Source: Calditrichota bacterium (GTDB taxonomy: Bacteria; Zhuqueibacterota; Zhuqueibacteria; Thermofontimicrobiales; Thermofontimicrobiaceae). Taken from it: 64,000 nucleotides of DNA. A program made the translations under genes and the position numbers. Location of the stretch: the NCBI GenBank assembly GCA_013152715.1, contig JAADFU010000094.1, forward strand, positions 76,657 through 140,656, read 5' to 3'. Positions 1 through 64,000 of the stretch are shown here, one piece after another. The notes beneath the pieces are model-generated. The model had not been told where the DNA came from and did no database searches. It was given only the letters and a program-made list of their open reading frames with translations. How positions within the stretch are numbered: the stretch's first letter is position 1; the number at the start of each line of letters is the position of its first letter.

Positions 1-728
1 TGACAAATTTTAAATAATCCTGAATTCTAATCGTCGGCTGCAATTGGTCGCTGCCGAATGACAAAAGGAAATTCAATCCGTAGGGGATGATGATAAAATA
101 GCAAAATAAAGCGCCGACAGCGAAGAAAAAGACAGACACAAATACGAAAACCGGAATGTATTTTTTTTCTTTTTTGTAAAGACCGGGCGAGACAAATTGC
201 CAGAGCTGGTAGAAAATTACCGGAAGGCTCAAAAGGATGCCGGCGAAAAGCGCGATTTTAATATGAACGATAAAGCCTTCAGTCGGAGCGAGAAAGATGA
301 GCTTTTCATTTCGCGGATAAGGATGGAGCAAGATTTGCATGATTTCATGGGACACAAAGTAACTGCCGATGCTGAGAAGAATGACGGACAGGAGACTTTT
401 CAACAATCTTTGCCGCAATTCTTCCAAATGATCAAGAAAAGGCATCACTTTTTCATCGGACGAATCATTCGATCCCTCTGACGCAGAATTCTCTTGATTT
501 TCAATTTTTTCTTTTTCTTCGTCCATTTTTTCCAGTCATTCGTTCGTGAGATATTTGAAATTGAGAGAAACGCTGTTGTAAAGGCTTCCAAAGTACAAAA
601 AATCACGCTAAAAATCAAGACATATTTAACGCTCACAGCGGGGTTTTAGTTTCTTTGAAAAAAAAAGAAGGCGGGCATTGCGGAGATTGAGCGACCAATG
701 TGAGAAAATTAATTCGCCGCCATTATTC

Positions 729-938
729 TTATTTCCAGATATGGTAAATGATTGCCACAATCCAGAAAAAGAAAGAAAGTCCGGCAAACGCAAGCGTCAA
801 AATAGTCAACGGCGTCCACGCAAAAAGATGCGCCCCAAATTCTTTGCCGAATTTAATAATTTGTACTGCCACATGAATCCAGATAGTGGCGATGGAGAGT
901 ACTAACGATGTCTGGGCAATTTTATTGAAAATATCCAT
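729..938 (-). CDS. small two-helix membrane protein (hypothetical), last gene behind the two receiver genes
   Basis: 69-aa ORF with two hydrophobic helices, co-directional and tightly spaced downstream of the receiver gene at 958-1335; no recognisable motif. Confidence 0.35.
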   Translation of the reverse strand: MDIFNKIAQTSLVLSIATIWIHVAVQIIKFGKEFGAHLFAWTPLTILTLAFAGLSFFFWIVAIIYHIWK

Positions 939-957
939 AAATAGCTCCTTGCTCCGG

Positions 958-1335
958 CTAGGGTTTCGTCACTGGGTATTTTGACTGAATGATTTCGATC
1001 AATTCGTCAATAACAAATGGTTTGGCGACTAACGCCAACGGTTTGATTTTTTTGACTTGTGGGTCATCGGTCATAAATGTCAGACCAGTCACAAAAATAA
1101 CATCGATGGGGAATTGTTTTCGAATCGACTTGACGATATCGATGCCGTCCAATCCACTGGAAAAGAAAATTTCCGTCAGTACCAAATCGGGTTGATAATG
1201 CTTTATTTTTTCCAATGCCTGGTTGCTGTTTCTGACAATTTGGATGCGCTTGAATCCGAATGATTCCAAATTCGCTTTTATCTCCAGCGCAATGATTGAT
1301 TCCTCATCGATTATGAGAATCTTTGGCGAAATCAT
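958..1335 (-). CDS. single-domain response-regulator receiver protein (CheY-like), atypical with Glu at the phospho-acceptor position
   Basis: Receiver-domain layout: acidic pair IIDEES, PDLVLTE where a Glu replaces the conserved phospho-Asp, T in VIFVTG, K in VAKPF; no output domain. Confidence 0.75.
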   Translation of the reverse strand: MISPKILIIDEESIIALEIKANLESFGFKRIQIVRNSNQALEKIKHYQPDLVLTEIFFSSGLDGIDIVKSIRKQFPIDVIFVTGLTFMTDDPQVKKIKPLALVAKPFVIDELIEIIQSKYPVTKP

Positions 1336-1385
1336 TTTGTGCCTCGTGCTTTTAATCCCAAGCGGATTAAAAATTGTTTCTTTAG

Positions 1386-1778
1386 TCAGCTTTTTCCGTT
1401 GTTAGAGTTCAGAGCGGATTCAATAGCGTCCAAAAGCTCCCATTCGGCAACCGGCTTGCTGAGTACCGCCGCTGGTTTTGTTTGTTGGAGCTGTTTTTCC
1501 GAAATCAAATCCGTATTCCCCGTGAGAAAAATGACGGGAATTTTTCTCGCCTGTCTGATCTTTTCCGCCGCTTTAATACCGTCAAATTCTCCTTTGATCC
1601 TGACGTCCATCAATACCAGATCGGGCAGTTTTTTGGCTGCCAGATTCACAGCTTGTTGCCCGGAAGTTGCGGTAGAAAGTACCGAAAAACCCTGGGATTC
1701 CAAAATCAGATGAATTTCCAAAGCAATGATTGCCTCGTCTTCGACGACAAGTATTCGCGGTGCGTCCATAGGCTGCAC
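1386..1778 (-). CDS. single-domain response-regulator receiver protein (CheY-like)
   Basis: VVEDEAII, PDLVLMDV (phospho-Asp present), IFLTGN, SKPV; GTG start at 1778 or ATG at 1769. Confidence 0.8.
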   Translation of the reverse strand: MQPMDAPRILVVEDEAIIALEIHLILESQGFSVLSTATSGQQAVNLAAKKLPDLVLMDVRIKGEFDGIKAAEKIRQARKIPVIFLTGNTDLISEKQLQQTKPAAVLSKPVAEWELLDAIESALNSNNGKS

Positions 1779-2349
1779 TTTCTATGTTGTTATTGATTAG
1801 TGGTCTCCAGTGCTTGTTTCGGAACTGCTTTCTTTCTCTCAATTTTTTACAGCAAAAGCAAAGAATCAGGAAATTTATCATTTGCTAAACAGGATGTTGA
1901 TGAGAGTCCCGCTTTTTTTTTAATGTCAATAGAGCCTTCCAATTGATTGTAACCAATGAATGCACTAATTTCATTGCCAGTGATTGTGCTTTTTCCAGCG
2001 AAAATTCAGGCGGTAGCCGATTCGATCTTACCGTCCTTGTTCTTTTTGCAGGAAAGAACTATCTAACTGCTCGTTGTAATTTTTCTGAAAAATTTTTACA
2101 AGTATTTCATTTTGAAAATTTTGTGCTTGGCGTTTTTCATTTCTAATATCAAATGAAAGCTTGTTTTTATTTTCAAAAAAATTTCGTATAATCAAATGAA
2201 GAAAATTTTCTGAATTGTGGCACAATAACCTCATAATAAACAATCGGATATATTGCTGCCTAAAAAAGAAAACAAGTGCTCGTTTTAGTTTGGGAAGATT
2301 GTCTTCAATCTTTACCTGATTCAATTCTTTCTTGCGCAAATGTTATGCC

Positions 2350-2381
2350 AAAAAAAAACCGAATCCCAATGAGGAATTCGG
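2350..2381 (-). terminator. rho-independent terminator ending the rnf operon
   Basis: On the minus strand, hairpin ccgaattcctcattgggattcgg followed by 9 U, about 65 nt downstream of the rnfA stop. Confidence 0.5.
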
Positions 2382-2447
2382 CTCTGGCAAAGCAAAAATT
2401 AATGAATAGATTAGTCAAAAAAAGTGTGGGAGGACTCTTGTTCTAAT

Positions 2448-3089
2448 TTACAGTTTCAACCCGGAAAAACCCAAAAACGCAATAGACATCAAGCCGGCCA
2501 TTAAAAAAGCAATGGGAACGCCGCGCAGCGCTTTGGGAATGGGCGCTAAATCGAGCCGTTCGCGAATCCCGGCCATCAAGACTAACGCCAATGTAAAACC
2601 GATTCCGGCAGTGAAGCCGTACACGATACTTTCGATGAAGTTGAAATTTTCGTCCAGGTTCAAAAACGCCACGCCCAAAATTGCGCAGTTGGTGGTAATC
2701 AAAGGCAAATAAATTCCCAGCGATTTGTACAGCGTGGGGCTGGCTTTTTGCACGACCATTTCCACAAATTGCACCAGGGATGCGATTACCAGAATGAAGG
2801 CGATTGTTTTCAGGTAGGTTAAATCCGGCGGCTCCTTGGCTGAAAAAATTAAATAGAAAATATTTGCAGTGGTGGGCTTGAGCATGAAAGCGTAGATCAG
2901 CCACGTCACCATCGACGCCAGCGTCATGACGAAAGTCACGGCCATGCCCATGCCGACTGCCGAGTCCATATTTTTGGACACGCCGATGTAAGGGCAGATG
3001 CCAAGGAATCTGTTGAGCACGAAGTTGTTGATGAAAATTGCGGAAATGGTGATGACAAACAAATGATTAAAATCCATTTTATCCTCCAA
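2448..3089 (-). CDS. rnfA: Rnf electron-transport complex subunit A (RnfA/NqrE family)
   Basis: Polytopic membrane protein with [16 protein letters not shown] and MGMAVTFVM motifs typical of RnfA/NqrE; last gene of rnfCDGEA. Confidence 0.9.
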
Positions 3090-3102
3090 AAGAAAGCTTA
3101 TT

Positions 3103-3699
3103 TCAAGCGTTTCGTTTCGCGTCTAACCAGTTAAAAAATCCCAAAAACAAGCCCAAAGTCAGAAAGGCGCCGGGCGGCAGAATGAGCAGCAGCACCGGCT
3201 CGAAGCTGTGCGGCATGAGTGGAATTCCCCAAAGACTTCCATTCCCCAGAATTTCTCTGACAATAGAAATTAATGTCAGGGCAAAGGTAAAGCCCAGTCC
3301 CATTCCCAGTCCGTCAAGGAATGAGTAGAAAACCGGATTTTTGCCGGCGAATGCTTCGGCTCGTCCTAAAATAATACAGTTGACAACAATGAGGGGAACA
3401 AAAATGCCCAGCGATTTATGCAATGCCGGCGCAAAACCAGCCATGAATAAATCGACAATGGTAACAAAGGTGGCAATGACGACGATGTAAATAGGAATGC
3501 GAATTTTCTTGGGCACACCTTTGCGGATGAGGGAAACGATGACGTTCGACATCATCAGCACAAATGTCACGGCAACGCCCATTCCGATGGCGTTCTGCAC
3601 GGAATTGGAGACTGCCAGCGTGGGGCACAATCCCAGCACTAATTTGAAAACCGGATTTTGTTTGTAAAACCCTTTTGTGAATTCTTTTATCATCGACAT
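3103..3699 (-). CDS. rnfE: Rnf complex subunit E (RnfE/NqrD family)
   Basis: [26 protein letters not shown] signature; operon position between rnfG and rnfA. Confidence 0.9.
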
Positions 3700-3717
3700 A
3701 ATTTAATGACCCTCTTG

Positions 3718-4329
3718 CTAACTTACTTGTTCGGTTTGTGTTGTATTCTTTTTTGTCTTGAAACCACCGAGACGTTTCTCTAATTGTTTCAGTCCTTCTT
3801 TGATGGAATTTGTAACGGCGCGCGATGAAATAGTCGCGCCGGTTATTGATTTTATCGGACCGTTGTCTTTGTCCACGGCTAACTCATCAGCGTAACGATT
3901 AAGGAACTGAATTTGAAACCAGGGAGAGCTTTCTCCATATTTGACTTGTTCGATTTTCGTGCCCAGCCCTGGCGTTTCCTGTTGTTCCATTATTTTGATG
4001 CCGATGATTTTGCCTGTTGTGTCCACGCCGACCATGGTTTCGATCACGCTGGAATAGCCGGATTTTTTGGCAATAAAAGCGTAGCCGGCAATTTCCTTTT
4101 TCTCCTGTGAAGGGTAACCGATGTAATAAAGAAGCTCATCGTTTTCCGTCACTTTCTCGATAGCTTTGGGGTCTGCTGTGGGAAGAGCGGCGATTAGCGC
4201 ACGTTCGATTACAAGCCGTTTTTGCTCTTCGATTTTCGGTTTAGTTATTTTATTAACCATGGACAGAGCGGCGCTGGCAAGCACTGTTACCAGCAACAAA
4301 ATTCCGCCTAATTTATAAATTTCCTTCAT
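3718..4329 (-). CDS. rnfG: Rnf complex subunit G (FMN-binding)
   Basis: N-terminal TM anchor plus SITGATISSRAV FMN-attachment motif; operon context. Confidence 0.85.
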   Translation of the reverse strand: MKEIYKLGGILLLVTVLASAALSMVNKITKPKIEEQKRLVIERALIAALPTADPKAIEKVTENDELLYYIGYPSQEKKEIAGYAFIAKKSGYSSVIETMVGVDTTGKIIGIKIMEQQETPGLGTKIEQVKYGESSPWFQIQFLNRYADELAVDKDNGPIKSITGATISSRAVTNSIKEGLKQLEKRLGGFKTKKNTTQTEQVS

Positions 4330-5435
4330 TTTTGCTCCACCTTTCCAAATGTTTTCGGTTTTGTGTATCGATCAAGCAAAGGCACGGTTAAGTTCATTAA
4401 TAAAATGGAGTAAGAGACGCCCTCGGGATAGCCGCCGACGAGACGAATGATGACAGTGATCACACCGCAGCCAAATCCGAACCAGACGCGCCCCTTAGGC
4501 GTCACCGGCGAAGTGACCATGTCCGTCGCCATAAAAAAGGCGCCCAAAATCAGTCCTCCTGACAATACTTGAAACAGCGGATCGCCGCTAAAAAATCCCT
4601 CAGTGCCGGCAAAAATCCACGTCAACAGCGCGACAGTTCCGATGTAGGTCAAAGGAATTCGCAAGCCGATGTAGCGTTTGTAGATCAAATACAGCGCGCC
4701 GATAAGCAGCAAAAATACGGATGTTTCTCCGATACAGCCGCCGACTTTTCCCCAGAAGAGATTTGCGTAAGAGTCCGAGAGCTGTGAAATAGCATTATTT
4801 GCGAGATTCGCTTTTGCTTGCAAAACCGGATTTTCAATTCCGCTTTTGAGGACGTCACGCCACTCGGACAAAATGCCGCGCTGCGTTTTGAAGACATTCA
4901 GCGGCGTGGCAGAGGTAATTGCATCGAGGCCGTAGTTTACAATCGCATGTGGGTTTATTCCGGAAAGGCTTCCGCCTCGCGGCGCGACTTTGAAAATAGT
5001 CATGTGCGATGGCCAGGAAGCAAGCAAAAAAGCGCGACCTAACAAAGCCGGATTCATCGGATTGTAGCCTAATCCGCCAAAGGGGATTTTGCCAATGGCA
5101 ATAGCAAAAGCGGAGCCAATCACAGGAATCCACCACGGCACTTCCGGCGGCACATTGAACGCTAACAAAATTCCGGTGACGATTGCGCTGCCGTCAGCTA
5201 TGGTGATCGGTTTTTTTGTCAATTTTTCAATGAGCGCTTCGGTAATCATTGCCGAGAGAATCGCCAGAACAATGGTCCATGCCGCCTGCGCTCCAAAAAA
5301 ATACACTCCGCCAATTGCGGCCGGCAGCAACGCGATGACAACGCCGAACATAATTTTCTGCACAGAATCCTTATGAGCAATGTGCGGCGAGGCTGAAACT
5401 AGTAATCGATTTTCCATTTGTTTCTTTCCCTGCAA
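4326..5435 (-). CDS. rnfD: Rnf complex subunit D (RnfD/NqrB family)
   Basis: Polytopic membrane protein with SASPHI.H N-terminal motif and TGATP-like FMN site region; overlaps rnfG start. Confidence 0.9.
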   Translation of the reverse strand: MQGKKQMENRLLVSASPHIAHKDSVQKIMFGVVIALLPAAIGGVYFFGAQAAWTIVLAILSAMITEALIEKLTKKPITIADGSAIVTGILLAFNVPPEVPWWIPVIGSAFAIAIGKIPFGGLGYNPMNPALLGRAFLLASWPSHMTIFKVAPRGGSLSGINPHAIVNYGLDAITSATPLNVFKTQRGILSEWRDVLKSGIENPVLQAKANLANNAISQLSDSYANLFWGKVGGCIGETSVFLLLIGALYLIYKRYIGLRIPLTYIGTVALLTWIFAGTEGFFSGDPLFQVLSGGLILGAFFMATDMVTSPVTPKGRVWFGFGCGVITVIIRLVGGYPEGVSYSILLMNLTVPLLDRYTKPKTFGKVEQK

Positions 5436-5526
5436 GTCGTTCAGTTAGTAAAGAATTGACGTCAATTTTTCAACATTTGCTTTGAGCCTATTCCTGATAA
5501 ATTAAAAAATAAAAGAGAGAAAAATT

Positions 5527-6861
5527 TTAAGCCCGCGCTTTGAGCGATTTTGTAATTTCCAATTTAGCGTATTTGAATAAATGGACGTGGCGAATTCGCG
5601 ACGGACAAACAAATGAGCACGATCCGCATTCGATACAGTCCAGCACTCCTAACTTGTGCGCTTCTTCGAAATTGTCGTATTCTATCTGACGCGCCATCTC
5701 ATTGGGCAACAAATTCATCGGACACACATCCACGCAACGGGCGCAGCGAATACAGGGATCCGGATCGCGGAGCGCCGTCTCTTTTTCGGTGAGCGCCAGA
5801 ATTCCGGACGTGCCCTTAATCACAGGCACTTCCAGCGTGTACTGCGCAATTCCCATCATGGGTCCGCCGTTGACGATTTTGATGGTATTTTCTTTCAAAC
5901 CACCGCAGAAATCGATCAAATTCTGAAACGGCGTGCCGATACGGGCGAGCACATTTTTTGGCTCGTTGATTCCCAAACCGGTCACCGTGACCACGCGCTC
6001 GATTAATGGTTTTTTGGAAGAAACCGCATCGAAAATTGCTTTGGCGGTGCCGACATTGTGGACCAGACAGCCCACATCCATCGGCAGACCGCCAGCCGGG
6101 ACTTTGCGGTTAGTAATAGCTTTAATTAATTGTTTTTCAGCGCCTTGCGGGTATTTTACAGGCAGAGAAACGACTTCCGCATCCATTTTCATTTCTTTCA
6201 CTGCCTGACGCATGGCACGGACAGCATCTGGCTTATTGTTTTCGATGGCGATGTAGCCATTTTTACAGCCAAGAATTTTCATAATAATTTTGACGCCTTC
6301 CAAAATGTCGCGCGTTTTTTCCAGCATTAAGCGATGGTCTGCCGTAAGATAGGGTTCGCACTCGGCGCCGTTCAAAATAAAAGTATCAATCGGTTTGTCC
6401 GCCGGCGGTGATAATTTGACATGGCTGGGAAAAGTTGCGCCGCCCATGCCTGCCAGACCGGCGTTCAAAATGCGTTTTTTCATTTCGTCCGCGTCCAGTT
6501 CCGCGTAATTTTCGTCAAAAGCAATGTCCGGAGACCATTCGTCTTTGCCGTCATTTTCGATGATGATGGACAAAACTTTTCCGCCGACAGGATGAGGACG
6601 TGGATCGATTGCTTTTACCGTTCCGGAAACGGTTGCGTGCGACGGAACGGAAACAAAACCCTTGGCCTGACAAACGACATCGCCAATTTTTACTTCGTCG
6701 CCTACAGCGACTACTGGCTCCGCCGGCGCACCGATGTGCTGCTGGACCGGAATAATAACCAATTCAGGAGCAGGCATCACTTCAATCGCTTTGTCCTCAG
6801 CGAGTTCCTTGTATTCGTGTGGATGAACACCGCCTTTGAAAGTAAGCTTCTTTAACCTCAT
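5527..6861 (-). CDS. rnfC: Rnf complex subunit C (NADH-binding, two 4Fe-4S clusters)
   Basis: CIRCARCVDVCP and CIECGSCSFVCP ferredoxin motifs, GGATFP nucleotide-binding region; first gene of the operon. Confidence 0.9.
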   Translation of the reverse strand: MRLKKLTFKGGVHPHEYKELAEDKAIEVMPAPELVIIPVQQHIGAPAEPVVAVGDEVKIGDVVCQAKGFVSVPSHATVSGTVKAIDPRPHPVGGKVLSIIIENDGKDEWSPDIAFDENYAELDADEMKKRILNAGLAGMGGATFPSHVKLSPPADKPIDTFILNGAECEPYLTADHRLMLEKTRDILEGVKIIMKILGCKNGYIAIENNKPDAVRAMRQAVKEMKMDAEVVSLPVKYPQGAEKQLIKAITNRKVPAGGLPMDVGCLVHNVGTAKAIFDAVSSKKPLIERVVTVTGLGINEPKNVLARIGTPFQNLIDFCGGLKENTIKIVNGGPMMGIAQYTLEVPVIKGTSGILALTEKETALRDPDPCIRCARCVDVCPMNLLPNEMARQIEYDNFEEAHKLGVLDCIECGSCSFVCPSRIRHVHLFKYAKLEITKSLKARA

Positions 6862-6916
6862 AACACCTCGATCTTGTTTTTGTCAATTAACCATCTGTAA
6901 ATTGATCTCTTGCTTC

Positions 6917-7363
6917 TTAATTTAATCCTTGCAGCTCTTCCAGAAATTCTTCTTTATCTTGAAATTTTCGGTAAACAGACGCAAAACGGACATAAGCCAC
7001 ATGGTCGATTTTTTTCAGTCGTTCCATGACCATCAGCCCGATTTCTTGGGAAGAAATTTCATCGACGGATTTGTCTTTCAATGAATTTTCGATTTGTTCA
7101 ACAAGGTCGTCGATTTTTTTAATGGAAATCGGTCGTTTGGCGCAGGCGACAAGAATGCCCTGCCTTAGTTTCTCCCGATTGAACGCTTCCCGACGATGGT
7201 CCGCTTTGATGACCAGAATCGGCGTCTGTTCGATGTATTCTTTCGTTGTAAATCTTTTGCGGCAAGCCAGACACTCACGTCGGCGGCGAATAATTTTGCC
7301 GTCGTTCTTGGCTCGGGAATCAATTACACGGCTATTTTCGTGACCACAAAACGGACAACGCAT
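6917..7363 (-). CDS. nrdR: transcriptional repressor NrdR (zinc ribbon + ATP-cone)
   Basis: MRCPFCGH...RRRECLACRKRFTTKE zinc ribbon followed by ATP-cone; 148 aa. Confidence 0.9.
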   Translation of the reverse strand: MRCPFCGHENSRVIDSRAKNDGKIIRRRRECLACRKRFTTKEYIEQTPILVIKADHRREAFNREKLRQGILVACAKRPISIKKIDDLVEQIENSLKDKSVDEISSQEIGLMVMERLKKIDHVAYVRFASVYRKFQDKEEFLEELQGLN

Positions 7364-7380
7364 AGGAATCCCTCATAAAA

Positions 7381-8673
7381 TTATTCAAATTTTGGGTAGA
7401 GGGGAAATTTTTGGCACAGATCGAATACCCGCGATTTTATCTTTTCGTGAACGGCTTCACTGTCAATGTTCATTAAAACCTCGTTGATCATCTCAGCGAT
7501 TTCAACCATTTCCGGCTCTTTCATTCCGCGCGTGGTCAAAGCCGGCGTTCCGATTCGAATGCCGCTGGTAACAAAAGGACTCTGGTCGTCGAAAGGAACC
7601 ATGTTTTTATTCACGGTAATTCCCGCCTGTTCTAACGCCTTTTCTGATTGTTTTCCGGTGAGTCCTTTGTTGCGCAGATCAATGAGCATCAAGTGTGTAT
7701 CTGTGCCGTTGGATACAAGATTGTAATCCATTTCCATTAATTTATTTGCCAGCGTTTTGGCGTTTTTGATGACTTGTTTCGAATATTCTTTAAACTCAGG
7801 CTGTAACGCTTCCTTGAATGCCACAGCTTTGGCCGCGATGACGTGCATCAGCGGGCCGCCCTGAAAACCGGGGAAAACGTTGGAATCGACAATCTGTCCG
7901 ATTTTTCTGAGTTTTCCTTTGGGAGTCTTTATTCCCATGTCATTTTCTTCATTTTCCCCGACCAGAATCATGCCGCCGCGCGGTCCGCGCAACGTTTTGT
8001 GCGTTGTCGTCGTCACCAGATGACAGTGGGGAAGCGGGCTTTTAATTAAACCGGCAGCAATCAACCCCGCCGGATGTGCAATGTCGGCGATCAGTTTCGC
8101 ACCGACACGGTCGGCAATTTGGCGAAAAGCGGCGTAGTCAATTTCGCGCGGATAGGCGCTGGCGCCGGTGATAATTAGGCGTGGTTTTTCTTTCAACGCC
8201 AGGTCTTCCACCTGATTCATGTCGATGTAACCGCTCTTTTTGTCCACGCCGTAGGAGATGATGCGAAACAATTTGCCGGAAAAATTAACCGGGCTGCCGT
8301 GCGTCAAATGGCCGCCGTGATCCAGATTCATGCCCATCACGGTGTCGCCGGGCTTGGCGAAAGTAAAATAGGCGGCAATGTTCGCTTGCGAACCGGAATG
8401 GGGCTGGACATTGGCGTATTCTGCCTGGAAAAGTTGTTTGGCCCTTTCGCGCGCTAATTCTTCCGCTACATCGACATAAACGCAGCCGCCGTAGTAACGC
8501 TTTCCCGGATAGCCTTCGGCATATTTATTTGTCATTACCTGACCCATCGCTTCCATCACCGCTGCACTGACAAAATTTTCAGAAGCGATAAGTTCCAGTT
8601 TATCGTTCTGGCGCGAAACTTCATTTTGAATCGCTTGAAAAATTTCAGGGTCTGTTTCTTTTAACATAGACAT
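7381..8673 (-). CDS. glyA: serine hydroxymethyltransferase
   Basis: Full-length SHMT with PLP-lysine region [14 protein letters not shown]; 430 aa. Confidence 0.95.
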
Positions 8674-8795
8674 TTGTTTTCCTCAACAAATTGAAAAGTC
8701 AACTGATTACTCTTAATTTAAAGAGCGTGCTCCAAAACCTGTATTTCCAAAAATGTCAAATAATAGCAATTTATAATTCCAATATAGTCAATTAT

Positions 8796-9236
8796 TTACA
8801 TGCCAGTTAACTGATGAATTTTATTGATTCGTCTCAGATGCCTGCCGCCGTCAAAAGGGGTTTTTAGCCAGACATCGACAATTTTGAGAGCTTCAAAATG
8901 GTCGATGAGTTTTCCCGGCAATGCGAGAACATTTGCATTGTTGTGGCGTCTGCTTAATTCTGCCATTTTCTCAGTCAAACACAATGCCGCTCGGATGCCG
9001 CGTACTTTATTGGCGATGATGGACATGCCAATTCCCGACGCGCACATCAGAATTCCCAGATCAGCTCTTTGCTGGGCGACGGCGCGTGCAGCAAGAATCC
9101 CATAGTCCGGATAATCAACGGATTCGGATTTGAACGTACCAAAATCTTCTACTGCCAAGCCAATTTTTTCCAGATGCTCTTTTATCTTGTTTTTAAGATC
9201 AAGACCTGCATGGTCGGATGCAATCGCTATCGTCAT
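8796..9236 (-). CDS. rpiB: ribose-5-phosphate isomerase B (RpiB/LacAB family)
   Basis: MTIAIASDHAG...LMCASGIGMSIIANK motifs; the track ORF extends to 9296 but the start is probably the ATG at 9236 (146 aa); rpiB-glyA synteny. Confidence 0.85.
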   Translation of the reverse strand: MTIAIASDHAGLDLKNKIKEHLEKIGLAVEDFGTFKSESVDYPDYGILAARAVAQQRADLGILMCASGIGMSIIANKVRGIRAALCLTEKMAELSRRHNNANVLALPGKLIDHFEALKIVDVWLKTPFDGGRHLRRINKIHQLTGM

Positions 9237-9410
9237 TGGGAAAAGACCTTTTATGCCAAAAATTGCAAAATATGAAACGGGAAAACCGTTGCTCAACGAG
9301 GGATTTGATCAGGTTGAGCAAAAAACTCGTAGAATCAATTTGTCAAGCAATAACGAGCCTCAAAGGCGATCTGACTCTGAGGCTCGCTTTAAATCGTCAA
9401 ACTGCAGTTG

Positions 9411-10691
9411 TTAATAAATCCAGCTATAACACTTTTTCTTGGGCTTTGTCTGGCCCTTGTGGAAAAAGCGGTCTTCTTTTTTGGGAATGAAATCTTTGAG
9501 GTAATTGAGACGCGCTTGCGCCGTGTCTTTAAATTGCAAATCAGTTGTTGCTTTTTTGTACTCTTTGTAAGCTAATTCGTAAACAAGCTTGTCGTCAAAG
9601 TCAGCCACATCTTTGCCGGTTTGGCGCATACATTCATCGACGGCCGCTTCGAAAATCTCCGCGCGTACAATGTAAGCCAATCCGTACTGGTTGTCAATTT
9701 TCAACGCCTTGTTTGCGTATTTGCGCGCAGTGGAGAATTGTTTGAGTTCTTTGTAGCAGGTCGCAATGTCCGTGTAAATTTTTTTGTTATCCGGCTCCAT
9801 TTTTACGACTTCTTTGTAAATATTGATGGCGCGCTTGTAGTTGCCGACATTCTGCAATGCGGAAGCCAAATAAGTCATCGCCTGTACGTCATTCGGCTTC
9901 AAACTGAGCATCGCTCCAAAATTCGAGATGGCTTTCTCGTACTCGGCGACATTAAAATATTCTTTCCCCAGATTAAACAGGTTTTCTGTATTCTGCGGAT
10001 CTAACTTTTTTACTGATTCCATTTGCTGAATGGCAGCGTCAGCATTTCCGGTGGATTTGTAGAGCTTGCTCAGCGTTTGCTGGGCGTCATTGTCATTCGG
10101 ATCGAGCTTAACGACTTTCTCATAGGCGCGAATAGCGTCGTCAGTCTGATCGTTTTTAATGTAAAGCAGGGCTAATCGCTTCCAATCTGCGGGCCTCTTT
10201 TCATCAATAGCCAAGGCTTTTTCGTACTGGTCAATCGCCTCTTCGATGCGCCCGAGATTGTCGTAGATGTAGCCCAGGCTGCGATGAAGGTGCGCAATGT
10301 TGGGGAATCTTTGCACTCCCATTTCCAATGCAATTTGCGCTGAGTCCGCTTTGTTCAACTTGATATATGAGTCGGAAAGATAGGTGAATAAGTTTTTGTA
10401 TTTATTGATGGTGTCCAGCTTAGCGACTTTCCAGAAATAGGGAATAGCGTTGCTGTACATCTTGTTTTTATAATTTTCATAGCCCAGACTGAAATTAAGC
10501 GCCATTTTTCGTTCGTAAACTTGCGTTAAAGAATCCTGAATTGCTTTTTGGCGTTCAGGAGAAATTTGCGGCCCTTGCTGTTGGGCTGTCGGCACACAGC
10601 CAAAATTGAAAATTCCAGCGATTGCAAGCAAAGACAGAACCGCGACGATCAGTAATCCGGTTAGAGTTTTGCGTCCTACAAAATCTTTCAT
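9411..10691 (-). CDS. TPR-repeat protein with N-terminal signal/anchor
   Basis: At least 8 tandem TPR units (ALxxxP/AxxxxG periodicity); start refined to the ATG at 10691, preceded by GAGAGGTG (MKDFVGRKTLTGLLIVAVL...). Confidence 0.8.
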   Translation of the reverse strand: MKDFVGRKTLTGLLIVAVLSLLAIAGIFNFGCVPTAQQQGPQISPERQKAIQDSLTQVYERKMALNFSLGYENYKNKMYSNAIPYFWKVAKLDTINKYKNLFTYLSDSYIKLNKADSAQIALEMGVQRFPNIAHLHRSLGYIYDNLGRIEEAIDQYEKALAIDEKRPADWKRLALLYIKNDQTDDAIRAYEKVVKLDPNDNDAQQTLSKLYKSTGNADAAIQQMESVKKLDPQNTENLFNLGKEYFNVAEYEKAISNFGAMLSLKPNDVQAMTYLASALQNVGNYKRAINIYKEVVKMEPDNKKIYTDIATCYKELKQFSTARKYANKALKIDNQYGLAYIVRAEIFEAAVDECMRQTGKDVADFDDKLVYELAYKEYKKATTDLQFKDTAQARLNYLKDFIPKKEDRFFHKGQTKPKKKCYSWIY

Positions 10692-10872
10692 TATGACACC
10701 TCTCAAGAATGTTCGATCTTTTCCAACGTTCAAATTTTTATTAGTGTTATTTAAACAATTGAATTTAAAAATTTTTTTAAAAGATGCAAGAGAAAAGTTA
10801 CAAAATTTTATATTTTCAAAAAATAGTTTTTTTAGAATCGGCAAAATGGGAGCGCCGGAAAACAGCGAAGCG

Positions 10873-12123
10873 CTATTCCGCATTGTTATTTCTGCGAACA
10901 AACCATTTTTCGCCGGCAATCACGCTGATATACACCTTAAAAATCTGTTCTTTTACCGTATTGGTAGTCAATTCGCCGCGCCGGCCGTACTGCAGCGCTA
11001 AATCGACGCGACCCTTGCCGTTATAATAAGGAAATCCGAGTCCGAAAGAAACGCCGTATTCGTTGACAGTTTCGCCGTTTTCGTCTGTGTAATTGAGTTG
11101 CTGCAAAAAATACCCGGCGCGATAGGTCATCTTTTGGTGATATTTTGCCAACATATTAGTCGATGGCAGCATTTCCACGCCGGCGCTGATGCGGAAACGG
11201 TCTTGCAGTTCGCCTGCGACAATGCCGGATCCGTCAAATTTGCTCCACGGATCAGACAGGTAACTGGTCACAAACCGATATTTGTTGCGATACGTGTAGG
11301 ACGTGCCAATTGCCCACATTTCCGGCATGGTCATCTTTTGCTCTTCCGACACATAATCCGCGAGCTTGTTCGGAAACGAGCCTTTTATTGTTCCGAATTG
11401 CGTCTCATCGCGAAACGTCAGGTTGTGCCGCGGAATAAAAAATGCGCCCAAATACAGGGAAGAAATCGGATTGACGTTTGCGCCGAAGGTAAAAGAAGAG
11501 CCCCAGACTTTGCGCGAGATAGCGTCTGAAGTGTCCCAGAACAGATCGGACACATAATCCACACGCCACTTTTTTGTCATTTTCCCGAAATAATAATTGA
11601 AATAAACTCCCAAAGAAACGTTTTTGATCGGCGACAAACCAAAGCCGGCGTGGATTTTATTCAAACCGCCTTCTCCCTCGACTATTTTTGTGTAATGGTA
11701 ATCATCGATAGCGCCGGACACATTGAAAGAGTAGTCAAATTGTGAAAAGGGCGTCAGTCCTGCCGCTACTACAAATCTGTTTGTTTTCAACGGGAACGCG
11801 AGCGATACGCCATTGAAATTGCTGTATTTGGAAAAGCCGCTTCCGGCGTTAGATTTTGACCAAAACGACTGATGGACAAAATCGCCGCTCAATCGAGAAA
11901 GCGTGATGTTCACTAATGTCGCCGGGTTCAGACTATTGATTTGAAAACCGTCGGGCAAGGCGATGTTGGCGCCGCCCAGACCGATTGCCTGAGCGCTGGT
12001 GTAATCGATGCGCTCACCGAATCCGCGGTTGGAAAAAAACGATTGCGCCGTCGCCGGCGAACTGATAGCGATGAAAATTATTCCGATAATGAGAAAAAAT
12101 ATCGTTTTTCGTTTCATTGTCAA
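10873..12123 (-). CDS. FadL/OMPP1-like outer-membrane beta-barrel protein (paralogue 1)
   Basis: Signal peptide, then SAQAIGLGGANIA...NPATL N-terminal signature as in FadL/TodX, beta-rich throughout, C-terminal aromatic-rich strands. Confidence 0.55.
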   Translation of the reverse strand: MTMKRKTIFFLIIGIIFIAISSPATAQSFFSNRGFGERIDYTSAQAIGLGGANIALPDGFQINSLNPATLVNITLSRLSGDFVHQSFWSKSNAGSGFSKYSNFNGVSLAFPLKTNRFVVAAGLTPFSQFDYSFNVSGAIDDYHYTKIVEGEGGLNKIHAGFGLSPIKNVSLGVYFNYYFGKMTKKWRVDYVSDLFWDTSDAISRKVWGSSFTFGANVNPISSLYLGAFFIPRHNLTFRDETQFGTIKGSFPNKLADYVSEEQKMTMPEMWAIGTSYTYRNKYRFVTSYLSDPWSKFDGSGIVAGELQDRFRISAGVEMLPSTNMLAKYHQKMTYRAGYFLQQLNYTDENGETVNEYGVSFGLGFPYYNGKGRVDLALQYGRRGELTTNTVKEQIFKVYISVIAGEKWFVRRNNNAE

Positions 12124-12152
12124 ACTCCGTCTAACTTAAAAGTGGTGCGTCC

Positions 12153-13364
12153 TTAAAATTCATGATTTGCCGGCGTCGTGTAATAGAGATAAATTTTGGG
12201 CTGAAGCGCCGAATCCGCATTGACCGAATAAAATGCGATACGCGCCAGGGTTGTGCCTTCGCTGAATGCCTGCAATTGAAAGCCGTAATTTTCATACTGT
12301 TGCGATATCCACGCCTGTACGGTCGGCGTGATGTCGAACGTGAGCACACTGTCCGCCACTGTTGGGGAGTACGATGCGCTTTGCGGCGTTTCCCACAGCG
12401 AGGCGTCGCCCCAGGGCGAAGTCATGCGATAAATGAGCGCGTTATTTGCGCCTTCAGCATTACGAATGGAATGCGCTGCGTTTGAGGTCAGTTCCAGGAT
12501 AGCGCGATTGATGTGGTAAGTCGTGTCAAATTCAGACAGGTCAAAATCCAGGTAGCTGCGAAACGCCACGCCTCTGCCCATATACAAAAAGTTCGCGTCC
12601 AAAGCGAGGTTTTCCGGTGGATCGAGAAAGATGAATTGATCTTTTGTCGTGTAATAAGTCAATGTGTCTTGCTTATCACCTGTGGAATCTGTGAAATTGT
12701 AAATCAAAGTCATTCTCGGCATGTAAGAAGCTTGCAACGATTCATAGGCGTAAAACACCGCCATGTATTCGGCGCTTTCCGTTTCCAGCCAAAATCCATG
12801 CTGCGCGCCGCTGGAGTCGGTTTTCAGCCATTGATTCACGAGCGTTGTGTCCAACGCAAAACTGATGCCGTTCAACGAGTCGGAATTAATCGTTTGCGTG
12901 GCCAATAGAAAATTGTTATCTGGCAGCGGCGGGTTTTCAGGACCGATGTCTGTGGTGTCCGCTAAATAGATGTTCACAGTCGCCTGCCGGGGTGTGTTCC
13001 AGTAAGTGGTGTCTCCCGGCGCCAGCCGATCCTGAATTTGGAGTTTCAACTCGGCGGAAATCACGTTGATCGTGTCGGGCAAATTGCTGAACTGTAAAAA
13101 AATGCCGCTGTGGTATTGCTCGTACGTTCCCAGCAGCAGATCTGTGCTTTGCGAAGTATCGATTCTTTTGGCTTCGTAAGCACCGCTTTCCGGCGTCGCT
13201 AACAGCGTTTTGTCGGCGATTTCGCCTTCTTGATTGCCGATAATGCGTTGATAACCGTCAGGAAGCGGTTTGTTTTTTTCGCAGCTAGCGACAAGGAGCC
13301 CCAATAACCCAATGAGTAAAATAAAACATCGCGATTGGTTCATCAAATTCCTCTTTGTTTTCAT
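12153..13364 (-). CDS. lipoprotein with two tandem ~190-aa repeats, hypothetical
   Basis: Start refined to MKTKRNLMNQSRCFILLIGLLGLLVASC (lipobox LVASC); two internally similar halves (LKLQIQ.../LELTSN...); immediately upstream of and co-directional with the FadL-like gene. Confidence 0.6.
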   Translation of the reverse strand: MKTKRNLMNQSRCFILLIGLLGLLVASCEKNKPLPDGYQRIIGNQEGEIADKTLLATPESGAYEAKRIDTSQSTDLLLGTYEQYHSGIFLQFSNLPDTINVISAELKLQIQDRLAPGDTTYWNTPRQATVNIYLADTTDIGPENPPLPDNNFLLATQTINSDSLNGISFALDTTLVNQWLKTDSSGAQHGFWLETESAEYMAVFYAYESLQASYMPRMTLIYNFTDSTGDKQDTLTYYTTKDQFIFLDPPENLALDANFLYMGRGVAFRSYLDFDLSEFDTTYHINRAILELTSNAAHSIRNAEGANNALIYRMTSPWGDASLWETPQSASYSPTVADSVLTFDITPTVQAWISQQYENYGFQLQAFSEGTTLARIAFYSVNADSALQPKIYLYYTTPANHEF

Positions 13365-13378
13365 GTCAAAACATCCCT

Positions 13379-14653
13379 TTATCGTTGAACCGAATAATTT
13401 TTTTCCCAGATTACTCTTCCGGATTTTATAACCTGATTCACGTGCGAAACGCCGAAATGATACGGCAAATAGCGGTAATTGGGAATTTCCCACAACGCAA
13501 AATCAGCCTGCGCGCCCGCTTCAATTTTCCCTAATTTTTCTCTGTCAATTGCCTTCGCCGCTGTTGCTGTGGTTGCTGCCCACAACTCTTTTGCGCTCAT
13601 CTTCATGTAAATGGAGGCAATGGTCATCATCAGCGGCAAAGATTGCGTCATGCAACTACCGGGATTGAAATCCGTGGCAATGGCTACTAGCGCGCCAGCG
13701 TCGAGCATTTTTCTCGCCGGCGCGTAGCGATTCAATCCCAGAAAAAACACGGCGCCTGGCAGCAAAACGGGCACGGTATTGCTATTCTTCAGCAGTCCAA
13801 TGACCTCGTCGCTGACATAATCGAGGTGGTCCGCAGAAATCGCATTTAATCGCGCCGCCAGTGCAGCGCCACCGCTGGAACTGAGTTGATCGGCATGAAT
13901 CTTCAATTTCAGCCCGGCATCGAGCGCCGCCGATAAAATTTTCTCTGTTTCTCTTAAATTAAAGACGTGTTCTTCGCAAAAAATGTCGCAAAATTCCGCC
14001 AGGTTTTCTTCGACGACGCGGGGAATCATTTCTTCGATGATCAACTGAATATATTTTTCCCGCTGATTGCGGTATTCATCGGGAATCTCATGGGCGCCCA
14101 AAAAAGTCGGAATCAAATCCAGCGGGTGGATGTCATTCAATTTTTTAATCGCCTGAAGCGATTTGATTTCATCTTCCAGCGACAGACCGTAACCACTTTT
14201 CGCCTCGATGGTTGTGGTGCCGCATTCCACGAATTGATCCAAATAGGGAAGGGCGTGTTCCACAAGTTCGTCTGTGGACGCTTTTCTCAATTGCCGTACC
14301 GAATAGCGAATGCCGCCCCCGGCTTTGGCGATTTCAGCGTAAGTTTTTCCCTGATTGCGCTGTTCGAATTCATGTTCGCGTGTGCCAAAAAACACCGGAT
14401 GCGTGTGCGCGTCAACGAGACCGGGCGACACGACAAATTCCCTGGCATCAATAACATGAGTTTCCGGCGAAAGTGTAATTTCAGCCAAAACCTCTTTTGT
14501 CGAGCCGAACGCCGCTATTTCGCCAGCGACACACGCCACGGCGCCGTCAGGAATAATTTTGAATTTGCTTTCATCAGTCGGCTTGTCAGCAGGACAGATG
14601 AGTTCCCGGGCGCTTTTTATCAAAAGATCGGGTTTAATTGTTTTTTCCGCCAT
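13379..14653 (-). CDS. hutI: imidazolonepropionase (amidohydrolase superfamily)
   Basis: VDAHTHPVFFGTREHEF...GGGIRYSV and downstream metal-binding His/Asp pattern characteristic of HutI; 424 aa. Confidence 0.85.
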   Translation of the reverse strand: MAEKTIKPDLLIKSARELICPADKPTDESKFKIIPDGAVACVAGEIAAFGSTKEVLAEITLSPETHVIDAREFVVSPGLVDAHTHPVFFGTREHEFEQRNQGKTYAEIAKAGGGIRYSVRQLRKASTDELVEHALPYLDQFVECGTTTIEAKSGYGLSLEDEIKSLQAIKKLNDIHPLDLIPTFLGAHEIPDEYRNQREKYIQLIIEEMIPRVVEENLAEFCDIFCEEHVFNLRETEKILSAALDAGLKLKIHADQLSSSGGAALAARLNAISADHLDYVSDEVIGLLKNSNTVPVLLPGAVFFLGLNRYAPARKMLDAGALVAIATDFNPGSCMTQSLPLMMTIASIYMKMSAKELWAATTATAAKAIDREKLGKIEAGAQADFALWEIPNYRYLPYHFGVSHVNQVIKSGRVIWEKNYSVQR

Positions 14654-15148
14654 GAGTGGGTTACATTCTTATTTGAAAAAGCCACGCCAATATAATGAAA
14701 ATTTCAGTGAAATGCCAATAAAAAAATGTGTTTTTCTCAAACAAAACTTTAACTCGCCACTGAGAAGTTTGTTTCATTAGTAAAATGATTTTGCAAACGG
14801 GAAAACAGCGGCTGATAAAACAATGCTCGTCAACTTTTCATATTTTATATTGACTTTTTGATTTAATTTTGTTATCTTAAATTTCTTGAACATTTACAGA
14901 AAGTTAGCAAACGGGGGCGTGCAAAAGGCGGATTATCAGAGCTTATTTTAGAGTAACGACGTCGGAATTGTCTGGCAGATTTTGAGAAAATTGTCAACCA
15001 AAGCCGACGGACGAATTATTTTCATTATTCGGGCGGCATAAAAAAATTGCGCTAATTGCCATTAGCAAAAAAATAATTTGGAAATCCAAAGCCGGGTCGA
15101 ATGCGAAACTCGATTGTAATCGATGAACGGTTCTTAAGGAGGATAACC

Positions 15149-15439
15149 GTGACTAAAGCCGACATCGTCGATATTATTGCCGAGGGAACGGGTTTAACAA
15201 AATTGGAGACGGCTGCTGTGGTTGATGGAGTGATTGCCACGATAAGCTATGCCCTAAAAAAAGGCGAGCCCGTGGATTTGCGTGGTTTCGGTCGCTTTCA
15301 CACTGTGCTGCGTGCGCCGCGCAAGGGAAGAAATCCCAAGACCGGCGAGGAAGTTGACATTCCGTCCCGTCGTATGCCAGTATTCCGCGTCTCCAAACAG
15401 TTGCGTGATTTTGTGAATGCGCCTGACGATGAGTTGTAA
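15149..15439 (+). CDS. hup: DNA-binding protein HU
   Basis: GFGRFHTVLRAPRKGRNPKTGEEVDIPSRRMPVF HU/IHF arm motif; start refined to the GTG at 15149 preceded by AAGGAGG. Confidence 0.85.
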   Translation: MTKADIVDIIAEGTGLTKLETAAVVDGVIATISYALKKGEPVDLRGFGRFHTVLRAPRKGRNPKTGEEVDIPSRRMPVFRVSKQLRDFVNAPDDEL

Positions 15440-15473
15440 AAATTTTAGTTGCCTTGAAAAATAACAGAATTGC

Positions 15474-16238
15474 ATGAATTTAGTTAAACGGCTGAAACAA
15501 TTTGGCAAGACGGCGTCTGACGATCGTGGTGCCTATCAGAATTATCAAAATAGAATCGGTGAATATTATTTAACCCATTTTGTACGAAAATTTTCCACGG
15601 GTAAAAAAGTATTGGACATTGGCTGCGCCGAGGGCGGCGTGTTGGTGCCGTTTCAGCGGGCTGGTTTTCAATGCGCCGGTCTGGAATACAGCGAGCATCG
15701 GGTGCGTTTTGCTCGTGAGCATAGCCCGTCGGACATTCGGTTTTTTCACGGGAATATCGAAGAATTCCATCCGGACGAAAAATTTGATGTGATTTTGATG
15801 CTCGACGTCATTGAGCATCTGCAGCGCAAGCGGCAGGCGCTGGAAAACCTGCAAGCCATGCTGCAGCCGCACGGTTCTCTGATCATTGCATTCCCGCCGT
15901 TTAAATCGGCGTTTGGCGGACACCAGCAGGTGATGAGTTCGATTTTACAGTTCATCCCGTTTCTGCATTTGCTGCCTGAAAAAATTTATCGCTGGTTATT
16001 GGAACACGTGGAGCGCAAAAACGTTGAATCACATTTCCGTAACTACCAGACTGGTCTGACGATTGCCGAGTTCGAAAAATTAGCCCCAAAAGCCGGCTTT
16101 TGCATCATCGAACGCACTTTCCACATTGTTCGCCCGCGGCAAGCGTTTCGTTTTGGCATCAAAATGCGGGAAAATCGCTGCCCTATTTGCCGGGAATTTT
16201 TGAGTTCGGGAGCGATTTATGTGCTTGGTTTAGCCTGA
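15474..16238 (+). CDS. class I SAM-dependent methyltransferase
   Basis: VLDIGCAEGG (motif I), LDVIEHL (motif II-like) and a Rossmann layout. Confidence 0.75.
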   Translation: MNLVKRLKQFGKTASDDRGAYQNYQNRIGEYYLTHFVRKFSTGKKVLDIGCAEGGVLVPFQRAGFQCAGLEYSEHRVRFAREHSPSDIRFFHGNIEEFHPDEKFDVILMLDVIEHLQRKRQALENLQAMLQPHGSLIIAFPPFKSAFGGHQQVMSSILQFIPFLHLLPEKIYRWLLEHVERKNVESHFRNYQTGLTIAEFEKLAPKAGFCIIERTFHIVRPRQAFRFGIKMRENRCPICREFLSSGAIYVLGLA

Positions 16239-16306
16239 GCGTTGAATTGAAATAAATTTAATTGAATACATTAAAGGACAGATGTTACCGTTAAGGAGGT
16301 GGAGAA

Positions 16307-16402
16307 ATGCCGAGCGGAAAAAAGAGAAAAAGAGCGAAGATTGCGACGCATAAAAGGAAAAAAAGACTCAGAAAAGATCGCCACAAAAAGAAAAACCGCT
16401 AA
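16307..16402 (+). CDS. 31-aa highly basic (Lys/Arg-rich) small protein, ribosomal-protein-like; absent from the ORF track
   Basis: AAGGAGGTGGAGAA RBS 6 nt before ATG; MPSGKKRKRAKIATHKRKKRLRKDRHKKKNR*; codons verified base by base. Confidence 0.6.
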   Translation: MPSGKKRKRAKIATHKRKKRLRKDRHKKKNR

Positions 16403-16622
16403 TTGATGGTATATTTGGTGACTGAGATTTTGATTTGCACAGGAATTTAATCCGGAAATTGGGTGGCGTAACGAAGTTTTAAACGAAATTTTTTGTCGGT
16501 CGAAAAAAATGCAGGCCTGACGAATGAAAGCCATATCATCGCACAATTCAATGGATAATTTTTTCCAGTCTGATTTCTTTGAATCCAATGCAAGCGAATT
16601 CTCATTTGAAATTTTAAACATG

Positions 16623-16653
16623 AAAGAGGTATGTTGAGTACCTCTTTTCATTT
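16623..16653 (+). terminator. terminator-like hairpin (9-bp stem aaagaggta/tacctcttt, then a T-tract)
   Basis: Perfect 9-bp stem, 7-nt loop, followed by ttttcattta; lies 220 nt downstream of the small basic gene. Confidence 0.4.
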
Positions 16654-16704
16654 ATATACCTGAAAAGCGTGAAAAGTTAATTACCGCGATTAAAATGAAA
16701 GTTA

Positions 16705-17982
16705 ATGTTGCCGATGTTTGATGAATTTCCTGACATATCAGGCGGCGCTGTTTACACCGTGTCGCAGTTGAATCAGGAGATAAAAATGCTCCTGGAGACA
16801 ACGATTCCGGTGATCTGGTTGGAAGGTGAGATTTCCAATTTGAAATTTCATTCTTCGGGTCATGTCTATTTTTCGCTGAAAGACAGGGATTCGCAGATTC
16901 CGGCAGTGATGTGGCGCTCAAGGAAAGAGCGTCTTGCTTTTACGCCGCAAGACGGCATGAAAGTGCTTGCTCTGGGTCGCGTGGCTGTGTTTCACAAGCG
17001 AGGTTATTACCAATTCGATGTGATGAAATTGCGTCCGGCCGGAGTGGGTGAACTTCAGTTGGCTTTTGAGCAATTGAAAAACAGACTTAAGGCTGAGGGT
17101 CTATTCGATCAGGCGCAAAAAAAGCCGATTCCGCGTTTCCCGCGCAGAATAGGCATTGTGACTTCGCCGACGGGCGCTGCGATTCGCGATTTGTATCAGG
17201 TGCTGAATCGCCGTTTTTCGGGTGTGGAAGTGATTCTTTTTCCGGTGAAAGTTCAGGGCGAGGGCGCTGCTGCAGAAATCGCCGCAGCCATTGATATTTT
17301 CAACGAATACGGCAAGGTGGATGTTTTAATTGTCGGTCGCGGCGGTGGGTCTCTGGAAGATTTGTGGGCGTTTAACGAAGAGGAAGTGGCGCGCGCCATT
17401 TTTCGCTCGAAAATTCCAGTCATCTCTGCCGTCGGACACGAGATCGATTTCACGATTTCGGATTTCGTCGCTGATCTGCGCGCTCCCACGCCGTCGGCAG
17501 CCGCGGAATTGGCAGTTCCCGACCGCGAAGAATTGCTGAGCAGAATTCACAATCTCCGACAACGGATGCAGCAAACCTCTCGCCAGCGGTTACAATTTGA
17601 GCGCGATCGTCTCAGCCGTTTGACCGGCAGTTACAGTTTTCGGCGCGCGCCGGATATGCTGCGCGAACACAAGTTGCATCTGGATGAGCTGCTCAATTCC
17701 CTGCAGCGGAGTGTGCAGCATCGGATTTCCATGTTGAAAACTCAGGTTTCTTCGACCGGGCGGCGTTTGCGGACGCTGTCTCCGATTCATGTTTTGAAAC
17801 GCGGCTACAGCATTTGCCAGAAATCCGACAACGGAAAAGTCGTCCGGCAATTTGATGAATTGGCTGCGGGCGAGCCGGTACAACTGCTTTTTTATCGAGG
17901 AAGCGCACAGGCCGTGGTTGAAAAAATATCAAAGACGAATGCGTTGGAGAAACTTCAACAGCGATTTGCCCAAAATGAGTAA
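16705..17982 (+). CDS. xseA: exodeoxyribonuclease VII large subunit
   Basis: N-terminal OB fold (VYTVSQLNQEIK...WLEGEISNLK) plus long C-terminal helical region; followed by xseB. Confidence 0.9.
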   Translation: MLPMFDEFPDISGGAVYTVSQLNQEIKMLLETTIPVIWLEGEISNLKFHSSGHVYFSLKDRDSQIPAVMWRSRKERLAFTPQDGMKVLALGRVAVFHKRGYYQFDVMKLRPAGVGELQLAFEQLKNRLKAEGLFDQAQKKPIPRFPRRIGIVTSPTGAAIRDLYQVLNRRFSGVEVILFPVKVQGEGAAAEIAAAIDIFNEYGKVDVLIVGRGGGSLEDLWAFNEEEVARAIFRSKIPVISAVGHEIDFTISDFVADLRAPTPSAAAELAVPDREELLSRIHNLRQRMQQTSRQRLQFERDRLSRLTGSYSFRRAPDMLREHKLHLDELLNSLQRSVQHRISMLKTQVSSTGRRLRTLSPIHVLKRGYSICQKSDNGKVVRQFDELAAGEPVQLLFYRGSAQAVVEKISKTNALEKLQQRFAQNE

Positions 17983-18032
17983 AATTTTATTTTGCTGAAA
18001 TTATAAAATGTTCCAAAAGGGAGAAAGACGAG

Positions 18033-18245
18033 ATGGCGGAAAAAACTTTTGAACAAGCCATGGAAAAATTGGAAAAAATTGTGAGCGAATTAGAAACTGG
18101 CGATTTAACTTTGGATGAAACTGTCCGCAAGTTTGAAGAAGGCATGAAGCTGGCGGATTTTTGCACGGAAAAGTTGAATCAAGTCGAACAAAAATTGAAA
18201 AAATTGGTTAAAAACGAGAATGGCATCGCAGAGGAAATTTTTTAG
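18033..18245 (+). CDS. xseB: exodeoxyribonuclease VII small subunit
   Basis: 70-aa helical protein with FEQAMEKLEKIV...LDE motif; xseA-xseB-dxs synteny. Confidence 0.9.
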   Translation: MAEKTFEQAMEKLEKIVSELETGDLTLDETVRKFEEGMKLADFCTEKLNQVEQKLKKLVKNENGIAEEIF

Positions 18246-18258
18246 ATAAGAGGCTTTC

Positions 18259-20202
18259 ATGAACAATTTATTGGACAAAATCGATTCGCCGGAAGATCTG
18301 AAAAAATTATCCATTCCGGAATTGGCTAATTTATGTCGGGAGATGCGCGAATTTCTCATTAATAGCCTGTCCAGGACTGGCGGTCATCTGGCGCCGAGTC
18401 TGGGGGTCGTGGAATTGACGCTGGTGTTACATTATGTTTTTGATTCTCCGCGCGACAAAATTGTCTGGGATGTGGGACATCAGGCGTACGTCCACAAGAT
18501 TTTGACCGGCAGGAGAGACCAGTTCCACACTATTCGTCAATTCAAAGGAATCAGCGGCTTTCCGAACATTTTCGAGAGCGAGTATGATTGTTTTGGCACA
18601 GGACACGCGAGCACGGCGATTTCAGCCGCTTTGGGAATGGCGACGGCTCGCGACCTGCAACTTTTAAATAATCACGTCGTTGCCGTTGTCGGCGACGGCG
18701 CGCTCACCGGCGGTCTGGCGCTGGAAGGTCTGAACAATGCCGGCGCTTCCGGGAGGAATCTTATTGTCATTTTAAATGATAATAAAATGTCCATTTCCAA
18801 AAATGTCGGTGCGCTGTCGAAGTATCTGACGACAATTATTACCGCGCAAAGTTACAATAAATTGAAAAATGAAATCTGGGAAATTACAGGAAGGCTGGCT
18901 TCTTTTGGTGAAAAGCTGCGTTCGGCAGTGGGGCGTCTGGATGAAAGTTTGAAGTCCATTTTGGTGCCGGGTCTTCTTTTTGAACGGCTTGGTTTTCGCT
19001 ATTTTGGACCGGTGGACGGTCACAATATTTCCCGGTTGATGCATGTGTTGCGAGCGGCGAAACGGTTGAAAGGCCCGATTTTGATTCATGTCATGACGAC
19101 AAAAGGCAAGGGCTACCAACTGGCGGAAGAAAACGCGCCAAAATTTCACGGTCTGGGTGCGTTTGACAAGACCACAGGCGAGTCCGTGAAAAAGAGCGCG
19201 CTTCCTTCTTACAGCAAAGTATTCGGCGAGACGTTGGTCGATTTGGCTCAAAAAAATGACAAATTAGTAGCTATCACCGCCGCCATGTCGCTGGGCACGG
19301 GACTGGTTCCTTTTGCGGAGAAACACCCTGACCGGTTTTTTGACGTTGGCATTGCGGAGGGACATGGCGTGACGTTCGCCGCCGGTTTGGCGACGCAAGG
19401 ATTGCGGCCCGTCGTCGCCATCTATTCTACATTTCTGCAGCGCGGATTTGATTCCATCATTCATGATGTTGCGCTGCAAAAATTGCCGGTGATTTTTGCG
19501 CTGGATCGTGCCGGCTTGGTCGGCGATGATGGTCCCACGCATCATGGTGTTTTTGATCTGAGCTATTTGCGCGTTATTCCGAATATGGTTGTCATGTCGC
19601 CAAAAGACGAGGCTGAGCTCAAAAATATGCTCTACACCGCGACAAAATACACAAAAGGCCCCATCGCCGTCCGTTATCCGAGAGGCGTCGGGATCGGAGT
19701 TTCGCTCGATTCTCCGTACCATGAATTGCCAATCGGAAAAGCAGAAACGCTGAAAAAAGGCAGCGACGCGCTCATCGCTGCGATCGGGCCAATGGTGTAT
19801 CACGCACTTGAAGCGAGCAAAAAATTGGCAAACAAAGGAATCAGCGTGGAAGTTATTAACGCGCGATTTGTCAAACCCCTGGATGAGGCTTTATTCAAAA
19901 AGAAATTTAAACATTTTGAGCATATTTTTACGCTGGAGGACAACACTGTTGTCGGTGGTTTCGGGAGCGCCCTGGAAGAATTGCTGCTGAGCACTGAAAG
20001 TTATCACAACGTGACAATTCACCGGCTCGGCGTGCCGGATCATTTTGTGGAGCATGGTACTCAAAATGAATTGTACCAAATCTGCGGAATGGATGTGGAT
20101 TCTATTGCTGAAGTCATAGTCAGCAAAATATCCGGCCATCACCGACGAAAGATGAATCTTCGTCGTTTGTTCAGCGCTAACGGCTCTCGCGAAGGTGCTT
20201 GA
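18259..20202 (+). CDS. dxs: 1-deoxy-D-xylulose-5-phosphate synthase
   Basis: TPP-binding GDGALTGG, GHxSTSxSA motif and transketolase-like C-terminus; 647 aa. Confidence 0.95.
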   Translation: MNNLLDKIDSPEDLKKLSIPELANLCREMREFLINSLSRTGGHLAPSLGVVELTLVLHYVFDSPRDKIVWDVGHQAYVHKILTGRRDQFHTIRQFKGISGFPNIFESEYDCFGTGHASTAISAALGMATARDLQLLNNHVVAVVGDGALTGGLALEGLNNAGASGRNLIVILNDNKMSISKNVGALSKYLTTIITAQSYNKLKNEIWEITGRLASFGEKLRSAVGRLDESLKSILVPGLLFERLGFRYFGPVDGHNISRLMHVLRAAKRLKGPILIHVMTTKGKGYQLAEENAPKFHGLGAFDKTTGESVKKSALPSYSKVFGETLVDLAQKNDKLVAITAAMSLGTGLVPFAEKHPDRFFDVGIAEGHGVTFAAGLATQGLRPVVAIYSTFLQRGFDSIIHDVALQKLPVIFALDRAGLVGDDGPTHHGVFDLSYLRVIPNMVVMSPKDEAELKNMLYTATKYTKGPIAVRYPRGVGIGVSLDSPYHELPIGKAETLKKGSDALIAAIGPMVYHALEASKKLANKGISVEVINARFVKPLDEALFKKKFKHFEHIFTLEDNTVVGGFGSALEELLLSTESYHNVTIHRLGVPDHFVEHGTQNELYQICGMDVDSIAEVIVSKISGHHRRKMNLRRLFSANGSREGA

Positions 20203-20516
20203 AAAAGTGGGGCGGATTAGTTTCACGGATTCAGAGATAAATTTTATTTTGCGTTGAATGGTTGAGTTCATGCCAAAAATTGCTAATTGCACAATTTTAA
20301 CTCTTTTAATTTCAACAAAATCAATTAGTTGAAACTTGTAACAGAGGCTTTTTGAAGCTCATGGTTTCCAATATCAAATTTGTTCAAAGATGGTATTATT
20401 TCAAAGAATCTTTGTGTTTTTTGTTTCTTTACGGCTTGTAATTTTGATTTGCAGAGTTCCATTTCTGCTCAGCAATCTCTTCGGCAAAACATAAATGAAA
20501 AGCGGAGCCTGAATTT

Positions 20517-21392
20517 ATGATTTTTGGCGTCAGCGGCAATACCACGAAAGAACTTGTCAAAAGTGTGATACCTCAATTATTGCGCTGGTTTGCTGATCGA
20601 CGGATAAAATTTATTCTGGATCAGGAATTAGCCAATTTTCTTCAATTGAACGGAGCCGTCGAAACCGGTCAGTTATCCGAGTTTTGTCGGAGTTGCGACG
20701 TCGTTTTGTCCTTTGGCGGCGACGGCACCATTTTGTCAACGGCGAGAACTGTGGGGAAAAGCGCAACGCCAATCCTGGGCGTTAATTTGGGAGGGCTCGG
20801 TTTTTTGACTGAGGTCGGCGTGGACGAGCTCTATCCCACGCTGGAAAATATCATTCACGGTGAGATGTCGATCATTGACAGAAAATTGTTAAAAGCGGCG
20901 GTTGTTCGGGGGCGTCATCGGGAAAAATATTACGCGCTCAACGACGTGGTTGTGGATCGCGGCGGATTCAGCCGCGTGATTCGCCTGGACGTTTACATTG
21001 ATGATTCTTATCTGAATTCTTATCTCGGCGACGGCGTGATAGTGGCGACGCCAACCGGGTCCACGGCATACTCGATGTCGGCAAGCGGCCCTATTTTGTT
21101 TCCCAATGTGAATTGCACGATCATCAATCCCATTTGTCCGCATACGCTGAGCGTGAGACCTGTAGTCATCCATGATCGCAGTGTCGTGAAAATTATTCCT
21201 GATTTGCGGGAAAGCATCATCACCATGAGCGTGGACGGACAAATCAGCCAGCAATTCCCCAAAGGCGATCATGTGGAGATTATTCTGAAAAAAGCGGAAT
21301 TCAGTATCCGCTGCATTCAAAAGGAGAGCAAAAATTTTAATGAGCTTTTGCGGAAAAAGTTGAATTGGGGCATTGACAAGCGGCATGATTGA
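20517..21392 (+). CDS. nadK: NAD+ kinase
   Basis: GGDGT, NLGGLGFLTE and TPTGSTAYSMSASGP motifs. Confidence 0.9.
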   Translation: MIFGVSGNTTKELVKSVIPQLLRWFADRRIKFILDQELANFLQLNGAVETGQLSEFCRSCDVVLSFGGDGTILSTARTVGKSATPILGVNLGGLGFLTEVGVDELYPTLENIIHGEMSIIDRKLLKAAVVRGRHREKYYALNDVVVDRGGFSRVIRLDVYIDDSYLNSYLGDGVIVATPTGSTAYSMSASGPILFPNVNCTIINPICPHTLSVRPVVIHDRSVVKIIPDLRESIITMSVDGQISQQFPKGDHVEIILKKAEFSIRCIQKESKNFNELLRKKLNWGIDKRHD

Positions 21393-21584
21393 TGGGGGGA
21401 TTTGGCTTTTGGCCTCTCGCCTTTGGCTTTTCGCTTTTGACTTTTAGGCATTTTCACTGATAAAAAGTTCGCCAGATGCTCCGAAGTCGCATTTCCGCCA
21501 GTTGGCGGGTGATGCGTTTAATCAGCGTCCTATTTTGGCAAAGATCACAAATGAGAAATTGGAAAAATATTCGGATTTGGGCAC

Positions 21585-24212
21585 ATGAAAGATAGTTCTG
21601 CGTCCACGCCTTTGATGGAACAATATTTAGCGATTAAAGCCAAACATAAAAATGCCATTTTGTTTTATCGCATGGGCGATTTTTATGAAATGTTTTACGA
21701 TGACGCCAAAATCGCTTCCGAAGTGTTGGGGATTACTCTGACTTCTCGCGCCCACGGCAAAGCCGCTAAAGTGCCATTGGCAGGATTCCCTTATCATGCG
21801 CTGGATAATTATTTGACAAAAATGATCAAAGCCGGCTATCGGGTGGCAATTTGCGAGCAGGTTGAAGACCCCAAAACGGCGAAGAAATTAGTCAAGCGCG
21901 ACGTAACAGAAATTGTGACGCCGGGAACGACCTTTTCCGATGAACTGCTGGATTCCAAACGAAATAATTATCTGGTTTCCATTTATCTGCGAAAAGATAT
22001 CTGTGGTTTGGCGGCGGCGGATGTGACCACCGGCGAATTTTTTGTCAATGAATTTTTTCCGGAAAAGCTGCGCGAACAATTGATGCTGATCAACCCCTCG
22101 GAACTACTCGTGGCTGAGTCTCAGCAAAAAAATGTCGCTGACCAAATCGCTTCGGAACTCCATAGTTTCATTACTGCACGCGAAGATTGGGTTTTTAACC
22201 GCGATTTCGGCTACGAGAAACTCATCCATCATTTTAAAACTTCCTCGCTGAAAGGCTTCGGCTGCGAGGATTTGACCGTGGGGATTGTTGCTGCCGGCGC
22301 CCTGCTGGATTATTTGAAAGAAAATCAGAAAAACAGTCTCTCCCATTTCACACAAATCAAACGTCGTTTCGATTCTGATTTTATGGCGGTAGATCCAACC
22401 ACGCAGCGCAATCTGGAGCTCATTCAACCGCTCTCTGCGCGTGACAATCGCGGCGTTTTGATTCACGTTCTGGACAAAACAAAAACCGCCATGGGCGGGC
22501 GTCGCTTGGTAAATTGGCTGCTGAATCCTTTGAACCAAATCGCTCCCATAAACCGTCGGCTGGACGCCGTGGAGGAATTGTTCAAGCAGGAGATGACGCG
22601 TCGCGAGCTGCGCGAATCGCTTGGAAAAATGGGGGATCTGGAACGGCTGTTGTCGCGAATCACCACCGGGCGCGCCAATGCCAGAGATTTGATCGCGCTC
22701 AAGTCGGCGCTGCGCATTGTTCCCGAAATAAAAGAAAAATTAGCGCCGTTGGAAGCGGACTATCTGGCGCAGATCAGAGAACAATTGCACGAGTTGCCCG
22801 AAGTCGTGGATGAAATCGAAGCGGCGCTGGTCGAAGAACCGCCGCTGTCCGTGGTCGACGGCGGACTGATCAAACGCGGCTACAACGAAGAACTGGATCA
22901 ATTGCGCGAAATCGCTTTTTCCGGCAAGGATTGGATCGCCCGTATGCAACAGAGCGAACGCGAACGCACCGGAATTCCCTCGCTGAAAGTGGGATACAAT
23001 AAAGTTTTCGGCTACTACATTGAAATAACCAAGCCGCATCTGGCAAAAGTGCCCACCAATTACATGCGCAAGCAGACGTTAGTCAACGCTGAGCGTTTCA
23101 TCACGCCGGAATTGAAAGAATACGAGGAAAAAATTGTCGGCGCTGAGGAAAAAATCATTGAGCTTGAATTTCAGCTATTCGATCAAATACGTCAGCACGT
23201 GAGTCGGCGGGTGCGCGAAATTCAGGAAAATGCCAGACAAATTGGTGATCTGGATTGCTTGCTGAATTTTGCGCAAATTTCGCGTGATAACGATTACAAC
23301 CGCCCGCAAATTACTTCCGGCGATGAAATTGATATCAAAGAAGGCCGCCACCCGGTGGTGGAACAGCTTCTTCCCGCCGGAGAGTCGTTTGTGCCCAACG
23401 ATGTTTACGCCAACAATAGCAGCGACCAAATTTTGATCATTACGGGTCCTAACATGGCGGGAAAATCGACTTATTTGCGGCAGGTGGGTTTGATCGTGTT
23501 GATGGCGCAAATCGGCTGCTTTGTTCCGGCGCGGGAAGCCAAAATGGGACTCGTGGATAAATTGTTCACGCGCGTGGGGGCGTCGGATAATCTGGCGGGC
23601 GGCGAAAGCACATTTTTAATGGAAATGAACGAAACCGCTAATATTTTGAACAATGCGACGACGAAAAGTTTGATTTTGCTCGACGAAATAGGTCGGGGCA
23701 CGAGCACTTTTGACGGGCTTTCCATTGCCTGGTCGGTGGCAGAATATTTGCACAATACCAGCGCCGTGGCGGCAAAAACGCTTTTTGCGACACATTATCA
23801 TGAATTAACGGAACTTGCGCGGATTCTACCTCGTGTAAAAAACTACAATGTCGCGGTCAAAGAATGGGGCGACCAGGTAATCTTTTTAAGGAAAATTGTG
23901 GCTGGCGGTTGCGACAACAGTTATGGAATCCATGTGGCGCAATTGGCCGGCTTGCCGCGCATCGTGATCGAGCGGGCGCGGCAGGTGCTCAGCAATCTCG
24001 AAAAAGACGAATTCACCGAGACCAGGACGCCGCGTTTGGCGAGGCCTCGGTCGCCGGAGGGTAAGCAAATCGTTCCGAGCCAACTCGATTTTTTTTCAAG
24101 GCAGGAAACGGCACTGAGAGAAAAATTAAAAGAGATCGACGTTAATCAATTAACGCCGCTGGAAGCATTGAATACATTATCTGAACTGAAAAAATTGATT
24201 GATGGCGAATAA
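21585..24212 (+). CDS. mutS: DNA mismatch repair protein MutS
   Basis: N-terminal mismatch-binding domain (TPLMEQYL...FYEMFYDDA), Walker A GPNMAGKST, C-terminal HTH region; 875 aa. Confidence 0.95.
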   Translation: MKDSSASTPLMEQYLAIKAKHKNAILFYRMGDFYEMFYDDAKIASEVLGITLTSRAHGKAAKVPLAGFPYHALDNYLTKMIKAGYRVAICEQVEDPKTAKKLVKRDVTEIVTPGTTFSDELLDSKRNNYLVSIYLRKDICGLAAADVTTGEFFVNEFFPEKLREQLMLINPSELLVAESQQKNVADQIASELHSFITAREDWVFNRDFGYEKLIHHFKTSSLKGFGCEDLTVGIVAAGALLDYLKENQKNSLSHFTQIKRRFDSDFMAVDPTTQRNLELIQPLSARDNRGVLIHVLDKTKTAMGGRRLVNWLLNPLNQIAPINRRLDAVEELFKQEMTRRELRESLGKMGDLERLLSRITTGRANARDLIALKSALRIVPEIKEKLAPLEADYLAQIREQLHELPEVVDEIEAALVEEPPLSVVDGGLIKRGYNEELDQLREIAFSGKDWIARMQQSERERTGIPSLKVGYNKVFGYYIEITKPHLAKVPTNYMRKQTLVNAERFITPELKEYEEKIVGAEEKIIELEFQLFDQIRQHVSRRVREIQENARQIGDLDCLLNFAQISRDNDYNRPQITSGDEIDIKEGRHPVVEQLLPAGESFVPNDVYANNSSDQILIITGPNMAGKSTYLRQVGLIVLMAQIGCFVPAREAKMGLVDKLFTRVGASDNLAGGESTFLMEMNETANILNNATTKSLILLDEIGRGTSTFDGLSIAWSVAEYLHNTSAVAAKTLFATHYHELTELARILPRVKNYNVAVKEWGDQVIFLRKIVAGGCDNSYGIHVAQLAGLPRIVIERARQVLSNLEKDEFTETRTPRLARPRSPEGKQIVPSQLDFFSRQETALREKLKEIDVNQLTPLEALNTLSELKKLIDGE

Positions 24213-24247
24213 AATCGAATAATCAACTAAAATAGCGTGGGATTTCT

Positions 24248-25312
24248 ATGAAATTAAAAAGAAATGTCAGCAATTGTTTAGTTTTGTCAATCTTTGTCTT
24301 TGTCGGTTTCGCGCAGGCCGGCAATATTGTCAAAGCAAAGTATGCGGGTGAATTTTTAGCGAGCGGCGTCGGCGGGCGCGCTCTCGGTATGGGCGGCGCT
24401 TCTGTCGCCATCGCCAACGATGTGACTGCCGGGTACTGGAATCCGGCGCTATTGACGCAAATTGATTACCCGCAAATTATCGGCATGCACGCGCAGCGGT
24501 TCGCCAATATCGTCAATTACAATTACGGCGCCGTGGCTTTGCCTTTCGGGAAAACAAGCACGCTGGCGCTGTCCGTGATTCGTCTGGGAGTGGACGACAT
24601 TCCCAATACGACCGAGGCGCTGTTAGATTACGGCCTTGACGGAAAACCTAACACCGGCGATGAGGGCGAAGGCAATGGCGTCATTGATGAAAATGAACGA
24701 ATTGATCCTTACAAGGTATTTTATTTTAATTCGGCTGAATGGGGCATGTTTTTGAGCTATGGTGCTCGCGCCAATCGGAAAATTTCCTACGGCGGAAGCG
24801 TGAAATTTTTGCTCAAGCAGTTGGGCGAACAGAGCGCCTGGGGAGTGGGTTTTGATGTTGGCATGATCTATCGCTTCAGCGACCGATTTAAACTGGGCGC
24901 CAATTTGCAGGACGCGACAACGACGTTGCTCGTTTGGGAAAAAGGCCGTCAGGAAGCGATTATTCCCACGCTGAAATTGGGAAGCGCTTACATTTGGGAA
25001 TCCTCTCTCATCGGCGGCAGTCTGATTCCGGCCTTCGATGTGGATGTTCGCTTTGAAAATCGTCGGTACGCTTCGCAATGGAATGTCGGCGCCGTCAGTT
25101 TTGACAGCCACGCCGGATTCGAATATCAGTTCAAAAAACTGATCGCGCTCCGTTTCGGAATGGACGCCGGTCGGTTCACCGCTGGCATCGGTATTCGCTT
25201 GCCGAAGTTGATGGTGGATTACGCTTTTCTCAGTCACAATGATTTAGGAGATACCCATCGGATTTCCGTCAAATTGACAATTGATGAGAAGCGATTTCAA
25301 CGCCGTCGTTGA
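24248..25312 (+). CDS. FadL/OMPP1-like outer-membrane beta-barrel protein (paralogue 2)
   Basis: Signal peptide, then GVGGRALGMGGASVAIANDVTAGYWNPALL signature; beta-rich. Confidence 0.55.
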   Translation: MKLKRNVSNCLVLSIFVFVGFAQAGNIVKAKYAGEFLASGVGGRALGMGGASVAIANDVTAGYWNPALLTQIDYPQIIGMHAQRFANIVNYNYGAVALPFGKTSTLALSVIRLGVDDIPNTTEALLDYGLDGKPNTGDEGEGNGVIDENERIDPYKVFYFNSAEWGMFLSYGARANRKISYGGSVKFLLKQLGEQSAWGVGFDVGMIYRFSDRFKLGANLQDATTTLLVWEKGRQEAIIPTLKLGSAYIWESSLIGGSLIPAFDVDVRFENRRYASQWNVGAVSFDSHAGFEYQFKKLIALRFGMDAGRFTAGIGIRLPKLMVDYAFLSHNDLGDTHRISVKLTIDEKRFQRRR

Positions 25313-25402
25313 ACCTCTTCCGATTTGAGCGCATTCTTCTGAATTATTTTCCTGCTATTTGTTCACACGAAAAAGCATGCCGCCTTCTCAAGGGGATTGG
25401 GA

Positions 25403-25448
25403 TGAATATTTATTTTTTTATTTGACGAATAAATATTCATTTTTTTTT
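25403..25448 (+). terminator. rho-independent terminator (AT-rich 12-bp stem + T9)
   Basis: tgaatatttatt / aataaatattca perfect stem followed by ttttttttt, 90 nt after the stop of the gene at 24248-25312. Confidence 0.45.
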
Positions 25449-25622
25449 GATGGAAATAGATTTTTCCGGAAGAAAATGAACGCCAGAATCGTCGGCAATT
25501 TTCAGCGAGACAGTTTTTCGTCTGAAAAAATGAAAAAAAATGGCTTAAACTCAAGACTATAAGCGGTAAAAACGGGATTTGAGATAACTCTTTAAAAAAA
25601 AAGAAAAAACATAAAAAAAAGT

Positions 25623-25651
25623 TTGACAATTTCAAAAAAAATTTGTATAAT
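25623..25651 (+). promoter_or_regulatory. consensus sigma70-type promoter (TTGACA-17-TATAAT) upstream of yicC
   Basis: TTGACA at 25623-25628, 17-nt spacer, TATAAT at 25646-25651; 50 nt upstream of the yicC ATG. Confidence 0.5.
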
Positions 25652-25702
25652 CTAACTCACACTTAATTTTCAACTTATACGTATTTAGGAACGGAAACAC
25701 CA

Positions 25703-26584
25703 ATGATCAAGAGCATGACTGGATTTGGGCGGGCTGAACTTGTACGAAACGATTTTGAAGTGGTGGCAGAGGTTCGCTCGGTGAACAATCGTTTTCTCGA
25801 TATTCAAGTGAAATTGCCAAAACAGTTTTACCATTTGGAGCATGAGGTTAAAAATATTGTCAGGGATTATGTGACGCGCGGCAGGGTTAATATTTATGTG
25901 AATTTGAAATATGAAAATGGCGATGCGCAGAACGGGCTGGAGGTTGACGATCATGCGGTACGAATGTACCTGAAATTGCTCCAAAATTTAAAGAAGAAAT
26001 ATCGCCTGGGCGGAAAAATAAAGATCGATCATTTGCTCAATTTTGCGGATATTTTTTCTTTCGAGGCGGCTGGCGAATACAAGCAGGAAACGTGGGAGAT
26101 CGTCAAGCAGGTGCTTTCTCAGGCGCTGACGCGCTTTTCAGAAATGCGCAGCAGTGAAGGCGAAGAGCTGGGAAAAGATTTGCGTGCGCGCATTGAGAAT
26201 CTGAATCGTGTCGTTGCCAGAATAGAAAAAATTGCGCAAGATCGCCACGAAGAAGATCTGAGTCAGTTGCGGGAGCGAGTTCACGATCTCATTGCCGACG
26301 AAAATGTTGACGAACAGCGTTTGCAGACAGAGTTAGCACTGATGATTAACCGGATGGATGTGACCGAAGAATGCGTTCGTTTTCGCAGTCATAACAAGAT
26401 GTTTCTGGAGTCGCTGAAGGCGGAGCAATCAATTGGGAAAAAATTGAATTTTATTTTGCAGGAGATGACGAGAGAGGCAAACACTATGGGCTCCAAAGCC
26501 AATCACGCGGAGATTGCTCATTTGGTGGTGGACATAAAGGAAGAAGTGGAAAAGATCAGAGAACAAGTACAAAATATTGAATAA
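25703..26584 (+). CDS. yicC: YicC-family stress-induced protein
   Basis: MIKSMTGFGRAE N-terminus and YicC-like C-terminal region; conserved yicC-remA-gmk order. Confidence 0.85.
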   Translation: MIKSMTGFGRAELVRNDFEVVAEVRSVNNRFLDIQVKLPKQFYHLEHEVKNIVRDYVTRGRVNIYVNLKYENGDAQNGLEVDDHAVRMYLKLLQNLKKKYRLGGKIKIDHLLNFADIFSFEAAGEYKQETWEIVKQVLSQALTRFSEMRSSEGEELGKDLRARIENLNRVVARIEKIAQDRHEEDLSQLRERVHDLIADENVDEQRLQTELALMINRMDVTEECVRFRSHNKMFLESLKAEQSIGKKLNFILQEMTREANTMGSKANHAEIAHLVVDIKEEVEKIREQVQNIE

Positions 26585-26632
26585 ATAATTTCAAAAAATC
26601 GGTTAGCGAATTAAAATAGAGAGGATATAACG

Positions 26633-26896
26633 ATGATGATCAGTATCGGATATAGAAATTATTTATTAGCGGAACGGATCGTCGCCATCGTGTCGCCGGA
26701 GACGCGCCCCACAAGGAATCTGATTGCCGGCGCAAAAGAGCGCGGAATGCTCGTCGATGCCACAATGGGGAAAAAGACAAAATCTGTGATTGTCACTAAC
26801 AGCAATCATGTGGTTTTATCGGCAAATTCAGCGGATACCATTGTCCATCGCATTGAAATCTCAGAGGTGAAAATTGGCGTGGACGAGGAGAACTGA
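26633..26896 (+). CDS. remA: DUF370/RemA-family protein
   Basis: ISIGYRNYLLAERIVAIVSPE...RGMLVDATMGKKTKSVIVTNSNHVVLSA, closely parallels Bacillus RemA. Confidence 0.8.
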   Translation: MMISIGYRNYLLAERIVAIVSPETRPTRNLIAGAKERGMLVDATMGKKTKSVIVTNSNHVVLSANSADTIVHRIEISEVKIGVDEEN

Positions 26897-26905
26897 ATCG
26901 GGCGC

Positions 26906-27499
26906 ATGAACGGATTATTGATTTTTTTTGCCTCTCCTTCGGGCGGCGGAAAGACGACGGTCATCAAGGAATTGCTCAACCGCTATCCGGAAAGATTTGT
27001 CTATTCTGTTTCGAGCACCACAAGAAAACCGAGGCCTGGCGAAAAACACGGCGCGGATTATTATTTTCTGGCGGAGCAGGAATTTCGGCAAAAAATCGAT
27101 AGAAATGAGTTTCTGGAATGGGAGCACGTTCATGATTATTACTATGGGACGGACAAAGTTCTCATCGAACGCTATCTGGCGCAGGGTAAACATGTGCTGC
27201 TGGATTTGGACGTCAACGGCACGCTGAATGTCAGCAAGGAATATCCTGAGCATTCAGTGACGATATTTCTCGCGCCGCCATCGGAACAAGTTTTGATCAG
27301 GAGGCTCAAAGCGCGCGGTACAGATTCGGCAGCGGAAATTAGGCGGCGGTTGCAGCGATTTTCAATGGAAATGGAGAAGGCAAAATATTTTCAGCACGTG
27401 GTTGTCAATGATGAACTGGAAAAAACAGTTAGCAAAGTTTTGTCAATTATTTCAAATTATGAAAATAAAATGGACGTTAAAAATATAAAGCAAGCCTAA
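26906..27499 (+). CDS. gmk: guanylate kinase
   Basis: P-loop SPSGGGKTT, ...YYF and RR..R lid motifs. Confidence 0.9.
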   Translation: MNGLLIFFASPSGGGKTTVIKELLNRYPERFVYSVSSTTRKPRPGEKHGADYYFLAEQEFRQKIDRNEFLEWEHVHDYYYGTDKVLIERYLAQGKHVLLDLDVNGTLNVSKEYPEHSVTIFLAPPSEQVLIRRLKARGTDSAAEIRRRLQRFSMEMEKAKYFQHVVVNDELEKTVSKVLSIISNYENKMDVKNIKQA

Positions 27500-27513
27500 G
27501 GAGGGCGTTATTT

Positions 27514-27798
27514 ATGTCAGCAACTATATCTCTGGAAGATTTGGAAAAATTTAGCGAAAATGTTTACGAAGCTATCATCGTCATTGCCAAACGAGCGCGG
27601 CAGATCAATCAGGAACAAAAGCGAATGGTTGAGGAAATTGTGGGCTTGGATGACATGGAAGGCTCCGAAGAGGACGAGGACTATTTGAACGATGAAGAAG
27701 AAAGAAATTACATCACATTACCCAAGCCGACGCGATTGGCGATGGAAGAATTTTTGCAGGGAAAAATAAAATATGAGTTCCTTAAAAATGCTGAGTAA
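27514..27798 (+). CDS. rpoZ: DNA-directed RNA polymerase subunit omega
   Basis: SENVYEAIIVIAKRARQIN core RpoZ motif; position after gmk. Confidence 0.7.
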   Translation: MSATISLEDLEKFSENVYEAIIVIAKRARQINQEQKRMVEEIVGLDDMEGSEEDEDYLNDEEERNYITLPKPTRLAMEEFLQGKIKYEFLKNAE

Positions 27799-27809
27799 TT
27801 TGTAATTTT

Positions 27810-29009
27810 ATGTTTGCCAATAAAAACATTTTAGTCGGAGTCACCGGGGGGATTGCCGCCTATAAAAGTTGCGAGATAATTCGAGAAATAAAAAAGAACG
27901 GCGGAAATGTCCGTGTTGTGATGACGCCGGCGGCGACGAAATTCATCACGCCGCTGACGCTGGCAACGTTGTCGGAAAATCCGGTTTTGATGGATATGTT
28001 TGCTGATGAATTCGGCGGTTCCACAATTCATATTGAATCCGCGCGTTGGGCTGATGCGATTTTGACGTGCCCGGCGACGGCAAACACAATCGGGAAAATT
28101 GCCTCGGGCATTTCAGATAATTTGTTAACCACGCTGGTCATGGCGGCGACGGTGCCTGTTTTGTTGTGTCCTGCGATGAACAAAGAGATGTATCGCAACA
28201 TGATGTTCGTTGAAAATGTCGCCAAATTGAAAAAAGCGGGCTATATTTTTGTCGATGCTGACGAAGGTGAACTGGCGTGCGGCGAAGTCGGTGAAGGACG
28301 GTTGGCGGAAACGCACAAAATTATGTTCGCGCTGAGAAAGGCACTTTTCGGCAAAAATGTGCTATCCGGAAAGAAAATTTTGGTTACCGCCGGAAGGACA
28401 GAAGAAGATCTCGATCCGGTGCGCTTTTTGACGAATCGCTCCAGCGGCAAAATGGGTTACGCCATTGCGGAAGCTGCGGCTATTGCCGGGGGCGAGGTGA
28501 CGCTTGTCAGCGGGCCGACGCAATTGCCGATTTTTTCAGCGGGAAAATTTATCAGTGTACGCACAGCGGCAGAAATAGCGGCGGCGACGGAGAAAGAATT
28601 CCCGAAACAAGATGTGGTCGTCATGGCGGCGGCAGTGGCGGATTTTCGGCCGGAACAAGTTTCAGCGCACAAATTAAAAAAAGACGATGCCCGCTTGACG
28701 CTAAATCTGGCGCGAACCAGGGATATTCTTCAGTGGATGGGAAAAAGAAAAGGCGACAAATGTCTCGTTGGTTTTGCGCTGGAGACTGAGAATGAGGTGC
28801 AAAACGCACTTGGGAAATTGCGACAAAAAAATCTGGATTTAATTGTGGTGAATAATCCGCTGACTTCAGGCGCGGGTTTCGCTCACAGTACCAATGTCGT
28901 AACTATCATCGACAAATCCGGGAATCAGGAACAACTCCCGCTGATGAGCAAATTTGAAGTTGCCAGCCAGTTAGTGGATCGTATTGCGAATTTGTTGACA
29001 AAAAATTAG
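27810..29009 (+). CDS. coaBC: bifunctional phosphopantothenoylcysteine decarboxylase / phosphopantothenate-cysteine ligase
   Basis: N-terminal flavoprotein domain (ILVGVTGGIAAYK) and C-terminal CoaB domain; 399 aa. Confidence 0.9.
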   Translation: MFANKNILVGVTGGIAAYKSCEIIREIKKNGGNVRVVMTPAATKFITPLTLATLSENPVLMDMFADEFGGSTIHIESARWADAILTCPATANTIGKIASGISDNLLTTLVMAATVPVLLCPAMNKEMYRNMMFVENVAKLKKAGYIFVDADEGELACGEVGEGRLAETHKIMFALRKALFGKNVLSGKKILVTAGRTEEDLDPVRFLTNRSSGKMGYAIAEAAAIAGGEVTLVSGPTQLPIFSAGKFISVRTAAEIAAATEKEFPKQDVVVMAAAVADFRPEQVSAHKLKKDDARLTLNLARTRDILQWMGKRKGDKCLVGFALETENEVQNALGKLRQKNLDLIVVNNPLTSGAGFAHSTNVVTIIDKSGNQEQLPLMSKFEVASQLVDRIANLLTKN

Positions 29010-29030
29010 GGGATTTATCTGAGGACAGAA

Positions 29031-29744
29031 GTGGACACATTCATCGACTTGCTCGATAAAACAAAAGAATTTTTTGCCGTTCAGCAGCAGCTTTACGGAG
29101 ATCAAATTTTCACAAATATATCGGCGGAACGACTTTCGTTTTTATCTTCTGAACGTGCATTTCCTGCAATGATGGACCTGTCAAATCGCGTCAGGGATTG
29201 TCAAAAATGTCCGTTGGCAAAAACGAGAAAGCAGGTCGTGTTTGGCGGGGGCGACGTCAATTCAGATATTCTGCTCATTGGCGAAGCTCCGGGTTATTAT
29301 GAGGATCAGGCAGGAGAGGTGTTTGTCGGCGAAGCCGGACAATTATTGGACAAAATTTTGGCGGCGGTAGAATTGGATAGAAAGCAAATTTACATTACGA
29401 ACGTTGTCAAATGCCGTCCGCCAAAAAATCGCGATCCGGAGCCTCACGAGCGGGCCGCGTGTTTTCCGATTTTGCGCAAACAAATGGAGATTTTGAAACC
29501 AAAATACATACTGGCGCTGGGCAGGATCGCAGCGCATGTTTTGCTGAATACCACCAGACCGCTGAGCAATCTGCGAAATCGCGTGTACAGAAAGTACGGC
29601 GCCTTGATGGTCGTCACTTACCATCCGGCGGCGTTATTGCGAAATCAGAAGTTGAAACGGGACACATGGGGAGACGTTCAGGTTTTTCAGAAATGTTTTT
29701 CCGAAAAATATCGCGGTGAAGTGATTGACCTTGATAAACATTAA
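29031..29744 (+). CDS. uracil-DNA glycosylase, family 4
   Basis: CQKCPL...GEAPGYYEDQAGEVFVGEAGQLL motif; about 45 aa of N-terminal extension if the first ATG is used (alternative start near 29169). Confidence 0.8.
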   Translation: MDTFIDLLDKTKEFFAVQQQLYGDQIFTNISAERLSFLSSERAFPAMMDLSNRVRDCQKCPLAKTRKQVVFGGGDVNSDILLIGEAPGYYEDQAGEVFVGEAGQLLDKILAAVELDRKQIYITNVVKCRPPKNRDPEPHERAACFPILRKQMEILKPKYILALGRIAAHVLLNTTRPLSNLRNRVYRKYGALMVVTYHPAALLRNQKLKRDTWGDVQVFQKCFSEKYRGEVIDLDKH

Positions 29745-29780
29745 TTTTTTGTACGGAAATTAATTCACGGGATTGGCGCC

Positions 29781-31160
29781 ATGGCAACGACAAAAGATAA
29801 GATGCCGCAAACGCAGCGTATTCCCCCGCAAGACATCGAAGCGGAGATGGCTGTTCTCGGATCGATGTTTTTGGATCTGGAAGCCGTTGGCAAGACTGTC
29901 GAAGTTATTCGGGATGCGAATTATTTTTATAAAACGGCTCATCAGATTATTTTTGAAGCGGCAAAAGAACTGTACGACAGGCGCGAACCCATCGATGTGA
30001 TCACTTTGTCTGACCGGCTTAAAAAAAGAAATAAATTGGACGCCGTCGGCGGGCAATTTTATCTCGTCCAATTGGCGGAGAAAGTGCCGTCCGCTGCAAA
30101 CGTAGAATTCTATGCCAAGATAGTGCTTGAAAAGGCTTTGTTGCGGCGTTTGATCGAGCTGAACACAAAAATTATTGCCAAGGCTTACGGCCATTCTGGC
30201 GATGTGTTCGAATTGTTTGATGAAGTTGAAAAAGAGATTTTTTCGTTGACAGAGCGGAAACTCATTCGCGGTTTTGAGTGGATTTCGCCCACTCTGCACG
30301 AAACGATGTCGCTGATTCAGGAATTTGCCGGAAAAAAAGGCGGCGTCACAGGCGTCGCGTCCGGGTTTCGCGAGTTGGATGCGAAAACTTCCGGATTTCA
30401 GAAATCTGATTTGGTCATTATTGCCGGGCGGCCATCCATGGGCAAAACAGCTTTGTGTTTGAACATCGCCCGTAACGCTGCGCTGGATCATCAAGTGCCG
30501 GTCGGTTTGTTCAGTTTGGAAATGTCAAGTCATCAATTGGCACTGCGCATGTTGTGCGCCGAAGCGCGCGTCGATTCTAATGCCGTTCGCACCGGAATGT
30601 TGCCAAAACACGAGTTCCCTAAATTGAGCATGAATGTCGGAAAGTTAGCCTCAGCGCCGATTTTTATTGACGACACGCCGGCGATGAATATCCTGGAAAT
30701 TAAAGCTAAGGCGCGACGTTTAAAATATGAGAAAGATATTGGTCTGCTAATTATTGATTATTTGCAGCTCATTCAAGGTCCGGAAAGATCTGAAAGCCGG
30801 CAGATGGAAATTTCTGCCATTTCGCGCTCGTTAAAAGCGCTGGCGAAAGAATTAAATATTCCGGTAATTGCGCTGTCTCAGTTATCTCGGGCCGTGGAAG
30901 CCAGGGGCGGAGATCGCCGCCCGATGCTGTCTGATCTGCGTGATTCCGGAGCTATTGAGCAGGACGCGGATGTAGTGCTTTTTATTTACCGGGCGGAACG
31001 TTACGGAAAAACCGATAAACCGGGAATCGCGGAAATCATTATTGGCAAGCAACGTAACGGGCCGGTGGGCACTGTGGAGTTGTCTTTTATCCCTGAATAT
31101 ACGATGTTTTCTGACTTAGCGCGCGGAAGGGAAGAGCAAGTTGAAGTTAGCACATTCTAA
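29781..31160 (+). CDS. dnaB: replicative DNA helicase DnaB (no intein)
   Basis: N-terminal domain IPPQDIEAEMAVLGSM, Walker A GRPSMGKT, Walker B and RecA-like C-terminus. Confidence 0.95.
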   Translation: MATTKDKMPQTQRIPPQDIEAEMAVLGSMFLDLEAVGKTVEVIRDANYFYKTAHQIIFEAAKELYDRREPIDVITLSDRLKKRNKLDAVGGQFYLVQLAEKVPSAANVEFYAKIVLEKALLRRLIELNTKIIAKAYGHSGDVFELFDEVEKEIFSLTERKLIRGFEWISPTLHETMSLIQEFAGKKGGVTGVASGFRELDAKTSGFQKSDLVIIAGRPSMGKTALCLNIARNAALDHQVPVGLFSLEMSSHQLALRMLCAEARVDSNAVRTGMLPKHEFPKLSMNVGKLASAPIFIDDTPAMNILEIKAKARRLKYEKDIGLLIIDYLQLIQGPERSESRQMEISAISRSLKALAKELNIPVIALSQLSRAVEARGGDRRPMLSDLRDSGAIEQDADVVLFIYRAERYGKTDKPGIAEIIIGKQRNGPVGTVELSFIPEYTMFSDLARGREEQVEVSTF

Positions 31161-31167
31161 AACGAAT

Positions 31168-33396
31168 ATGTTAAAAGAGCGCCAGCCATTCGATATTTCC
31201 GGGGAAATTGAGGAAAGATATCGAAGCGGCTTGCGCAATTTGATTCGCAAAATTCGGAAGTACTATCCCGGATTCGATGTGCAATTGCTCAAGAAAGCGT
31301 ACGAATTTGCTTACAACGCGCATCGTGACCAACTCCGTATGTCCGGGGAGCCTTACTTTGAGCATCCGTTGCATGTGGCAAATCTTTTAGCGGAACTGCG
31401 GATGGATCTGGTCACCATTTGCGGCGGTTTGCTGCATGACGTCGCTGAAGACACCGGCGTTTCGCTGGATGAAGTCCGCGAAGAATTTGGCGCTGAAATC
31501 GCGACGCTGGTGGATGGTGTGACGAAAATCAGCGAGTTGAAATTTGATAGCTTCGAAGCGCAGCAGGCGGAAAATTTTCGCAAGATGATTATTTCCATGG
31601 TTGAAGATATTCGCGTGATTCTGATTAAATTTGCCGATCGACTGCACAACATGCGCACTATTGACTTTTTACCGGAAAAAAAACGCGGTCGGATTGCGCG
31701 GGAAACAATGGATATTTACGCGCCATTGGCGCACCGGCTGGGCATTGCGCGGATCAAGTGGGAATTGGAAGATCTGGCGTTTAAAACGCTTTATCCTGAT
31801 GAATATAAATCTATTGTTCAAAGAATTTCCGACAAACGAGAGGAACGGGAGCGTTACATTCAGCGAGTGAAAAGACCGCTGCAACGGGAATTGAAAAAGT
31901 ACCATCTGCAAGCCGCTATCACCGGCAGACCCAAACATTTGTACAGCATCTACAACAAAATGCGGCGGCGTCATGTGCCGTTCGAGGACATTCTGGACCT
32001 TCAGGCGCTGCGCGTTGTCGTAAAAAAAATCGAAGATTGCTATTTTGCCTTGGGCATTGTTCATAGTTTATTTACGCCTATTCACGAGAAATTTAGCGAT
32101 TACATTGCCACGCCCAAATCGAATATGTATCAATCGTTGCATACGAAAGTGGTCGGTCCCGAAGGAAAAACAGTGGAAATTCAGATTCGTACCGAAGATA
32201 TGCATCGCACCGCCGAAGAAGGCATCGCCGCGCATTGGCGTTACAAAGAAGGAAAGGCAAAAGAAGATGAGTTGGATAAACATCTGATTTGGCTCCGCCG
32301 CGTACTTGAGTGGCAGCAAGATACGCCTGGTTCTTCCGAATTTATGGAGTATTTGAAAATTGACCTGTTCCACGATGAAGTTTTTGTATTTTCCCCCAAG
32401 GGTGATCTTTTTCGTCTGCCGGTCGGGTCGACGCCGATAGATTTTGCTTTTAGTGTGCATACGGCTATTGGCTACCATTGTCTTGGCGCAAAAGTGAACA
32501 AGAAAATTGTTCCTTTGAGTTATCAGTTGCAAAGTGGCGACGCGGTGGAAATTATTACTTCCAAGACTCAGCATCCCAATCCGGATTGGATTCATTTTGC
32601 GAAAACAACCAAAGCGAGATCAAAAATTAAACGCTGGGTAAATGAATCCATGTCCGAGCAGAGTCAGAAGCTGGGGGCGGAAATTTTGAACAAAGAACTG
32701 AAAAAGAGAAAAATTTCCGCGAAACCGGAAGAGTTGCAAGAACTGGCGCCAAGTTATGGCTTTAATGACGTGAACCAGTTTTTTGCCGCGATTGGGCGAG
32801 GCGAAGTGTCGCCGGTGAGCATTGTTCACAAATTAAAGCCTGATACCGAAGAAGAAAGAGAAAGCAGGAGCGGTTTTCAGAAATTTTTGCGACGGCCGAA
32901 AAAGGCGGGCAAGGGTGTTTTGGTTCAAGGGGTGGATAATTTGTTGATTACGTTCGGGAAATGTTGCCAGCCCGTGCCGGGCGAGCAAATTGTTGGCTTT
33001 ATCACCAAAGGACGCGGCGTTGTTATTCATCGCACGGATTGCAAAAATATGTTTACTCTGATGAAGCAGCCGGATCGGATAATTGAAGTCGAATGGGATG
33101 TGGAGAAGGATCAGCTTTTCAATGTCTCATTATTTTTAATAGCTCACTCGCGAAAGAAATTTTTAAATGAATTAATTGATGCCATGTCGCGACTTAATGT
33201 TACAATTTCCAAGTTGAATTTGAAAAAAGCCGAAACTTTCACGCATGTTCATGTTACTCTTGAAGTAAAAAATTTGCATCATCTGAAGCAAATCATCGCC
33301 CGGTTGAATAAATTAGACGGCTTGTTACAGGTCGAGCGAGTGAGCAGCGGGGAAGAAGAAAAAGAGGAGGCGAAATTTTTTCATGTCGTAAATTAA
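31168..33396 (+). CDS. rel: bifunctional (p)ppGpp synthetase/hydrolase (RelA/SpoT family)
   Basis: HD hydrolase motif HDVAEDT, synthetase domain, TGS and C-terminal ACT; the track ORF starts at a TTG at 31141 overlapping dnaB, the ATG at 31168 is more likely. Confidence 0.9.
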   Translation: MLKERQPFDISGEIEERYRSGLRNLIRKIRKYYPGFDVQLLKKAYEFAYNAHRDQLRMSGEPYFEHPLHVANLLAELRMDLVTICGGLLHDVAEDTGVSLDEVREEFGAEIATLVDGVTKISELKFDSFEAQQAENFRKMIISMVEDIRVILIKFADRLHNMRTIDFLPEKKRGRIARETMDIYAPLAHRLGIARIKWELEDLAFKTLYPDEYKSIVQRISDKREERERYIQRVKRPLQRELKKYHLQAAITGRPKHLYSIYNKMRRRHVPFEDILDLQALRVVVKKIEDCYFALGIVHSLFTPIHEKFSDYIATPKSNMYQSLHTKVVGPEGKTVEIQIRTEDMHRTAEEGIAAHWRYKEGKAKEDELDKHLIWLRRVLEWQQDTPGSSEFMEYLKIDLFHDEVFVFSPKGDLFRLPVGSTPIDFAFSVHTAIGYHCLGAKVNKKIVPLSYQLQSGDAVEIITSKTQHPNPDWIHFAKTTKARSKIKRWVNESMSEQSQKLGAEILNKELKKRKISAKPEELQELAPSYGFNDVNQFFAAIGRGEVSPVSIVHKLKPDTEEERESRSGFQKFLRRPKKAGKGVLVQGVDNLLITFGKCCQPVPGEQIVGFITKGRGVVIHRTDCKNMFTLMKQPDRIIEVEWDVEKDQLFNVSLFLIAHSRKKFLNELIDAMSRLNVTISKLNLKKAETFTHVHVTLEVKNLHHLKQIIARLNKLDGLLQVERVSSGEEEKEEAKFFHVVN

Positions 33397-33455
33397 GAAT
33401 AATTAATTCATAGAAATCTAAAAGATTCGTCGCATAAACATAAGGAGCAGACTCA

Positions 33456-33764
33456 ATGAAAAGAACCATCACAAAAAAAGATGTGGCTAAACGTACCGCG
33501 AAACTGGTCGGGGAAAAGATCTATCTTACTGAGAAAATTGTGGATGGTGTTTTTACAACATTGCGTGAGTTCATGTCCGAGGCAGACCCGGAAGTCCGCA
33601 TTGAAATTCGAGATTTTGGCGTGTTTGAAGTAAAAACCACAAAACCAAAACCCAAGGCTCGTAATCCGAAAACAGGGGAAATCATTTATGTCCCGGCGCG
33701 TCGAAAAACCCATTTCAAGGCGGGAAAATTGCTGAAGGAAATATTGAAACAACCGCTTGAATAA
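33456..33764 (+). CDS. HU/IHF-family DNA-binding protein (second paralogue)
   Basis: GFGVFEVKTTKPKPKARNPKTGEIIYVPARRKTHFKAGK arm motif. Confidence 0.8.
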   Translation: MKRTITKKDVAKRTAKLVGEKIYLTEKIVDGVFTTLREFMSEADPEVRIEIRDFGVFEVKTTKPKPKARNPKTGEIIYVPARRKTHFKAGKLLKEILKQPLE

Positions 33765-33780
33765 AAGCGAAATTTCAAGA

Positions 33781-33812
33781 CCGCCGTGATGAATTGATTG
33801 CGGCGGTTTTTG
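33781..33812 (+). terminator. terminator-like hairpin after the HU/IHF-like gene
   Basis: 6-bp GC stem ccgccg/cggcgg, 14-nt loop, followed by tttttgt, 17 nt after the stop codon. Confidence 0.4.
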
Positions 33813-33822
33813 TCATAAATCG

Positions 33823-34266
33823 TTGAAGGAGAGTGATAGCATTCAAGGACGAATATTGTCCGTCGATTTTGGCGAACGACGCGTGGGCATTGCCATCAGC
33901 GATCCCCTGGGCGTCATCGCTCAGCCATTGCCGACGATTGAAGTGAAATCCAACGCACAACTTCTGCGCGATCTCGGAGAAATAATTCAAAAAAAAGCAG
34001 TCGTCCGGATCGTCGTGGGAATGCCGTTGAATTTAAAAGGCGAGCGAGGAAAAACAGCGCAAGCTGTGGAAAAATTTGTGCGGCAGTTGAGAAAAAAAGC
34101 CGCCGTGCCCGTGGAAATTTGGGACGAGCGATTCACCTCTGTGGTGGCGGAACAGACAATTCGCGCCATGGGAAAATCTCCCAGCCGCCACAAAGGAAAA
34201 ATTGATCAAATTTCAGCGCAATTAATCTTACAAAATTATCTGGATGCAAAAGCTCTCAGAAGATGA
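33823..34266 (+). CDS. ruvX: Holliday-junction resolvase-like YqgF/RuvX
   Basis: ILSVDFGERRVGIAISD N-terminal RNase H-like motif; track start is a TTG. Confidence 0.85.
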   Translation: MKESDSIQGRILSVDFGERRVGIAISDPLGVIAQPLPTIEVKSNAQLLRDLGEIIQKKAVVRIVVGMPLNLKGERGKTAQAVEKFVRQLRKKAAVPVEIWDERFTSVVAEQTIRAMGKSPSRHKGKIDQISAQLILQNYLDAKALRR

Positions 34267-34505
34267 GCGCTTAAAAACTGATAATGAGAATTGGTGCCCG
34301 CGAAATGGTACTGTGTCGGCATCGTGCATTTTTCGCGGCAAAGCGCTGAAATTTTCAGGCGTAGCTTGTAATGTCCCGATTTCTCAATAGACTCCGCCGC
34401 GGCGTCCGGGTTTTTGAATGTGCGCCTCCGAGATATTCAAAGCGGAATTCAAATGTGATGCGAAGCCAAAAACACAAAGGAATTTAACGACACGGATTTT
34501 AATTT

Positions 34506-35516
34506 ATGGGATCGAAGAAGTTTCGAGTTGGAGTGAGCGGCGTCAGCGGGATCGCGCAGATGCTTCATTTGCCGATTTTAAGCAAGATGGCAAATGTCGA
34601 GGTCAGCGCGGTTTTCGATTATGATTACTATCGAGCGAAGCGCATCGCTGAAAAATTTAAAATAAAACATGTTTTTAATAATTTTGATGATTTTGTGCGC
34701 TCGCCAAATTTTGATTTGCTGGACATCTGTTCGCCGGTGAATTTGCATTTTAGCGAAGCTTCGTCAGCGATCAAATCTGGCAAGCATGCCCTCATTGAAA
34801 AACCATTCACACAAAACGCAATAGAAGCGGCAGCAATTGTCGAGCTGGCACAGTCGAAGCAAAAGCGCATCATGTCATTGATGAATTTGAAGTTTCGCCC
34901 CGATGCTATTGCGCTGAAAAGTCTCCTCGATTCTAACAAAATTGGCGATGTTTTTTTTGTCAAAGCCGGCTGGCTGAGGCGAAATGAAAAATGGCAACAA
35001 AAGGCTGTTTTTCAAAAAAATCAACAAGGCGTGATCATGCATTTGGGTTTGCAGTTAGTGGATTTGAGCTTGTGGCTGCTGAACGATCCGAATGTGAGAA
35101 CTGTCAAGGCAAACGGTTTTCGCCAAATTATGAAGTCGTGGGTCGAAGACACTGCTTTTTTGCATCTGGGATTGGAAAATAACGTCAGTGTCGCACTTGA
35201 AGTCGGATGGAAGCTCGATTATGGCGCAGATTTTCTCTACGTCAATTTGCTGGGAGAACACGGCGCAGCGAAATTGAACCCCTTTACTCTGTTAACGGAG
35301 AATAATGGAAAATTGGTGGAGACAAGATCCGGCGAAACGATTTTTCATGACGACCCTTTTCATAAATCCTACGAAAACGCGCTCTCGCATTTTTTCTATT
35401 GTCTGGAAAATGATCAACCTTTACAAATCAGCGGCGCTGAAATTATCAACCGCATGAAAATTATCGATGCGGTTTATGAATCAGTCAAGACCGGGAAAGA
35501 GGTAGAACTGACATGA
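34506..35516 (+). CDS. Gfo/Idh/MocA-family oxidoreductase
   Basis: N-terminal Rossmann KFRVGVSGVSGIA, EKP motif (ALIEKPF), C-terminal alpha/beta domain. Confidence 0.8.
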   Translation: MGSKKFRVGVSGVSGIAQMLHLPILSKMANVEVSAVFDYDYYRAKRIAEKFKIKHVFNNFDDFVRSPNFDLLDICSPVNLHFSEASSAIKSGKHALIEKPFTQNAIEAAAIVELAQSKQKRIMSLMNLKFRPDAIALKSLLDSNKIGDVFFVKAGWLRRNEKWQQKAVFQKNQQGVIMHLGLQLVDLSLWLLNDPNVRTVKANGFRQIMKSWVEDTAFLHLGLENNVSVALEVGWKLDYGADFLYVNLLGEHGAAKLNPFTLLTENNGKLVETRSGETIFHDDPFHKSYENALSHFFYCLENDQPLQISGAEIINRMKIIDAVYESVKTGKEVELT

Positions 35517-37063
35517 AGCGAGACCTGATTTTTTCACTATTAACAGGATTTTTTCTTTCTCTTGCTTTTCCGCCGTTTCATCTTGGATTTTTAGCGTATG
35601 TGGCATTGATCCCTTTCTTTTTTCTTTTGCAAAGTAAAAATTTCCGGGAATCGGCTCGCTGGGGCTATGCGACCGGTTTGTTTGTGAATCTGGGGACGCT
35701 TTATTGGATCAGTTGGGTCACAGTCCCCGGGGCAATAGCGGCTATTTTGTATTTGCCGGTATATTTTGTGCTTTATGCCGTTATTCACACTTTTTTGCAA
35801 CGGCGGCTCCCTGAAAAATATTTCTATCTGTGCATTCCTTTTTTGTGGACTGGCATGGAATATTTGCGTTCGCTCGGCGTGTTGGGTTTCCCGTGGAATT
35901 CTTTGGCGTACACGCAAACTTATTACCTGTCGCTGATTCAATATGCCGAGTACACCAGTTTGTTTGGCGTTTCTTTTTGGATCGTATGGTTGAACGTCAT
36001 TATTTTTCTGATCATAAAAAACGTGAATAATTACCGGAAAATTGTCTTCTATTTTGCACTGTTGATTTTACTTTTTCTCTTGCCTTACATTTACGGCAAA
36101 ATTGTCGTGCCGCCGTCGAATGAAGCGCCTCAAGAAAAGATTCGCGTTGGTTTGGTGCAAGGGGACATCGATCCCCTGGAGAAATGGGACGACGCCTTTC
36201 GCATGGAAAATCTGAAAATTTACCAGTCGTTGACCTATCAAATGAACACCGATTCCCTCGATTTGATTATCTGGCCGGAAACTGCGACACCGGTCTATCT
36301 GCGCGATTCTGAAGTTTATCGTCAGGCGATACGGGAAATCGTGGACAGTCTCCATGTTTCGTTGATTACCGGCACTCCGGATTACCAATTTCTTCCCGAC
36401 CATAGCTACAAAACGTTCAACGCCGTATTTTCATTTGTCCCCGGAAAAAAAAACTTTGACGTCTATCGGAAGTTACATTTAGTCCCTTTCGGCGAGCGCG
36501 TGCCCTTTACGGAAACGTTTCCATTCATTGCAGATCTGCTGGAAAAGTTGGAAATGGGCGAGGGGAATTTTTCGCCGGGAGATTCGATCGTGTCCTTTAA
36601 AATTCCTTGGAAAAAGACGTCTGCATCGCGAACGGCGTCTGAACGTCGCTATTTCATGGCGCCGGTGGTTGTCTGTTTTGAGTCGCTTTTTTCCAATTTG
36701 GTGCGAAAATTCGTATTGAACGGGGCCGATATCCTCATCATCATTACCAACGATGCCTGGTTCGGTAAAAGTCAGGCGCCGTTCCATCACGCTCAAGCCG
36801 CTGTTTTTCGCGCCATTGAAAATAGAATTTCTATTGCTCGCTGCGCAAATACGGGAGTTTCCATGTTCATCGACGCCTATGGCCGTACCAGTTCTGAGAC
36901 GCCGATTTGGGTGCGCACCGCTATTTCTGGCGAACTGACGCCACGCCAAAAAAATACTTTCTTCAGCGTTCACGGACATCTGTTTACGAATATTGTTTCC
37001 TTATTCAACTTGCTTCCATTGATTTATGCAATTCTTTCTCTGTTGCGAAAAAATAACAGCTAA
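35513..37063 (+). CDS. lnt: apolipoprotein N-acyltransferase
   Basis: Polytopic N-terminal domain plus CN-hydrolase domain (E...K...C triad region WPETA / CFESLF); 516 aa. Confidence 0.85.
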   Translation: MKRDLIFSLLTGFFLSLAFPPFHLGFLAYVALIPFFFLLQSKNFRESARWGYATGLFVNLGTLYWISWVTVPGAIAAILYLPVYFVLYAVIHTFLQRRLPEKYFYLCIPFLWTGMEYLRSLGVLGFPWNSLAYTQTYYLSLIQYAEYTSLFGVSFWIVWLNVIIFLIIKNVNNYRKIVFYFALLILLFLLPYIYGKIVVPPSNEAPQEKIRVGLVQGDIDPLEKWDDAFRMENLKIYQSLTYQMNTDSLDLIIWPETATPVYLRDSEVYRQAIREIVDSLHVSLITGTPDYQFLPDHSYKTFNAVFSFVPGKKNFDVYRKLHLVPFGERVPFTETFPFIADLLEKLEMGEGNFSPGDSIVSFKIPWKKTSASRTASERRYFMAPVVVCFESLFSNLVRKFVLNGADILIIITNDAWFGKSQAPFHHAQAAVFRAIENRISIARCANTGVSMFIDAYGRTSSETPIWVRTAISGELTPRQKNTFFSVHGHLFTNIVSLFNLLPLIYAILSLLRKNNS

Positions 37064-37283
37064 ATTGCCGCCTTCTGGCAGGATTTTTGAGACTTATTCC
37101 CGACGATAAAATTAAAATATTAAAAACCATTATTATTGCCAAAAGTTGGGAACTATTTAATGAAAGATTGATTAAATGAGTACCCAAAAATTCAAGACAG
37201 TGTAAAATTCAATATTTTTTCCTGATTGCAAAAGCGGTTATTAACAAACGCCTCAGCGGGAAACGTAGGCGACTTACGAACAA

Positions 37284-38312
37284 ATGAAAATTATCATTTT
37301 AAAATATTTGATTCCATTTTTGTTGCTCGGTTCAGTGAGCGTTCAAGCGCAAAATGATTTGTTTCTGTCGCTCAGCACGATGAAGGCAAAGCCGTTGTCC
37401 ATGGCAAGCGCCTACACCTCCGTCGAGGATAATCTTGTTTCCGGACTTTACAATCCGGCGTCTTTGCGTTTGTTCAAAGGGGAAAAGAATTTTCGCGTCA
37501 CGTTTTTCCTGAATCCGATCGCGCCGGCGAGCGCTATTTATGAACGCTACGGCAAAGAGCCGGCGGATCCGAGCCTGGAATCGCGTTCAGTGTGGAAAGA
37601 TGCTTTGCTGCTTTTCAAAGGCGTTGTCATCTCTGCCAAATTTTTAGATTTCGGTCTGGTTTTTAACGAACAAATCATTGATCCGCGCGTGATTTCGCAG
37701 CAGAAAGATATTTTTTCTTATTATGATTTCTCCAAAAATAGTTCTCATTCGGCTATTTTGCATTTGCGGTTAGCAGACCGCGTCTCGCTTGGCGCATCAG
37801 GCACGTTGTTTTTGCGGGAGCAAGGCGATAAGGTTCAGCGAGGCTTCGGATTTAGCTACGGCATTTTGATGAAACCGGCCAAGCGAATGAACGCCGGCGT
37901 TGTCTACCATTACTTGCCGCGACTGATGTCGGACGTTCGTATCCCGCTGGAAAAAATGGTGGATCAAACCATCAACGTCGGGCTTTCTTACTATCCGTTT
38001 GACGCGACGACATTATCGTTAGATTTGAGAAATTTAACCGAGGAAAAAGGCAAGAGCGTCATCGAATTGCGTTTTGGTGTCGAGCAGCGAGTTTTTTCAT
38101 TGTTCGCGTTGCGTGGCGGTTATTTCAAAGAGCGCTTTTCTGATCGGGAACAAATTTCGGCGGGAATCGGCATACTGGATACTAATATTTTCTTCTCGCG
38201 CGCGGAAAAATTTCAGCGCTCCCCGTTTTTGCTCAATTACGCGGTGATTTTCGAGAAAAACAACGCAGTGACCACGCGCTGGCACGTGGTCACTTTTGGC
38301 CTCAGATTTTAA
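37284..38312 (+). CDS. FadL/OMPP1-like outer-membrane beta-barrel protein (paralogue 3, short)
   Basis: Signal peptide (SVSVQAQ), then LSMASAYTSVEDNLVSGLYNPASL signature; ends with an aromatic residue (LRF). Confidence 0.5.
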   Translation: MKIIILKYLIPFLLLGSVSVQAQNDLFLSLSTMKAKPLSMASAYTSVEDNLVSGLYNPASLRLFKGEKNFRVTFFLNPIAPASAIYERYGKEPADPSLESRSVWKDALLLFKGVVISAKFLDFGLVFNEQIIDPRVISQQKDIFSYYDFSKNSSHSAILHLRLADRVSLGASGTLFLREQGDKVQRGFGFSYGILMKPAKRMNAGVVYHYLPRLMSDVRIPLEKMVDQTINVGLSYYPFDATTLSLDLRNLTEEKGKSVIELRFGVEQRVFSLFALRGGYFKERFSDREQISAGIGILDTNIFFSRAEKFQRSPFLLNYAVIFEKNNAVTTRWHVVTFGLRF

Positions 38313-38453
38313 TAAATTTTCTGATTCATCGCTGGCAAATGAAAGCGATAGATGATTTCGCTTCCCTTACAATTGACCACTCGATTTTCCCATGAGCGGG
38401 AACTTTATCCCTACAGTGGAGTTTTATTTGGTGATTATTCTGAAGATAAAAAC

Positions 38454-39077
38454 ATGGCATTTCGTATTTTTCGCGCTCAAATTATTTTTTTGCTAATTTG
38501 TCCGCTTCTGCTGAGCGGTCAAACAAATCAACCCAGCTCTAATGTCGAAATTTTTCAGCGGTTAGCTCATGCCATCGTCTGCGAAGCAGCGCGGGACGCT
38601 GGCGTTGATTCGCTGCACGGCGTCGTTTTTCGTTCCCGAAGCGAAAATGGTTCTGGTGATTGGTTGGTTGAAAATGCGTTCATTCGCTATTTTCTGAAGC
38701 AAAATATCCCGGTGCAGATGGCTAATGACGCGAAAAACGAAAACGCTTTGTTGTTTGAATTTTATCTGACAGAGCTTAAAATTAGCTATCAGAAAGCAGC
38801 CGCCAGAAAGCAAGTGACGCGTCGCTTTTCTGTCAAAATTGACGTGCGCGTTTCGCGCGGACAGGCGAAATCGGTTGTTTTGCTAAAGAGTTATGTTAGA
38901 AAATATCAGGATACGATACCTGTTCATTCTATTGAACAGGTGGAATCTGCACGGTATCCATTCACACATGCGGATTTTTCCGGCAGCCATAAATTTTGGC
39001 GCTGGATCAATCCCGTCGTTATTTTGGCGAGTACAAGCGCCGTAATTTATTCATTCTTTGCCTTGCGGAGTAAATAG
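38454..39077 (+). CDS. hypothetical secreted/membrane-anchored protein
   Basis: Start refined to MAFRIFRAQIIFLLICPLLLSGQ (signal peptide); C-terminal hydrophobic helix; no recognisable domain. Confidence 0.5.
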   Translation: MAFRIFRAQIIFLLICPLLLSGQTNQPSSNVEIFQRLAHAIVCEAARDAGVDSLHGVVFRSRSENGSGDWLVENAFIRYFLKQNIPVQMANDAKNENALLFEFYLTELKISYQKAAARKQVTRRFSVKIDVRVSRGQAKSVVLLKSYVRKYQDTIPVHSIEQVESARYPFTHADFSGSHKFWRWINPVVILASTSAVIYSFFALRSK

Positions 39078-39088
39078 GAAGCAAATAA

Positions 39089-39856
39089 ATGAAAAAGATT
39101 CTGACTCAGTCTGTAATGATTATTCTTCTGTTGATGTTAGCGACAATAGCTTGTAACCGAAACAAAATCAAACCCACGGCGTCCGCCGAAGAGCGAATGA
39201 AAATAGCTGAGAAAATGTTCAAAGACGAGGATTATTTGGATGCGCGCACTCAATTTCGCATCATTATTTATAATTTTCCCGGCAGCGCGGTCAGCGCCAG
39301 GGCGCAATATATGTTTGCCGAATGCTACTTCAAAACGAAAGAGTACCTTATTGCCGCTGCCGAATATGAAAAACTTTTGCGCGTTTATGCGAATAGCGAA
39401 TATGTTGATGACGCTCAGTTTAAAATAGCGCTGTGCTACTACAAACTTTCTCCTAAATATTCATTGGATCAGGAGTACACGCGCAAAGCTGTCGAAGAAT
39501 TGCAAAAATTCCTCGAAGATTATCCGAACAGCGAATTGGCGAAAGAAGCCAATGTTTATTTGCATAAATGCCGCTCTAAATTAGGCAAAAAATATTACAA
39601 GAGCGGTGAAATTTATCAAAAGATGGCGTTTTACAAGTCAGCGATTATTTACTACGATTATGTTCTGGACAATTATTACGATACTGAATTTGCCCCGAAG
39701 GCGCTCATCGGCAAGGCGGAGTGCTATCAAGATATGAAAAAGAACGATGAAGCAATAAAATTTTATCAGTTGTATTTGGAAAAATACCCCAAAGGATCGA
39801 GCGCCAGGAAAGTCAAATCTATTTTGGAAAAATTAAAAAAAAGCAAGCAAGGCTAA
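39089..39856 (+). CDS. bamD: BamD/ComL-like TPR lipoprotein (outer-membrane protein assembly factor)
   Basis: Lipobox LATIAC, TPR helices with AQYMFAECYFK / AQFKIALCYYK pattern typical of BamD. Confidence 0.65.
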   Translation: MKKILTQSVMIILLLMLATIACNRNKIKPTASAEERMKIAEKMFKDEDYLDARTQFRIIIYNFPGSAVSARAQYMFAECYFKTKEYLIAAAEYEKLLRVYANSEYVDDAQFKIALCYYKLSPKYSLDQEYTRKAVEELQKFLEDYPNSELAKEANVYLHKCRSKLGKKYYKSGEIYQKMAFYKSAIIYYDYVLDNYYDTEFAPKALIGKAECYQDMKKNDEAIKFYQLYLEKYPKGSSARKVKSILEKLKKSKQG

Positions 39857-39884
39857 TGACCAGATTCAGCGCGCGGGTGGGTCG

Positions 39885-40499
39885 ATGACTAATCGCTCCA
39901 AAATTGGACTTCTGGGCGGTTCTTTTGATCCGATTCACTACGGTCATCTTCAATTGGCGCAGTGGACGTTTGAGAGATTGGAATTGAACAAAATTTTATT
40001 CATTCCAGCGGCGACTCCTCCGCACAAACGAGACGTCAATCTGACCGCTGCTGTTCATCGGCTGAATATGGTAAAAATCGCTTTGCAAGATTTCCCTCCC
40101 TTTGAAGCTTCCGACATCGAAATTAAACGCAAAGGCGTTTCCTACACCATCGATACAATTCATGAAATTAAAGATTTGTACCAATTGACCGGCGACGACG
40201 TGCATTTGATAATCGGCGCTGACAATCTAGTCACATTTTACAGTTGGCGCGCGCCCGAACAAATTCTCAACGACTGTCGCGTAGTTGTCTTTCGCAGAGC
40301 CGAGTTTGACATCAGCCAGGTGGACGCTGAATTGCTCGACAGCGTTCAAATACTGGATACGCCGCTGCTGCCTGTGTCGTCAACGGAAATCCGGGAAAAA
40401 ATCAGGCTGGGCCAAAGTGTCGCCGGTTTAGTCCCTGAAAAAGTGCTGGCGTACATTGAACAACATGGCTTGTATCGAGAACCGAATTCAAAAAAATAA
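39885..40499 (+). CDS. nadD: nicotinate-nucleotide adenylyltransferase
   Basis: GGSFDPIHYGHL (H/T)xGH motif and SxTxxR (VSSTEIR). Confidence 0.9.
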   Translation: MTNRSKIGLLGGSFDPIHYGHLQLAQWTFERLELNKILFIPAATPPHKRDVNLTAAVHRLNMVKIALQDFPPFEASDIEIKRKGVSYTIDTIHEIKDLYQLTGDDVHLIIGADNLVTFYSWRAPEQILNDCRVVVFRRAEFDISQVDAELLDSVQILDTPLLPVSSTEIREKIRLGQSVAGLVPEKVLAYIEQHGLYREPNSKK

Positions 40500-40851
40500 C
40501 TCGCATTAAAAATCTTCTTGCATTTCTGGAAAATAACTCTTAATTTAAATCAGTCGCAATAAAAATAAAGTCTTTATTTTTCCGTTGTTTTGAAAAAATT
40601 CGGTATGTATCTTATAGTTACGGCCCGCATGTTTTGACTTTGGAGTAAATTGTTAACGGTTATTTTTTATTTGAATTTGCTGCCATTAATATGAGAATTT
40701 TCAAATGCAGAAAAAAGCAAAACTCAAAGAAATACTTAGCCGCTACTTTTTGAATTAGGGAGAAATTTGAAAGTAGCAATTTTTATCGAGCCAATTTGCA
40801 AAATATCATTCGGTTGAGTTCTTTGCCAAATTATCTATTCTCGGAGGGCGT

Positions 40852-41529
40852 ATGGATATTGAATTATTGAAAAAGGTGCCGATTTTTTCCAATCTTAGCG
40901 ATGAGGAATTGCAGAAAATCCGCAAACTGTGCGTAACGCAGCATTATGAAAAAGATCGTCTGATTCTCATTGAAGAAGAGAGCGGAAAGACGCTGTTTTT
41001 GATCCAAAAAGGCAGAGTGAAAGTGTCGCGCATGAGCGATGATGGCAGAGAAGTGATTTTGTCGATTTTGGGCGCCGGCGGTTTTTTCGGCGAGCTTTCG
41101 CTCATCGACGGAAAATCGCGTTCCGCCAGTGTGACCGCTATCGAAGATTCGGAGGTACTGCTGCTTCATCGGGCGGAGTTTTTGGTGCTCTTGGAAGATT
41201 ACCCGCAAATCGCAATCAGCTTGCTCAAAGAATTAGCGGCGCGCATTCGAAAGAGCGACACGCAAATTAAAAGTTTGTCGCTACAAGACGCCATGGGACG
41301 CGTAGCTTCGACTTTGATTTTGCTGGCGGAAGATAGCGGCAGAATCCGCCAGGGCACAGTCATCATTCCGAAAATTCCCTTGCAGCAAGACCTGGCAAAC
41401 ATGTCCGGAACGTCGCGAGAGACCATTTCGCGCGTTTTTCGCTATTTTGAAGAAGAACAGTTGATGACACGAGAAGGGCGGCGCGTCACTATTCCGGAAT
41501 ATGAAAAATTTAAGCGCATGTTTTCATAA
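40852..41529 (+). CDS. Crp/Fnr-family transcriptional regulator
   Basis: cNMP-binding beta-roll (GAGGFFGELSLIDG...RSASV) plus C-terminal HTH (TSRETISRVF). Confidence 0.85.
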   Translation: MDIELLKKVPIFSNLSDEELQKIRKLCVTQHYEKDRLILIEEESGKTLFLIQKGRVKVSRMSDDGREVILSILGAGGFFGELSLIDGKSRSASVTAIEDSEVLLLHRAEFLVLLEDYPQIAISLLKELAARIRKSDTQIKSLSLQDAMGRVASTLILLAEDSGRIRQGTVIIPKIPLQQDLANMSGTSRETISRVFRYFEEEQLMTREGRRVTIPEYEKFKRMFS

Positions 41530-41588
41530 CGACAAATTGAAATGATTAATCCGTAGCCACATTTATCTTTTCAGCCGGAGAATCCATC

Positions 41589-42038
41589 ATGCCTCAGAAT
41601 TTCGAGGGTCCCAGAGTCGGAGTGGGAGCTATTATCTTCAATGACAAAAATCAAGTTTTGCTCATCAAACGCGGCAACGTGCCTTACAAAGGCGTCTGGA
41701 CTATTCCGGGTGGCCGAGTCGAATTAGGCGAACCCGTGAAAGAGGCGGCGTTGCGCGAAGTGCGCGAAGAATGTCACCTCGAAATCGAATTAGTCGATCT
41801 GTTGGGCGTTGTGGATTTGATTTTAAAAAACAAGAATGGGACGGTAGATTTTCATTACGTTCTGATTGATTATCTGGCAAAATTCAAAAGCGGCGCACCT
41901 CGCGCGGATTCTGACGCGACGGACATCGGTTGGTTTTCTCGGGAGCAATGGGAAAAATTGGACATTCCGTCCATTACTCGCAAAATGCTGGAGAAGGCAT
42001 TCACTAAAATTTATCCCAGCGAAGAATCTTACAACTAA
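41589..42038 (+). CDS. NUDIX hydrolase
   Basis: Nudix box GGRVELGEPVKEAALREVREECHLE. Confidence 0.8.
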   Translation: MPQNFEGPRVGVGAIIFNDKNQVLLIKRGNVPYKGVWTIPGGRVELGEPVKEAALREVREECHLEIELVDLLGVVDLILKNKNGTVDFHYVLIDYLAKFKSGAPRADSDATDIGWFSREQWEKLDIPSITRKMLEKAFTKIYPSEESYN

Positions 42039-42102
42039 CTCTCATTTCGCAAATTAAAATGTTTCCGTAAAATTGAAATTATTCTTCAAAACAAATTTTC
42101 CC

Positions 42103-42131
42103 TTGACATTGGAAAAGATATTCGTTATTAT
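42103..42131 (+). promoter_or_regulatory. sigma70-type promoter (TTGACA-17-TATTAT) driving the amidase module via a ~200-nt leader
   Basis: TTGACA 42103-42108, 17-nt spacer, TATTAT 42126-42131. Confidence 0.45.
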
Positions 42132-42338
42132 ATTTTTGCAATATTTATTTTTTGAATGGAAAGTAGTCTCTTTGTCAAGGGCGAGTGGGCTTACTGAAAA
42201 AAAGATGTGAAGTCTCCTTTTCATTTTTTGCTACAAAACCATAGAACGTTTCGCCCGGCGATATTGCGATAATTTTATTTCTGCATTTTTTAACTGCTCG
42301 TACGTACTTACGTTTCGAATCAAAAAACAGGAGGGGCC

Positions 42339-43712
42339 ATGGTCAATTATGATACGATATTTGTTCCTTTGTCCGCCGCGCTGGGGCTTTCCATTACGCT
42401 CGAACGAATATTGGAAATCGCCAAAAACATCATGCACCGGCTCATTGGCAATCAGAGGGGCAAAAGAATTCCTTCTGACGATGACTTTGCACGCGACCTT
42501 GCCGAGCTCGAAAATAGTTACCGCAGAGAAAAGCGGACGCGGGAGATCGAGAAACTGATCAAAGAACAGAAAAAAGAGCGCAAGAAGATTCTGGAACAAC
42601 TCAAAAAGGAACGGGAGACAAAACATCCCGACGTCAAAAAGATTCAATCCTGGAAAAAACAGCTTCAAGAATTGGACACTGACGTCGAGTGCGACGAAGA
42701 ATTTCCGCAAGACACGGTGCTGGTCGAGCCGGCGACCGATCAGGGCGATGGCAAAACAATGAAGCGGTTCTTGTTGCAGATGTTTGGTTTCACTGCCGGA
42801 ATTATCGGTGCTCACTATTCGGGGATTCAGCTATTTAACAGTTTTCTCCAGGCATTGGGCCAGCCGGCGATGCCCGCTAATCTGGATTATTTGTTGACCG
42901 GTTTGTTGATTGGCGGCGGCAGCGGACCGATGCATGTGCTGGTGGAGTTTATTTCGCAGAGAAAAATAGTTTTGCTCAAAGAGAAAAAAACGGAAGGGGA
43001 AGGAGCCGCTGACACGGGGGACAAAGAGGCGCCGACGGTAAAAGTTACTCCTTCTGTGGGCGATGAGAAGCTCTGGGCGGATGTTGTTTACAAAGGCGGC
43101 GTGGATCGCGATTTGTTGGAATATGTCCATCGCCGGGAAAAAGACCCGGATTTGATTGTGTTTCATCACACCGCCATGCCCATGGATGCCAGTTTCGAAG
43201 ATATTGTTCGTTTCATCAAAGACAAACGCGATTCTCAGGGAAATCGCTGGCTTACCGGATACCATTGTGTGGTCATGCCGGACGGCGCAATTAACGCCTT
43301 TTGTCGCTGGGATCGTTATGGCAATCACACCGCCGGAGTGAATTTGACATCGCTGGGAATTGCGCTGCACGGAAATTTTGAAATCGACCATCGCGTTCCT
43401 CATTCCAACGCCGACGGCAGTTTCGGCGACCAACGCCCCACGGAAATTCAACTCAAAAATGCGGCGCGCGTGGTCGCGCTGTGGCATTATTTGTACAAAA
43501 TTCCGCTCGATTTTTCCCGATCAATTCTTCCGCACCGTTATTTTTCAGATAAAGCCTGTCCGGGATCAAACTTTCCTTACCCGGAATTTCAAAAGTGGGT
43601 GGATTTCTTCAGCGAGAGGTGGCAGAAATCCGCTTTCATTCAGGAGAAATTAGCGGAATTCAAATTGAGACCTTATGTTTACGCCGAGCATGGCGGGGAG
43701 GCGAAATCATGA
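42339..43712 (+). CDS. membrane-anchored N-acetylmuramoyl-L-alanine amidase (Amidase_2/PGRP domain) with a novel N-terminal three-helix membrane + coiled-coil module
   Basis: C-terminal 150 aa aligns motif-by-motif with T7 lysozyme/PGRP: IVFHHTAM (Zn His), GYHCVV (Tyr), GNHTAGVN, HRYFSDKACPG (His, Lys, Cys at +0/+6/+8). N-terminus has a TM helix, a highly charged coiled coil (residues ~40-120) and two more hydrophobic helices. Confidence 0.8.
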   Translation: MVNYDTIFVPLSAALGLSITLERILEIAKNIMHRLIGNQRGKRIPSDDDFARDLAELENSYRREKRTREIEKLIKEQKKERKKILEQLKKERETKHPDVKKIQSWKKQLQELDTDVECDEEFPQDTVLVEPATDQGDGKTMKRFLLQMFGFTAGIIGAHYSGIQLFNSFLQALGQPAMPANLDYLLTGLLIGGGSGPMHVLVEFISQRKIVLLKEKKTEGEGAADTGDKEAPTVKVTPSVGDEKLWADVVYKGGVDRDLLEYVHRREKDPDLIVFHHTAMPMDASFEDIVRFIKDKRDSQGNRWLTGYHCVVMPDGAINAFCRWDRYGNHTAGVNLTSLGIALHGNFEIDHRVPHSNADGSFGDQRPTEIQLKNAARVVALWHYLYKIPLDFSRSILPHRYFSDKACPGSNFPYPEFQKWVDFFSERWQKSAFIQEKLAEFKLRPYVYAEHGGEAKS

Positions 43713-44299
43713 CAGTACTGCTGAAAGTGACAGTTTTGTACACGTTGGCCTTAGCGCTTGCTTTCCTGGTTGAACGGCTGTTGGAAATTTTGAAGTCATT
43801 TTATGATTTACTGGATAGCAAATTTGATTTGTACAAATTCTGGACAGTTCGCGCGTACAAAACAAGGAACGTGCTGGAAAACAAACTCCGCGTAGTGGAA
43901 TTTTTAGGCGCAAAAAGCATGGCCAAAATGCTGGATAAATTCAGAGAAAAACTGCTCAACACTTCGGGCGAATATCAGGGCGCGTTGCCCGTGATTTCCG
44001 GCGACCTGGTTCGCGCGATGACGATTCGCACTTATTGCCGAATTTTGGGGATGATTTTTGGCGTCTTTCTGGCGATTTGGATGAAGGTCGATTTGATTCA
44101 AATATTCCAAGGCGCTGTCAGCGACATGACGCACTGGCACCTGGAAATTCGCTCTGATCTGGTGCGCTACATTTTGACGGGCATCACTTTAGGCATTGGC
44201 TCGGAACCGGTGCACAAATTGATCCGAACATTCGAAAGGCGGCAAAAACGGAAAGAAGCCGAAGCTATTCAACTCAAAGCAAAGGAGCATGTACAATGA
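43709..44299 (+). CDS. three-helix membrane protein, paralogue of the amidase's N-terminal module (no enzyme domain)
   Basis: ATG overlaps the upstream stop (ATGA). Shares LERLLEIL first helix, DLIQIFQG second region and LTGITLGIGSEPVHKLIRTFERRQ third region with LERILEIA / GIQLFNSFLQ / LTGLLIGGGSGPMHVLVEFISQRK of the upstream protein. Confidence 0.65.
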   Translation: MTVLLKVTVLYTLALALAFLVERLLEILKSFYDLLDSKFDLYKFWTVRAYKTRNVLENKLRVVEFLGAKSMAKMLDKFREKLLNTSGEYQGALPVISGDLVRAMTIRTYCRILGMIFGVFLAIWMKVDLIQIFQGAVSDMTHWHLEIRSDLVRYILTGITLGIGSEPVHKLIRTFERRQKRKEAEAIQLKAKEHVQ

Positions 44300-44727
44300 C
44301 TTTTGATTTACTTGTGGCGTTAGTCATTGCAATTATCGCAATTGTGATTTTTCTCCTCTACCAGTTGGGAAATTTGCCGAGAAGTAGCAAACGGAGCGTT
44401 TTATATTTCATCAGCGCCGCGGCGGCGATTTTTGGCATTTCCCTTTTCACCAATCATCGTCTGAAGCTTCTGCACAAAGAATTGCAGGAGCGTGAGAAAA
44501 AACTCCGCGAAAAAGAGGAAGAATTGAAGAAATTAAAAGACAAAGAAAAAATGTCGGAAAAAGAGCTGAATTTTATGAAGGCAAAATTGGAGCGGCAGGT
44601 CGACGCCTATCGGAAACTGATGCTGCAGATCAAAGCGAAAAATAAAGCGGAAAAAGAGCGAATCGACAAGTTGTCGGGCGAAGATTTGCACAATGAGTTC
44701 AGCGCCATATTCGGAGGGGGTGAATGA
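44296..44727 (+). CDS. inner-membrane protein with two N-terminal TM helices and a ~90-aa coiled coil
   Basis: ATGA start/stop overlap with the upstream gene; LLVALVIAIIAIVIFLL and VLYFISAAAAIFGISLF helices, then a heptad-rich EKKLREKEEELKKLKDKEK segment. Confidence 0.6.
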   Translation: MTFDLLVALVIAIIAIVIFLLYQLGNLPRSSKRSVLYFISAAAAIFGISLFTNHRLKLLHKELQEREKKLREKEEELKKLKDKEKMSEKELNFMKAKLERQVDAYRKLMLQIKAKNKAEKERIDKLSGEDLHNEFSAIFGGGE

Positions 44728-44786
44728 AAATTTCTGTAATTCCCAAAATTCGCGCGGGATGGTGAAAAACAGAAAAGGAGAAAATT

Positions 44787-45317
44787 ATGCGCAAATTTCA
44801 TTGGAGCCACACATTGGCAATTCTTTTGTTGCTCATTTCTTTTTTGCAGGCGCAAGAAACAAGCGACCAAAAATGTCAAATCGTCAAAGAATATCCGGAC
44901 GGCAGCGTGCTGATCAAAATCAACGACAAAGAGATGCTCGCTATCACCCAGGACATGGAACGGCGCATGTTGAAATTGAAGCGGGATGTTTTGGACGCGG
45001 AAAAGGAGATTTTGCTCAAAGACTCGCTACTTGCCAATTACGACAATACCATCGGCCAATATGAAAAAACGATCACACAGATGAAAGATTATATTCAGGA
45101 ATTGGAATATGTTCTTAAGGGCTACAAAAGCCTGGCGCGCGATTACAAAAAAATGCACGCGCCCTGGCTCAGTCTGCGCTTCGGAGTCGGTGCCACGAGC
45201 CGCGATCACAAACCAGCGATCATGATGGGGCTGGATGTTCGGCGAATTTTAATTTCAGGATTTGTGCAGGAAAGAAATTCCGGCGTGCTTGTGGGGACGA
45301 GCTTCCGCCTTTTTTAA
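44787..45317 (+). CDS. secreted coiled-coil protein with a short C-terminal beta region ending in Phe
   Basis: Signal peptide (cleavage near FLQA/QE), central coiled coil, C-terminal alternating-hydrophobic strands ...VLVGTSFRLF. Confidence 0.6.
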   Translation: MRKFHWSHTLAILLLLISFLQAQETSDQKCQIVKEYPDGSVLIKINDKEMLAITQDMERRMLKLKRDVLDAEKEILLKDSLLANYDNTIGQYEKTITQMKDYIQELEYVLKGYKSLARDYKKMHAPWLSLRFGVGATSRDHKPAIMMGLDVRRILISGFVQERNSGVLVGTSFRLF

Positions 45318-45511
45318 TTAAATTTGTGTCCAATGAGCTGGTTTAATTTCATTAGAGTCTTGCGAGATAGACTGCTAAAAAGTCAAAACATGCCACTCCT
45401 GCGAATGTCGGAGATGCGCTCTGGCATGCGGGAGTTCCCTGCTTATTAATAATGCGAATGACCGGTTAAAACTATTTTTAAAACGCTAATCTGTCGATTT
45501 TAAAAGGATAA

Positions 45512-45557
45512 CGCCTTAATTCCAAATCAGGAACGGAATTGAGGCGTAAAATTTTTA
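45512..45557 (+). terminator. terminator-like hairpin (12-bp stem, one G-U) downstream of the module
   Basis: cgccttaattcc / ggaattgaggcg stem, 11-nt loop, then taaaattttt; 195 nt past the stop at 45317. Confidence 0.4.
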
Positions 45558-45729
45558 TTAGTTTTCTTCAATGCAATTGTTGCGTAATGCGCTTGCCGTT
45601 CTTCAGTCTTTTTGATGTGGATTATCAAGAACATGGGATTCGAGGAACGTATTTTCAACAATGCAGTTACAATATTTGAAAATATCAACTATTTCTGATG
45701 AAATTTGTAATGCCTGGGGATAACATGTC

Positions 45730-46953
45730 ATGAGAACTGTAAATTCTGCAATTGTGATGTCAGATTTGCACCTGGGACGCGAATTGAGTTATCTGGATAC
45801 GCGGCACCCTTCGTTCGAGCAAAACCGCCAGCATTTTTGGGAAGTATTGGAGCAAGCCGGAGAAGTTGAAGAGATTATTATTAATGGCGATTTTTTCGAA
45901 ATTGCGATGGAGGGCTGGAGTGATGTCTGCGAGCAGGCGCGCGCTTTTTTCCGGGCGTTGGCAAAAGTAAGTTCGCCGCAGCGAATTGTTTACATTCCCG
46001 GGAATCATGATCATCATTTGTGGCAATCATTAGTGGAGCGATTTTACATCTTTAGCGCCATCAGGAATAGGCGCGATTTGCCTGATCAAGCGCATTATCC
46101 GCTCTATTTTGTCGACCGGAAATTCAGCAGCGCGAACCCGGAACACGCTGCACACATGATTTTGCCCGATTTATGGCCCGACAAGAAATCGCGGCCGGAA
46201 TTTATCATCAAATATCCGCATCATTTGTTGGGCGTCAAAACCAAACAGGGAATTGATTACTATTTTTTCACTCACGGCCATTTTTTGGAGCCGCTGTTTC
46301 GGCCTTTGAATTTTTTAATTGAACCCGCCCGAATTGATGAGTTGGAAGGTTTCAATGCCTTGTGGTTGGAGTCGTTCAATTATCATTTGGGTCACGCCAG
46401 TCGACTGAGCAAACGGGTGATGGCTATCCTTTCCAGTTACGAGCAAGGCTACAGAAAATCGAAAAAGAAAATCAACCGCATTCTGAACGAAATTTTTCTC
46501 AATGTCAAACGTAAAACTCATTTAGGAGACGTCGGGTCATTTTTTCTGAAAATGGGCATGAAATTCGTCCTCAGATATTTTCCCAAAGAGGGGAGCTCCG
46601 CATTATTTCAAAGACCGATTGACCGAAATCTCCTTTCGGAAATAGACAATTATCTGGAAAAATATATTTTCCAGCGCTACCGACCTGAAAATTACGAGCG
46701 TCTTTTTTTACCGTCCCGCGATAAAATTCCCGTTCCGTTCACTTTTGTCTTCGGCCATACCCATCGACCCAATTTCATGCCGCAGGATCTGGCTTTTTCA
46801 AAAATCAAACTTGACAGCGAAAAAATTTCTGTTTTGAATACCGGCGGCTGGCTGCGCATCGACAGCGAAAAACAGAACGGCGAAAATGCCGGTATCTTGC
46901 TGATCAACGAACAAGGAAATCAATGGCTGTCTCTGGCAGGAAAATTGCGCTGA
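45730..46953 (+). CDS. metallophosphoesterase (calcineurin-like) with a ~200-aa C-terminal extension
   Basis: MPP motifs DLHLG, GDFFE, GNHDHH, THGH, GHTH in canonical order. Confidence 0.8.
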   Translation: MRTVNSAIVMSDLHLGRELSYLDTRHPSFEQNRQHFWEVLEQAGEVEEIIINGDFFEIAMEGWSDVCEQARAFFRALAKVSSPQRIVYIPGNHDHHLWQSLVERFYIFSAIRNRRDLPDQAHYPLYFVDRKFSSANPEHAAHMILPDLWPDKKSRPEFIIKYPHHLLGVKTKQGIDYYFFTHGHFLEPLFRPLNFLIEPARIDELEGFNALWLESFNYHLGHASRLSKRVMAILSSYEQGYRKSKKKINRILNEIFLNVKRKTHLGDVGSFFLKMGMKFVLRYFPKEGSSALFQRPIDRNLLSEIDNYLEKYIFQRYRPENYERLFLPSRDKIPVPFTFVFGHTHRPNFMPQDLAFSKIKLDSEKISVLNTGGWLRIDSEKQNGENAGILLINEQGNQWLSLAGKLR

Positions 46954-47158
46954 ACTGTTTTGTGAGTGAACTGACGCTTTTTGCAAAAGAATTTTATTCA
47001 GCGGAGCAAAGTCGGCAAGCTTTCAATCGAAATTAAAATTAGAATTCACTTGAATCTGAACTGAAAAATTCGTAATATTAATCCAAGTGATTGAATTGTA
47101 ATTTTGGCATGAGCGCCGTTTGGCAAAAAATGTAATTCCGGAAATTTACAGGATAAAT

Positions 47159-48091
47159 ATGAAAGACGTAATTGAAAAATATGAACAGGGCGACAGACGA
47201 GCGTTGGCGCGATTAATTTCTCTGATTGAAAATGAAGATGAGCAAAGCAAGCAGATTCTGGATAAAATTTTTCCGCGTACTGGTCATGCCTATCGCATCG
47301 GCATTACCGGGCCCCCCGGCGTCGGGAAAAGCACTCTCGTGGATCAGTTGACGAAGAAATTTCGTCAGCAGCAAAAAAAAATGGGCATCATCGCGGTTGA
47401 TCCGACGAGTCCGTTTTCCGGCGGCGCTCTTCTCGGAGATCGCATTCGAATGAACGATTTGGCGACCGACGCCGGCGTTTTCATCCGCAGCATGGCGACA
47501 CGCGGCAGTCTCGGCGGTCTGGCGCAGCGGGCGCAAGAGGTCGCGGATTTACTGGATGGGTTCGGCATGGTTATTTTCGAAACCGTCGGCGTGGGGCAAT
47601 CGGAGTTGGATATCGTTGAAGCCGCGGACACGACAATCGTTGTGCTCGTTCCGGAATCGGGCGATGCCATTCAAGCGATGAAAGCCGGTTTAATGGAAAT
47701 TGCGGACATTTTTGTCGTTAATAAATCGGATCGGGACGGCGCAGATCGCACGAAAATCGAAATCGAGTACGCTATTAATCTAGGCAATGATTCGCGGGAA
47801 TGGAGGCCGCCGGTAGTTCAGACAATCGCCAGTACCGCCGTCGGGGTGGAAGAACTGATTGAAAAAATCGAACGTCATCGTGCGTTTCTGGTGAGCAATG
47901 ATCTTCGCACTGAGAAAAAGTTGAGACGTCTGGAAAGAATCGTTCGACAGCGCGTGGCGGAATCGTTGCAGCAGGAATTCTGGAAACAGGAGCGGGAAAA
48001 ATTATTGCAGAAAAAGTTGAAGCAAGCGCTTGGCGGCGAGACTTCGCCCTATCAGTTGAGCGAGCAATTGATGGAAGATTTTTTAAAATAG
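47159..48091 (+). CDS. meaB: MeaB/ArgK-family G3E GTPase
   Basis: P-loop GITGPPGVGKST, switch regions, NKSD motif; start refined to the ATG at 47159 preceded by AGGATAAAT (the track uses a TTG at 47120). Confidence 0.85.
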   Translation: MKDVIEKYEQGDRRALARLISLIENEDEQSKQILDKIFPRTGHAYRIGITGPPGVGKSTLVDQLTKKFRQQQKKMGIIAVDPTSPFSGGALLGDRIRMNDLATDAGVFIRSMATRGSLGGLAQRAQEVADLLDGFGMVIFETVGVGQSELDIVEAADTTIVVLVPESGDAIQAMKAGLMEIADIFVVNKSDRDGADRTKIEIEYAINLGNDSREWRPPVVQTIASTAVGVEELIEKIERHRAFLVSNDLRTEKKLRRLERIVRQRVAESLQQEFWKQEREKLLQKKLKQALGGETSPYQLSEQLMEDFLK

Positions 48092-48102
48092 AAAACTGAA
48101 CA

Positions 48103-48732
48103 ATGGAAGGCGACTGGAAAGGTATGGTGCAGCACATTATTTTTGATCTGGGACAGGTTTTGGTCAGAGTTGCGTTTTTGGACTTTGCCCAAAGATTTGC
48201 GGAACTATTCAATACAGATGCGCAATTGATTTTGAATGCGGACGACAGGGACCCCCACAAGAAATTTTTCGTGGGGGAAATTTCTGGCGAAGAGTTTCAC
48301 CGCGAAATTTGTGCATTGTTTGGGAAAAATGTTTCATTGGAAGAGTTCAAAAAACTCTGGCTGGGCATGTTGGATGGCGAGATTCCGGAGAGCGTGGCAA
48401 TTGTCGAGGAACTGGCGCAAAGGAATTTTTCGCTATCCATTTTATCCAATATCGATGCCTGGCATTATGACTACTGCGAGCGCAATTTTTCGGTGATGCG
48501 GCTTTTCTCGAAAAAGTTTCTTTCTTTTGCTTTGCGAATGAAAAAACCGGATCCGGAAATATTCAAACTTGTCGCGCGGGAGTTGCAAACAAAACCCGAG
48601 CGATGCCTTTTGATTGACGACACTGCGGAGAATATTGAAGCGGCAAAAAAAGTGGGCTATCAAACGATTCATTTCACTGATGGTTGCAGTTTACGAGAAA
48701 TCTTGAGTCAAATGAGTTTGCTGGAAAATTGA
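48103..48732 (+). CDS. HAD-superfamily hydrolase
   Basis: HAD motif I (IIFDLGQVLV), motif III K (RMKKPDPEIF), motif IV (IDDTAEN). Confidence 0.75.
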   Translation: MEGDWKGMVQHIIFDLGQVLVRVAFLDFAQRFAELFNTDAQLILNADDRDPHKKFFVGEISGEEFHREICALFGKNVSLEEFKKLWLGMLDGEIPESVAIVEELAQRNFSLSILSNIDAWHYDYCERNFSVMRLFSKKFLSFALRMKKPDPEIFKLVARELQTKPERCLLIDDTAENIEAAKKVGYQTIHFTDGCSLREILSQMSLLEN

Positions 48733-48760
48733 AATTGACGGTCTGGTTCGCGAATCCAAT

Positions 48761-49105
48761 TCAGTCGTCCCCTCGGGAAAGGGATAAAATTCTGGCTTTT
48801 TGTCCGTTTGCTGCTTGGCGACTCGGTTTTTTCTTTTCGATGATAGCTTCGGCTGATTCTTTGGGAATTTTGACGATTTCGATGCGCATGGGGACGCCGT
48901 TGATCGTGAACTCGCCGCCGCGAATCTGATCGTTGTCCAGAATCCAGGTGGCGGTGAAAACCGGGACCTGCAGCACGAGGAGTTTGACGCGCCACCAATT
49001 CGGTTTCGCATCGGCGTAGATTTTCTCGACGCGGGCGAAAGATGAAGGTTTATTCTCAACATAAATTAACAAGAGGTCATTTTCGACGAATGCTCTTTTT
49101 TTCAA
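48761..49105 (-). CDS. hypothetical protein
   Basis: 114-aa ORF, convergent with neighbours, no recognisable motif. Confidence 0.45.
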   Translation of the reverse strand: MKKRAFVENDLLLIYVENKPSSFARVEKIYADAKPNWWRVKLLVLQVPVFTATWILDNDQIRGGEFTINGVPMRIEIVKIPKESAEAIIEKKKPSRQAANGQKARILSLSRGDD

Positions 49106-49250
49106 GGTAGCGTCCTCTGAAATAGTCCGTTGCTCATTTCTAAAAAATAAAATACAAAATCGGAATGAATTTTACAAGCAAAATTTATGATTTTTTTCAG
49201 GCGACAAAGCAAAACGATAATTGTTTCGGTTAATCACGGAGTGTTTTGAT

Positions 49251-49799
49251 ATGAAAATCAAAAAAACGACTATTTTATTACTCATTGTGATGTTGTTACT
49301 GGCAATCAACACGAACGCTGTGCTGGCTCAGTACAAAACTTACAGCGGCGATGATGAAGACGTCACTACAGTTCAAAATAAATCGAAAGAGGGGAAAATA
49401 ACAAAAAAATCTATTGGCAGATTTTATGTCATCGAGGCCAGCCGCTGGCCCAAGATTCAATTCTTTGGCGTTTACAGCGCCATGATAGTATGGATTTCCT
49501 TCATTCTGGGACTCACAATTTTCTTAATGGCACGCTACGCCGGCGCCAGAGAAAGCAAATTTAAAATCTGGCTTTCAGTTTTCACTGCTGTGTTTATCGG
49601 CACTTTTAGCCGGTCGCTGAATATTTTGATTCGCGATGGTCTTTTTTGGTTGTTTAACCTGATTTTCAGCCAGGTGACTGCTTCTTCTATTGCTGATTTC
49701 CTTAGCTATGTTCTCTGGCTGTTATTTACTGCCGGCGTTGCAGTGCATCTTTATGAAATATTTACCGTGACCGCGAAAGAAGTTTTTCAGAATAGATAG
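49251..49799 (+). CDS. hypothetical membrane protein
   Basis: Start refined to the ATG at 49251 (MKIKKTTILLLIVMLLLA signal/anchor); three further hydrophobic helices. Confidence 0.5.
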   Translation: MKIKKTTILLLIVMLLLAINTNAVLAQYKTYSGDDEDVTTVQNKSKEGKITKKSIGRFYVIEASRWPKIQFFGVYSAMIVWISFILGLTIFLMARYAGARESKFKIWLSVFTAVFIGTFSRSLNILIRDGLFWLFNLIFSQVTASSIADFLSYVLWLLFTAGVAVHLYEIFTVTAKEVFQNR

Positions 49800-49824
49800 C
49801 CCCGGAGTCATTTTCATGCGTGAA

Positions 49825-50058
49825 GTAGCTATTTTGTAGTTTCGAGTTTCGGGTTTGTAGTTTCGAGAATCAATTTTTAAAAGAATGTTTTCGGGAACTA
49901 CGGATATAAATTAACTAATTTAAGTTTAATTTCAAAATAACTGAACTATATTGTATTATTTTGCACTAATACGTAATTTTATTTAAATAATCGCACTTCC
50001 CTCCAACAGCTCGTAGCTCGAAACGCAAAACTCGAAACTCGAAACTCTTGTAGCTATT
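49825..50058. repeat. ~230-bp element: two imperfect ~40-bp inverted arms built from AGTTTCG heptamers flanking a 140-bp AT-rich core
   Basis: Left arm gtagctattttgtagtttcgagtttcgggtttgtagtttcgag (49825-49867); right arm ctcgtagctcgaaacgcaaaactcgaaactcgaaactcttgtagctatt (50010-50058), which is its reverse complement with about 30/36 matches; lies between convergent genes. Confidence 0.6.
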
Positions 50059-50080
50059 AATGCTACTCTTTTCGGGCGAA

Positions 50081-50215
50081 TTATTTTCGTTCAATCTTGT
50101 CGGCGATACGTTCAACAGCTCTAACCAATCTGAAAGCAAGAGTCAGAACAAAAATGACGACACCCAGCCAGATGAAGAAAATCACAAAACCAAAGTACGA
50201 CATGAAATTAATCAT
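50081..50215 (-). CDS. 44-aa hydrophobic single-TM peptide (unannotated small ORF)
   Basis: GGGAGAAG RBS then ATG; MINFMSYFGFVIFFIWLGVVIFVLTLAFRLVRAVERIADKIERK*; verified codon by codon on the minus strand. Confidence 0.4.
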   Translation of the reverse strand: MINFMSYFGFVIFFIWLGVVIFVLTLAFRLVRAVERIADKIERK

Positions 50216-50327
50216 AATTCTTCTCCCGTTTTTTGATGACAGTTGATATTTTGAAAAAGACTTGGTACAGCTATTTCTAAAATCATTCTTGCATCAATTT
50301 TGATTAATCACAATAGCTCGCAAATTA

Positions 50328-50894
50328 TCATTCTCTATATTTTTTCAGTTTATCAGACAAAACTCGATCGGACGTAGTCAGTAAACCTTTGATTATTTCT
50401 AATTGAATAGCAAAAATTAACTTCACGGAATCATAATCTTTGATTTGACCAGCAATCAGCGAATTAATTGTCATAATGCCTATTCCCTGAAGTACTTCCT
50501 GTACTTGATAAACTTTCGAGATTTGGTCTGCCGTGTCGAAATCGATGAAAGAAAAAACTCCAATTGTCGTTGCTGTTTTGTAAGATGAAGAACTGAGCAG
50601 CGGCGGATTAAATCCCTGCCAGCCGGGTATTGCTTCTATTTTTGCTTCTTCGTGTTGCTGGGTCACGGTCAGGCTATCCAAAACGCTTATCATTTTCTTG
50701 TAATATTTCTGCTTATTTTGCAACTGCGCGCGATTTTGCTCGATTTCGGCAGCGATTTTGTGTAATGCAGATTGTGCTTTTGCCTTGTTATTGAAATTTT
50801 CCCGCCATTCATTAGCGACAAATCCCAAAATCACAGCGATGATGATGGAAAAAATTTCGATGAGCAGGGCATTGAGGGAGGTTTTTTTATTCAT
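50328..50894 (-). CDS. hypothetical N-terminally anchored protein
   Basis: Start refined to MNKKTSLNALLIEIFSIIIAVILGF (AGGAAA RBS); helical remainder without a motif. Confidence 0.5.
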   Translation of the reverse strand: MNKKTSLNALLIEIFSIIIAVILGFVANEWRENFNNKAKAQSALHKIAAEIEQNRAQLQNKQKYYKKMISVLDSLTVTQQHEEAKIEAIPGWQGFNPPLLSSSSYKTATTIGVFSFIDFDTADQISKVYQVQEVLQGIGIMTINSLIAGQIKDYDSVKLIFAIQLEIIKGLLTTSDRVLSDKLKKYRE

Positions 50895-51017
50895 TGGAAC
50901 AGTTTCCTGATTCATTCAGTCGGCAAATGCCGAAATTTGTTTTATTTAGGGGTAACTATTTTGTTTACAATAATATAAATGAAAGCGACTTCAATGTCAA
51001 GCAAAAAATCAGCGTAA

Positions 51018-53306
51018 TCAAAAAGAATATTTTTCTTTATTGAAAAAAATCCAGAAGAGCCCTGCTGTTAGATTCAATCCCACAAACAACAAACAACTCC
51101 AACCCACTCCCCAGAATGGCAACAAAATGATCGTAATGAAGATCGAGCCGACGACAGAGCCAATCAGGTCAAAAGCGTAAAGCGATCCGCCACTACGTTC
51201 GGGCGCCGAGCTTCTGTTCGAACTCAAAATTGCGCTCGCGAAAGGAAATTGATGCCCGGTGATAAAGCCGAGGCTGGAAATGAGTAAAAAGAAAATTATT
51301 TGAATGGCAATTTCCGGGAAAGTGATGCTGGAGAGAAATTGCAAAACCGCATACAGGAGCAGGGGATAAATGGCAAAAATGAATTGATAGCGCACAATCT
51401 GATTTGTCAGTGAATTCTCTGTATGGCGAAGTTTTCGCAGTGCGTACCAGCTTCCGGCTGCCAGTCCGATCATAAAACCGCTCATGATGAGCGCGATCTG
51501 GTAGTAGGCGTAGCCGTAAATTGCCTGAAAACCATTGATGATGATAATCTCCAGTGAAATTGAGGCACTGCCTACGATGAAAATAGTGAATTTTGCCAGT
51601 TTGGCTGGAGATTTTGCGCTGCTATTTTTCCCGATCAATGAAAGGGCAAATAGAGCAATTGCAAAAAAAATGATGAGAATCGAAAGCCATGTGATCGCTT
51701 TTTGTACAGTAATTGCTTTTCCGATTATCGGGCTGAAAAATCCGGAGAGCCAGAGATAGATGCTTTGGAAGTAGACGACAGGATGTAAATCTCGGTTAAT
51801 GACCGGTCTGGGCGCGTTCGCGATAGCGCTGCGGAGATAATTTAACCTCATTGGTGTGAGCCGAAATTTGATGTAGTAGTCGCGGATATATTTTGTCGGT
51901 AGGTGCCGCTGCGCTATTCTGTGGGACAATGAATCCGAATTTGTCGTGAGCATATTTTTTGTCTTGCTGGCGAGAAAATGCGTGGAATAGCCGGGAATAA
52001 ATTTGACATCGGCAAAAGTGGTGCGCAGCGTTTTCAGCAGAGAAGCCATGAGTTGCGCCTGTTCGTTCCCGATGACATCGCCGACCGGAACGGAGAAAGA
52101 AAGCACACCGTTTTCAGATAATTTTTTCGCGGCGAGCTGGTAAAATTCCTGTGTGAAATAGCGATTGAGCATGGTCGTTTGCGGCGGCGGAAGATTGATC
52201 AGAATGACGTCGTACTTTTGATTGGTTCGCCGGAGAAATTTTCTGCCGTCTTCGAAATGGATTTTCACTCGCGGATCACGCCGAAGATTCTCGGTTGCCG
52301 GCAAAAATTTTGTGCTCACTTGAAATGACTCCGGATCGAGCAGCAGAAAATCGACTCGTTGGATGCTCGGATGAAATAATATCTGCGGAATTAAGCCTGC
52401 CCAGTTGCCGCTGATGACAAGAATATTTTTCGGCTGGGGATGTTCCAGCAGTGCAAAATGCACAATTTCTTCGTCGTTCAACTCGTCCGGATGCGAGTAA
52501 ATTAACACGCCATTTTCGTAATAGCTCACTGTTCCGCCAAATTCCGTAAATGCGATGTTACCGTAAATGGTGGTGCGCGAGTCAAGTACTTTTAAATCGC
52601 CCCATTTTTTTAATTGGGCGTGGGAATAAAGGTCAGGAAAAAATAGCGAAGCGAACAACGCGCTGATTAAAATGAGTATCAGAGTAACGAAATTATTATC
52701 GCGAAGGACGAAACTATTGAGCAATAAAACAATGGCAAAATTAATTAACGAGATGATGAGGGCGATATCTCGATTTTCCAGATAGCGGAACAGAAAAATG
52801 CTGGCAACGAAAGCAGCGACGCCGGATCCAATGCCTTCCAGCAAATAAACTCTCCCCGGGACTTCATGTATCCGCGAATTAGCATCCGCCAATATTTTGC
52901 ACGCCAAAGCGTAAAGGAATCCGCTTAACAGACATATCGGCGGGAGCAGCACAGCGGGTGTGAGAAAAATGAGTCCGGGCGGCAGGCCTTCGCCCATGGG
53001 AATATTGAGTAAATTGCGCACCGACGAGATGGCAAGCATGACGAGCAAAATCAGCCACGCCAGCGCGAACAGCATCCATCTGAATAAATTGATTGGACTT
53101 TTGCTGCGGGACGCGACGGGACTCAAGGCGCCGGCGCCAATGGCATTGAACAGCAGCCACATCGCCAACACAATGCCAATGGTTAACTCGTTGCCGACGA
53201 ACAAGCTCAAAAATTCCCGCAGCAGCACAATTTGCGTCATCATGGCGGTAAACCCCATGGCAACAAAGCTGATTTGCAGAAAGGTAATTTTTTTTGGCTG
53301 ATTCAA
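51018..53306 (-). CDS. fused polytopic membrane domain / spermidine-synthase-like (aminopropyltransferase-fold) protein
   Basis: 762 aa. About 8 N-terminal and 8 C-terminal TM helices flank a central spermidine-synthase-like domain (KNILVISGNWAGLI ... DVILINLPPP ... GVLSF). Confidence 0.8.
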   Translation of the reverse strand: MNQPKKITFLQISFVAMGFTAMMTQIVLLREFLSLFVGNELTIGIVLAMWLLFNAIGAGALSPVASRSKSPINLFRWMLFALAWLILLVMLAISSVRNLLNIPMGEGLPPGLIFLTPAVLLPPICLLSGFLYALACKILADANSRIHEVPGRVYLLEGIGSGVAAFVASIFLFRYLENRDIALIISLINFAIVLLLNSFVLRDNNFVTLILILISALFASLFFPDLYSHAQLKKWGDLKVLDSRTTIYGNIAFTEFGGTVSYYENGVLIYSHPDELNDEEIVHFALLEHPQPKNILVISGNWAGLIPQILFHPSIQRVDFLLLDPESFQVSTKFLPATENLRRDPRVKIHFEDGRKFLRRTNQKYDVILINLPPPQTTMLNRYFTQEFYQLAAKKLSENGVLSFSVPVGDVIGNEQAQLMASLLKTLRTTFADVKFIPGYSTHFLASKTKNMLTTNSDSLSHRIAQRHLPTKYIRDYYIKFRLTPMRLNYLRSAIANAPRPVINRDLHPVVYFQSIYLWLSGFFSPIIGKAITVQKAITWLSILIIFFAIALFALSLIGKNSSAKSPAKLAKFTIFIVGSASISLEIIIINGFQAIYGYAYYQIALIMSGFMIGLAAGSWYALRKLRHTENSLTNQIVRYQFIFAIYPLLLYAVLQFLSSITFPEIAIQIIFFLLISSLGFITGHQFPFASAILSSNRSSAPERSGGSLYAFDLIGSVVGSIFITIILLPFWGVGWSCLLFVGLNLTAGLFWIFFNKEKYSF

Positions 53307-53453
53307 TGGCGCCTCTCGAAGTCAATGACTTTCTTTTTAGAAAAGTAATCATTCTCAAACAAAAAATCAAGAAATTAGTGAATTTTTTGATTGACTTTAA
53401 TTATTTAATTTTTAAATTTATAGTTCATAAAATTGACAATACGAGGGATGAAA

Positions 53454-54131
53454 ATGTTTTTCCGCCAATCAAACATCAGAACACAAATCATATTTTTATT
53501 AATTATTCTTGCCGTTGTCATTGTTCTTATTATTGCCTCCAGGACTGGCATTTTCAAAATGAGCGTGCCTTTGCGTTTCATGCCGCATTTTGAGGGAAAA
53601 GAAACTATCGTCGGCAACGTCTATTACAACCGAATCTATTTGTTCGGCATTTCCCGGCCGAGTACGCGCTGGCGCATTGCTATGGAAAGAAATATCAAAC
53701 AAGCGCCTGAATTTGGATTCCACACGGAAACATTGGATAAAGCGCATTGGGTGGCGGAACTGCTCCGTTATTCCGGGGATGAAATTTGGGGAGAGGTACT
53801 CGTTGCAGCGCTGCCGTCGGATACATCGAAAACACCGGTCTGGTGGGCGCAGAAATTTTTGGGCGAGATTACGGCTTTGTACTCTCCGCTCGATTCTCTG
53901 GTCATAACGCAGAATGTTACCGCGCGCGGCACTGGCGTTTTTCAGAGCGCCTATTTTATGGTGGAATTACCCGAGCGAAAAAATATTACCTATCCGGCGT
54001 TGGTGGCTTTTTTCCGTGCCCGAGGAGATGTCGCATTGGCGGTTATCTGTCGGGCGAAATTTGAAACGTACGATCTGGTCAAAGCTGATTTTGAAAAAAT
54101 TTTGGCGAGTTTTGAATGGTTTCAGGAGTAA
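53454..54131 (+). CDS. hypothetical signal-anchored protein
   Basis: Start refined to the ATG at 53454 (GAGGG RBS; MFFRQSNIRTQIIFLLIILAVVIVLII); divergent from the aminopropyltransferase-like gene. Confidence 0.5.
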   Translation: MFFRQSNIRTQIIFLLIILAVVIVLIIASRTGIFKMSVPLRFMPHFEGKETIVGNVYYNRIYLFGISRPSTRWRIAMERNIKQAPEFGFHTETLDKAHWVAELLRYSGDEIWGEVLVAALPSDTSKTPVWWAQKFLGEITALYSPLDSLVITQNVTARGTGVFQSAYFMVELPERKNITYPALVAFFRARGDVALAVICRAKFETYDLVKADFEKILASFEWFQE

Positions 54132-54277
54132 GGCAGTTTCGAGTTTTTCCTTGGGAAAAAACCGCCCTTTCTCATCAAAATTAAATGCGAACGCACGAAA
54201 TCCTTTATACCAATCATTAGAATTTAGTTTGTTGCAGACCGGAAATGATGCGGCGTTATATTTAAATCAGGCGAAAA

Positions 54278-55216
54278 ATGGACCAACCACAAATTTTTCT
54301 GTCATCCTGGGCAATTAAAAAATCGATTGAAAATGGAGAGAAGCGCGTCCTGGATTTGCCGGCGTTGGCGAAGGAAAATGATTTTCAGGGCGTGGAGATC
54401 ATCGACCGCCATTTACCTGATCTCGCTCGTGGGACTTTGCAGCATCTCAAAAACGCAATTGTCGAAACCGGGATCGGCGTGACATTGGGCATCTCTACGG
54501 ATTTCACTTCAGACGTGGAGTTTGAATTGGAGGCGCAAATTCAGTACACGAAAAAAATGCTGGAAATCGCGGAATTTTTTGAAGCACGGTCGCTGCGTAT
54601 TTTACTTGGCGGAAATGAATTTTTTTTCCAAAAATGGATGAGGTCGAAGAAGGTTGATCGGCAAAGTTCCCAGCTAACGGAAATTAAAAAGAAAAAAAAA
54701 TTGACAAATTGGTTGCAGAAGATCGGAATTTTTCATATTTTACATAAGCTGACAATTCAAGCAAAAAGACCGCGTCCGTTGAAAGAGCAAGTGAAACGCC
54801 GGGTGCTGCGTGCGTTAGACCAAATTGTGCCGCTTGCTGAGAACAGAAAAATTCCCCTTGCCATTGAAAATCACTGGGGTATCACAACCTTGCCGGAAAA
54901 CATTTTATTCTTTGTGAATCATTATCATTCAAGTTTCCTCGGCACATGTCCTGATTTGGGAAATTTTTCGCACTGGCAAAACAGGTACAGTGAAATCGAA
55001 AAATTGTTACCTCATGCAAAAGAAATTCACGCCAAGACTTACGCTTTCGATGGCTCGGGAAATGAGAAAACGATTGATTACGGACGAATGATTTCTCTGG
55101 TTCGTGAGGCGCGATTTTCCGGGATGATAGTTATTGAATACGAAGGCAGCGGCGATCAATTGGAAAATAGTCTGCATTCCAGAGATTTGGTTTTGAAAAA
55201 TTGGAATCAAAGTTGA
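54278..55216 (+). CDS. sugar-phosphate isomerase/epimerase (xylose-isomerase-like TIM barrel) with a Lys-rich insertion
   Basis: TIM-barrel pattern (GVEI..., LAIENH, EYEG) with a ~60-aa basic insertion (EIKKKKKLTNWLQK...). Confidence 0.65.
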   Translation: MDQPQIFLSSWAIKKSIENGEKRVLDLPALAKENDFQGVEIIDRHLPDLARGTLQHLKNAIVETGIGVTLGISTDFTSDVEFELEAQIQYTKKMLEIAEFFEARSLRILLGGNEFFFQKWMRSKKVDRQSSQLTEIKKKKKLTNWLQKIGIFHILHKLTIQAKRPRPLKEQVKRRVLRALDQIVPLAENRKIPLAIENHWGITTLPENILFFVNHYHSSFLGTCPDLGNFSHWQNRYSEIEKLLPHAKEIHAKTYAFDGSGNEKTIDYGRMISLVREARFSGMIVIEYEGSGDQLENSLHSRDLVLKNWNQS

Positions 55217-55392
55217 TGCGAAAAAAAGTTTGCTCTGCGAGTCGGGAACTCATTTCGCTTTTTTGAATTGAATAGATAACAGCATTTCAAAGAAAATTAC
55301 CGGAAACTGTGATTGCTACCCTGCCAGCGCGCTGAGCGAGAAATTTTTACTCATTCGGTTGAGGAGGCACGGGAAAAAAGAGGGGCGTTAAA

Positions 55393-56223
55393 TTGATTCG
55401 ACTGGCTGTCGTTTCGGATGAAATCTCGCGGGATTTTGCCGTTGCGGTGAAGGTTGGTACTGAATGGGGAATTCGTGATTTTGAGTTGCGTTATTTGAAA
55501 TCGGGCCGAGTGCCATTTGTGTCCAGGGAAGAGGTGGACACAGTATTGCATTTCAAAGAAATGTACGGCGCGCGAATATCGGCGCTTTCGCCCGGCTTGT
55601 TTCAAATTTCTTTGCGCGATGAAGCTGAATTGAAGCAGCAGCTTGAGGAAAATATTTACGAAACTTTTCGGCTGGCGGATCGGCTGGAAACCAAACGCGT
55701 GATCATTTTCGGTTTCAAAAAATATCCGCGCGAGCCTGAAACCAACTACATTCAGATCATTCACATTTTGTCGCGGATGGCGTCGCTGGCGCAAAAATAT
55801 GGTTTTACGCTGTTGCTGGAGAATTTAGCGGATACTTGGGCCGACACCGGTGAAAATACGGCGAAAATTCTCAACGACGTCAATTCCGGGAGTCTGCGCG
55901 CCAATTGGGATTTGGCGAATGCTTACATGTCCGGAGAAATTCCTTACCCCTACGGTTATCTAGCAATTCGCCGCCATCTTTCGGCGATTCATGTCAAAGA
56001 TGTCAAAGAGAACAAAAGTGCAAAATTCGAATTTGCCGTTGTCGGCGACGGCGAGATCGATTGGGACGGGCAAATTCGCGCCATCGTATCCAGTCAGGAG
56101 ACGGATTTTCTCACGATTGAAACGCATTGTCAGCCAATACCGGAAAATTCCCGCCTGAATGTGATGAAGATGAAAAATTTGATAGAAAAATATCAATTGG
56201 ACGAGAATTATATCGTAAAATGA
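55393..56223 (+). CDS. sugar-phosphate isomerase/epimerase (xylose-isomerase-like TIM barrel)
   Basis: TTG start after GAGGGG; LLLENLAD, AIHVKD, TIETHC metal-ligand-like positions. Confidence 0.75.
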   Translation: MIRLAVVSDEISRDFAVAVKVGTEWGIRDFELRYLKSGRVPFVSREEVDTVLHFKEMYGARISALSPGLFQISLRDEAELKQQLEENIYETFRLADRLETKRVIIFGFKKYPREPETNYIQIIHILSRMASLAQKYGFTLLLENLADTWADTGENTAKILNDVNSGSLRANWDLANAYMSGEIPYPYGYLAIRRHLSAIHVKDVKENKSAKFEFAVVGDGEIDWDGQIRAIVSSQETDFLTIETHCQPIPENSRLNVMKMKNLIEKYQLDENYIVK

Positions 56224-56383
56224 ACCCTGGCGCATTTTTTGCTGAAAAAGATTCTTATTTGTTATGACAAAGCAATAGAGAAGTACAAATGCAGTCACTG
56301 TTTTCGAACTTTTCAATTGAGGATTTCAGTTTAATAAAACTAATGAAATACGACGTGAAAATGAACAGATCAGGAGAAATGAA

Positions 56384-57610
56384 ATGGCAAAATTAGCGAT
56401 TAATGGCGGTGATCCGCTACGGAAAAAACCCTTTCCGAAATGGCCTGTGAGAGATGAGAATGAGATCAAGAACTTGAGAGAAGTAGTTGAGAGTGGAAAG
56501 TGGGGAGCTTTGCACGGCGACAAAGTCAAAACTTTCAGCGAAAAATATGCCGCATTTCATAATGCCAAGCACGGAATTTGCGTCAACAGCGGCACCACGG
56601 CGCTGAAAATTGCGTTGTCTGCAGTCGGAATTGGTCAGGGCGATGAAGTTATTTTACCGGCGTACACTTTTATTGCCACGGCGACAGCAATTCTGGACGC
56701 TGGCGCGATTCCCGTTTTTGTCGATATTGATCCCGACACTTACAACATCGACGTGGATAAAATTGAAGAGGCGATCACTGATCGGACGCGTGGCATTATG
56801 CCGGTGCATTTCGGCGGACGCGCCTGCGACATGGACAAAATTAATGCCATCGCCAAAAAACATGATCTGCGGGTGGTTGAAGACGCCGCGCAAGCCTGGG
56901 GTTCGGAGTGGAATGGCAAAAGAGTCGGCGCTTTGGGCGACGCCGGCGGTTTTAGTTTTCAATCTTCCAAAAACATCACGGCTGGCGAGGGTGGGATTAT
57001 CCTCACTAACGACGATGAAATTGCCATGTTCGCTAAGTCGTACATGAATTGCGGCCGGCTGGAAAATGGCATTTGGTACGAGCATTACTACCTGGGCGGA
57101 AATTTTCGCATGACTGAGTTCCAGGGCGCGGTGCTGCTGGCTCAATTCGATCGTTACTGGGAAATGAAGCAGAAACGCGAACAGAACGCCAAATATTTGC
57201 TGGAGAAAATGGCGCAAATCAAAGGAGTCGAAACGCTGGCAGAGGATTCGAGAATAACCAGCAATTCCTATCACCTGTTCATCTTTCGTTACAAAAAAGA
57301 ATATTTCGGCGATGTGCCCAAATCAAAATTCATCGATGCCATGCGCAAAGAAGGATTTATCATCAGCGCTGGCTACTCGATTCCTCTTTACACGCAACCT
57401 TTAATGAAAAATCAGGCATTCGGTCCCCGCGGCAAAAGAGTAGATGTCGGAGTCGATTACACTCAATACAAATTGCCGGAAACTGAAAAAGCTTGTTACG
57501 AAGAGGCTCTCTGGCTGCCGCAATATGTACTGTTCGGTGAAAAAGAGGACATGGATGATATCCTCGACGGCATTTTGAAAATCAAAGAAAATATCGATGA
57601 ACTCAAATAG
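56384..57610 (+). CDS. DegT/DnrJ/EryC1/StrS-family PLP-dependent aminotransferase
   Basis: NSGTTALKIAL, PxHFGG, SFQSSKNITAGEGG (PLP-lysine) motifs; 408 aa. Confidence 0.85.
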   Translation: MAKLAINGGDPLRKKPFPKWPVRDENEIKNLREVVESGKWGALHGDKVKTFSEKYAAFHNAKHGICVNSGTTALKIALSAVGIGQGDEVILPAYTFIATATAILDAGAIPVFVDIDPDTYNIDVDKIEEAITDRTRGIMPVHFGGRACDMDKINAIAKKHDLRVVEDAAQAWGSEWNGKRVGALGDAGGFSFQSSKNITAGEGGIILTNDDEIAMFAKSYMNCGRLENGIWYEHYYLGGNFRMTEFQGAVLLAQFDRYWEMKQKREQNAKYLLEKMAQIKGVETLAEDSRITSNSYHLFIFRYKKEYFGDVPKSKFIDAMRKEGFIISAGYSIPLYTQPLMKNQAFGPRGKRVDVGVDYTQYKLPETEKACYEEALWLPQYVLFGEKEDMDDILDGILKIKENIDELK

Positions 57611-57646
57611 CGATTCACATTTTTTTCCATTTTTTGAAAAAATATC

Positions 57647-57675
57647 TTGACAACTGTCTTTGAATTGTTTATATT
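57647..57675 (+). promoter_or_regulatory. promoter of the aro/tyr operon leader (TTGACA-17-TATATT)
   Basis: TTGACA 57647-57652, 17-nt spacer, TATATT 57670-57675. Confidence 0.5.
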
Positions 57676-57723
57676 AAACAAAAATATTCAGCAATCAGGT
57701 AACTGACAAATCAGGAAATTTTG

Positions 57724-57828
57724 ATGAAACAATTTATTCCCACAACTGTCTTTGGCGTTTATTTTAGCTTTTATTATTATTTTTATTATTTCCGTAAAGA
57801 TAGTGGGTGGGAATCGTTTGTGCATTGA
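57724..57828 (+). CDS. aromatic-amino-acid attenuator leader peptide (34 aa, Tyr/Phe codon run)
   Basis: AGGAAA RBS; MKQFIPTTVFGVYFSFYYYFYYFRKDSGWESFVH* carries 7 Tyr, 7 Phe and 1 Trp, with 10 aromatics within 11 consecutive codons; verified codon by codon. Confidence 0.7.
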   Translation: MKQFIPTTVFGVYFSFYYYFYYFRKDSGWESFVH

Positions 57829-57850
57829 ACAATCAGAATTTTTAAATCAA

Positions 57851-57888
57851 ACCCGCTATCAAAACAAGGTAGCGGGTTTTTTGTTTTT
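57851..57888 (+). terminator. attenuator terminator immediately upstream of the chorismate mutase RBS
   Basis: acccgcta / tagcgggt 8-bp GC-rich stem, 11-nt loop, then tttttgttttt, abutting AGGAGG and the GTG at 57900. The upstream segment gatagtgggt (57799-57808) can alternatively pair with acccgctatc (57851-57860) as an antiterminator. Confidence 0.75.
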
Positions 57889-57899
57889 AGGAGGTTCAC

Positions 57900-58157
57900 G
57901 TGAGGGAATTGGAGAATTTGCGCGCCCGCATTGACAAGATTGACGGGCAGATTGTTTCTTTGTTGAATCAAAGAGCAGAAATAGCAAAACGCCTTGGCAA
58001 AATGAAAAAATTGAGCGGAAAAGAGATCTTCGACGCGAGCAGAGAAAAGATCGTTTTTGACAGGATTAAGTTGTTGAATGAAGGTCCGCTCAGTGAAAAA
58101 TCTCTGGAAAAAATTTATCAGACAATTATCCGGCAATGTCGTGAAATTCAAAAATAA
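57900..58157 (+). CDS. chorismate mutase (AroQ class, CM_2)
   Basis: 85-aa all-helical protein with RARIDKIDGQIVSLLNQRAEIAKRLGKMK matching the AroQ active-site region; GTG start after AGGAGG. Confidence 0.85.
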   Translation: MRELENLRARIDKIDGQIVSLLNQRAEIAKRLGKMKKLSGKEIFDASREKIVFDRIKLLNEGPLSEKSLEKIYQTIIRQCREIQK

Positions 58158-58172
58158 AACAGGGAGACAGAA

Positions 58173-59189
58173 ATGGTGGTAATCATGGAAGATCAGGCGA
58201 CCGAAGAAGAAATTCTCGTTGTAGAGACCAAGATTAAATCTCTGGGCTACGACGTGCACCGATCCGATGGCGCTGAGCGGACAGTCATCGGAGCTGTTGG
58301 CGAACGAAGAGATATTGACCGCAGGAATCTGGAGCTTTTGGCTGGAGTTCGAGAAGTCATTTCCATTACAAAATCTTACAAATTGGCCAGTCGAGAGTTC
58401 AAGCAAGAAGACACCATCGTCCCGTGTTGCGGCGCGCAAATTGGCGGCAACAACGTCGTTATGATGGCAGGGCCGTGCGCCGTGGAAAGCAGAGAGCAAA
58501 TTTCAGAGATTGCAGAGATTTTGCATGGCAGCGACGTGAAAGTGTTGCGCGGCGGCGCTTTTAAACCGCGGACTTCGCCCTACTCGTTTCAAGGTCTGGG
58601 AGAAGACGGACTAAAATTCCTTCGCGAAGCTGGCGATAAGTTTGGCATGGGGGTAATTTCCGAAGTTCTCGACGTCAGCCAAATCGAGATGATGGAAAAT
58701 TATGTGGATATTTTTCAGGTCGGTGCGAGAAATATGCAGAATTTTTGGTTGCTGAAACAATTGGGAAAAACGAAAAAGCCGGTACTTCTCAAACGCGGCA
58801 TGTCGGCGACGGTTGAGGAATTGCTCATGGCTGCGGAATACATTATGTCTAGCGGAAATTACAAAGTGATTCTTTGCGAGCGCGGAATTCGCACGTTTGA
58901 AAACTCCACGCGGAATACGCTGGATTTGTCCGCTATCCCGGTGATTCAAAAATTGAGCCATCTGCCTATTATTGTTGATCCGAGTCACGGAACCGGCCGT
59001 CGCGATAAAGTTGCTCCCATGGCGCGGGCTGCCGTGGCTGCCGGCGCGCAGGGATTGATTATCGAAGTGCACAATCACCCGGAAAATGCGTTGTCCGACG
59101 GCGCGCAGTCATTGTATCCCGAGCAGTTCGAAAAATTAATGGGAGAAATTAAAACCATCGCTTCTGCGGTTCATCGAAAAGTAGTGTAG
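58173..59189 (+). CDS. aroF: 3-deoxy-7-phosphoheptulonate (DAHP) synthase, type I-beta with N-terminal regulatory domain
   Basis: N-terminal ~70-aa ferredoxin-like extension, then KDO8PS/DAHPS I-beta barrel (MAGPCAVES, KPRTSP, GARNMQN, DPSH). Confidence 0.9.
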   Translation: MVVIMEDQATEEEILVVETKIKSLGYDVHRSDGAERTVIGAVGERRDIDRRNLELLAGVREVISITKSYKLASREFKQEDTIVPCCGAQIGGNNVVMMAGPCAVESREQISEIAEILHGSDVKVLRGGAFKPRTSPYSFQGLGEDGLKFLREAGDKFGMGVISEVLDVSQIEMMENYVDIFQVGARNMQNFWLLKQLGKTKKPVLLKRGMSATVEELLMAAEYIMSSGNYKVILCERGIRTFENSTRNTLDLSAIPVIQKLSHLPIIVDPSHGTGRRDKVAPMARAAVAAGAQGLIIEVHNHPENALSDGAQSLYPEQFEKLMGEIKTIASAVHRKVV

Positions 59190-59198
59190 GAAAAAAAC

Positions 59199-60293
59199 AT
59201 GCGATTTTCAACGATATGCGTTATCGGTACGGGACTCATTGGCGGCTCACTTTTGTTGTCGCTGCGTCGGCAAAAAATAGGGGAGAGGCTCATCGCGGTC
59301 GACTTGCCGGAGACGATTCAACGACTTGAAAAAATGGGCATTGTTGATGAGACTTATTCGAACAAGGAGTTAGCTGGTGCGGTGGAAAATGCAGATTTGA
59401 TTTTTGTGGCCACGCAAATAAGCCTCATCGAACAACTTCTGCCGGAAATAGCCCGCCACGCACGGCCTGGCGCTGTCATTTCTGATGTTGGCAGCAGCAA
59501 ACGTCGCATTGTGGAAATAGCTGCACAGGTGTTCTCTTCGCAGCAATATTTTGTCGGAGGACATCCCATGGCTGGCTCCGAAAAGAGCGGGTTTGACGCG
59601 GCGGACCCGTTTTTGTTTGAAAATTGTTTTTACATTTTAACGCCGCAGCCAAAAACGCCAAATGATATTATTGAAAATCTGGCAGATCTATTGGCTGAAA
59701 TCGGCGCTAAAATTTTGGTGCTCGATTCCGCAACGCACGATCGCATTGCTGCCGGCGTGAGTCATTTGCCGCAGATGTTAGCTGTCTCTCTCGTTAATTT
59801 CATCAATCGCTGCAACGAACAGCAGCCACATTTTTTGCAATTGGCTGCCGGCGGATTTAGGGACATGACACGCATCGCTTCCAGTCCGTTCGCCATGTGG
59901 GAAGATATTTGCCGCACAAATGACGAACAGATTCTTTCTTTTTTGGATCAATTTATTGATTATCTTTCTGAATTCCGGAATCAATTTGAAATCAATTTTT
60001 TGAAAAAGCAATTCGAGGATGCTGCCAGAATCAGACTTTCCATTCCCAGAGACACAAAAGGTTTTATCAATCCAAATTACGACATCGCCGTAGTTGTGGA
60101 TGACAAACCGGGTGTCATCGCCAGGATGGCAACTGTCCTCGCTGAACATAAAATCAACATTCGCGATATTGAAGTGCTGAAAGTAAGATTGTTGGAGGGC
60201 GGAACCATTCGACTTTCGTTTGAAACAAAACAGGACAGAGAGGATGCGATGAAATTGCTGCGCGGAATTGGCTTTGAGTGCAGAAAGAGGTGA
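59199..60293 (+). CDS. tyrA: prephenate dehydrogenase with C-terminal ACT domain
   Basis: Rossmann VIGTGLIGGS, HPMAGSE catalytic His region, C-terminal ACT (IAVVVDDKPGVIARM). Confidence 0.85.
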   Translation: MRFSTICVIGTGLIGGSLLLSLRRQKIGERLIAVDLPETIQRLEKMGIVDETYSNKELAGAVENADLIFVATQISLIEQLLPEIARHARPGAVISDVGSSKRRIVEIAAQVFSSQQYFVGGHPMAGSEKSGFDAADPFLFENCFYILTPQPKTPNDIIENLADLLAEIGAKILVLDSATHDRIAAGVSHLPQMLAVSLVNFINRCNEQQPHFLQLAAGGFRDMTRIASSPFAMWEDICRTNDEQILSFLDQFIDYLSEFRNQFEINFLKKQFEDAARIRLSIPRDTKGFINPNYDIAVVVDDKPGVIARMATVLAEHKINIRDIEVLKVRLLEGGTIRLSFETKQDREDAMKLLRGIGFECRKR

Positions 60294-60295
60294 TA

Positions 60296-61576
60296 ATGAA
60301 AAAAGTTATCGTGCCGGTGAGAAAGTTGGCAGGCGAAATTGAACTTCCCGGCGACAAGTCGATTTCCCATCGGGCGTTGATGCTGACGAGTCTCGCTGAT
60401 GGGGAAAGCGAAATTTACAATTTGTCCGCTTGTCAGGATGTAAAAAGCACGGCGCAATGTTTGCGGGAATTAGGCATCAAAATTGAAATGGCAAATAACC
60501 GCTGCGTTGTTCAAGGGAAAGGATTGGTTGGACTAAATCAGCCGGACAAAGTGCTCGATGCCGGAAACTCAGGAACCACAATGCGGCTTTTGTCCGGGAT
60601 TTTAGCGGGGCAGGAATTTCCGAGCTGCATTACCGGCGATGAATCGTTGCGAAGACGACCGATGAGGCGCATCATTGAACCGCTGCGAGCAATGGGTGCT
60701 GTGATTTCTGGCAGGAATGATAATTTTGCGCCGCTGTGCATTGAAAAAGGCGCGTTGAAAGGAATTGAGCACAAGCTGAAAATTGCCAGTGCGCAGGTGA
60801 AGTCGAGCATTTTGTTGGCGGGCCTGTTTGCCGAGGGCGAGACAATTGTGGATGAGCCTGCCCTCTCCCGGGATCACACGGAACGGATGCTGGATTTTTT
60901 AGGCGCAGAAATTGTTGCTAAAAAACGCAGGGTTGTTGTTAAATCTTTTCCGCGATTGAGGGCGAAAAAAATTATCGTGCCTGGCGATATTTCGTCCGCT
61001 GCTTTTTTTCTGGCAGCCGCGGCGATTGTCCCTGATTCCGAAATTCGCCTCAAAAATGTGGGCATGAATCCGTCTCGTACCGGCATTCTGGATGTGCTGA
61101 AAATGATGGGCAAAAACGTGCGCATTGAGAACTTCAAAATTACAAATAACGAGGAAATGGCAGATTTGATCATGACTTCGCACAAGTTAAAAGGCGTCGA
61201 AATTGGCGGCGCGCTGATTCCGCGAGTCATTGACGAAATTCCGATTATCGCGATTTTAGCGACTCAGGCAGAAGGAGAAACTGTCATTCGCGATGCCGTG
61301 GAATTGCGGGTGAAAGAGACCGACCGCATCCGTTCTGTGGTGGAAAATCTGAAAAAGATGGGCGCTCAAGTTCAGGAATTGCCTGATGGTTTGGTTATTC
61401 AGGGAAGTCAGAAGTTGAAGGGCACAAAAATTGACAGCTTTGGCGATCATCGTATTGCCATGTCCTTTGCCGTTGCCGGGCTGGTAGCCGAAGGGGAAAC
61501 GGAAATTTTAGGAGCTGAGTGCGCGGATATTTCTCATCCGAGTTTTTTCGTACAATTGGAGAAGATTTATGCCTGA
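60296..61576 (+). CDS. aroA: 3-phosphoshikimate 1-carboxyvinyltransferase (EPSP synthase)
   Basis: LPGDKSISHRALML, NSGTTMRLL, DHRIAMSFAVAG motifs; ATG at 60296 after AGAAAGAGG (the track ORF begins at 60278). Confidence 0.95.
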   Translation: MKKVIVPVRKLAGEIELPGDKSISHRALMLTSLADGESEIYNLSACQDVKSTAQCLRELGIKIEMANNRCVVQGKGLVGLNQPDKVLDAGNSGTTMRLLSGILAGQEFPSCITGDESLRRRPMRRIIEPLRAMGAVISGRNDNFAPLCIEKGALKGIEHKLKIASAQVKSSILLAGLFAEGETIVDEPALSRDHTERMLDFLGAEIVAKKRRVVVKSFPRLRAKKIIVPGDISSAAFFLAAAAIVPDSEIRLKNVGMNPSRTGILDVLKMMGKNVRIENFKITNNEEMADLIMTSHKLKGVEIGGALIPRVIDEIPIIAILATQAEGETVIRDAVELRVKETDRIRSVVENLKKMGAQVQELPDGLVIQGSQKLKGTKIDSFGDHRIAMSFAVAGLVAEGETEILGAECADISHPSFFVQLEKIYA

Positions 61577-62447
61577 TGCAAAAACAGGAATGCTCGGCGT
61601 CATTGGCGATCCCATCGAGCATAGTTTGTCGCCGATCATGCACAATTTCATTTTTCAGAAACTTGGGCTAAATTTTTGCTACCATGCCTTTCGCGTAATT
61701 GACCGGGATTTGCCTCACGCCATTGATGGGTTTCGCGCGTTGAATTTTCGCGGAATAAATGTTACGCTGCCGCACAAGCAAAATATCATTCAATATCTCG
61801 ATGAGGTTCACGATGACGCAGCGCAGTTGGCGGCGGTAAATACGGTACTTTTCTCGCACGGAAAGGCTTTGGGTTTCAATACGGACGTGAAAGGATTCAT
61901 GAACGCAGTCATTAATTTTGGCGTAAATTTGGAGGGGGAGAAAGCTATTTTGTTAGGCGCTGGTGGATCAGCGAGGGCAGTGGCGTTAGGATTGTTGCGT
62001 CTCGGGTGCAAAGAAATTGCTATTTACAATCGCTCTTTGCCCAACGCGCAAATAATGGCAGCTTTTTTAGTAAAAAAAACTGGCATCAGTGTTTTTTTTG
62101 CTCACGATTTGAAAGATCGTCAGCTTTACCGCGATGTCGAGAATGCAGCCATTTTGGTCAACGCAACAAATGTGGGCATGGCTCCGGACATTGAGAAAAG
62201 TCCATTGCCCTATGATTTGAAATTGAATTCAAAAATGTTCGTTTTTGATCTGATTTACAATCCGGCGGAGACCGCCTTGCTGAGTTTTGCCCGAAAACAG
62301 GGCGTGCAGATACAAAATGGCCTTGAAATGTTAATTTTTCAAGGCATTGCTTCGCTGGAGATATGGTTAGGCAAAGAAATTGACGTCTCCAATTTTTTCA
62401 ACAACTTAAAAAATAAAATTATCGAGGCATTAGAAGAAAATGGCTAA
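61569..62447 (+). CDS. aroE: shikimate dehydrogenase
   Basis: GVIGDPIEHSLSP, NVTLPHK, GAGGSARAV motifs. Confidence 0.9.
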   Translation: MPDAKTGMLGVIGDPIEHSLSPIMHNFIFQKLGLNFCYHAFRVIDRDLPHAIDGFRALNFRGINVTLPHKQNIIQYLDEVHDDAAQLAAVNTVLFSHGKALGFNTDVKGFMNAVINFGVNLEGEKAILLGAGGSARAVALGLLRLGCKEIAIYNRSLPNAQIMAAFLVKKTGISVFFAHDLKDRQLYRDVENAAILVNATNVGMAPDIEKSPLPYDLKLNSKMFVFDLIYNPAETALLSFARKQGVQIQNGLEMLIFQGIASLEIWLGKEIDVSNFFNNLKNKIIEALEENG

Positions 62448-63639
62448 AATCAGATATTTGACTGCCGGTGAATCGCATGGACCAGCCCTGGTGGGAATTA
62501 TAGAGGGGTTACCCGCTGGTCTGGAAATTGATATTGGCGTGGTAAATCTTCAGCTCTCCCGACGTCAGCAAGGTTACGGTAGAGGCGGTCGCATGAAAAT
62601 TGAGAAAGACGAGGCAGTTATTTTGTCTGGCGTGCGGCATGGAAAGACTCTCGGTAGCCCGGTGGCGGTGATGATTAAAAATCGAGATTGGGAAAACTGG
62701 CGGGAAAGTATGAGTGTCGAAAAATTGGATGATTTGAGCAGTGTAACAAAAGTCACCATTCCCAGACCTGGACATGCTGATTTACCCGGGGCGGGAAAAT
62801 ACGGACATGAAGATTTACGTAACGTCTTGGAACGCGCCAGTGCCAGAGAAACTGCCATTCGGGTGGCAATAGGCGCAATTGCGGGACAGTTGCTGCGACA
62901 ATTTGGGATTCAAATTGTCAGCCACGTAAAGCGCATTGGAGACGTGCTGAGTTCTTTTTCGCTCATTTCGTGGACTTCCGCAGAAAAAAATCAGTGGCAA
63001 GGACGTTTGCAAGACCTTTACGCTCGTGTGGAACAATCACCGGTTCGCTGCTTCTCAAAAGAGGTCGGGGAGAAGATGTGCCAAGAAATTGATCTGGCAA
63101 AAGAAAAAGGGGAGTCTCTGGGGGGTGAAATCGAAATCGGCACTTTTTTTCTGCCGCCCGGGCTGGGCAGCCATGTGCATTGGGATAGAAAATTAGACGG
63201 GAAAATTGCCGGCGCCATGATGAGCATTCCGGCAATAAAATGTGTGGAAATCGGAATAGGAAAACTCGCGGGAGGAACATGGGGGTCTGATGTTCATGAT
63301 GAAATTTTCACGGATGAAAACGGAAATATTTTTCGACGAACGAATCGCGCCGGCGGACTGGAAGGGGGAATGACCAACGGCGAGCCGATTGTCGTCAAGT
63401 GTACAATGAAACCGATTCCCACGCTGATGAGACCGCTGCGTTCCGTTGATCTGGAAACAAAGCAAGCAGTTAGTGCCCACAAGGAACGTTCGGACGTATG
63501 CGCCGTCCCAGCAGCGGCAGTAGTGGCGGAATCCGTTTTGGCGCTCGTTTTGGCAGATGAATTTTGCGAAAAATTTGGAGGAGATTCGATTGAGGAAACG
63601 AGGCGGAATTTTGAGAATTACTTGGAAAAACTACCTTGA
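62440..63639 (+). CDS. aroC: chorismate synthase
   Basis: GESHGPALVGIIEG, RPGHAD, GGRSSARETA-like signature regions; 399 aa. Confidence 0.95.
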   Translation: MAKIRYLTAGESHGPALVGIIEGLPAGLEIDIGVVNLQLSRRQQGYGRGGRMKIEKDEAVILSGVRHGKTLGSPVAVMIKNRDWENWRESMSVEKLDDLSSVTKVTIPRPGHADLPGAGKYGHEDLRNVLERASARETAIRVAIGAIAGQLLRQFGIQIVSHVKRIGDVLSSFSLISWTSAEKNQWQGRLQDLYARVEQSPVRCFSKEVGEKMCQEIDLAKEKGESLGGEIEIGTFFLPPGLGSHVHWDRKLDGKIAGAMMSIPAIKCVEIGIGKLAGGTWGSDVHDEIFTDENGNIFRRTNRAGGLEGGMTNGEPIVVKCTMKPIPTLMRPLRSVDLETKQAVSAHKERSDVCAVPAAAVVAESVLALVLADEFCEKFGGDSIEETRRNFENYLEKLP

Positions 63640-63698
63640 AGTCGCATCATCCTTCCAAAGCTTTGAAAGAATTAAACTTAACATATTGTTAAAAGCAA

Positions 63699-64000
63699 AT
63701 GATTAAACATCCTCAAAAAAATATTTACCTCATCGGCTTCATGGGCTCGGGCAAAAGCACTGTGGGGCCTTTACTGGCGAAAAAAATGAACCGCGCCTTT
63801 TTTGACACGGATGAATGGATCATCAACGAAACCGGCAAAACCATTCCGGAAATTTTCGCTGAAGACGGCGAACAATTTTTTCGCGAAAAAGAGCGGGAAG
63901 CGATTCAAATTGTCTGCAAGTTCAAAAATATGCTGGTGTCTGTCGGCGGGGGCGCTGTAGTGGATTCGAGCAACTGGCTGACTCTCAAAAAATCCGGTCT
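63699..64000 (+). CDS. aroK: shikimate kinase (3'-truncated by the window end)
   Basis: ATG at 63699; NIYLIGFMGSGKSTVG P-loop, ...FF.DTD...E motif; runs off the window. Confidence 0.85.
   Translation, partial: MIKHPQKNIYLIGFMGSGKSTVGPLLAKKMNRAFFDTDEWIINETGKTIPEIFAEDGEQFFREKEREAIQIVCKFKNMLVSVGGGAVVDSSNWLTLKKSG

Follow-up and report, generated by a model that had tools for sequence, protein, structure and literature searches.

The window, the whole 64-kb stretch of DNA that was analysed, contains a cassette of four co-oriented genes, g1 to g4, on the forward strand (42339-45317), downstream of a near-consensus putative promoter (Table 1). ORF calls reproduce the positions given for all four genes in an earlier note on this DNA. 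The stop/start overlaps described there are found, as ATGA, for g1/g2 (43709-43712) and g2/g3 (44296-44299), but the coupling does not extend to g4, which starts 59 nt after g3 and has its own AAAGGAG Shine-Dalgarno sequence. Because all four ORFs are conserved, in the same order, in dozens of loci, they are a genuine operon, far beyond chance ORFs.

Table 1. Coordinates of the cassette genes, their expression signals and the parts of g1
Feature	Position	Strand	Description or basis
Promoter-like site, sigma-70 type, TTGACA-17 nt-TATTAT	42103-42131	+	consensus match 11/12
5' leader, ~200 nt	42132-42338	+	GGAGG Shine-Dalgarno at its end (42330-42334)
g1	42339-43712	+	457 aa; ORF call
g1 N-terminal module, aa 1-207	42339-42959	+	AF2 helices and conserved residues
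g1 disordered linker, aa ~208-250	42960-43088	+	pLDDT <50 at 210-237
g1 Amidase_2/PGRP zinc amidase plus two extra C-terminal helices, stop codon included	43089-43712	+	PF01510
g2	43709-44299	+	196 aa; ORF call; enzyme-less paralogue of the g1 membrane module, with a basic C-terminal tail
g3	44296-44727	+	143 aa; two TM helices, coiled coil of ~70-90 aa, C-terminal motif EKERIDKLSGEDLHNEF (conserved)
g4	44787-45317	+	176 aa; signal peptide, small N-terminal domain, coiled coil, beta C-terminus of ~55 aa
Terminator-like hairpin and T-run, overlapping the g4 end	45291-45316	+	consensus scan

The TTGACA-17-TATTAT site reported earlier is the top-scoring one within 41500-46000 and probably acts as the promoter; the block from TTTTCCCTTGACATT to GATATTCGTTATTATATTTTTG is kept almost base for base in an 88%-identical, syntenic relative (L002). 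The remainder of the leader is without conservation in relatives more distant than L002 and matches no Rfam family at E<=1. The GGAGG lies 5-8 nt upstream of the g1 ATG and is invariant in seven relatives, and the putative terminator consists of GTGGGGACGAGCTTCCGC followed by CTTTTTTAAT. The housekeeping, non-prophage setting that the note described stands, as does its statement that tRNA genes and a compositional shift are lacking: no tRNA was found within the window, the GC content of the cassette (0.44-0.47) lies within that of its flanks (0.41-0.48), and the neighbours in L002 are YfiO/BamD, NadD-like, Crp, NUDIX, Metallophos, MeaB and HAD proteins.

In the g1 product, a disordered linker connects a three-helix membrane module, which bears a coiled-coil hairpin, to an intact Amidase_2/PGRP zinc amidase. 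The module runs from helix 1 through the acidic coiled-coil hairpin to helix 2 and a helix 3 rich in Gly, Ser, Pro and His. AF2 places helices at residues 4-36, 47-93, 99-115, 137-161, 180-192 and 195-207 (whole-model pLDDT 85), and E22, R23, G188, G194 and H199 are invariant in 41 homologues; the module belongs to no family in Pfam, NCBIfam, PHROG or PADLOC. The linker differs in length among homologues (mean 37 aa), is rich in Ala, Pro and Glu, and is net acidic. That the amidase is complete, as the note had it, is confirmed by the Pfam match (residues 268-409, E = 2e-17) and by the catalytic and zinc residues, with His276/His277, Tyr308, His399 and Cys407 invariant and Lys405 conserved at >=90% among 16 diverse homologues. 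The His-x5-Lys-x-Cys spacing is that of T7 lysozyme, which was among the matches recovered for this domain; with its active site intact, the enzyme looks active. A Foldseek search, which the note had proposed, recovered LysC/LysCS endolysin amidases (TM 0.77-0.78), PGRPs, AmpD and T7 lysozyme, the nearest folds being phage and Clostridium endolysin amidases, and the domain also scores against PHROG endolysin/amidase families (E ~6e-13).

Single-sequence BLASTP links the g1 N-terminus to g2 weakly (39 aa, E = 1e-4), whereas profile-profile alignment by hhalign gives 97.6% probability and E = 4e-12 over the helix-2/helix-3 hairpin. Both families share an invariant E-R-x-x-E following helix 1 and a G-x3-G-x-G-S-x-P-x-H motif in helix 3. 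By these sequence criteria g2 is a true paralogue of the g1 membrane module from which the enzyme is absent, as had been proposed. The N-terminal tail and helix-2/3 loop of the module are nearly free of Lys and Arg (0.1-1.2 per sequence), and the stretch after helix 3 is basic, with a net charge of +3.1 in the g2 tail. Charge-bias statistics thus favour an N-out/C-in module, and a cytoplasmic amidase is predicted because of this orientation; the periplasm-facing enzyme assumed earlier is disfavoured, but only provisionally, given the marginal hydrophobicity of helix 3 (median 1.36-1.48). The marginal helix makes possible a two-TM alternative, in which the tethered amidase would be constitutively periplasmic, a location that would better suit a remodelling role.

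Hydropathy agrees with the description of g3 as two TM helices and a coiled coil: both helices are strongly hydrophobic (KD 3.66 and 2.21), and the protein is conserved in five relatives and in ~70 loci. With a basic inter-helix loop (K+R 2.1, D+E 0.0), g3 is predicted to expose its coiled coil to the periplasm. For g4, homologue alignments bear out a signal peptide, a coiled coil and a C-terminal beta region ending in Phe. The N-terminal segment is hydrophobic and signal-like, the last ~55 residues alternate in hydrophobicity as four amphipathic beta-strands, and Phe is the terminal residue in 51/64 homologues; the protein has no match in Pfam or the PDB. Judged from these features, g4 looks like an outer-membrane beta-strand anchor, not a lipoprotein. 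The holin, i-spanin and o-spanin identities suggested for g2, g3 and g4 do not hold, as none of the three belongs to any holin or spanin family in Pfam, NCBIfam, PHROG, PADLOC or BFVD structures; moreover, g3 has a pair of TM helices where the analogy calls for one, and a lipobox is present in 0/51 g4 homologues.

The earlier note had suggested comparing gene order across related genomes and viromes. The order g1-g2-g3-g4 recurs in essentially all sufficiently long loci among ~80-90 metagenomic loci, with intergenic gaps of <=25 nt at 63/78, 48/50 and 38/57 cassette junctions. Conservation of the operon extends over several uncultured phyla of bacteria; the named hosts are KSB1, Calditrichaceae, Fibrobacterota and Gemmatimonadota, and at least four FCB-group lineages have it. 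An exhaustive profile search among 1.84 billion representatives yielded 491 clusters at 50% identity, a count that takes in both g1 and g2 types, and long family members nearly always carry Amidase_2. Relatives whose g2 is as little as 58% identical keep the same chromosomal position. Three independent relatives have a disrupted g1, and a tandem second copy occurs at one locus. No neighbour is universal, the flanks holding 118 and 168 different Pfam families. The cassette is therefore an autonomous, widely conserved unit, an accessory and costly-looking gene set, and as far as could be found the operon has no published description. In viral collections it was not found: neither g1 nor g2 has a relative among 2.9 million IMG/VR contigs, g2 has none in 50,697 GenBank phage records, and the BFVD structure search gave no match. 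Nor do relatives place the cassette in an obvious prophage, and the 240 neighbouring proteins include no recurrent phage structural or integrase family.

In some relatives, toxin and injection-particle genes adjoin the cassette. Genes for eCIS_core/DUF4157 polymorphic toxins lie within 6 kb of it in five distinct loci, which represent at least three lineages (GC 43%, 53% and 65%; g1 37-55% identical); the toxin domains are AHH nuclease, Endonuclease_NS_2, M14+VanY and Amidase_2. Some of these loci have an upstream Afp15-like AAA ATPase or CIS_spike_tip gene, in several relatives the cassette lies at the 3' end of an eCIS toxin cluster, and in a Chitinispirillaceae genome the gene 426 nt downstream encodes a VRP1/TcA-like protein with a length of >=1398 aa. 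Producer cells release eCIS by lysing; in eCIS operons the DUF4157 toxins are encoded at the 3' end (PMC8213781), and the Afp cluster contains its own lysis cassette (PMC12961389). Type 10 secretion (T10SS) or chromosomal lysis cassettes, such as Serratia ChiWXYZ and Yersinia entomophaga HolA-PepB-Rz-Rz1, lie among housekeeping genes or within Tc operons (PMC10847048). The lysis analogy thus gains support, since adjacency to eCIS or TcA-like toxins matches the known placement of such cassettes (PMC10847048, PMC12961389).

It is proposed, somewhat short of an even chance, that the operon is a chromosomal lysis or type-10-secretion-like release cassette assembled from non-homologous parts. In view of its toxin and injection-particle neighbours, it may serve as a bacterial exit route for large weapons. 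The analogy with endolysin, holin, i-spanin and o-spanin drawn in the earlier note is sustained by architecture, autonomy and toxin adjacency, but not by homology to holins or spanins. According to the release proposal, g1 and g2 would co-assemble in the inner membrane via their common three-helix module, which would keep the zinc amidase on a flexible tether of ~45 residues, probably at the cytoplasmic face. A trigger, for example an altered membrane potential or pH, would cause the module to rearrange or to form a lesion; a polar cluster, Glu-Arg-x-x-Glu / Gly-Ser-x-Pro-x-His, is conserved within or just past the membrane helices. The amidase would then gain access to peptidoglycan and cut it. 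The periplasm would be spanned by g3 (inner-membrane anchor, periplasmic coiled coil) together with g4 (outer-membrane beta-strand anchor, coiled coil), which, once the murein mesh is cut, would disrupt or fuse the outer membrane. A subpopulation of cells would be lysed or locally opened and large cytoplasmic cargo freed, the likely cargo in relatives being either Tc-like toxins or eCIS particles that carry DUF4157 toxins. Against release, eCIS adjacency was seen in only ~5/44 loci with at least 3 kb of flank; most loci, the window included, have housekeeping or metabolic neighbours only, their visible flanks being free of toxin and eCIS genes. A g1 92% identical to that of an eCIS-linked locus (L043 and L091, respectively) even occurs where toxins are absent within 3.4 kb upstream. 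Furthermore, we know of no lysis cassette with a covalent "holin"-"endolysin" tether.

The main rival, unlikely but of real weight, is an envelope-spanning, regulated peptidoglycan-remodelling complex for normal growth, with roles in daughter-cell separation, outer membrane/murein coordination or vesicle formation. Here g1 would be a membrane-tethered periplasmic amidase, with helices 1 and 2 transmembrane and helix 3 interfacial and regulatory, as its weak hydrophobicity would permit; g2 would be a non-catalytic regulator, and g3 and g4 would form a strut across the periplasm for placing or activating the enzyme, by analogy with FtsEX-EnvC-AmiA/B or Tol-Pal. Vertical synteny in a housekeeping context in KSB1-type genomes, where several relatives carry Crp and NUDIX upstream, is consistent with such a role, as are the even GC content and the spread over FCB-group lineages, a PG_binding_1 protein immediately upstream in seven soil loci, and an M23 peptidase near the cassette in locus L097. 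But 491 clusters is rare for a housekeeping function, flanks differ between lineages, and the g1 pseudogenes and tandem duplicate also argue against it. A C-in topology is favoured by the loops devoid of Lys and Arg and by the strongly basic tail of g2, similarity to Amidase_3, LytM, FtsEX, TolQ/ExbB or Pal is absent, and the recurrent eCIS/Tc toxin neighbours are left unexplained.

It is improbable that the operon is an anti-phage abortive-infection module, in which envelope stress on infection would trigger g1/g2 and lysis would precede phage maturation. The cassette is accessory, patchy and autonomous, with variable contexts, its small proteins resemble membrane effectors, and KAP-family NTPase, AAA_16 or PD-(D/E)XK genes adjoin it in a few loci. 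However, the matches to 2TM and SLATT effectors in PADLOC are at noise level, with significance for 0/4 proteins; no sensor (NTPase, nuclease or cyclase) is conserved alongside, defence-island neighbours do not recur, and the four-part envelope-spanning design exceeds the needs of an effector. An ordinary phage lysis cassette, whether a decayed-prophage remnant or derived from phages yet unsampled, is highly improbable: its gene logic and the endolysin-type fold and PHROG scores of the amidase recall one, but the viral collections searched yielded no relatives, the window has neither tRNA nor GC shift, phage structural and integrase families do not recur nearby, and relatives keep the chromosomal position.

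Among known systems, AmiA/B/C with EnvC/NlpD, FtsEX and Tol-Pal have in common with the cassette a peptidoglycan amidase whose gene lies, among housekeeping genes, together with those of coiled-coil envelope proteins. The cassette is nevertheless not a known divisome amidase-activator operon, since g1 carries Amidase_2, not Amidase_3, and its proteins contain no LytM, FtsE/X, TolQ/R/A/B or Pal domains; an EnvC match (E=0.18) was rejected as coiled-coil noise. Trimeric autotransporter and TolC-type anchors, with four beta-strands per protomer, resemble g4 in its roughly four amphipathic C-terminal strands, terminal aromatic residue and coiled coil directly before the strands, making anchoring by a homo-oligomeric barrel plausible by analogy; in contrast, g4 has only ~176 aa, no YadA_anchor or OEP match (Pfam, E<=1) and no PDB sequence match.

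As in SAR (signal-anchor-release) endolysins, the g1 catalytic domain is preceded at a short distance by a helix of marginal hydrophobicity that is rich in Gly and Ser, a likeness that suggests enzyme control dependent on membrane state. In SAR endolysins this helix stands at the N-terminus and is oriented N-in/C-out, whereas the weak helix of g1 is the third of three, predicted to run out-to-in, and is also present in the enzyme-less g2. The g1/g2 module shares with the lambda S105 holin, whose topology is N-out/C-in, three helices and, by prediction, this orientation and a basic cytoplasmic tail; the g1 zinc amidase shares the His/Tyr/His/Lys/Cys positions of T7 lysozyme, and g3/g4 parallel lambda Rz/Rz1 as an inner-membrane and outer-membrane coiled-coil pair. 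In contrast to the lambda cassette, helices 1 and 2 of the module are separated by a helical insert of ~85-130 residues, predicted to be cytoplasmic, the hydrophobicity of helix 3 is weak, the enzyme is tethered to the module, the TM helices of g3 number two, g4 does not belong to the lipoproteins, and the cassette was not found in the viral collections searched.

The differences from T10SS cassettes lie in the parts. The g1 hydrolase is an Amidase_2, whereas ChiX and PepB are L-Ala-D-Glu endopeptidases, and it is covalently fused to one copy of the membrane module, with an enzyme-less second copy (g2) next to it; g2, g3 and g4 are without sequence or fold homology to holins or spanins, the putative outer-membrane partner g4 has a beta-signal-like Phe end in place of a lipobox, and the hosts are FCB-group bacteria, not Enterobacterales. 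The likeness is one of design and position: four co-transcribed non-phage genes for a membrane protein, a peptidoglycan hydrolase, an inner-membrane coiled coil and an outer-membrane partner, sited among housekeeping or regulatory genes or beside large toxin genes.

The four genes (g1 to g4) form a cassette that is tentatively read, at a little under an even chance, as a chromosomal device for lysis or for release resembling type 10 secretion (T10SS), built from non-homologous parts. Gene g1 joins a membrane module to an Amidase_2 domain, g2 is an enzyme-less paralogue of that module, and g3 and g4 encode coiled-coil envelope proteins; g1 and g2 would constitute an inner-membrane gate with a tethered amidase, while g3 and g4 would act on the outer membrane as a periplasm-spanning pair. 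The earlier note held all four genes to be coupled by overlapping stops and starts. ATGA overlaps indeed join g1 to g2 and g2 to g3, but this coupling is confined to three of the four genes, because g4 starts 59 nt past g3 with its own Shine-Dalgarno sequence. The promoter it had pointed out is the top promoter-like match of the region (11/12), and this predicted element is kept in the closest relative.

The approximately 200-nt leader upstream of g1 has no Rfam match (E-value mode), and in an alignment of seven relatives its only conserved parts are the Shine-Dalgarno sequence and, in the closest relative alone, the promoter block; a riboswitch or leader RNA 5' of g1 was rejected on these grounds. 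A hairpin and T-run overlap the end of g4. The sole hit of the Rfam search lies farther downstream, in the 412 nt that separate g4 from the metallophosphoesterase gene; it is a sub-threshold match to the S4-Flavobacteria ribosomal-protein leader (23.9 bits against a gathering threshold of 35.2, E=0.41) and is probably due to chance. Directly upstream of the cassette lie genes for a Crp/FNR-family regulator and a NUDIX hydrolase, a pair that is syntenic in KSB1-type genomes and holds equivalent positions in the related loci L001, L002 and L010/L017, even in relatives whose genes downstream of the cassette are different. The promoter may be under the control of this regulator.

Positions of the cassette genes and associated features in the window, and of variant features in related loci (L handles)
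Feature	Position	Strand	Description
g1	42339-43712	+	ORF, 457 aa
g2	43709-44299	+	ORF, 196 aa
g3	44296-44727	+	ORF, 143 aa
g4	44787-45317	+	ORF, 176 aa
Predicted promoter	42103-42131		TTGACA-17-TATTAT
Regulator and NUDIX genes	40852-42038		Crp/FNR family; NUDIX hydrolase
C310 and C322 of g1	43266-43304		Cysteines of the amidase subfamily
S4-Flavobacteria match	45496-45528	+	Rfam match
L006 g1	7982-7984		In-frame TAG inside the amidase
L008 g1	2555-2600		Two in-frame TAA just after helix 3
L086 g1	2047-3452		Frameshift common to L085/L086
L021 second set	13080-15397		g1'-g2'-g3'
L028 upstream gene	509-1477		N-terminal PG_binding_1
L074 g3+g4	9779-10741		One 320-aa ORF
L014 gene at g4 end	10856-11617		253 aa, weak OMP_b-brl match

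Residues 268-409 of g1 match Pfam Amidase_2 (PF01510; E=2e-17, 64 bits, cutoff 26), and profile and fold together assign the C-terminal domain to the Amidase_2/PGRP/T7-lysozyme family of zinc amidases with a complete predicted site. Foldseek recovered LysC amidase (E=2e-7, TM 0.78), the LysC/LysCS endolysin amidases (TM 0.77-0.78) and, each with probability 1.00, PGRPs, AmpD and T7 lysozyme; the relationship to the T7 lysozyme/amidase was also found by sequence search. Catalytic residues were scanned in a subset of 16 diverse homologues, the full 41-sequence alignment being too diverse for a pattern scan: His276/His277, Tyr308, His399 and Cys407 do not vary, and the conservation of Lys405 is 90% or more. 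The earlier claim of a complete PGRP amidase is thereby upheld, the zinc ligands His/His/Cys, the catalytic Tyr and Lys/Thr all being present. In L001 and L005 a Ser or Thr takes the place of Lys405, and active PGRPs carry Thr at the equivalent position. Specific to the g1 amidase subfamily are two cysteines on either side of a beta-hairpin, C322 (in FCRWDR, invariant) and C310 (at least 90% conserved), neither of which is a zinc ligand in T7 lysozyme or PGRPs; they could form a disulfide, which would favour a periplasmic amidase, or a second metal site.

In the AlphaFold2 model of g1 (pLDDT 85) the first 207 residues comprise a long helix 1, an acidic coiled-coil hairpin, helix 2 and a kinked, Gly/Ser/Pro/His-rich helix 3, and a disordered linker of about 45 residues leads to the amidase. 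The module is modelled with confidence and has no structural relative in the PDB or viral sets. Amidase_2 is present in 36 of 41 long homologues, among which no other enzyme domain was found on the module, the remaining few hits being of coiled-coil or helical type with one member each; a role as a general anchor for effector delivery was therefore rejected.

Topology was inferred from family-wide charge statistics. In g1 and g2 the N-tail and the helix-2/3 loop have almost no Lys or Arg and are predicted to lie outside, and the segment after helix 3 is basic (net +3.1 in the g2 tail) and predicted inside. This pattern would make the module a three-helix N-out/C-in unit with a cytoplasmic middle domain, leaving the g1 amidase cytoplasmic and tethered. 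A two-helix alternative with a periplasmic amidase is nevertheless possible because helix 3 is weakly hydrophobic (median best-17-residue hydropathy 1.36-1.48, versus about 1.9-2.3 for helices 1 and 2), and the cytoplasmic placement is only somewhat the more probable. The side of the membrane on which the amidase resides is what largely separates the release cassette from its main rival, a trans-envelope complex that remodels peptidoglycan during normal growth. The rival is rather unlikely; if it is true, the cassette would still be a trans-envelope system for amidase control of a kind not yet characterised, in phyla that have been little studied. It would not be one of the familiar systems: Amidase_3, a LytM activator, FtsEX and TolQRAB-Pal components were sought in the cassette and not found, so that membership in the divisome amidase-activator and Tol-Pal systems, the former raised in the earlier note, is ruled out at the level of sequence.

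The second gene fits the general holin format of a small inner-membrane protein with one to four transmembrane helices and a charged C-terminal tail, beside a murein hydrolase. Two of its helices are clearly hydrophobic and a third marginally so, the start of the gene overlaps the g1 stop codon, and the tail is basic (K+R 5.5 in about 19 aa); neither sequence nor fold places g2 in a recognised holin family of phages or T10SS. The third gene product has two strongly hydrophobic helices, rather than the single N-terminal one of an i-spanin, followed by a coiled coil and a conserved C-terminal motif. Its matches to Rz/LysB families are at coiled-coil noise level (PHROG Rz-like spanin E=0.01, NCBIfam LysB E=0.11), and the charges of its inter-helix loop (K+R 2.1, D+E 0.0), predicted inside, suggest a periplasmic coiled coil. 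In L074, g3 and g4 are fused in one reading frame that keeps the hydrophobic core of the g4 signal peptide; this may reflect a lost stop codon or an assembly error. If genuine, the fusion would conflict with a periplasmic g3 coiled coil; being a single case that keeps the signal-peptide core and contradicts the charge statistics, it was set aside as a clue to topology.

The g4 product opens with a segment resembling a signal peptide, and a small conserved N-terminal domain and a coiled coil follow; its C-terminal residues (about 55) alternate in hydrophobicity as in four amphipathic beta-strands, and the final residue is Phe in 51/64 homologues. An o-spanin is an outer-membrane lipoprotein with a lipobox Cys, whereas none of 51 distinct g4 homologues has a lipobox ([LVI][ASTVI][GAS]C) in the first 45 residues; they have instead a type-I-like signal and the Phe-terminated amphipathic beta region. 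In L014 a gene on the same strand overlaps the end of g4, and its product, with a weak match to OMP_b-brl (E=5e-5), may in that lineage be an additional partner at the outer membrane. An abortive-infection module is an improbable reading of the cassette: the best match to the PADLOC defence models (E=8e-5) was between a SLATT-type model and the coiled-coil/transmembrane region of g3, all others had E of at least 0.019, and, none being convincing, a known defence system was rejected.

The proteins g2 and g4 are 100% identical to GXO74 proteins, which marks the source as a metagenome-assembled genome of Calditrichota/KSB1 type. Searches on a word index reached no further than close relatives. 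When a joint alignment of the g1 module and g2 was used for an exhaustive profile search, 491 representatives of 50% clusters were recovered at E <= 1e-3, of which 163 reached E <= 1e-10, in two size classes of about 180-200 and 430-555 aa. From a metagenome scan that gave 123 relatives, 80 loci were kept, and local HMM searches found the order g1-g2-g3-g4 in essentially all loci long enough. Median lengths are 449/189/145/178 aa, and junctions measure 25 nt or less at g1/g2 in 63/78 cases, at g2/g3 in 48/50 and at g3/g4 in 38/57. Locus GC ranges from 43% to 73%. A GTDB scan with narrow KSB1-type patterns returned 5 species. Named hosts are KSB1, Calditrichaceae, a MAG labelled 'Cytophagia', Chitinispirillaceae (Fibrobacterota) and Longimicrobiales (Gemmatimonadota), which together we take to be the FCB group.

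The family is small for a housekeeping function, and g1 is disrupted in three independent relatives (L006/L007, L008 and L085/L086). The same truncated product comes from two separate samples in L006/L007, and in L008 the amidase continues in the same frame beyond the stops. Recoding of the in-frame stops of L006 and L008 was rejected; in L008 it is unlikely because ordinary genes there also end in TAA. The disrupted copies look like natural pseudogenes, or like g1 split into separate module and amidase genes. In L021 a far more divergent second set lies in tandem, directly downstream of a complete cassette; this second set has a degenerate form of the GGGSxPxH motif in helix 3 and no detected g4'. 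The disrupted copies, the tandem copy and the small family size are signs of an accessory, costly module.

No neighbour is universal. In 240 non-redundant flanking proteins, Pfam scans identified 118 and 168 different families, mainly of metabolism and housekeeping, and no family of phage structural proteins or integrases recurs. No relatives of the cassette came from two scans of IMG/VR or from a tblastn search of GenBank phages; there is no tRNA in the 64-kb window and no GC shift at the cassette, and the non-phage, housekeeping setting described in the earlier note is borne out. On the empty viral searches and the lack of a tRNA or GC shift, prophage or viral origin was rejected as the main reading, and a prophage remnant is very improbable.

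The sole recurrent neighbour family without an explanation in lineage synteny is eCIS_core (DUF4157), of the extracellular contractile injection systems (eCIS). This domain is reported to be highly specific to eCIS and typical of the toxins encoded at the 3' ends of their operons (PMC8213781). It is found beside the cassette in L014/L015 (three eCIS_core genes, CIS_spike_tip and CHAP), in L027 (with PT-TG and Endonuclease_NS_2) and in L045 (with M14 and VanY), and immediately downstream of it in L068; in L091 an AAA ATPase gene, an eCIS_core+AHH gene (1596 aa) and an AHH gene (740 aa) precede the cassette. These five loci represent at least three lineages (g1 37-55% identical; GC 43%, 53% and 65%) and correspond to about 5 of the 44 loci whose flanks extend for 3 kb or more. 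One Chitinispirillaceae genome has, starting 426 nt after g4, a VRP1/TcA-like protein whose length is at least 1398 aa. Such toxins were seen only in relatives, the window itself containing no eCIS_core or TcA-like candidate cargo gene, and most loci have no toxin gene nearby; the g1 of L043 is 92% identical to that of L091, yet the available 3.4 kb upstream holds no toxins. Seven loci of one high-GC soil lineage have, 57-115 nt upstream of g1 on the same strand, a gene for a protein of about 322 aa with N-terminal PG_binding_1 (L028 in the table), which may be a fifth, lineage-specific component.

The eCIS are released by lysis of the producer (PMC8213781), and the Afp cluster carries its own lysis cassette (PMC12961389). 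How eCIS and very large toxins are released is understood in only a few proteobacteria, which employ holin/endolysin/spanin cassettes derived from phages; for most environmental phyla that have eCIS, release is put down to lysis and no mechanism is named (PMC8213781, PMC12961389). The cassette is a concrete, testable candidate for the missing step in Gemmatimonadota, Fibrobacterota, KSB1 and Calditrichota. A more specific and somewhat doubtful proposal is that it is the first representative of a machine, not described before, with which FCB-group bacteria breach their envelope. In it two paralogous three-helix proteins, one with a tethered zinc amidase, would form a heteromeric inner-membrane gate coupled to a spanin analogue, and the outer-membrane half of that analogue would be a coiled coil anchored by beta-strands, not a lipoprotein; the whole would be dedicated to release of eCIS particles and large leaderless toxins in lineages without canonical cassettes. 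If so, the lysis cassette or T10SS was re-invented convergently, as a second, independently built way to cross three envelope layers in order. The g1/g2 module would be a new membrane-protein fold family, and this fold, a hydrolase permanently tethered to a putative gate and a non-lipoprotein outer-membrane partner would each widen holin/spanin models. A compact, inducible four-gene lysis module from non-model bacteria could also serve programmed release in biotechnology.

No description of the cassette was found in the searchable literature, and its non-enzymatic parts (the g1/g2 module, g3 and g4) belong to no curated family; to our knowledge an enzyme-gate fusion such as g1 is unprecedented. 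The analogy with lysis cassettes drawn in the earlier note stands for the architecture and the intact-looking amidase but not for the other components, and because g2, g3 and g4 lack the defining sequence features of holins, i-spanins and o-spanins, the claim is that the cassette works like such systems, not that it is a member of them. T10SS cassettes are located either amid housekeeping genes or inside operons for Tc toxins (PMC10847048). With T10SS, taken operationally as a holin/hydrolase/spanin cluster outside phage that serves protein release, the cassette shares its non-phage location, and the link to cargo is here one of genomic adjacency in relatives, to eCIS_core toxins at five loci and a TcA-like gene at one. 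The logic is that of a lysis cassette or T10SS, but the components are new and the enzyme is fused to the putative gate.

Follow-up and report, generated by a model that had tools for sequence, protein, structure and literature searches.

The closest described counterparts of the locus studied here are the phage-type lysis cassettes, namely lambda S/R/Rz/Rz1 and the T10SS cassettes of Serratia (ChiWXYZ) and Yersinia entomophaga, which are compact operons encoding one or more inner-membrane proteins together with a murein hydrolase. Pairs of related membrane proteins, with one member proposed to modulate how the other controls a murein hydrolase, are represented by lambda S105/S107, which derive from one gene, and by CidA/LrgA of Staphylococcus, which are encoded in separate operons, have four or more helices and belong to the known LrgA/CidA family. 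Chromosomal holin/endolysin/spanin cassettes serve toxin release (T10SS), as exemplified by the lysis cassette of Yersinia entomophaga (PMC10847048). In addition, a natural holin-endolysin fusion, in which a TpeE/BhlA-family holin is joined to its own endolysin, occurs in Clostridium sporogenes, and its membrane part is thought to carry the enzyme across or to expose it (PMC9527704).

Here we describe a cassette of four genes (genes 1–4) in a 64,000-nt stretch of Calditrichota DNA, the whole of which is referred to as the window, and propose that it is most likely a device for the controlled cutting of the cell's own wall. The cassette resembles the phage-type lysis cassettes in its compact operon of inner-membrane protein(s) and a murein hydrolase, in its two coiled-coil envelope proteins, of which the first sits in the inner membrane and the second is targeted to the outer membrane, and in a hydrolase that waits, here by prediction, on the cytoplasmic side. 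Unlike in those systems, the hydrolase is covalently fused to a membrane module, which is duplicated, about twice the size of a holin and equipped with a large cytoplasmic domain; no holin, endolysin-accessory or spanin model fits the proteins; and there are no nearby phage or cargo genes, the cassette being a chromosomal unit found across more than 10 phyla. The gene 1 product is like the Clostridium sporogenes fusion (PMC9527704) in carrying an endolysin-type enzyme at the C-terminus of a small membrane protein. However, TpeE holins consist of one helix plus an amphipathic helix and belong to monoderm Firmicutes, whereas three helices, diderm hosts, a free paralogous partner and two further envelope genes are found here, with no sequence relationship between the two systems. 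The products of gene 1 and gene 2 share with S105/S107 and CidA/LrgA the arrangement of related membrane proteins that are encoded together, but here one paralogue itself bears the hydrolase.

Organisation and conservation of the cassette

Genes 1–4 form one operon. A sigma-70-like promoter (TTGACA-17-TATTAT; 42103–42131, + strand), which is a consensus match only with 11 of 12 positions in agreement, lies about 200 nt 5' of gene 1; no Rfam family, riboswitch or leader RNA was found in the leader, and an AGGAGG precedes the gene 1 start. Gene 1 (42339–43712, + strand) encodes a 457-aa protein with a three-helix membrane module, a flexible linker and an Amidase_2 domain. Gene 2 (43709–44299, + strand; 196 aa) is a free-standing paralogue of that membrane module, of which the ATG at 43709 overlaps the gene 1 stop codon (ATGA), and an ATGA overlap likewise joins gene 2 to gene 3 (44296–44727, + strand; 143 aa). 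The last gene of the operon, gene 4 (44787–45317, + strand; 176 aa), has a terminator-like hairpin and T-run at its end (45291–45308, + strand; pattern match only). A search for an origin of replication near the strand switch found no DnaA-box cluster.

A preliminary description of this DNA had recognised the paralogy and the unnamed family of the membrane module, both of which stand, but it treated the pair as a two-gene unit, whereas the functional unit comprises four genes and the paralogue pair is the core of an undescribed envelope cassette. All four genes were detected in 56 of 78 loci, arranged as gene1-gene2-gene3-gene4, 53 of these with four clean ORFs and three with one gene split into two ORFs. 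Most of the remaining loci are cut by a contig end, or contain a divergent gene 3 or gene 4 missed by the HMMs, which detected gene 3 in 66 loci and gene 4 in 61; two Oceanospirillales loci (L051 and L060) hold the gene 1-gene 2 pair only. Gene 2 lies immediately 3' of gene 1 in every locus not cut inside gene 1 (77/77). Pairwise-distance correlation was highest between the gene 1 module and gene 2 (r = 0.93), compared to 0.85–0.89 for the other cassette pairs. The loci span more than 10 diderm phyla, with carriers among Calditrichota, KSB1, Gemmatimonadota, Acidobacteriota/Aminicenantes, Bacteroidota, Gammaproteobacteria, Myxococcota, Desulfobacterota, Fibrobacterota, Nitrospirota and Ignavibacteriales, and the cassette is also present in cultured Thalassolituus strains, among them T. 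pacificus 59MF3M-4 and T. alkanivorans TMPB967. A full-text literature search found no description of the four-gene cassette; the Lipocone superfamily paper was checked and proved unrelated to it.

Neither BLAST clustering of 459 flanking ORFs nor a Pfam census of 118 immediate neighbours revealed any conserved or enriched neighbour, no conserved cargo gene or regulator was found in the flanking ORFs, and housekeeping functions dominate by far among the 118 flanking genes. None of the phage, viral-contig and plasmid collections that were searched contains the module: in tblastn against 50,697 phage records, gene 2 had no counterpart and gene 1 matched through the amidase domain only (25–28% identity to amidases of a T7-like Klebsiella phage and a Clostridium phage), a pattern scan of IMG/VR followed by tblastn yielded no confirmed relative of the module, and the cassette was not found on plasmids in PLSDB. 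A phage origin was rejected, given that neither the phage records nor IMG/VR contained a relative of the module. A combined gene 1 + gene 2 profile was searched against 1.84 billion representatives; among the best 150 matches, the complete module-bearing proteins were either amidase-fused (~330–555 aa) or free (~170–215 aa) and the others were fragments, amidase-only or apparently chimeric predictions, although this is not a clean test of other architectures because the amidase columns were retained in the profile.

Paralogy of the gene 1 module and gene 2

Profile comparison confirmed, at the level of sequence, that the N-terminal three-helix module of gene 1 is an ancient duplicate of gene 2. 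BLASTP of gene 1 residues 1–230 against gene 2 aligned the C-terminal block only (30% identity over 88 aa, E = 3e-5). Using hhalign with 108 gene-1 N-terminal modules and 12 gene-2 homologues as input, a colinear global alignment was obtained from gene 1 residues 1–211 and gene 2 residues 1–181 (E = 2.2e-18, probability 99.2%), the local alignment covered the C-terminal hairpin (E = 1.3e-15, 98.6%), and the N-terminal block by itself (first 40 residues) gave E = 1.4e-9 (96.4%). The pairwise and profile-profile comparison suggested in the preliminary description thus points to a similarity beyond that of unrelated TM helices, both blocks being independently significant, and the three colinear blocks that it had named were all aligned pairwise by BLASTP, MAFFT or hhalign. 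An HMM built from gene-2 homologues only matched 66 of 79 gene-1 proteins and nothing else in a set of 4069 ORFs with many membrane proteins among them, while the gene-1 module HMM matched 63 of 78 gene-2 proteins in the reverse test, so that the family HMMs cross-matched only each other. Within the window (253 ORFs), the gene-1 module HMM recovered gene 2 at 1.9e-14. E22, R23, E26, G118, G158, G162 and G164 are invariant across both families, P167 and H169 are nearly so, and a GxGSxPxH motif is common to both.

In gene 1, which has more than 400 full-length homologues and an AF2 model with a pLDDT of 79, TM1 (aa 2–21) is followed by the motif E22-R23-x-x-E26-x-x-K29 (together 42342–42425, + strand; alignments and hhalign), which is invariant in the alignments and forms a putative interface. 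Loop 1 (aa 30–136; 42426–42746, + strand) is a Lys/Glu-rich helical hairpin, with AF2 helices at 47–92 and 99–114, that is predicted to be cytoplasmic, carries 17–18 K/R and ranges from 70 to 162 aa among homologues (median ~116 aa). The TM2-TM3 hairpin (aa 143–207; 42765–42959, + strand), delineated by BLASTP, hhalign and AF2 (helices 137–161, 180–192 and 196–207), contains the kinked helix LTGLLIGGGSxPxH. Gene 2, with at least 192 homologues of 180–214 aa and a model pLDDT of 81, has the corresponding layout of TM1 (~aa 2–21), an ERxxE motif from aa 22, a conserved helical loop (aa 30–105), TM2 (~aa 107–127), TM3 (~aa 150–168) and a basic tail (aa 169–196). An extra ~80-aa coiled coil had been attributed to the gene 1 copy; the net excess is only ~30 aa, because the gene 2 loop has its own conserved helical segment of ~90 aa at the same position as the gene 1 loop.

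Predicted topology and the tethered amidase

Both modules are predicted to span the inner membrane with three helices in an N-out/C-in orientation, as judged from charge counts (positive-inside rule). K/R counts are ~0 for the N-tail, 16–18 for loop 1 and ~1 for loop 2, with 3.5 K/R in gene 1 and 6.3 in gene 2 within the 20 residues past TM3, and short-loop variants and K/R-free N-terminal extensions are consistent with the same orientation. This topology would place the catalytically intact amidase on the cytoplasmic face.

The module of gene 1 is connected by a low-complexity flexible linker (aa 208–261; 42960–43121, + strand; AF2 pLDDT <50 at aa 210–240), Pro/Ala/Glu-rich in homologues, to an Amidase_2 (T7-lysozyme/PGRP-type) domain and a conserved C-terminal helical tail ending in FKLKPY (43122–43709, + strand), as assigned by Pfam, PDB sequence matches and Foldseek. 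Residues 268–409 match Pfam PF01510 (Amidase_2) with 64.1 bits (cutoff 26), PHROG endolysin/amidase matches reach 6e-13, and the PDB sequence matches are LysC, PGRPs and T7 lysozyme. Foldseek against the PDB returned 41 matches at E ≤ 0.01, all of them amidase endolysins, PGRPs or T7 lysozyme (TM-score on target 0.48–0.72), the top ones being LysCS/LysC, Psa, PGRP-LB, Ts2631 and T7 lysozyme (0.6–0.72). The Zn ligands and catalytic residues of T7 lysozyme are H17, Y46, H122, K128 and C130. Across 43 homologues of gene 1, H276, H277, Y308, H399 and C407 do not vary and K405 is kept in at least 90%. These active-site residues correspond in alignment to the LysC motifs HHT, GYH and H...CPG; judged by its residues, the active site is intact, with all Zn ligands as well as the catalytic Tyr and Lys present. 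The domain therefore has the fold, Zn ligands and catalytic Tyr/Lys of T7 lysozyme, PGRPs and the Amidase_2 endolysins (LysC, Ts2631 and Psa). However, known members of this group are soluble or secreted, whereas the gene 1 domain lies behind a three-helix membrane module and adds a conserved C-terminal helical extension.

Genes 3 and 4 and searches for known families

Gene 3 encodes two hydrophobic helices separated by a short basic loop (LPKKS-like), with a D/E just before TM1 in most members, and a ~85-aa coiled coil with the conserved motif IDKLSGEDLHxEF at the C-terminal end. Its charge distribution is compatible with a coiled coil on either side of the membrane; a cytoplasmic position, which is possible, would break the analogy with spanins. 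In Rz-like i-spanins, a single N-terminal TM helix (N-in/C-out) carries a periplasmic coiled coil. In the gene 4 product, an SPase-I-type signal peptide is followed by a small N-terminal domain with a conserved Cys, a coiled coil of ~60 aa and, at the C-terminal end, four short beta strands. The protein closes with a Phe, an end that resembles an outer-membrane beta-signal; the final residue is aromatic in all but a few homologues. The signal peptides of gene 4 and its homologues are of the AxA|Q type without a lipobox. Gene 4 is no lipoprotein and so not an o-spanin, a class of Rz1-like outer-membrane lipoproteins with a lipobox Cys, and its putative outer-membrane anchor consists of beta strands rather than a lipid. 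The coiled coil, four strands and terminal Phe recall a trimeric autotransporter anchor in alignment, a resemblance only, and no Pfam YadA_anchor match was obtained in 31 gene 4 homologues.

Family scans covered the window proteins and 45 gene 2, 36 gene 3 and 31 gene 4 homologues. As the preliminary description had supposed, the membrane module falls in no named family, with no Pfam, NCBIfam, PHROG or PADLOC match and no significant PDB/BFVD fold. When the gene 2 and gene 4 alignments were used as profiles against PDB sequences, only noise was returned, gene 4 had no Pfam or PDB family match, and the Pfam matches of gene 3 were sub-threshold and inconsistent. No holin family model (Pfam Phage_holin series and PHROG lysis category) matched gene 1 or gene 2; Phage_holin_2_3 matched one of the 45 gene 2 homologues at E = 0.061. 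None of the four proteins was matched by a spanin or T10SS family model, gene 3 reaching only E = 0.01 with a PHROG Rz-like spanin.

The earlier comparison of the pair with holin and antiholin is borne out in part. Gene 1 and gene 2 have TM helices and a basic tail and lie next to, or are fused with, an amidase of the endolysin type, and their predicted three-helix N-out/C-in topology with a basic C-terminal tail is that of class I holins. The holin models and the size do not fit: holins are usually below 150 aa, compared to 196 aa for gene 2 and 211 aa for the gene 1 module with a loop of 90–120 aa.

Discussion

Our preferred reading, which we hold tentatively and rate as a little short of probable, is that the cassette is a cellular holin-like/endolysin/spanin-like system in which the paralogue pair gates the access of a tethered amidase to murein. 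Genes 1–4 would constitute a self-contained, cell-encoded envelope cassette around this pair. Gene 1 would provide an inner-membrane module with a periplasmic N-terminus, a cytoplasmic C-terminus and a large cytoplasmic helical loop between TM1 and TM2, to which an N-acetylmuramoyl-L-alanine amidase of the endolysin/PGRP type is tethered through a flexible linker of 30–60 residues; at rest, the amidase would be held on the cytoplasmic face, apart from its murein substrate. Gene 2 would be the enzyme-free duplicate with a strongly basic cytoplasmic tail. A gene 1/gene 2 hetero-oligomer, as the preliminary description had suggested, is plausible in view of the ATGA overlap, the adjacency in 77 loci, the r value of 0.93 and the shared invariant polar cluster, and may assemble via this ERxxE / GSxPxH interface cluster. 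Acting as a gate of the class I holin type, the hetero-oligomer may undergo a regulated rearrangement that opens the inner membrane locally and allows the tethered amidase to cut murein, with gene 2 setting the threshold or timing in the fashion of an antiholin or co-holin. The remaining envelope steps may fall to the inner-membrane coiled-coil protein of gene 3 and to the secreted coiled-coil protein of gene 4 with its putative beta anchor in the outer membrane, both being spanin-like by role and not by ancestry. Such a system would bring about controlled autolysis or let cell contents escape in a lysis-type, T10SS-like manner.

This reading is favoured by the paralogy and its invariant residues, the conserved gene order, the gene overlaps with one promoter-like and one terminator-like site, the lack of conserved neighbours, the charge-based topology, the active-site residues, the structural kinship with endolysins and catalytic PGRPs, the signal peptide and aromatic end of gene 4, the distance correlation, and the precedents of the fusion and the T10SS. 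Against it stand the failure of holin, spanin and T10SS models to match any cassette protein and a module of ~200 aa with a ~90–120-aa cytoplasmic loop, compared to ~100 aa for class I holins; gene 4 is no o-spanin and the topology of gene 3 is ambiguous. Furthermore, the tethered amidase must pass a lesion or be cleaved off to reach murein, the surroundings are housekeeping genes, with neither cargo nor regulator nor phage genes to account for a lysis device being kept, loci L051 and L060 have genes 1 and 2 alone, and the topology is derived from charge counts.

Alternatively, the cassette may be an energy-transducing envelope machine, in which gene 1 and gene 2 form a TolQ/ExbB/MotA-like ring round gene 3 and ion flow drives or regulates the amidase, with coupling to the outer-membrane gene 4, for non-lytic wall or envelope remodelling; we consider this unlikely. 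The predicted topology of the module equals that of TolQ/ExbB, including the large helical cytoplasmic domain between TM1 and TM2, and the TolQ/ExbB/MotA stators also share its Gly-rich TM2/TM3, a Pro in TM3 and an envelope-spanning gene set with both inner- and outer-membrane components. The D/E ahead of gene 3 TM1 in most members is as in TolR/ExbD/MotB, and a gene 2 homologue from Thalassolituus is entered in one UniRef record as 'MotA/TolQ/ExbB proton channel domain-containing protein'. The top Foldseek PDB chains for the gene 2 model were mostly TolQ/ExbB, but the matches were non-significant (E about 0.7–3, TM-score ~0.2, rmsd ~18 Å), hhalign of either family against ExbB+TolQ gave a probability of 0.1–0.2% (template sequences entered by hand), Pfam MotA_ExbB (PF01618) had no match at E ≤ 1 in gene 1, gene 2 or the 45 gene 2 homologues, and TolQ/ExbB was not found by profile search of PDB sequences. 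Membership in TolQ/ExbB, to which the Foldseek ranking and the UniRef name had led, was ruled out by hhalign; no statistical similarity of sequence or fold was found, the conserved residues differ, and a cytoplasmic amidase must cross the membrane to remodel murein. It would likewise be surprising if a hetero-oligomeric ring of TolQ/ExbB-like topology but independent origin deployed the attached amidase by membrane energisation together with a beta-anchored coiled-coil protein of a new type in the outer membrane. Were this so, the cassette would be a hitherto unrecognised, cell-autonomous and envelope-spanning machine of diderms. It would then represent a new class of devices for regulated murein cutting or secretion and no degenerate phage lysis module.

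The amidase may instead act in the cytoplasm, either in the processing or sensing of imported muropeptides (AmpD-like) or as a membrane-tethered toxin that cuts lipid- or UDP-linked MurNAc-peptide precursors at the inner leaflet and is restrained by gene 2, giving a growth-arrest or suicide switch. The predicted cytoplasmic position and the intact active site are in keeping with this, the tether would put the enzyme where lipid I and lipid II are built, and a homologue fragment carries the label 'AmpD' in one IMG record. It is nevertheless improbable: by sequence and by structure the domain stands closest to endolysins, T7 lysozyme and PGRPs, none of the 41 Foldseek PDB matches (E ≤ 0.01) is AmpD or AmiD, gene 1 has no match to NCBIfam AmpD, and the secreted outer-membrane gene 4, kept in nearly all loci, would be left without a role.

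A further alternative, which we regard as very unlikely, is a role of the cassette in abortive infection against phage, or else its origin by domestication of a prophage lysis cassette that now kills or lyses the infected cell. The phyletic distribution is sporadic, suggesting horizontal spread, one locus adjoins a SIR2-nSTAND gene and another ParE, the amidase is of the endolysin type, and gene 3 showed weak SLATT-type and coiled-coil matches in PADLOC-DB 2.0 (RTasSLATT, 8e-5), with Pfam SLATT_1 matching two of 36 members. However, the NCBIfam SLATT_5 score of gene 3 was 17.2 bits against a cutoff of 60, and a SLATT 2TM effector identity was rejected, all SLATT scores being below threshold. 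No PADLOC match was significant (best E-values 0.019–0.024 for genes 1, 2 and 4), the cassette lacks any sensor or component that targets nucleic acids, the 118 flanking genes show no enrichment of defence or phage families, and the module is missing from the phage records, IMG/VR and PLSDB. Finally, the notion that gene 1 and gene 2 share a mere compositional likeness of unrelated transmembrane helices, to which the single block and 30% identity of the pairwise BLASTP could appeal, can practically be discarded, as it was already refuted by the hhalign and HMM cross-tests (profile-profile E of 2e-18 colinear along the whole module, each block significant alone, and no other cross-match), and it is contradicted by the shared invariant charged and polar residues and by a partnership kept in 77 loci.

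The membrane module and genes 2–4 are without a curated family, yet their order and coupling are kept across more than 10 Gram-negative phyla, and the cultured Thalassolituus carriers make the cassette testable. Should the gating of a tethered amidase by the paralogue pair prove wrong, an endolysin-type amidase predicted on the cytoplasmic face would by itself be an unexplained and interesting arrangement. Should it be true, the cassette would be the first widespread cellular system with a hydrolase built into a membrane gate, regulated by a paralogous, enzyme-free copy of that gate. It would then offer a simple and genetically tractable model for the holin-like exposure of folded enzymes to the wall, for the safe keeping of a self-lysis or lysis-type secretion device, and for an outer-membrane step without a lipoprotein spanin.

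Relationship between the amidase gene and its downstream neighbour

Gene 1, the amidase gene, lies at 42339..43712 on the plus strand and encodes a protein of 457 AA residues, with AGGAGG six bases upstream. It is followed on the same strand by gene 2 (ATG at 43709, end at 44299; 196 AA residues), which is preceded by GGGGAGG and overlaps the gene 1 stop codon in an ATGA; in the source Calditrichota MAG the two correspond to GXO74_07735/07740. An Amidase_2 domain was identified at residues 268-409 of gene 1 (Pfam, 64.1 bits, cutoff 26). Searches of Pfam, NCBIfam, PHROGs and PADLOC gave no match for gene 2 and only coiled-coil noise for the N-terminal 260 residues of gene 1.

The preliminary description had proposed that the N-terminal membrane module of gene 1 is duplicated as the free-standing gene 2. 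When gene 1(1-230) was compared with gene 2 by pairwise BLASTP, only the C-terminal block was recovered (30% identity over 88 AA, E=3e-5). Homologue searches yielded more than 400 full-length gene 1 relatives and, started from an alignment seed, at least 192 gene 2 relatives. Comparison of family profiles in hhalign gave E=1.3e-15 (probability 98.6%) in local mode and E=2.2e-18 (99.2%) in global mode, with residues 1-211 of gene 1 colinear with residues 1-181 of gene 2; the first 40 residues alone gave E=1.4e-9. The two families also align end to end in unguided MAFFT. Among 4069 ORFs from 78 homologous loci, an HMM built from gene 2 alone matched 66 of the 79 gene 1 proteins and no other ORF, and the reciprocal HMM of the gene 1 module matched 63 of the 78 gene 2 proteins with no other significant match. 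The pairwise and profile-profile comparisons thus confirm that the gene 1 module and gene 2 are paralogues and exclude a chance resemblance of TM helices; a similarity of composition only is refuted by the hhalign E-values, that of the first 40 residues included, and by the specificity of the HMMs. Seven residues (E22, R23, E26, G118, G158, G162 and G164) are invariant in both families, and P167 and H169 are nearly so.

Sequence identity shows that the duplication is old and did not recur in individual loci: members of different families share less (median 17%; 19% for pairs from the same locus) than members of one family do (26-27%). The Lys/Glu-rich hairpin of gene 1 (median 116 AA, range 70-162) had been described as an extra of about 80 AA residues, a figure that requires revision: gene 2 carries its own conserved helical loop at this position (median 90 AA), so the real surplus is about 30 AA.

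Topology of the membrane module and location of the amidase

AF2 models of gene 1 and gene 2, both as monomers, reached pLDDT values of 79 and 81, respectively, with confident membrane parts. Both display helix 1, a helical insertion predicted to be cytoplasmic, helix 2, and a kinked helix 3 that is broken at GSxP. Across the families, Lys/Arg residues number about 0 in the N-tail, 16-18 in loop 1 and about 1 in loop 2, and the 20 residues after helix 3 contain 3.5 in gene 1 and 6.3 in gene 2. Loop 1 is strongly basic even in gene 1 variants in which it is short, and homologues with 10-35 additional AA at the N-terminus have zero Lys/Arg in this extension. By the positive-inside rule, these counts suggest an N-out/C-in module, which would place ERxxE, at the end of helix 1, and PxH, in helix 3, at one cytoplasmic interface. 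One gene 2 ORF from Rhodothermales (L047:4626-5519, 297 AA) has an N-terminal extension of about 100 AA that opens with a signal-peptide-like segment; if real, it would provide independent support for the N-out topology; alternatively, the ORF may have been called too long.

A TolQ/ExbB/MotA-like energy-transducing complex would have the same topology, and the top Foldseek matches and one UniRef name point to such a complex. However, these matches are non-significant (E about 1, TM about 0.2), hhalign probability was 0.1-0.2% against approximate ExbB and TolQ template sequences, and zero members match PF01618. The likeness is one of architecture only, and we regard this assignment as improbable.

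The same topology would leave the gene 1 amidase in the cytoplasm, on a disordered tether of 30-60 residues. H276/H277, Y308, H399 and C407 are invariant in gene 1 homologues and K405 is kept in at least 90%, indicating that the Zn ligands and catalytic Tyr and Lys are retained. The nearest solved structures (Foldseek, PDB) are the endolysins LysC/LysCS, Psa, Ts2631, Ph2119 and T7 lysozyme together with catalytic PGRPs; AmpD and AmiD were not among the 41 PDB matches at E<=0.01. A cytoplasmic role, in which the enzyme would process muropeptides or attack lipid-linked precursors, would agree with the predicted location, but the endolysin/PGRP affinity of the domain and the conserved secreted partner encoded by gene 4 do not fit, making such a role unlikely.

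A conserved four-gene cassette in diderm bacteria

Using HMMs for four genes of the window, gene 1 to gene 4, we searched the neighbourhoods of distant homologues and 72 loci of GTDB species representatives, nearly all sequences being from MAGs. A separate search of a library of representatives used a combined gene 1 + gene 2 profile that included the amidase columns; among its top 150 matches, complete proteins with the module were of two classes, fused to the amidase (about 330-555 AA) or free (about 170-215 AA). Gene 2 lies directly 3' of gene 1 in all 77 loci in which the contig continues. The complete order gene 1-gene 2-gene 3-gene 4 was found in 56 of the 78 loci, 53 of them as four clean ORFs and three with one gene split into two ORFs; the other loci are mostly truncated by contig ends or carry divergent gene 3 or gene 4 missed by the HMMs. 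Two Oceanospirillales loci (L051:5992-7820 and L060:5578-7445) contain the gene 1-gene 2 pair without either downstream gene. Sister Thalassolituus loci (L073, L075 and L076) retain a divergent gene 3 and a gene-4-like protein of 213 AA, in which a signal peptide and a Cys are combined with a Gln-rich coiled coil and an ...AELRF terminus. The minimal functional core may thus consist of the paralogue pair.

Carriers are diderms without exception and include Calditrichota, KSB1, Gemmatimonadota, Acidobacteriota/Aminicenantes, Bacteroidota, Gammaproteobacteria (with the cultured Thalassolituus pacificus and T. alkanivorans), Myxococcota, Desulfobacterota, Fibrobacterota, Nitrospirota and Ignavibacteriales. 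In the window, genes 2 and 3, like genes 1 and 2, are coupled by an ATGA overlap, a candidate near-consensus promoter (42103-42131) precedes the cassette and a terminator-like hairpin (45291-45308) marks its end. The leader of about 200 nt between promoter and gene 1 (42132-42338) gave no Rfam match, and an antisense ORF of 56 AA (42054-42224) runs across the promoter region.

Clustering 459 flanking ORFs by BLAST revealed nothing conserved beyond the four genes, and immediate neighbours are ordinary housekeeping genes (Pfam census, n=118). Some loci have suggestive surroundings of their own, not conserved elsewhere: a GH108+PG_binding lysozyme and an LprI lysozyme-inhibitor-domain protein upstream in L001 (156-4877), and an Aspzincin_M35 peptidase and an eCIS_core protein upstream with a SIR2-nSTAND gene downstream in L004 (653-2557, 8010-11407). 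The next gene downstream in the window (45730-46953) encodes a calcineurin-like metallophosphoesterase of 407 AA, which scores 27.5 bits against the NCBIfam model 'DS9 anti-phage phosphoesterase', far below its cutoff of 420; in locus L002 the cassette has a different Metallophos protein on its upstream side, and no consistent association pattern was found. Gene orientation switches at about 14650-15470, from minus-strand genes up to 14.6 kb to plus-strand genes from 15.5 kb, where GC skew becomes positive and stays so; a search of the whole window gave no DnaA-box cluster, tRNA or Rfam element.

The cassette is very unlikely to be a prophage remnant or to act in abortive infection against phages, given no significant PADLOC match, neighbours without defence or phage enrichment, and no cassette in 50,697 phage records or IMG/VR (pattern scan, then tblastn); PLSDB plasmids likewise yielded none.

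Genes 3 and 4

Gene 3 (44296-44727) encodes two hydrophobic helices separated by a short basic loop, a coiled coil of about 85 residues, which by the charges could face either side of the membrane, and a conserved C-terminal motif. Most homologues have Asp/Glu immediately before the first hydrophobic helix, recalling the essential Asp of TolR/ExbD/MotB, and a few members give sub-threshold matches to SLATT 2TM effector models.

Gene 4 (44787-45317) encodes an SPase-I-type signal peptide, a small domain, a coiled coil of about 60 residues and four short beta strands with a terminal Phe/Trp. Such an end is a hallmark of outer-membrane beta-barrel insertion, and the shortness of the segment suggests an oligomeric barrel; the arrangement resembles a miniature trimeric-autotransporter anchor, with no family match. 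A single Cys a few residues past the cleavage site, present in Calditrichota, KSB1, Acidobacteriota and proteobacterial lineages and absent in Bacteroidota, might engage in intermolecular disulfide bonding. In L001 (7936-8748) two ORFs make up the gene 4 homologue, probably through a frameshift or assembly error, whereas the closely related L017 (2702-3514) encodes it as a single ORF of 270 AA; the coiled coil of this lineage is also expanded and repeat-like. Searches of Pfam and PDB gave no family match for gene 3 or gene 4.

A putative device for envelope breaching

None of the four cassette proteins belongs to a curated family, and a full-text literature search found no account of this cassette. 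We place it with the envelope cassettes of the lysis or T10SS type, and consider an altogether different kind of system unlikely. Natural holin-endolysin fusions (PMC9527704) and chromosomal holin/endolysin/spanin cassettes serving as type 10 secretion systems (PMC10847048) provide precedents. Physical pairing of the gene 1 and gene 2 products is plausible, with indirect support from their translational coupling, near-universal adjacency, shared invariant interface cluster and pairwise-distance correlation, the highest among cassette components (r=0.93 vs 0.85-0.89).

Our leading, still tentative, reading is a cellular device for controlled envelope breaching that combines a holin-like gate with a tethered amidase. 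Against it, no cassette protein falls in a holin or spanin family, the module is of unusual size, the outer-membrane partner is a non-lipoprotein, gene 3 topology is ambiguous, there is no cargo or regulator, and the tethered enzyme must still reach its substrate by a hypothetical route to murein. In such a device, the paralogues would form a hetero-oligomeric, class-I-holin-like gate and, until triggered, would confine the endolysin-type amidase to the membrane face away from its substrate. The tethered amidase would then gain access to murein through or beside the lesion, and the products of genes 3 and 4 would handle the remaining envelope, with autolysis or lysis-type release as the possible end result.

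Follow-up and report, generated by a model that had tools for sequence, protein, structure and literature searches.

The gap between two convergent genes in the window analyzed here (the whole 64-kb stretch of DNA, from a Calditrichota bacterium) holds a real, statistically solid and lineage-specific hairpin of heptamers that carries no gene. With considerable confidence we place it in the class of inverted heptamer arrays, a type of hairpin that occurs in many bacterial phyla and in which the 5' arm reads (AGTNNNN)n, here AGTTTCG, and the 3' arm reads (NNNNACT)n, here CGAAACT. In other genomes such a hairpin commonly encloses a gene for a PF05635 four-helix-bundle protein, as in the 23S rRNA intervening sequences that carry an open reading frame (ORF). 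We somewhat favor the view that the element is a gene-less ('solo') hairpin of this intervening-sequence-like kind that, where two convergent transcripts share their 3' end, probably undergoes processing as double-stranded RNA. The identity of the element is well supported and its function is what we infer; that it truly takes part in RNA processing or in forming 3' ends here is possible, with the balance leaning against it. The anatomy given in a preliminary description of this DNA has largely stood, and the three identities proposed there (a MITE-like relic, a protein-binding array, and an antisense or small RNA locus) have not stood as they were stated.

Anatomy, rarity and genomic setting of the element

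The 5' arm (49824..49867, plus strand) consists of six in-register heptamers (AGTAGCT, ATTTTGT, AGTTTCG, AGTTTCG, GGTTTGT and AGTTTCG) followed by AG, and the 3' arm (50012..50046, plus strand) of five (CGTAGCT, CGAAACG, CAAAACT, CGAAACT and CGAAACT) that are the reverse complement of units in the 5' arm. Tandem Repeats Finder recovered both arms as period-7 arrays, with 4.3 copies of AGTTTCG at 49838-49867 and 4.4 copies of CTCGAAA at 50017-50047, which bears out the tandem gtttcg-type heptamers first read in each of them. The best ungapped pair of arms returned by an inverted-repeat search (49838-49867 with 50017-50046, 149 nt between them) is 30 nt long and 87% complementary, and a longer, 35-nt pairing (49833-49867 with 50010-50044) reaches 77%. 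The arms are thus reverse complements, as the preliminary description had it, and its count of 30 identities in 36 was slightly generous. The predicted stem has approximately 20 + 8 bp and a 3-nt internal mismatch. The 144-nt loop (49868..50011), long for the class of heptamer hairpins, contains no ORF and has a GC content of 25.5% against approximately 45% for the window; the AT content of more than 75% once claimed for this spacer is borderline, the measured value being 74.5%, and the spacer is indeed AT-rich. A 9-bp direct repeat, GTAGCTATT, lies at either end of the element (left copy 49825..49833 and right copy 50050..50058, both plus strand), and within each copy is the palindrome TAGCTA (49826-49831 and 50051-50056) that had been noticed near each arm. 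The outermost 4-5 nt of the two ends of the element differ.

Several of these features are those by which the heptameric LSSR class is recognized. Both arms contain at least three head-to-tail 7-nt units, a second and complementary array lies near the first and converges with it in the order AGT-type then ACT-type, and the site is intergenic between neighboring genes that both have homologues. The stem of approximately 28 bp of heptamers, drawn from terminal inverted repeats, is additionally that of the 23S rRNA intervening-sequence cassette. In two respects the element departs from that cassette: its loop has no PF05635 ORF, and it lies between protein-coding neighbors and not in a 23S rRNA helix.

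The element stands out in the window on every structural measure that was applied. It is the sole inverted repeat of at least 24 nt with arms no more than 400 nt apart in the whole 64 kb, and it holds the only near-perfect period-7 array of the window, where shuffled sequences give 0.1. The folding check proposed with the preliminary description came out in favor of a structure, as the 281-nt gap beat its shuffles in RNA folding on both strands (z = -5.3 on the plus strand and -4.9 on the minus strand); DNA folding gave z = -4.9, and 0 of 200 shuffles folded as well as the gap. The copy-number check, which covered the 64-kb window, gave no sign of repetition there: arms and spacer are single-copy, only a 13-nt match at 54135 was found for them, and no second AGTTTCG array was found in the window. 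At 54135-54160, AGTTTCGAGTTTT begins 4 nt past the stop of ORF 53433-54131 and runs into a small hairpin (GTTTTTCC / GGAAAAAAC), and this may be a minimal or nascent element of the heptamer-hairpin kind. Another period-7 array, at 21401-21446, lies 9 nt past the stop of ORF 20517-21392 and has 6.4 TTTGGCT-like copies with 76% matches; it has neither an inverted partner nor the AGT/ACT core.

A terminator scan found a small terminator-like hairpin at 50050..50076 (plus strand), in which GTAGC and GCTAC enclose ATTAATG and are followed by TCTTTTCGGG with its T-run. A T-run is absent after either arm of the main hairpin. Because of its 144-nt loop and this lack of a T-run, the main hairpin is not an intrinsic terminator, and the earlier judgment that it is too long and too open for a simple one was sound.

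Searches of the wider sequence for RNA genes were negative. At the gathering score no Rfam family, rRNA included, matched anywhere in the window, and a permissive Rfam scan of the region (E <= 10) gave only implausible weak matches, such as plant microRNAs. The window contains no tRNA or tmRNA gene, and an RNase III signature motif was not found in it, although a 64-kb sample of the genome says little on this point. Within positions 1-15500 of the window, long ORFs lie on the minus strand to approximately 14.6 kb and are then mostly on the plus strand, and the cumulative GC skew is lowest near 8-14 kb; this change could be a replication-related switch or a simple divergent operon boundary.

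As first described, the element fills the gap of 281 bp between the convergent stops at 49799 (plus strand) and 50081 (minus strand). The upstream gene, GXO74_07775 (49251..49799, plus strand), encodes a 182-aa membrane protein and is the last gene of a conserved left synteny block. The facing gene (50081..50215, minus strand) encodes a conserved small membrane protein of 44 aa, and it is missing from the public annotation, whose locus tags pass directly from GXO74_07775 to GXO74_07780. Its product is 56% identical over 34 aa to that of a 44-aa gene in a relative (L127, 3081-3215), and on the strength of this sequence comparison we take the minus-strand ORF to be a real gene. In the relative, two paralogues of the 195-aa family directly follow the 44-aa gene, and the arrangement is operon-like, with 14 nt between that gene and a 193-aa member of the family.

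Both flanks of the element have counterparts in other genomes. The left block (metallophosphatase, MeaB, HAD hydrolase, a 114-aa gene and the 182-aa gene) also occurs in a KSB1 relative and a second, more distant one, and in both it continues into RelA_SpoT and then a V-type ATPase operon, with no heptamers in the gap past the corresponding 181-aa gene. The right block (the 195-aa gene, a 762-aa spermine-synthase-like gene, a 232-aa gene and an AP_endonuc_2 gene) is kept in the KSB1 relative on a separate contig, again with no heptamers in the sequence past the 190-aa gene; two independent assemblies both stop 140-175 nt past that gene. Window positions 49800-50080 were compared with L001 6547-6777, L004 2354-2555 and L125 6574-6715, and the element was absent from either flank in relatives with 50-67% amino-acid identity, two related lineages being sampled. 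Since the blocks lie apart in the KSB1 relative and the relatives have no heptamers next to either, the element marks an exact breakpoint of synteny and is specific to its lineage. A 24-nt anchor taken from the 182-aa gene had no match among metagenome contigs.

Inverted heptamer arrays in other genomes and around PF05635 genes

A scan of one genome per species with an 18-nt pattern, GTTTCGAGTTTCGRGTTT, yielded at least 120 loci. The matches listed come from Acidobacteriota (many of them Pyrinomonadaceae), Planctomycetota, Bacteroidota, Verrucomicrobiota, Chloroflexota, Desulfobacterota and others, and the layout that recurs among these loci is a (GTTTCGR)n array, a loop and a (YCGAAAC)n array. 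In unit, arm order, arm length and placement after a stop codon, the element of the window is the same as this heptamer-hairpin family. With exact cores, the matches listed include 26 convergent and 3 divergent cases, and with a loose definition of the unit there are 62 convergent arm pairs among them against 12 divergent ones. The arms of the matches listed mostly have four units, their median loop is 44 nt, and 13 of their loops are 140 nt or longer; neither the sequence nor the length of the loop is related between family members. No heptamer hairpin among 18 family loci matched a family in Rfam.

Tandem repetition as such is not what sets these loci apart. In viral contigs, three permuted control heptamers were found at 12, 11 and 35 loci as compared with 28 for the target, and the notion that GTTTCGA has a special status as a tandem repeat was therefore dropped. 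An inverted partner accompanied none of the 58 control arrays in those contigs. Because permuted heptamers are found in tandem at similar numbers and are never paired, we regard the inverted, ordered pairing as the specific feature. In the fetched loci, period 7 was far commoner than periods 5, 6, 8 and 9.

Most arrays are intergenic, and among the matches listed they are flanked by 42 co-directional, 11 convergent and 4 divergent gene pairs. Placement relative to stop and start codons, scored on the coding strand of the neighboring gene, follows the order of the arms. Among the matches listed, a GTTTCG array lies within 40 nt past a stop codon in 30 of 117 cases, and a CGAAAC array lies within 40 nt ahead of a start codon in 33 of 117; the two converse placements are rarer, at 6 and 14. 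Two Pyrinomonadaceae species keep an array at one orthologous locus. No neighboring gene family recurs among the at least 120 loci listed, and for this reason a gene-specific cis-regulator was dropped as a candidate. For hairpins between co-directional genes the sense strand folded better in 19 cases and the antisense strand in 16 (p = 0.35). An RNA structure selected on the sense strand was accordingly set aside, and selection at the RNA level is not demonstrated by folding energies that have no sense-strand preference.

Some individual loci deserve mention. On a contig of Ca. Desulfobia pelagia (L091, 370-7876), a minus-strand operon of multihaem cytochromes has a heptamer hairpin in nearly every intercistronic gap, and the 3' arms end 5-12 nt ahead of the next start codon, sometimes without a separate Shine-Dalgarno sequence. 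In a member of the Blastocatellia (L112, 2872-3182), the 311-nt loop of a GTTTCGR hairpin is full of REP-like palindromes beginning with GTAG, which suggests that hairpin loops accept secondary insertions. Integron attC sites have RYYYAAC first and GTTRRRY second and are without tandem units; an attC site was dropped as a candidate, the arm order of the element being the opposite.

The link to PF05635 emerged from the same loci. One hairpin in the cytochrome operon has an entire PF05635 gene ('23S rRNA intervening sequence protein', Avd-like) as its 407-nt loop. Among the repeat-selected loci, a search with a small HMM turned up six PF05635-like ORFs; five of them adjoin heptamer arrays whose units differ by locus, and PF05635 genes lie within heptamer hairpins at L091 6027-6498, L106 2859-3386, L122 2010-2474 and L061 2809-3230. 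We also assembled a separate sample of 80 PF05635 metagenome loci (L214-L293), picked by protein pattern alone. A period-7 array occurs within 160 nt upstream of the gene in 45 of the 80 and within 160 nt downstream in 45, with 29 loci having arrays on both sides; these loci are the relatives closest to the seeds from the repeat-selected loci, and the 56% association may not hold throughout a family that numbers at least 7,958 proteins at E <= 1e-10. Control periods of 5, 6, 8 and 9 around the same 80 genes gave 0-2. The windows flanking the genes take 107 of the 134 period-7 arrays in these loci, a 21-fold excess in density.

The arrays around PF05635 genes have the arm order of the element. 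At the two-sided loci the arms are complementary at 12 or more of 14 positions in 27 of 29 cases. Upstream units are of the AGT type in 34 of 54 instances and of the ACT type in 2, and downstream units are ACT in 36 of 53 and AGT in 2, so that the enclosing order is (AGTNNNN)n, PF05635 gene, (NNNNACT)n, with units that vary between loci. AGTTTCG arms themselves flank a PF05635 gene at four loci (L214, L215, L216 and L249), and GTAGCTA arms at two more (L279 and L264), GTAGCTA being the unit behind the TAGCTA anchor of the window. Since no PF05635 remnant was found in a six-frame translation of the loop, and there is no PF05635 gene in the whole 64-kb window, what links the element to the gene-carrying form is shared arm units and architecture only. 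A paper generalizing the link between PF05635 and heptamers was not found in open-access text, where S23p and heptamers were met together only in a paper on Coxiella; open-access text also gave nothing relevant on the repeat sequence itself.

Alternative explanations

The main rival to a solo intervening-sequence-like hairpin is a neutral simple-sequence repeat, which we consider unlikely but well worth weighing. Under this explanation, heptamer slippage, together with template switching at TCGA, itself a palindrome (GTTTCGAAAC is palindromic over 10 bp), gave the inverted array in a spacer between convergent genes, and the element would act, if at all, as a generic bidirectional terminator region does. 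Many units occur commonly as tandem heptamers, period 7 dominates the fetched loci and the permuted controls are also present in viral contigs, all of which would be expected of such a repeat. The unpaired second array at 21401-21446 in the window, the absence of the element from relatives, the lack of a sense-strand folding bias in hairpins of the class, and the canonical-looking small hairpin with its T-run at 50050-50076 point the same way. Mrazek (2007), as cited in PMC4679880, likewise put the heptamer excess down to polymerase slippage. Slippage of this sort does not readily explain an arm order that is fixed among the matches listed (26:3 and 62:12), when control heptamers had an inverted partner in 0 of 58 cases, nor arrays that lie tight against stops and starts, nor the array that two Pyrinomonadaceae species keep at an orthologous locus. 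A 21-fold association with PF05635 genes speaks for selection or some specific process, and not for drift.

A relic of a MITE or foldback transposon, with heptamer terminal inverted repeats, an AT-rich interior and GTAGCTATT as a 9-bp target-site duplication, is much less probable than a neutral repeat. The direct repeat does lie exactly at both ends, the site is a synteny breakpoint with the element absent from relatives, and the interior has 25% GC in a window of 45%. However, neither the arms nor the interior have another copy in the 64 kb, the outermost 4-5 nt of the ends are mismatched and the loops of the family are unrelated in sequence and length. On the target-site duplication that had been proposed as a check, the 9-bp repeat lies at both ends, but six of its nine bases are the palindrome TAGCTA, and GTAGCTA is itself a heptamer unit of the family. 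Related hairpins that carry a gene have no such duplication, the mean longest shared flank being 3.97 nt against 3.83 nt in shuffled sequence. Of the identities first suggested, a relic of something mobile nevertheless comes nearest, as the element looks like a gene-less version of the heptamer hairpin that wraps PF05635 genes.

An array of protein-binding sites in DNA is a decidedly improbable reading. Inverted heptamer sites would here surround an AT-rich unwinding or promoter region, as in an iteron-type origin, a centromere or an operator, and the layout of repeat, AT-rich core and inverted repeat has that form. The TCGAGTT register also resembles the TCGAGNN heptamers bound by the SARP regulators of Streptomyces. 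Contiguous 7-bp units nonetheless fall on different faces of the helix, whereas SARP sites are spaced by 11 bp. Heptameric direct repeats for SARP-LAL regulators are the topic of PMC5930380. We saw no sign of a DNA-binding array, and between two gene ends the gap offers no promoter or gene start that such an array could control. The gap has fewer promoter-like matches than the shuffle mean, the cumulative GC skew rises steadily through the region of the element, and no neighboring gene family recurs among the at least 120 loci listed.

Least probable of all is a small RNA or antisense locus, such as a type I antitoxin for the 44-aa hydrophobic peptide: a small hydrophobic ORF does adjoin a structured gap that has an anti-Shine-Dalgarno-like run (CUUCCCUCC) in its loop and a sigma-70-like match at 49931-49959 (plus strand) followed by the hairpin and T-run at 50050-50076, but this single promoter-like match is within chance (1 against a shuffle mean of 2.5), no Rfam family is matched even at E <= 10, the gap sequence is not kept in relatives, the 44-aa gene of the relative L127 is operon-like with the 195-aa family and so unlike a toxin cassette, and the locus does not present the stand-alone toxin with an overlapping antisense RNA gene that marks type I systems.

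Known systems, proposed mechanism and meaning

REP/BIME sequences and bidirectional intrinsic terminators are, like the element, imperfect palindromes in gaps after genes, and are expected to protect 3' ends and limit read-through. REPs are short, of fixed sequence, present in high copy and tied to a RAYT transposase, none of which applies to the main hairpin. Intrinsic terminators have a short GC-rich stem, a loop of 3-8 nt and a U-tract, a form that only the small hairpin at 50050-50076 (plus strand) fits.

Cyanobacterial STRR repeats have the units CCCCAGT and CAACAGT, and a (C)AGT/ACT(G) core is common to the element and several units of the TAACTGA, TTTTGAA and STRR type. In Beggiatoaceae, MacGregor described TAACTGA repeats just ahead of start codons (PMC4679880), and a preprint on Nostoc reports TTTTGAA heptamers near start codons with an effect on expression (bioRxiv 10.1101/2022.06.06.494920). 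In the survey of Mrazek (2007), again as cited in PMC4679880, most genomes had heptamers as their most abundant long simple repeats. The TAACTGA, TTTTGAA and STRR repeats are all intergenic tandem heptamers like those of the element, often a few bases from start codons. They are mostly single direct arrays upstream of genes, in contrast to the paired, hairpin-forming array found here between gene ends.

Two published systems come closer to the paired form. In Xanthomonas, Rehm et al. (2015) found 70-75 convergent inverted pairs of the heptameric repeat GGGAATC per genome (PMC4692102), and these share with the element intergenic tandem 7-nt units, a complementary convergent partner and the potential to form a cruciform or stem-loop. 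The unit in Xanthomonas is G-rich and can form a quadruplex, which AGTTTCG cannot; there are approximately 180 arrays per Xanthomonas genome against one in 64 kb here, and the phylum differs. PF05635 is not mentioned in the excerpted text of that paper (PMC4692102). Warrier et al. described a 23S rRNA intervening sequence of Coxiella burnetii that carries an S23p (PF05635) ORF and has a 28-bp terminal stem with tandem heptamers, the number of units varying between strains, and RNase III cuts it inside the stem (PMC4990558). The element resembles it in its terminal inverted repeats and in a stem of approximately 28 bp with tandem heptamers. The Coxiella sequence differs in that it lies in helix 45 of the 23S rRNA, contains the S23p/PF05635 ORF and has the unit GACAGAT, whereas the element lies between protein-coding genes and has an ORF-less loop of 144 nt and the unit AGTTTCG.

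If the element is a solo hairpin of this kind, transcripts of the 182-aa and the 44-aa gene would both enter it, and each would contain a G/U-rich arm 36-40 nt past its stop codon followed by the complementary A/C-rich arm. The arms would pair into a stem of approximately 20 + 8 bp that could serve as a substrate for an RNase III-type enzyme and as a barrier to 3' exonucleases, by which both 3' ends would be defined and stabilized. Replication slippage of the 7-nt unit is the probable source of the arrays and of their changes. We speculate that upon transcription the G/U-rich arm, made first, would hide the C-rich arm from Rho, and that the fixed order of the arms could be due to this.

At the level of the family, we put forward only tentatively, as an idea that is rather unlikely in its entirety, that hairpins of AGTNNNN heptamers are one cross-phylum intergenic family, the full form having a PF05635 (Avd-like) gene and the solo form being a gene-less derivative or a landing site, and that 23S rRNA intervening sequences, cyanobacterial STRR, the TAACTGA repeats of Beggiatoaceae and the Xanthomonas pairs share an origin and processing based on RNase III. 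The heptamer arms might in turn be a target of the PF05635 protein.

Taken alone, a hairpin that is lineage-specific and lies where two genes end is a modest result. Tandem heptamers and convergent heptamer pairs were already known as a kind, to which it adds one member. What is new is that PF05635 genes, in the loci sampled, are usually wrapped by inverted heptamer arrays of fixed arm order, and that such arrays are also found without a gene, beside stops and starts, in many phyla. In practice, gene callers and assemblers should expect heptamer hairpins in intercistronic gaps. The link between PF05635 and the heptamers joins three puzzles, namely the abundance of heptamer repeats, the large family of small PF05635 proteins and the origin of rRNA intervening sequences. 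The wider value of the element lies in this family-level tie to PF05635 genes and rRNA intervening sequences, which is directly testable.
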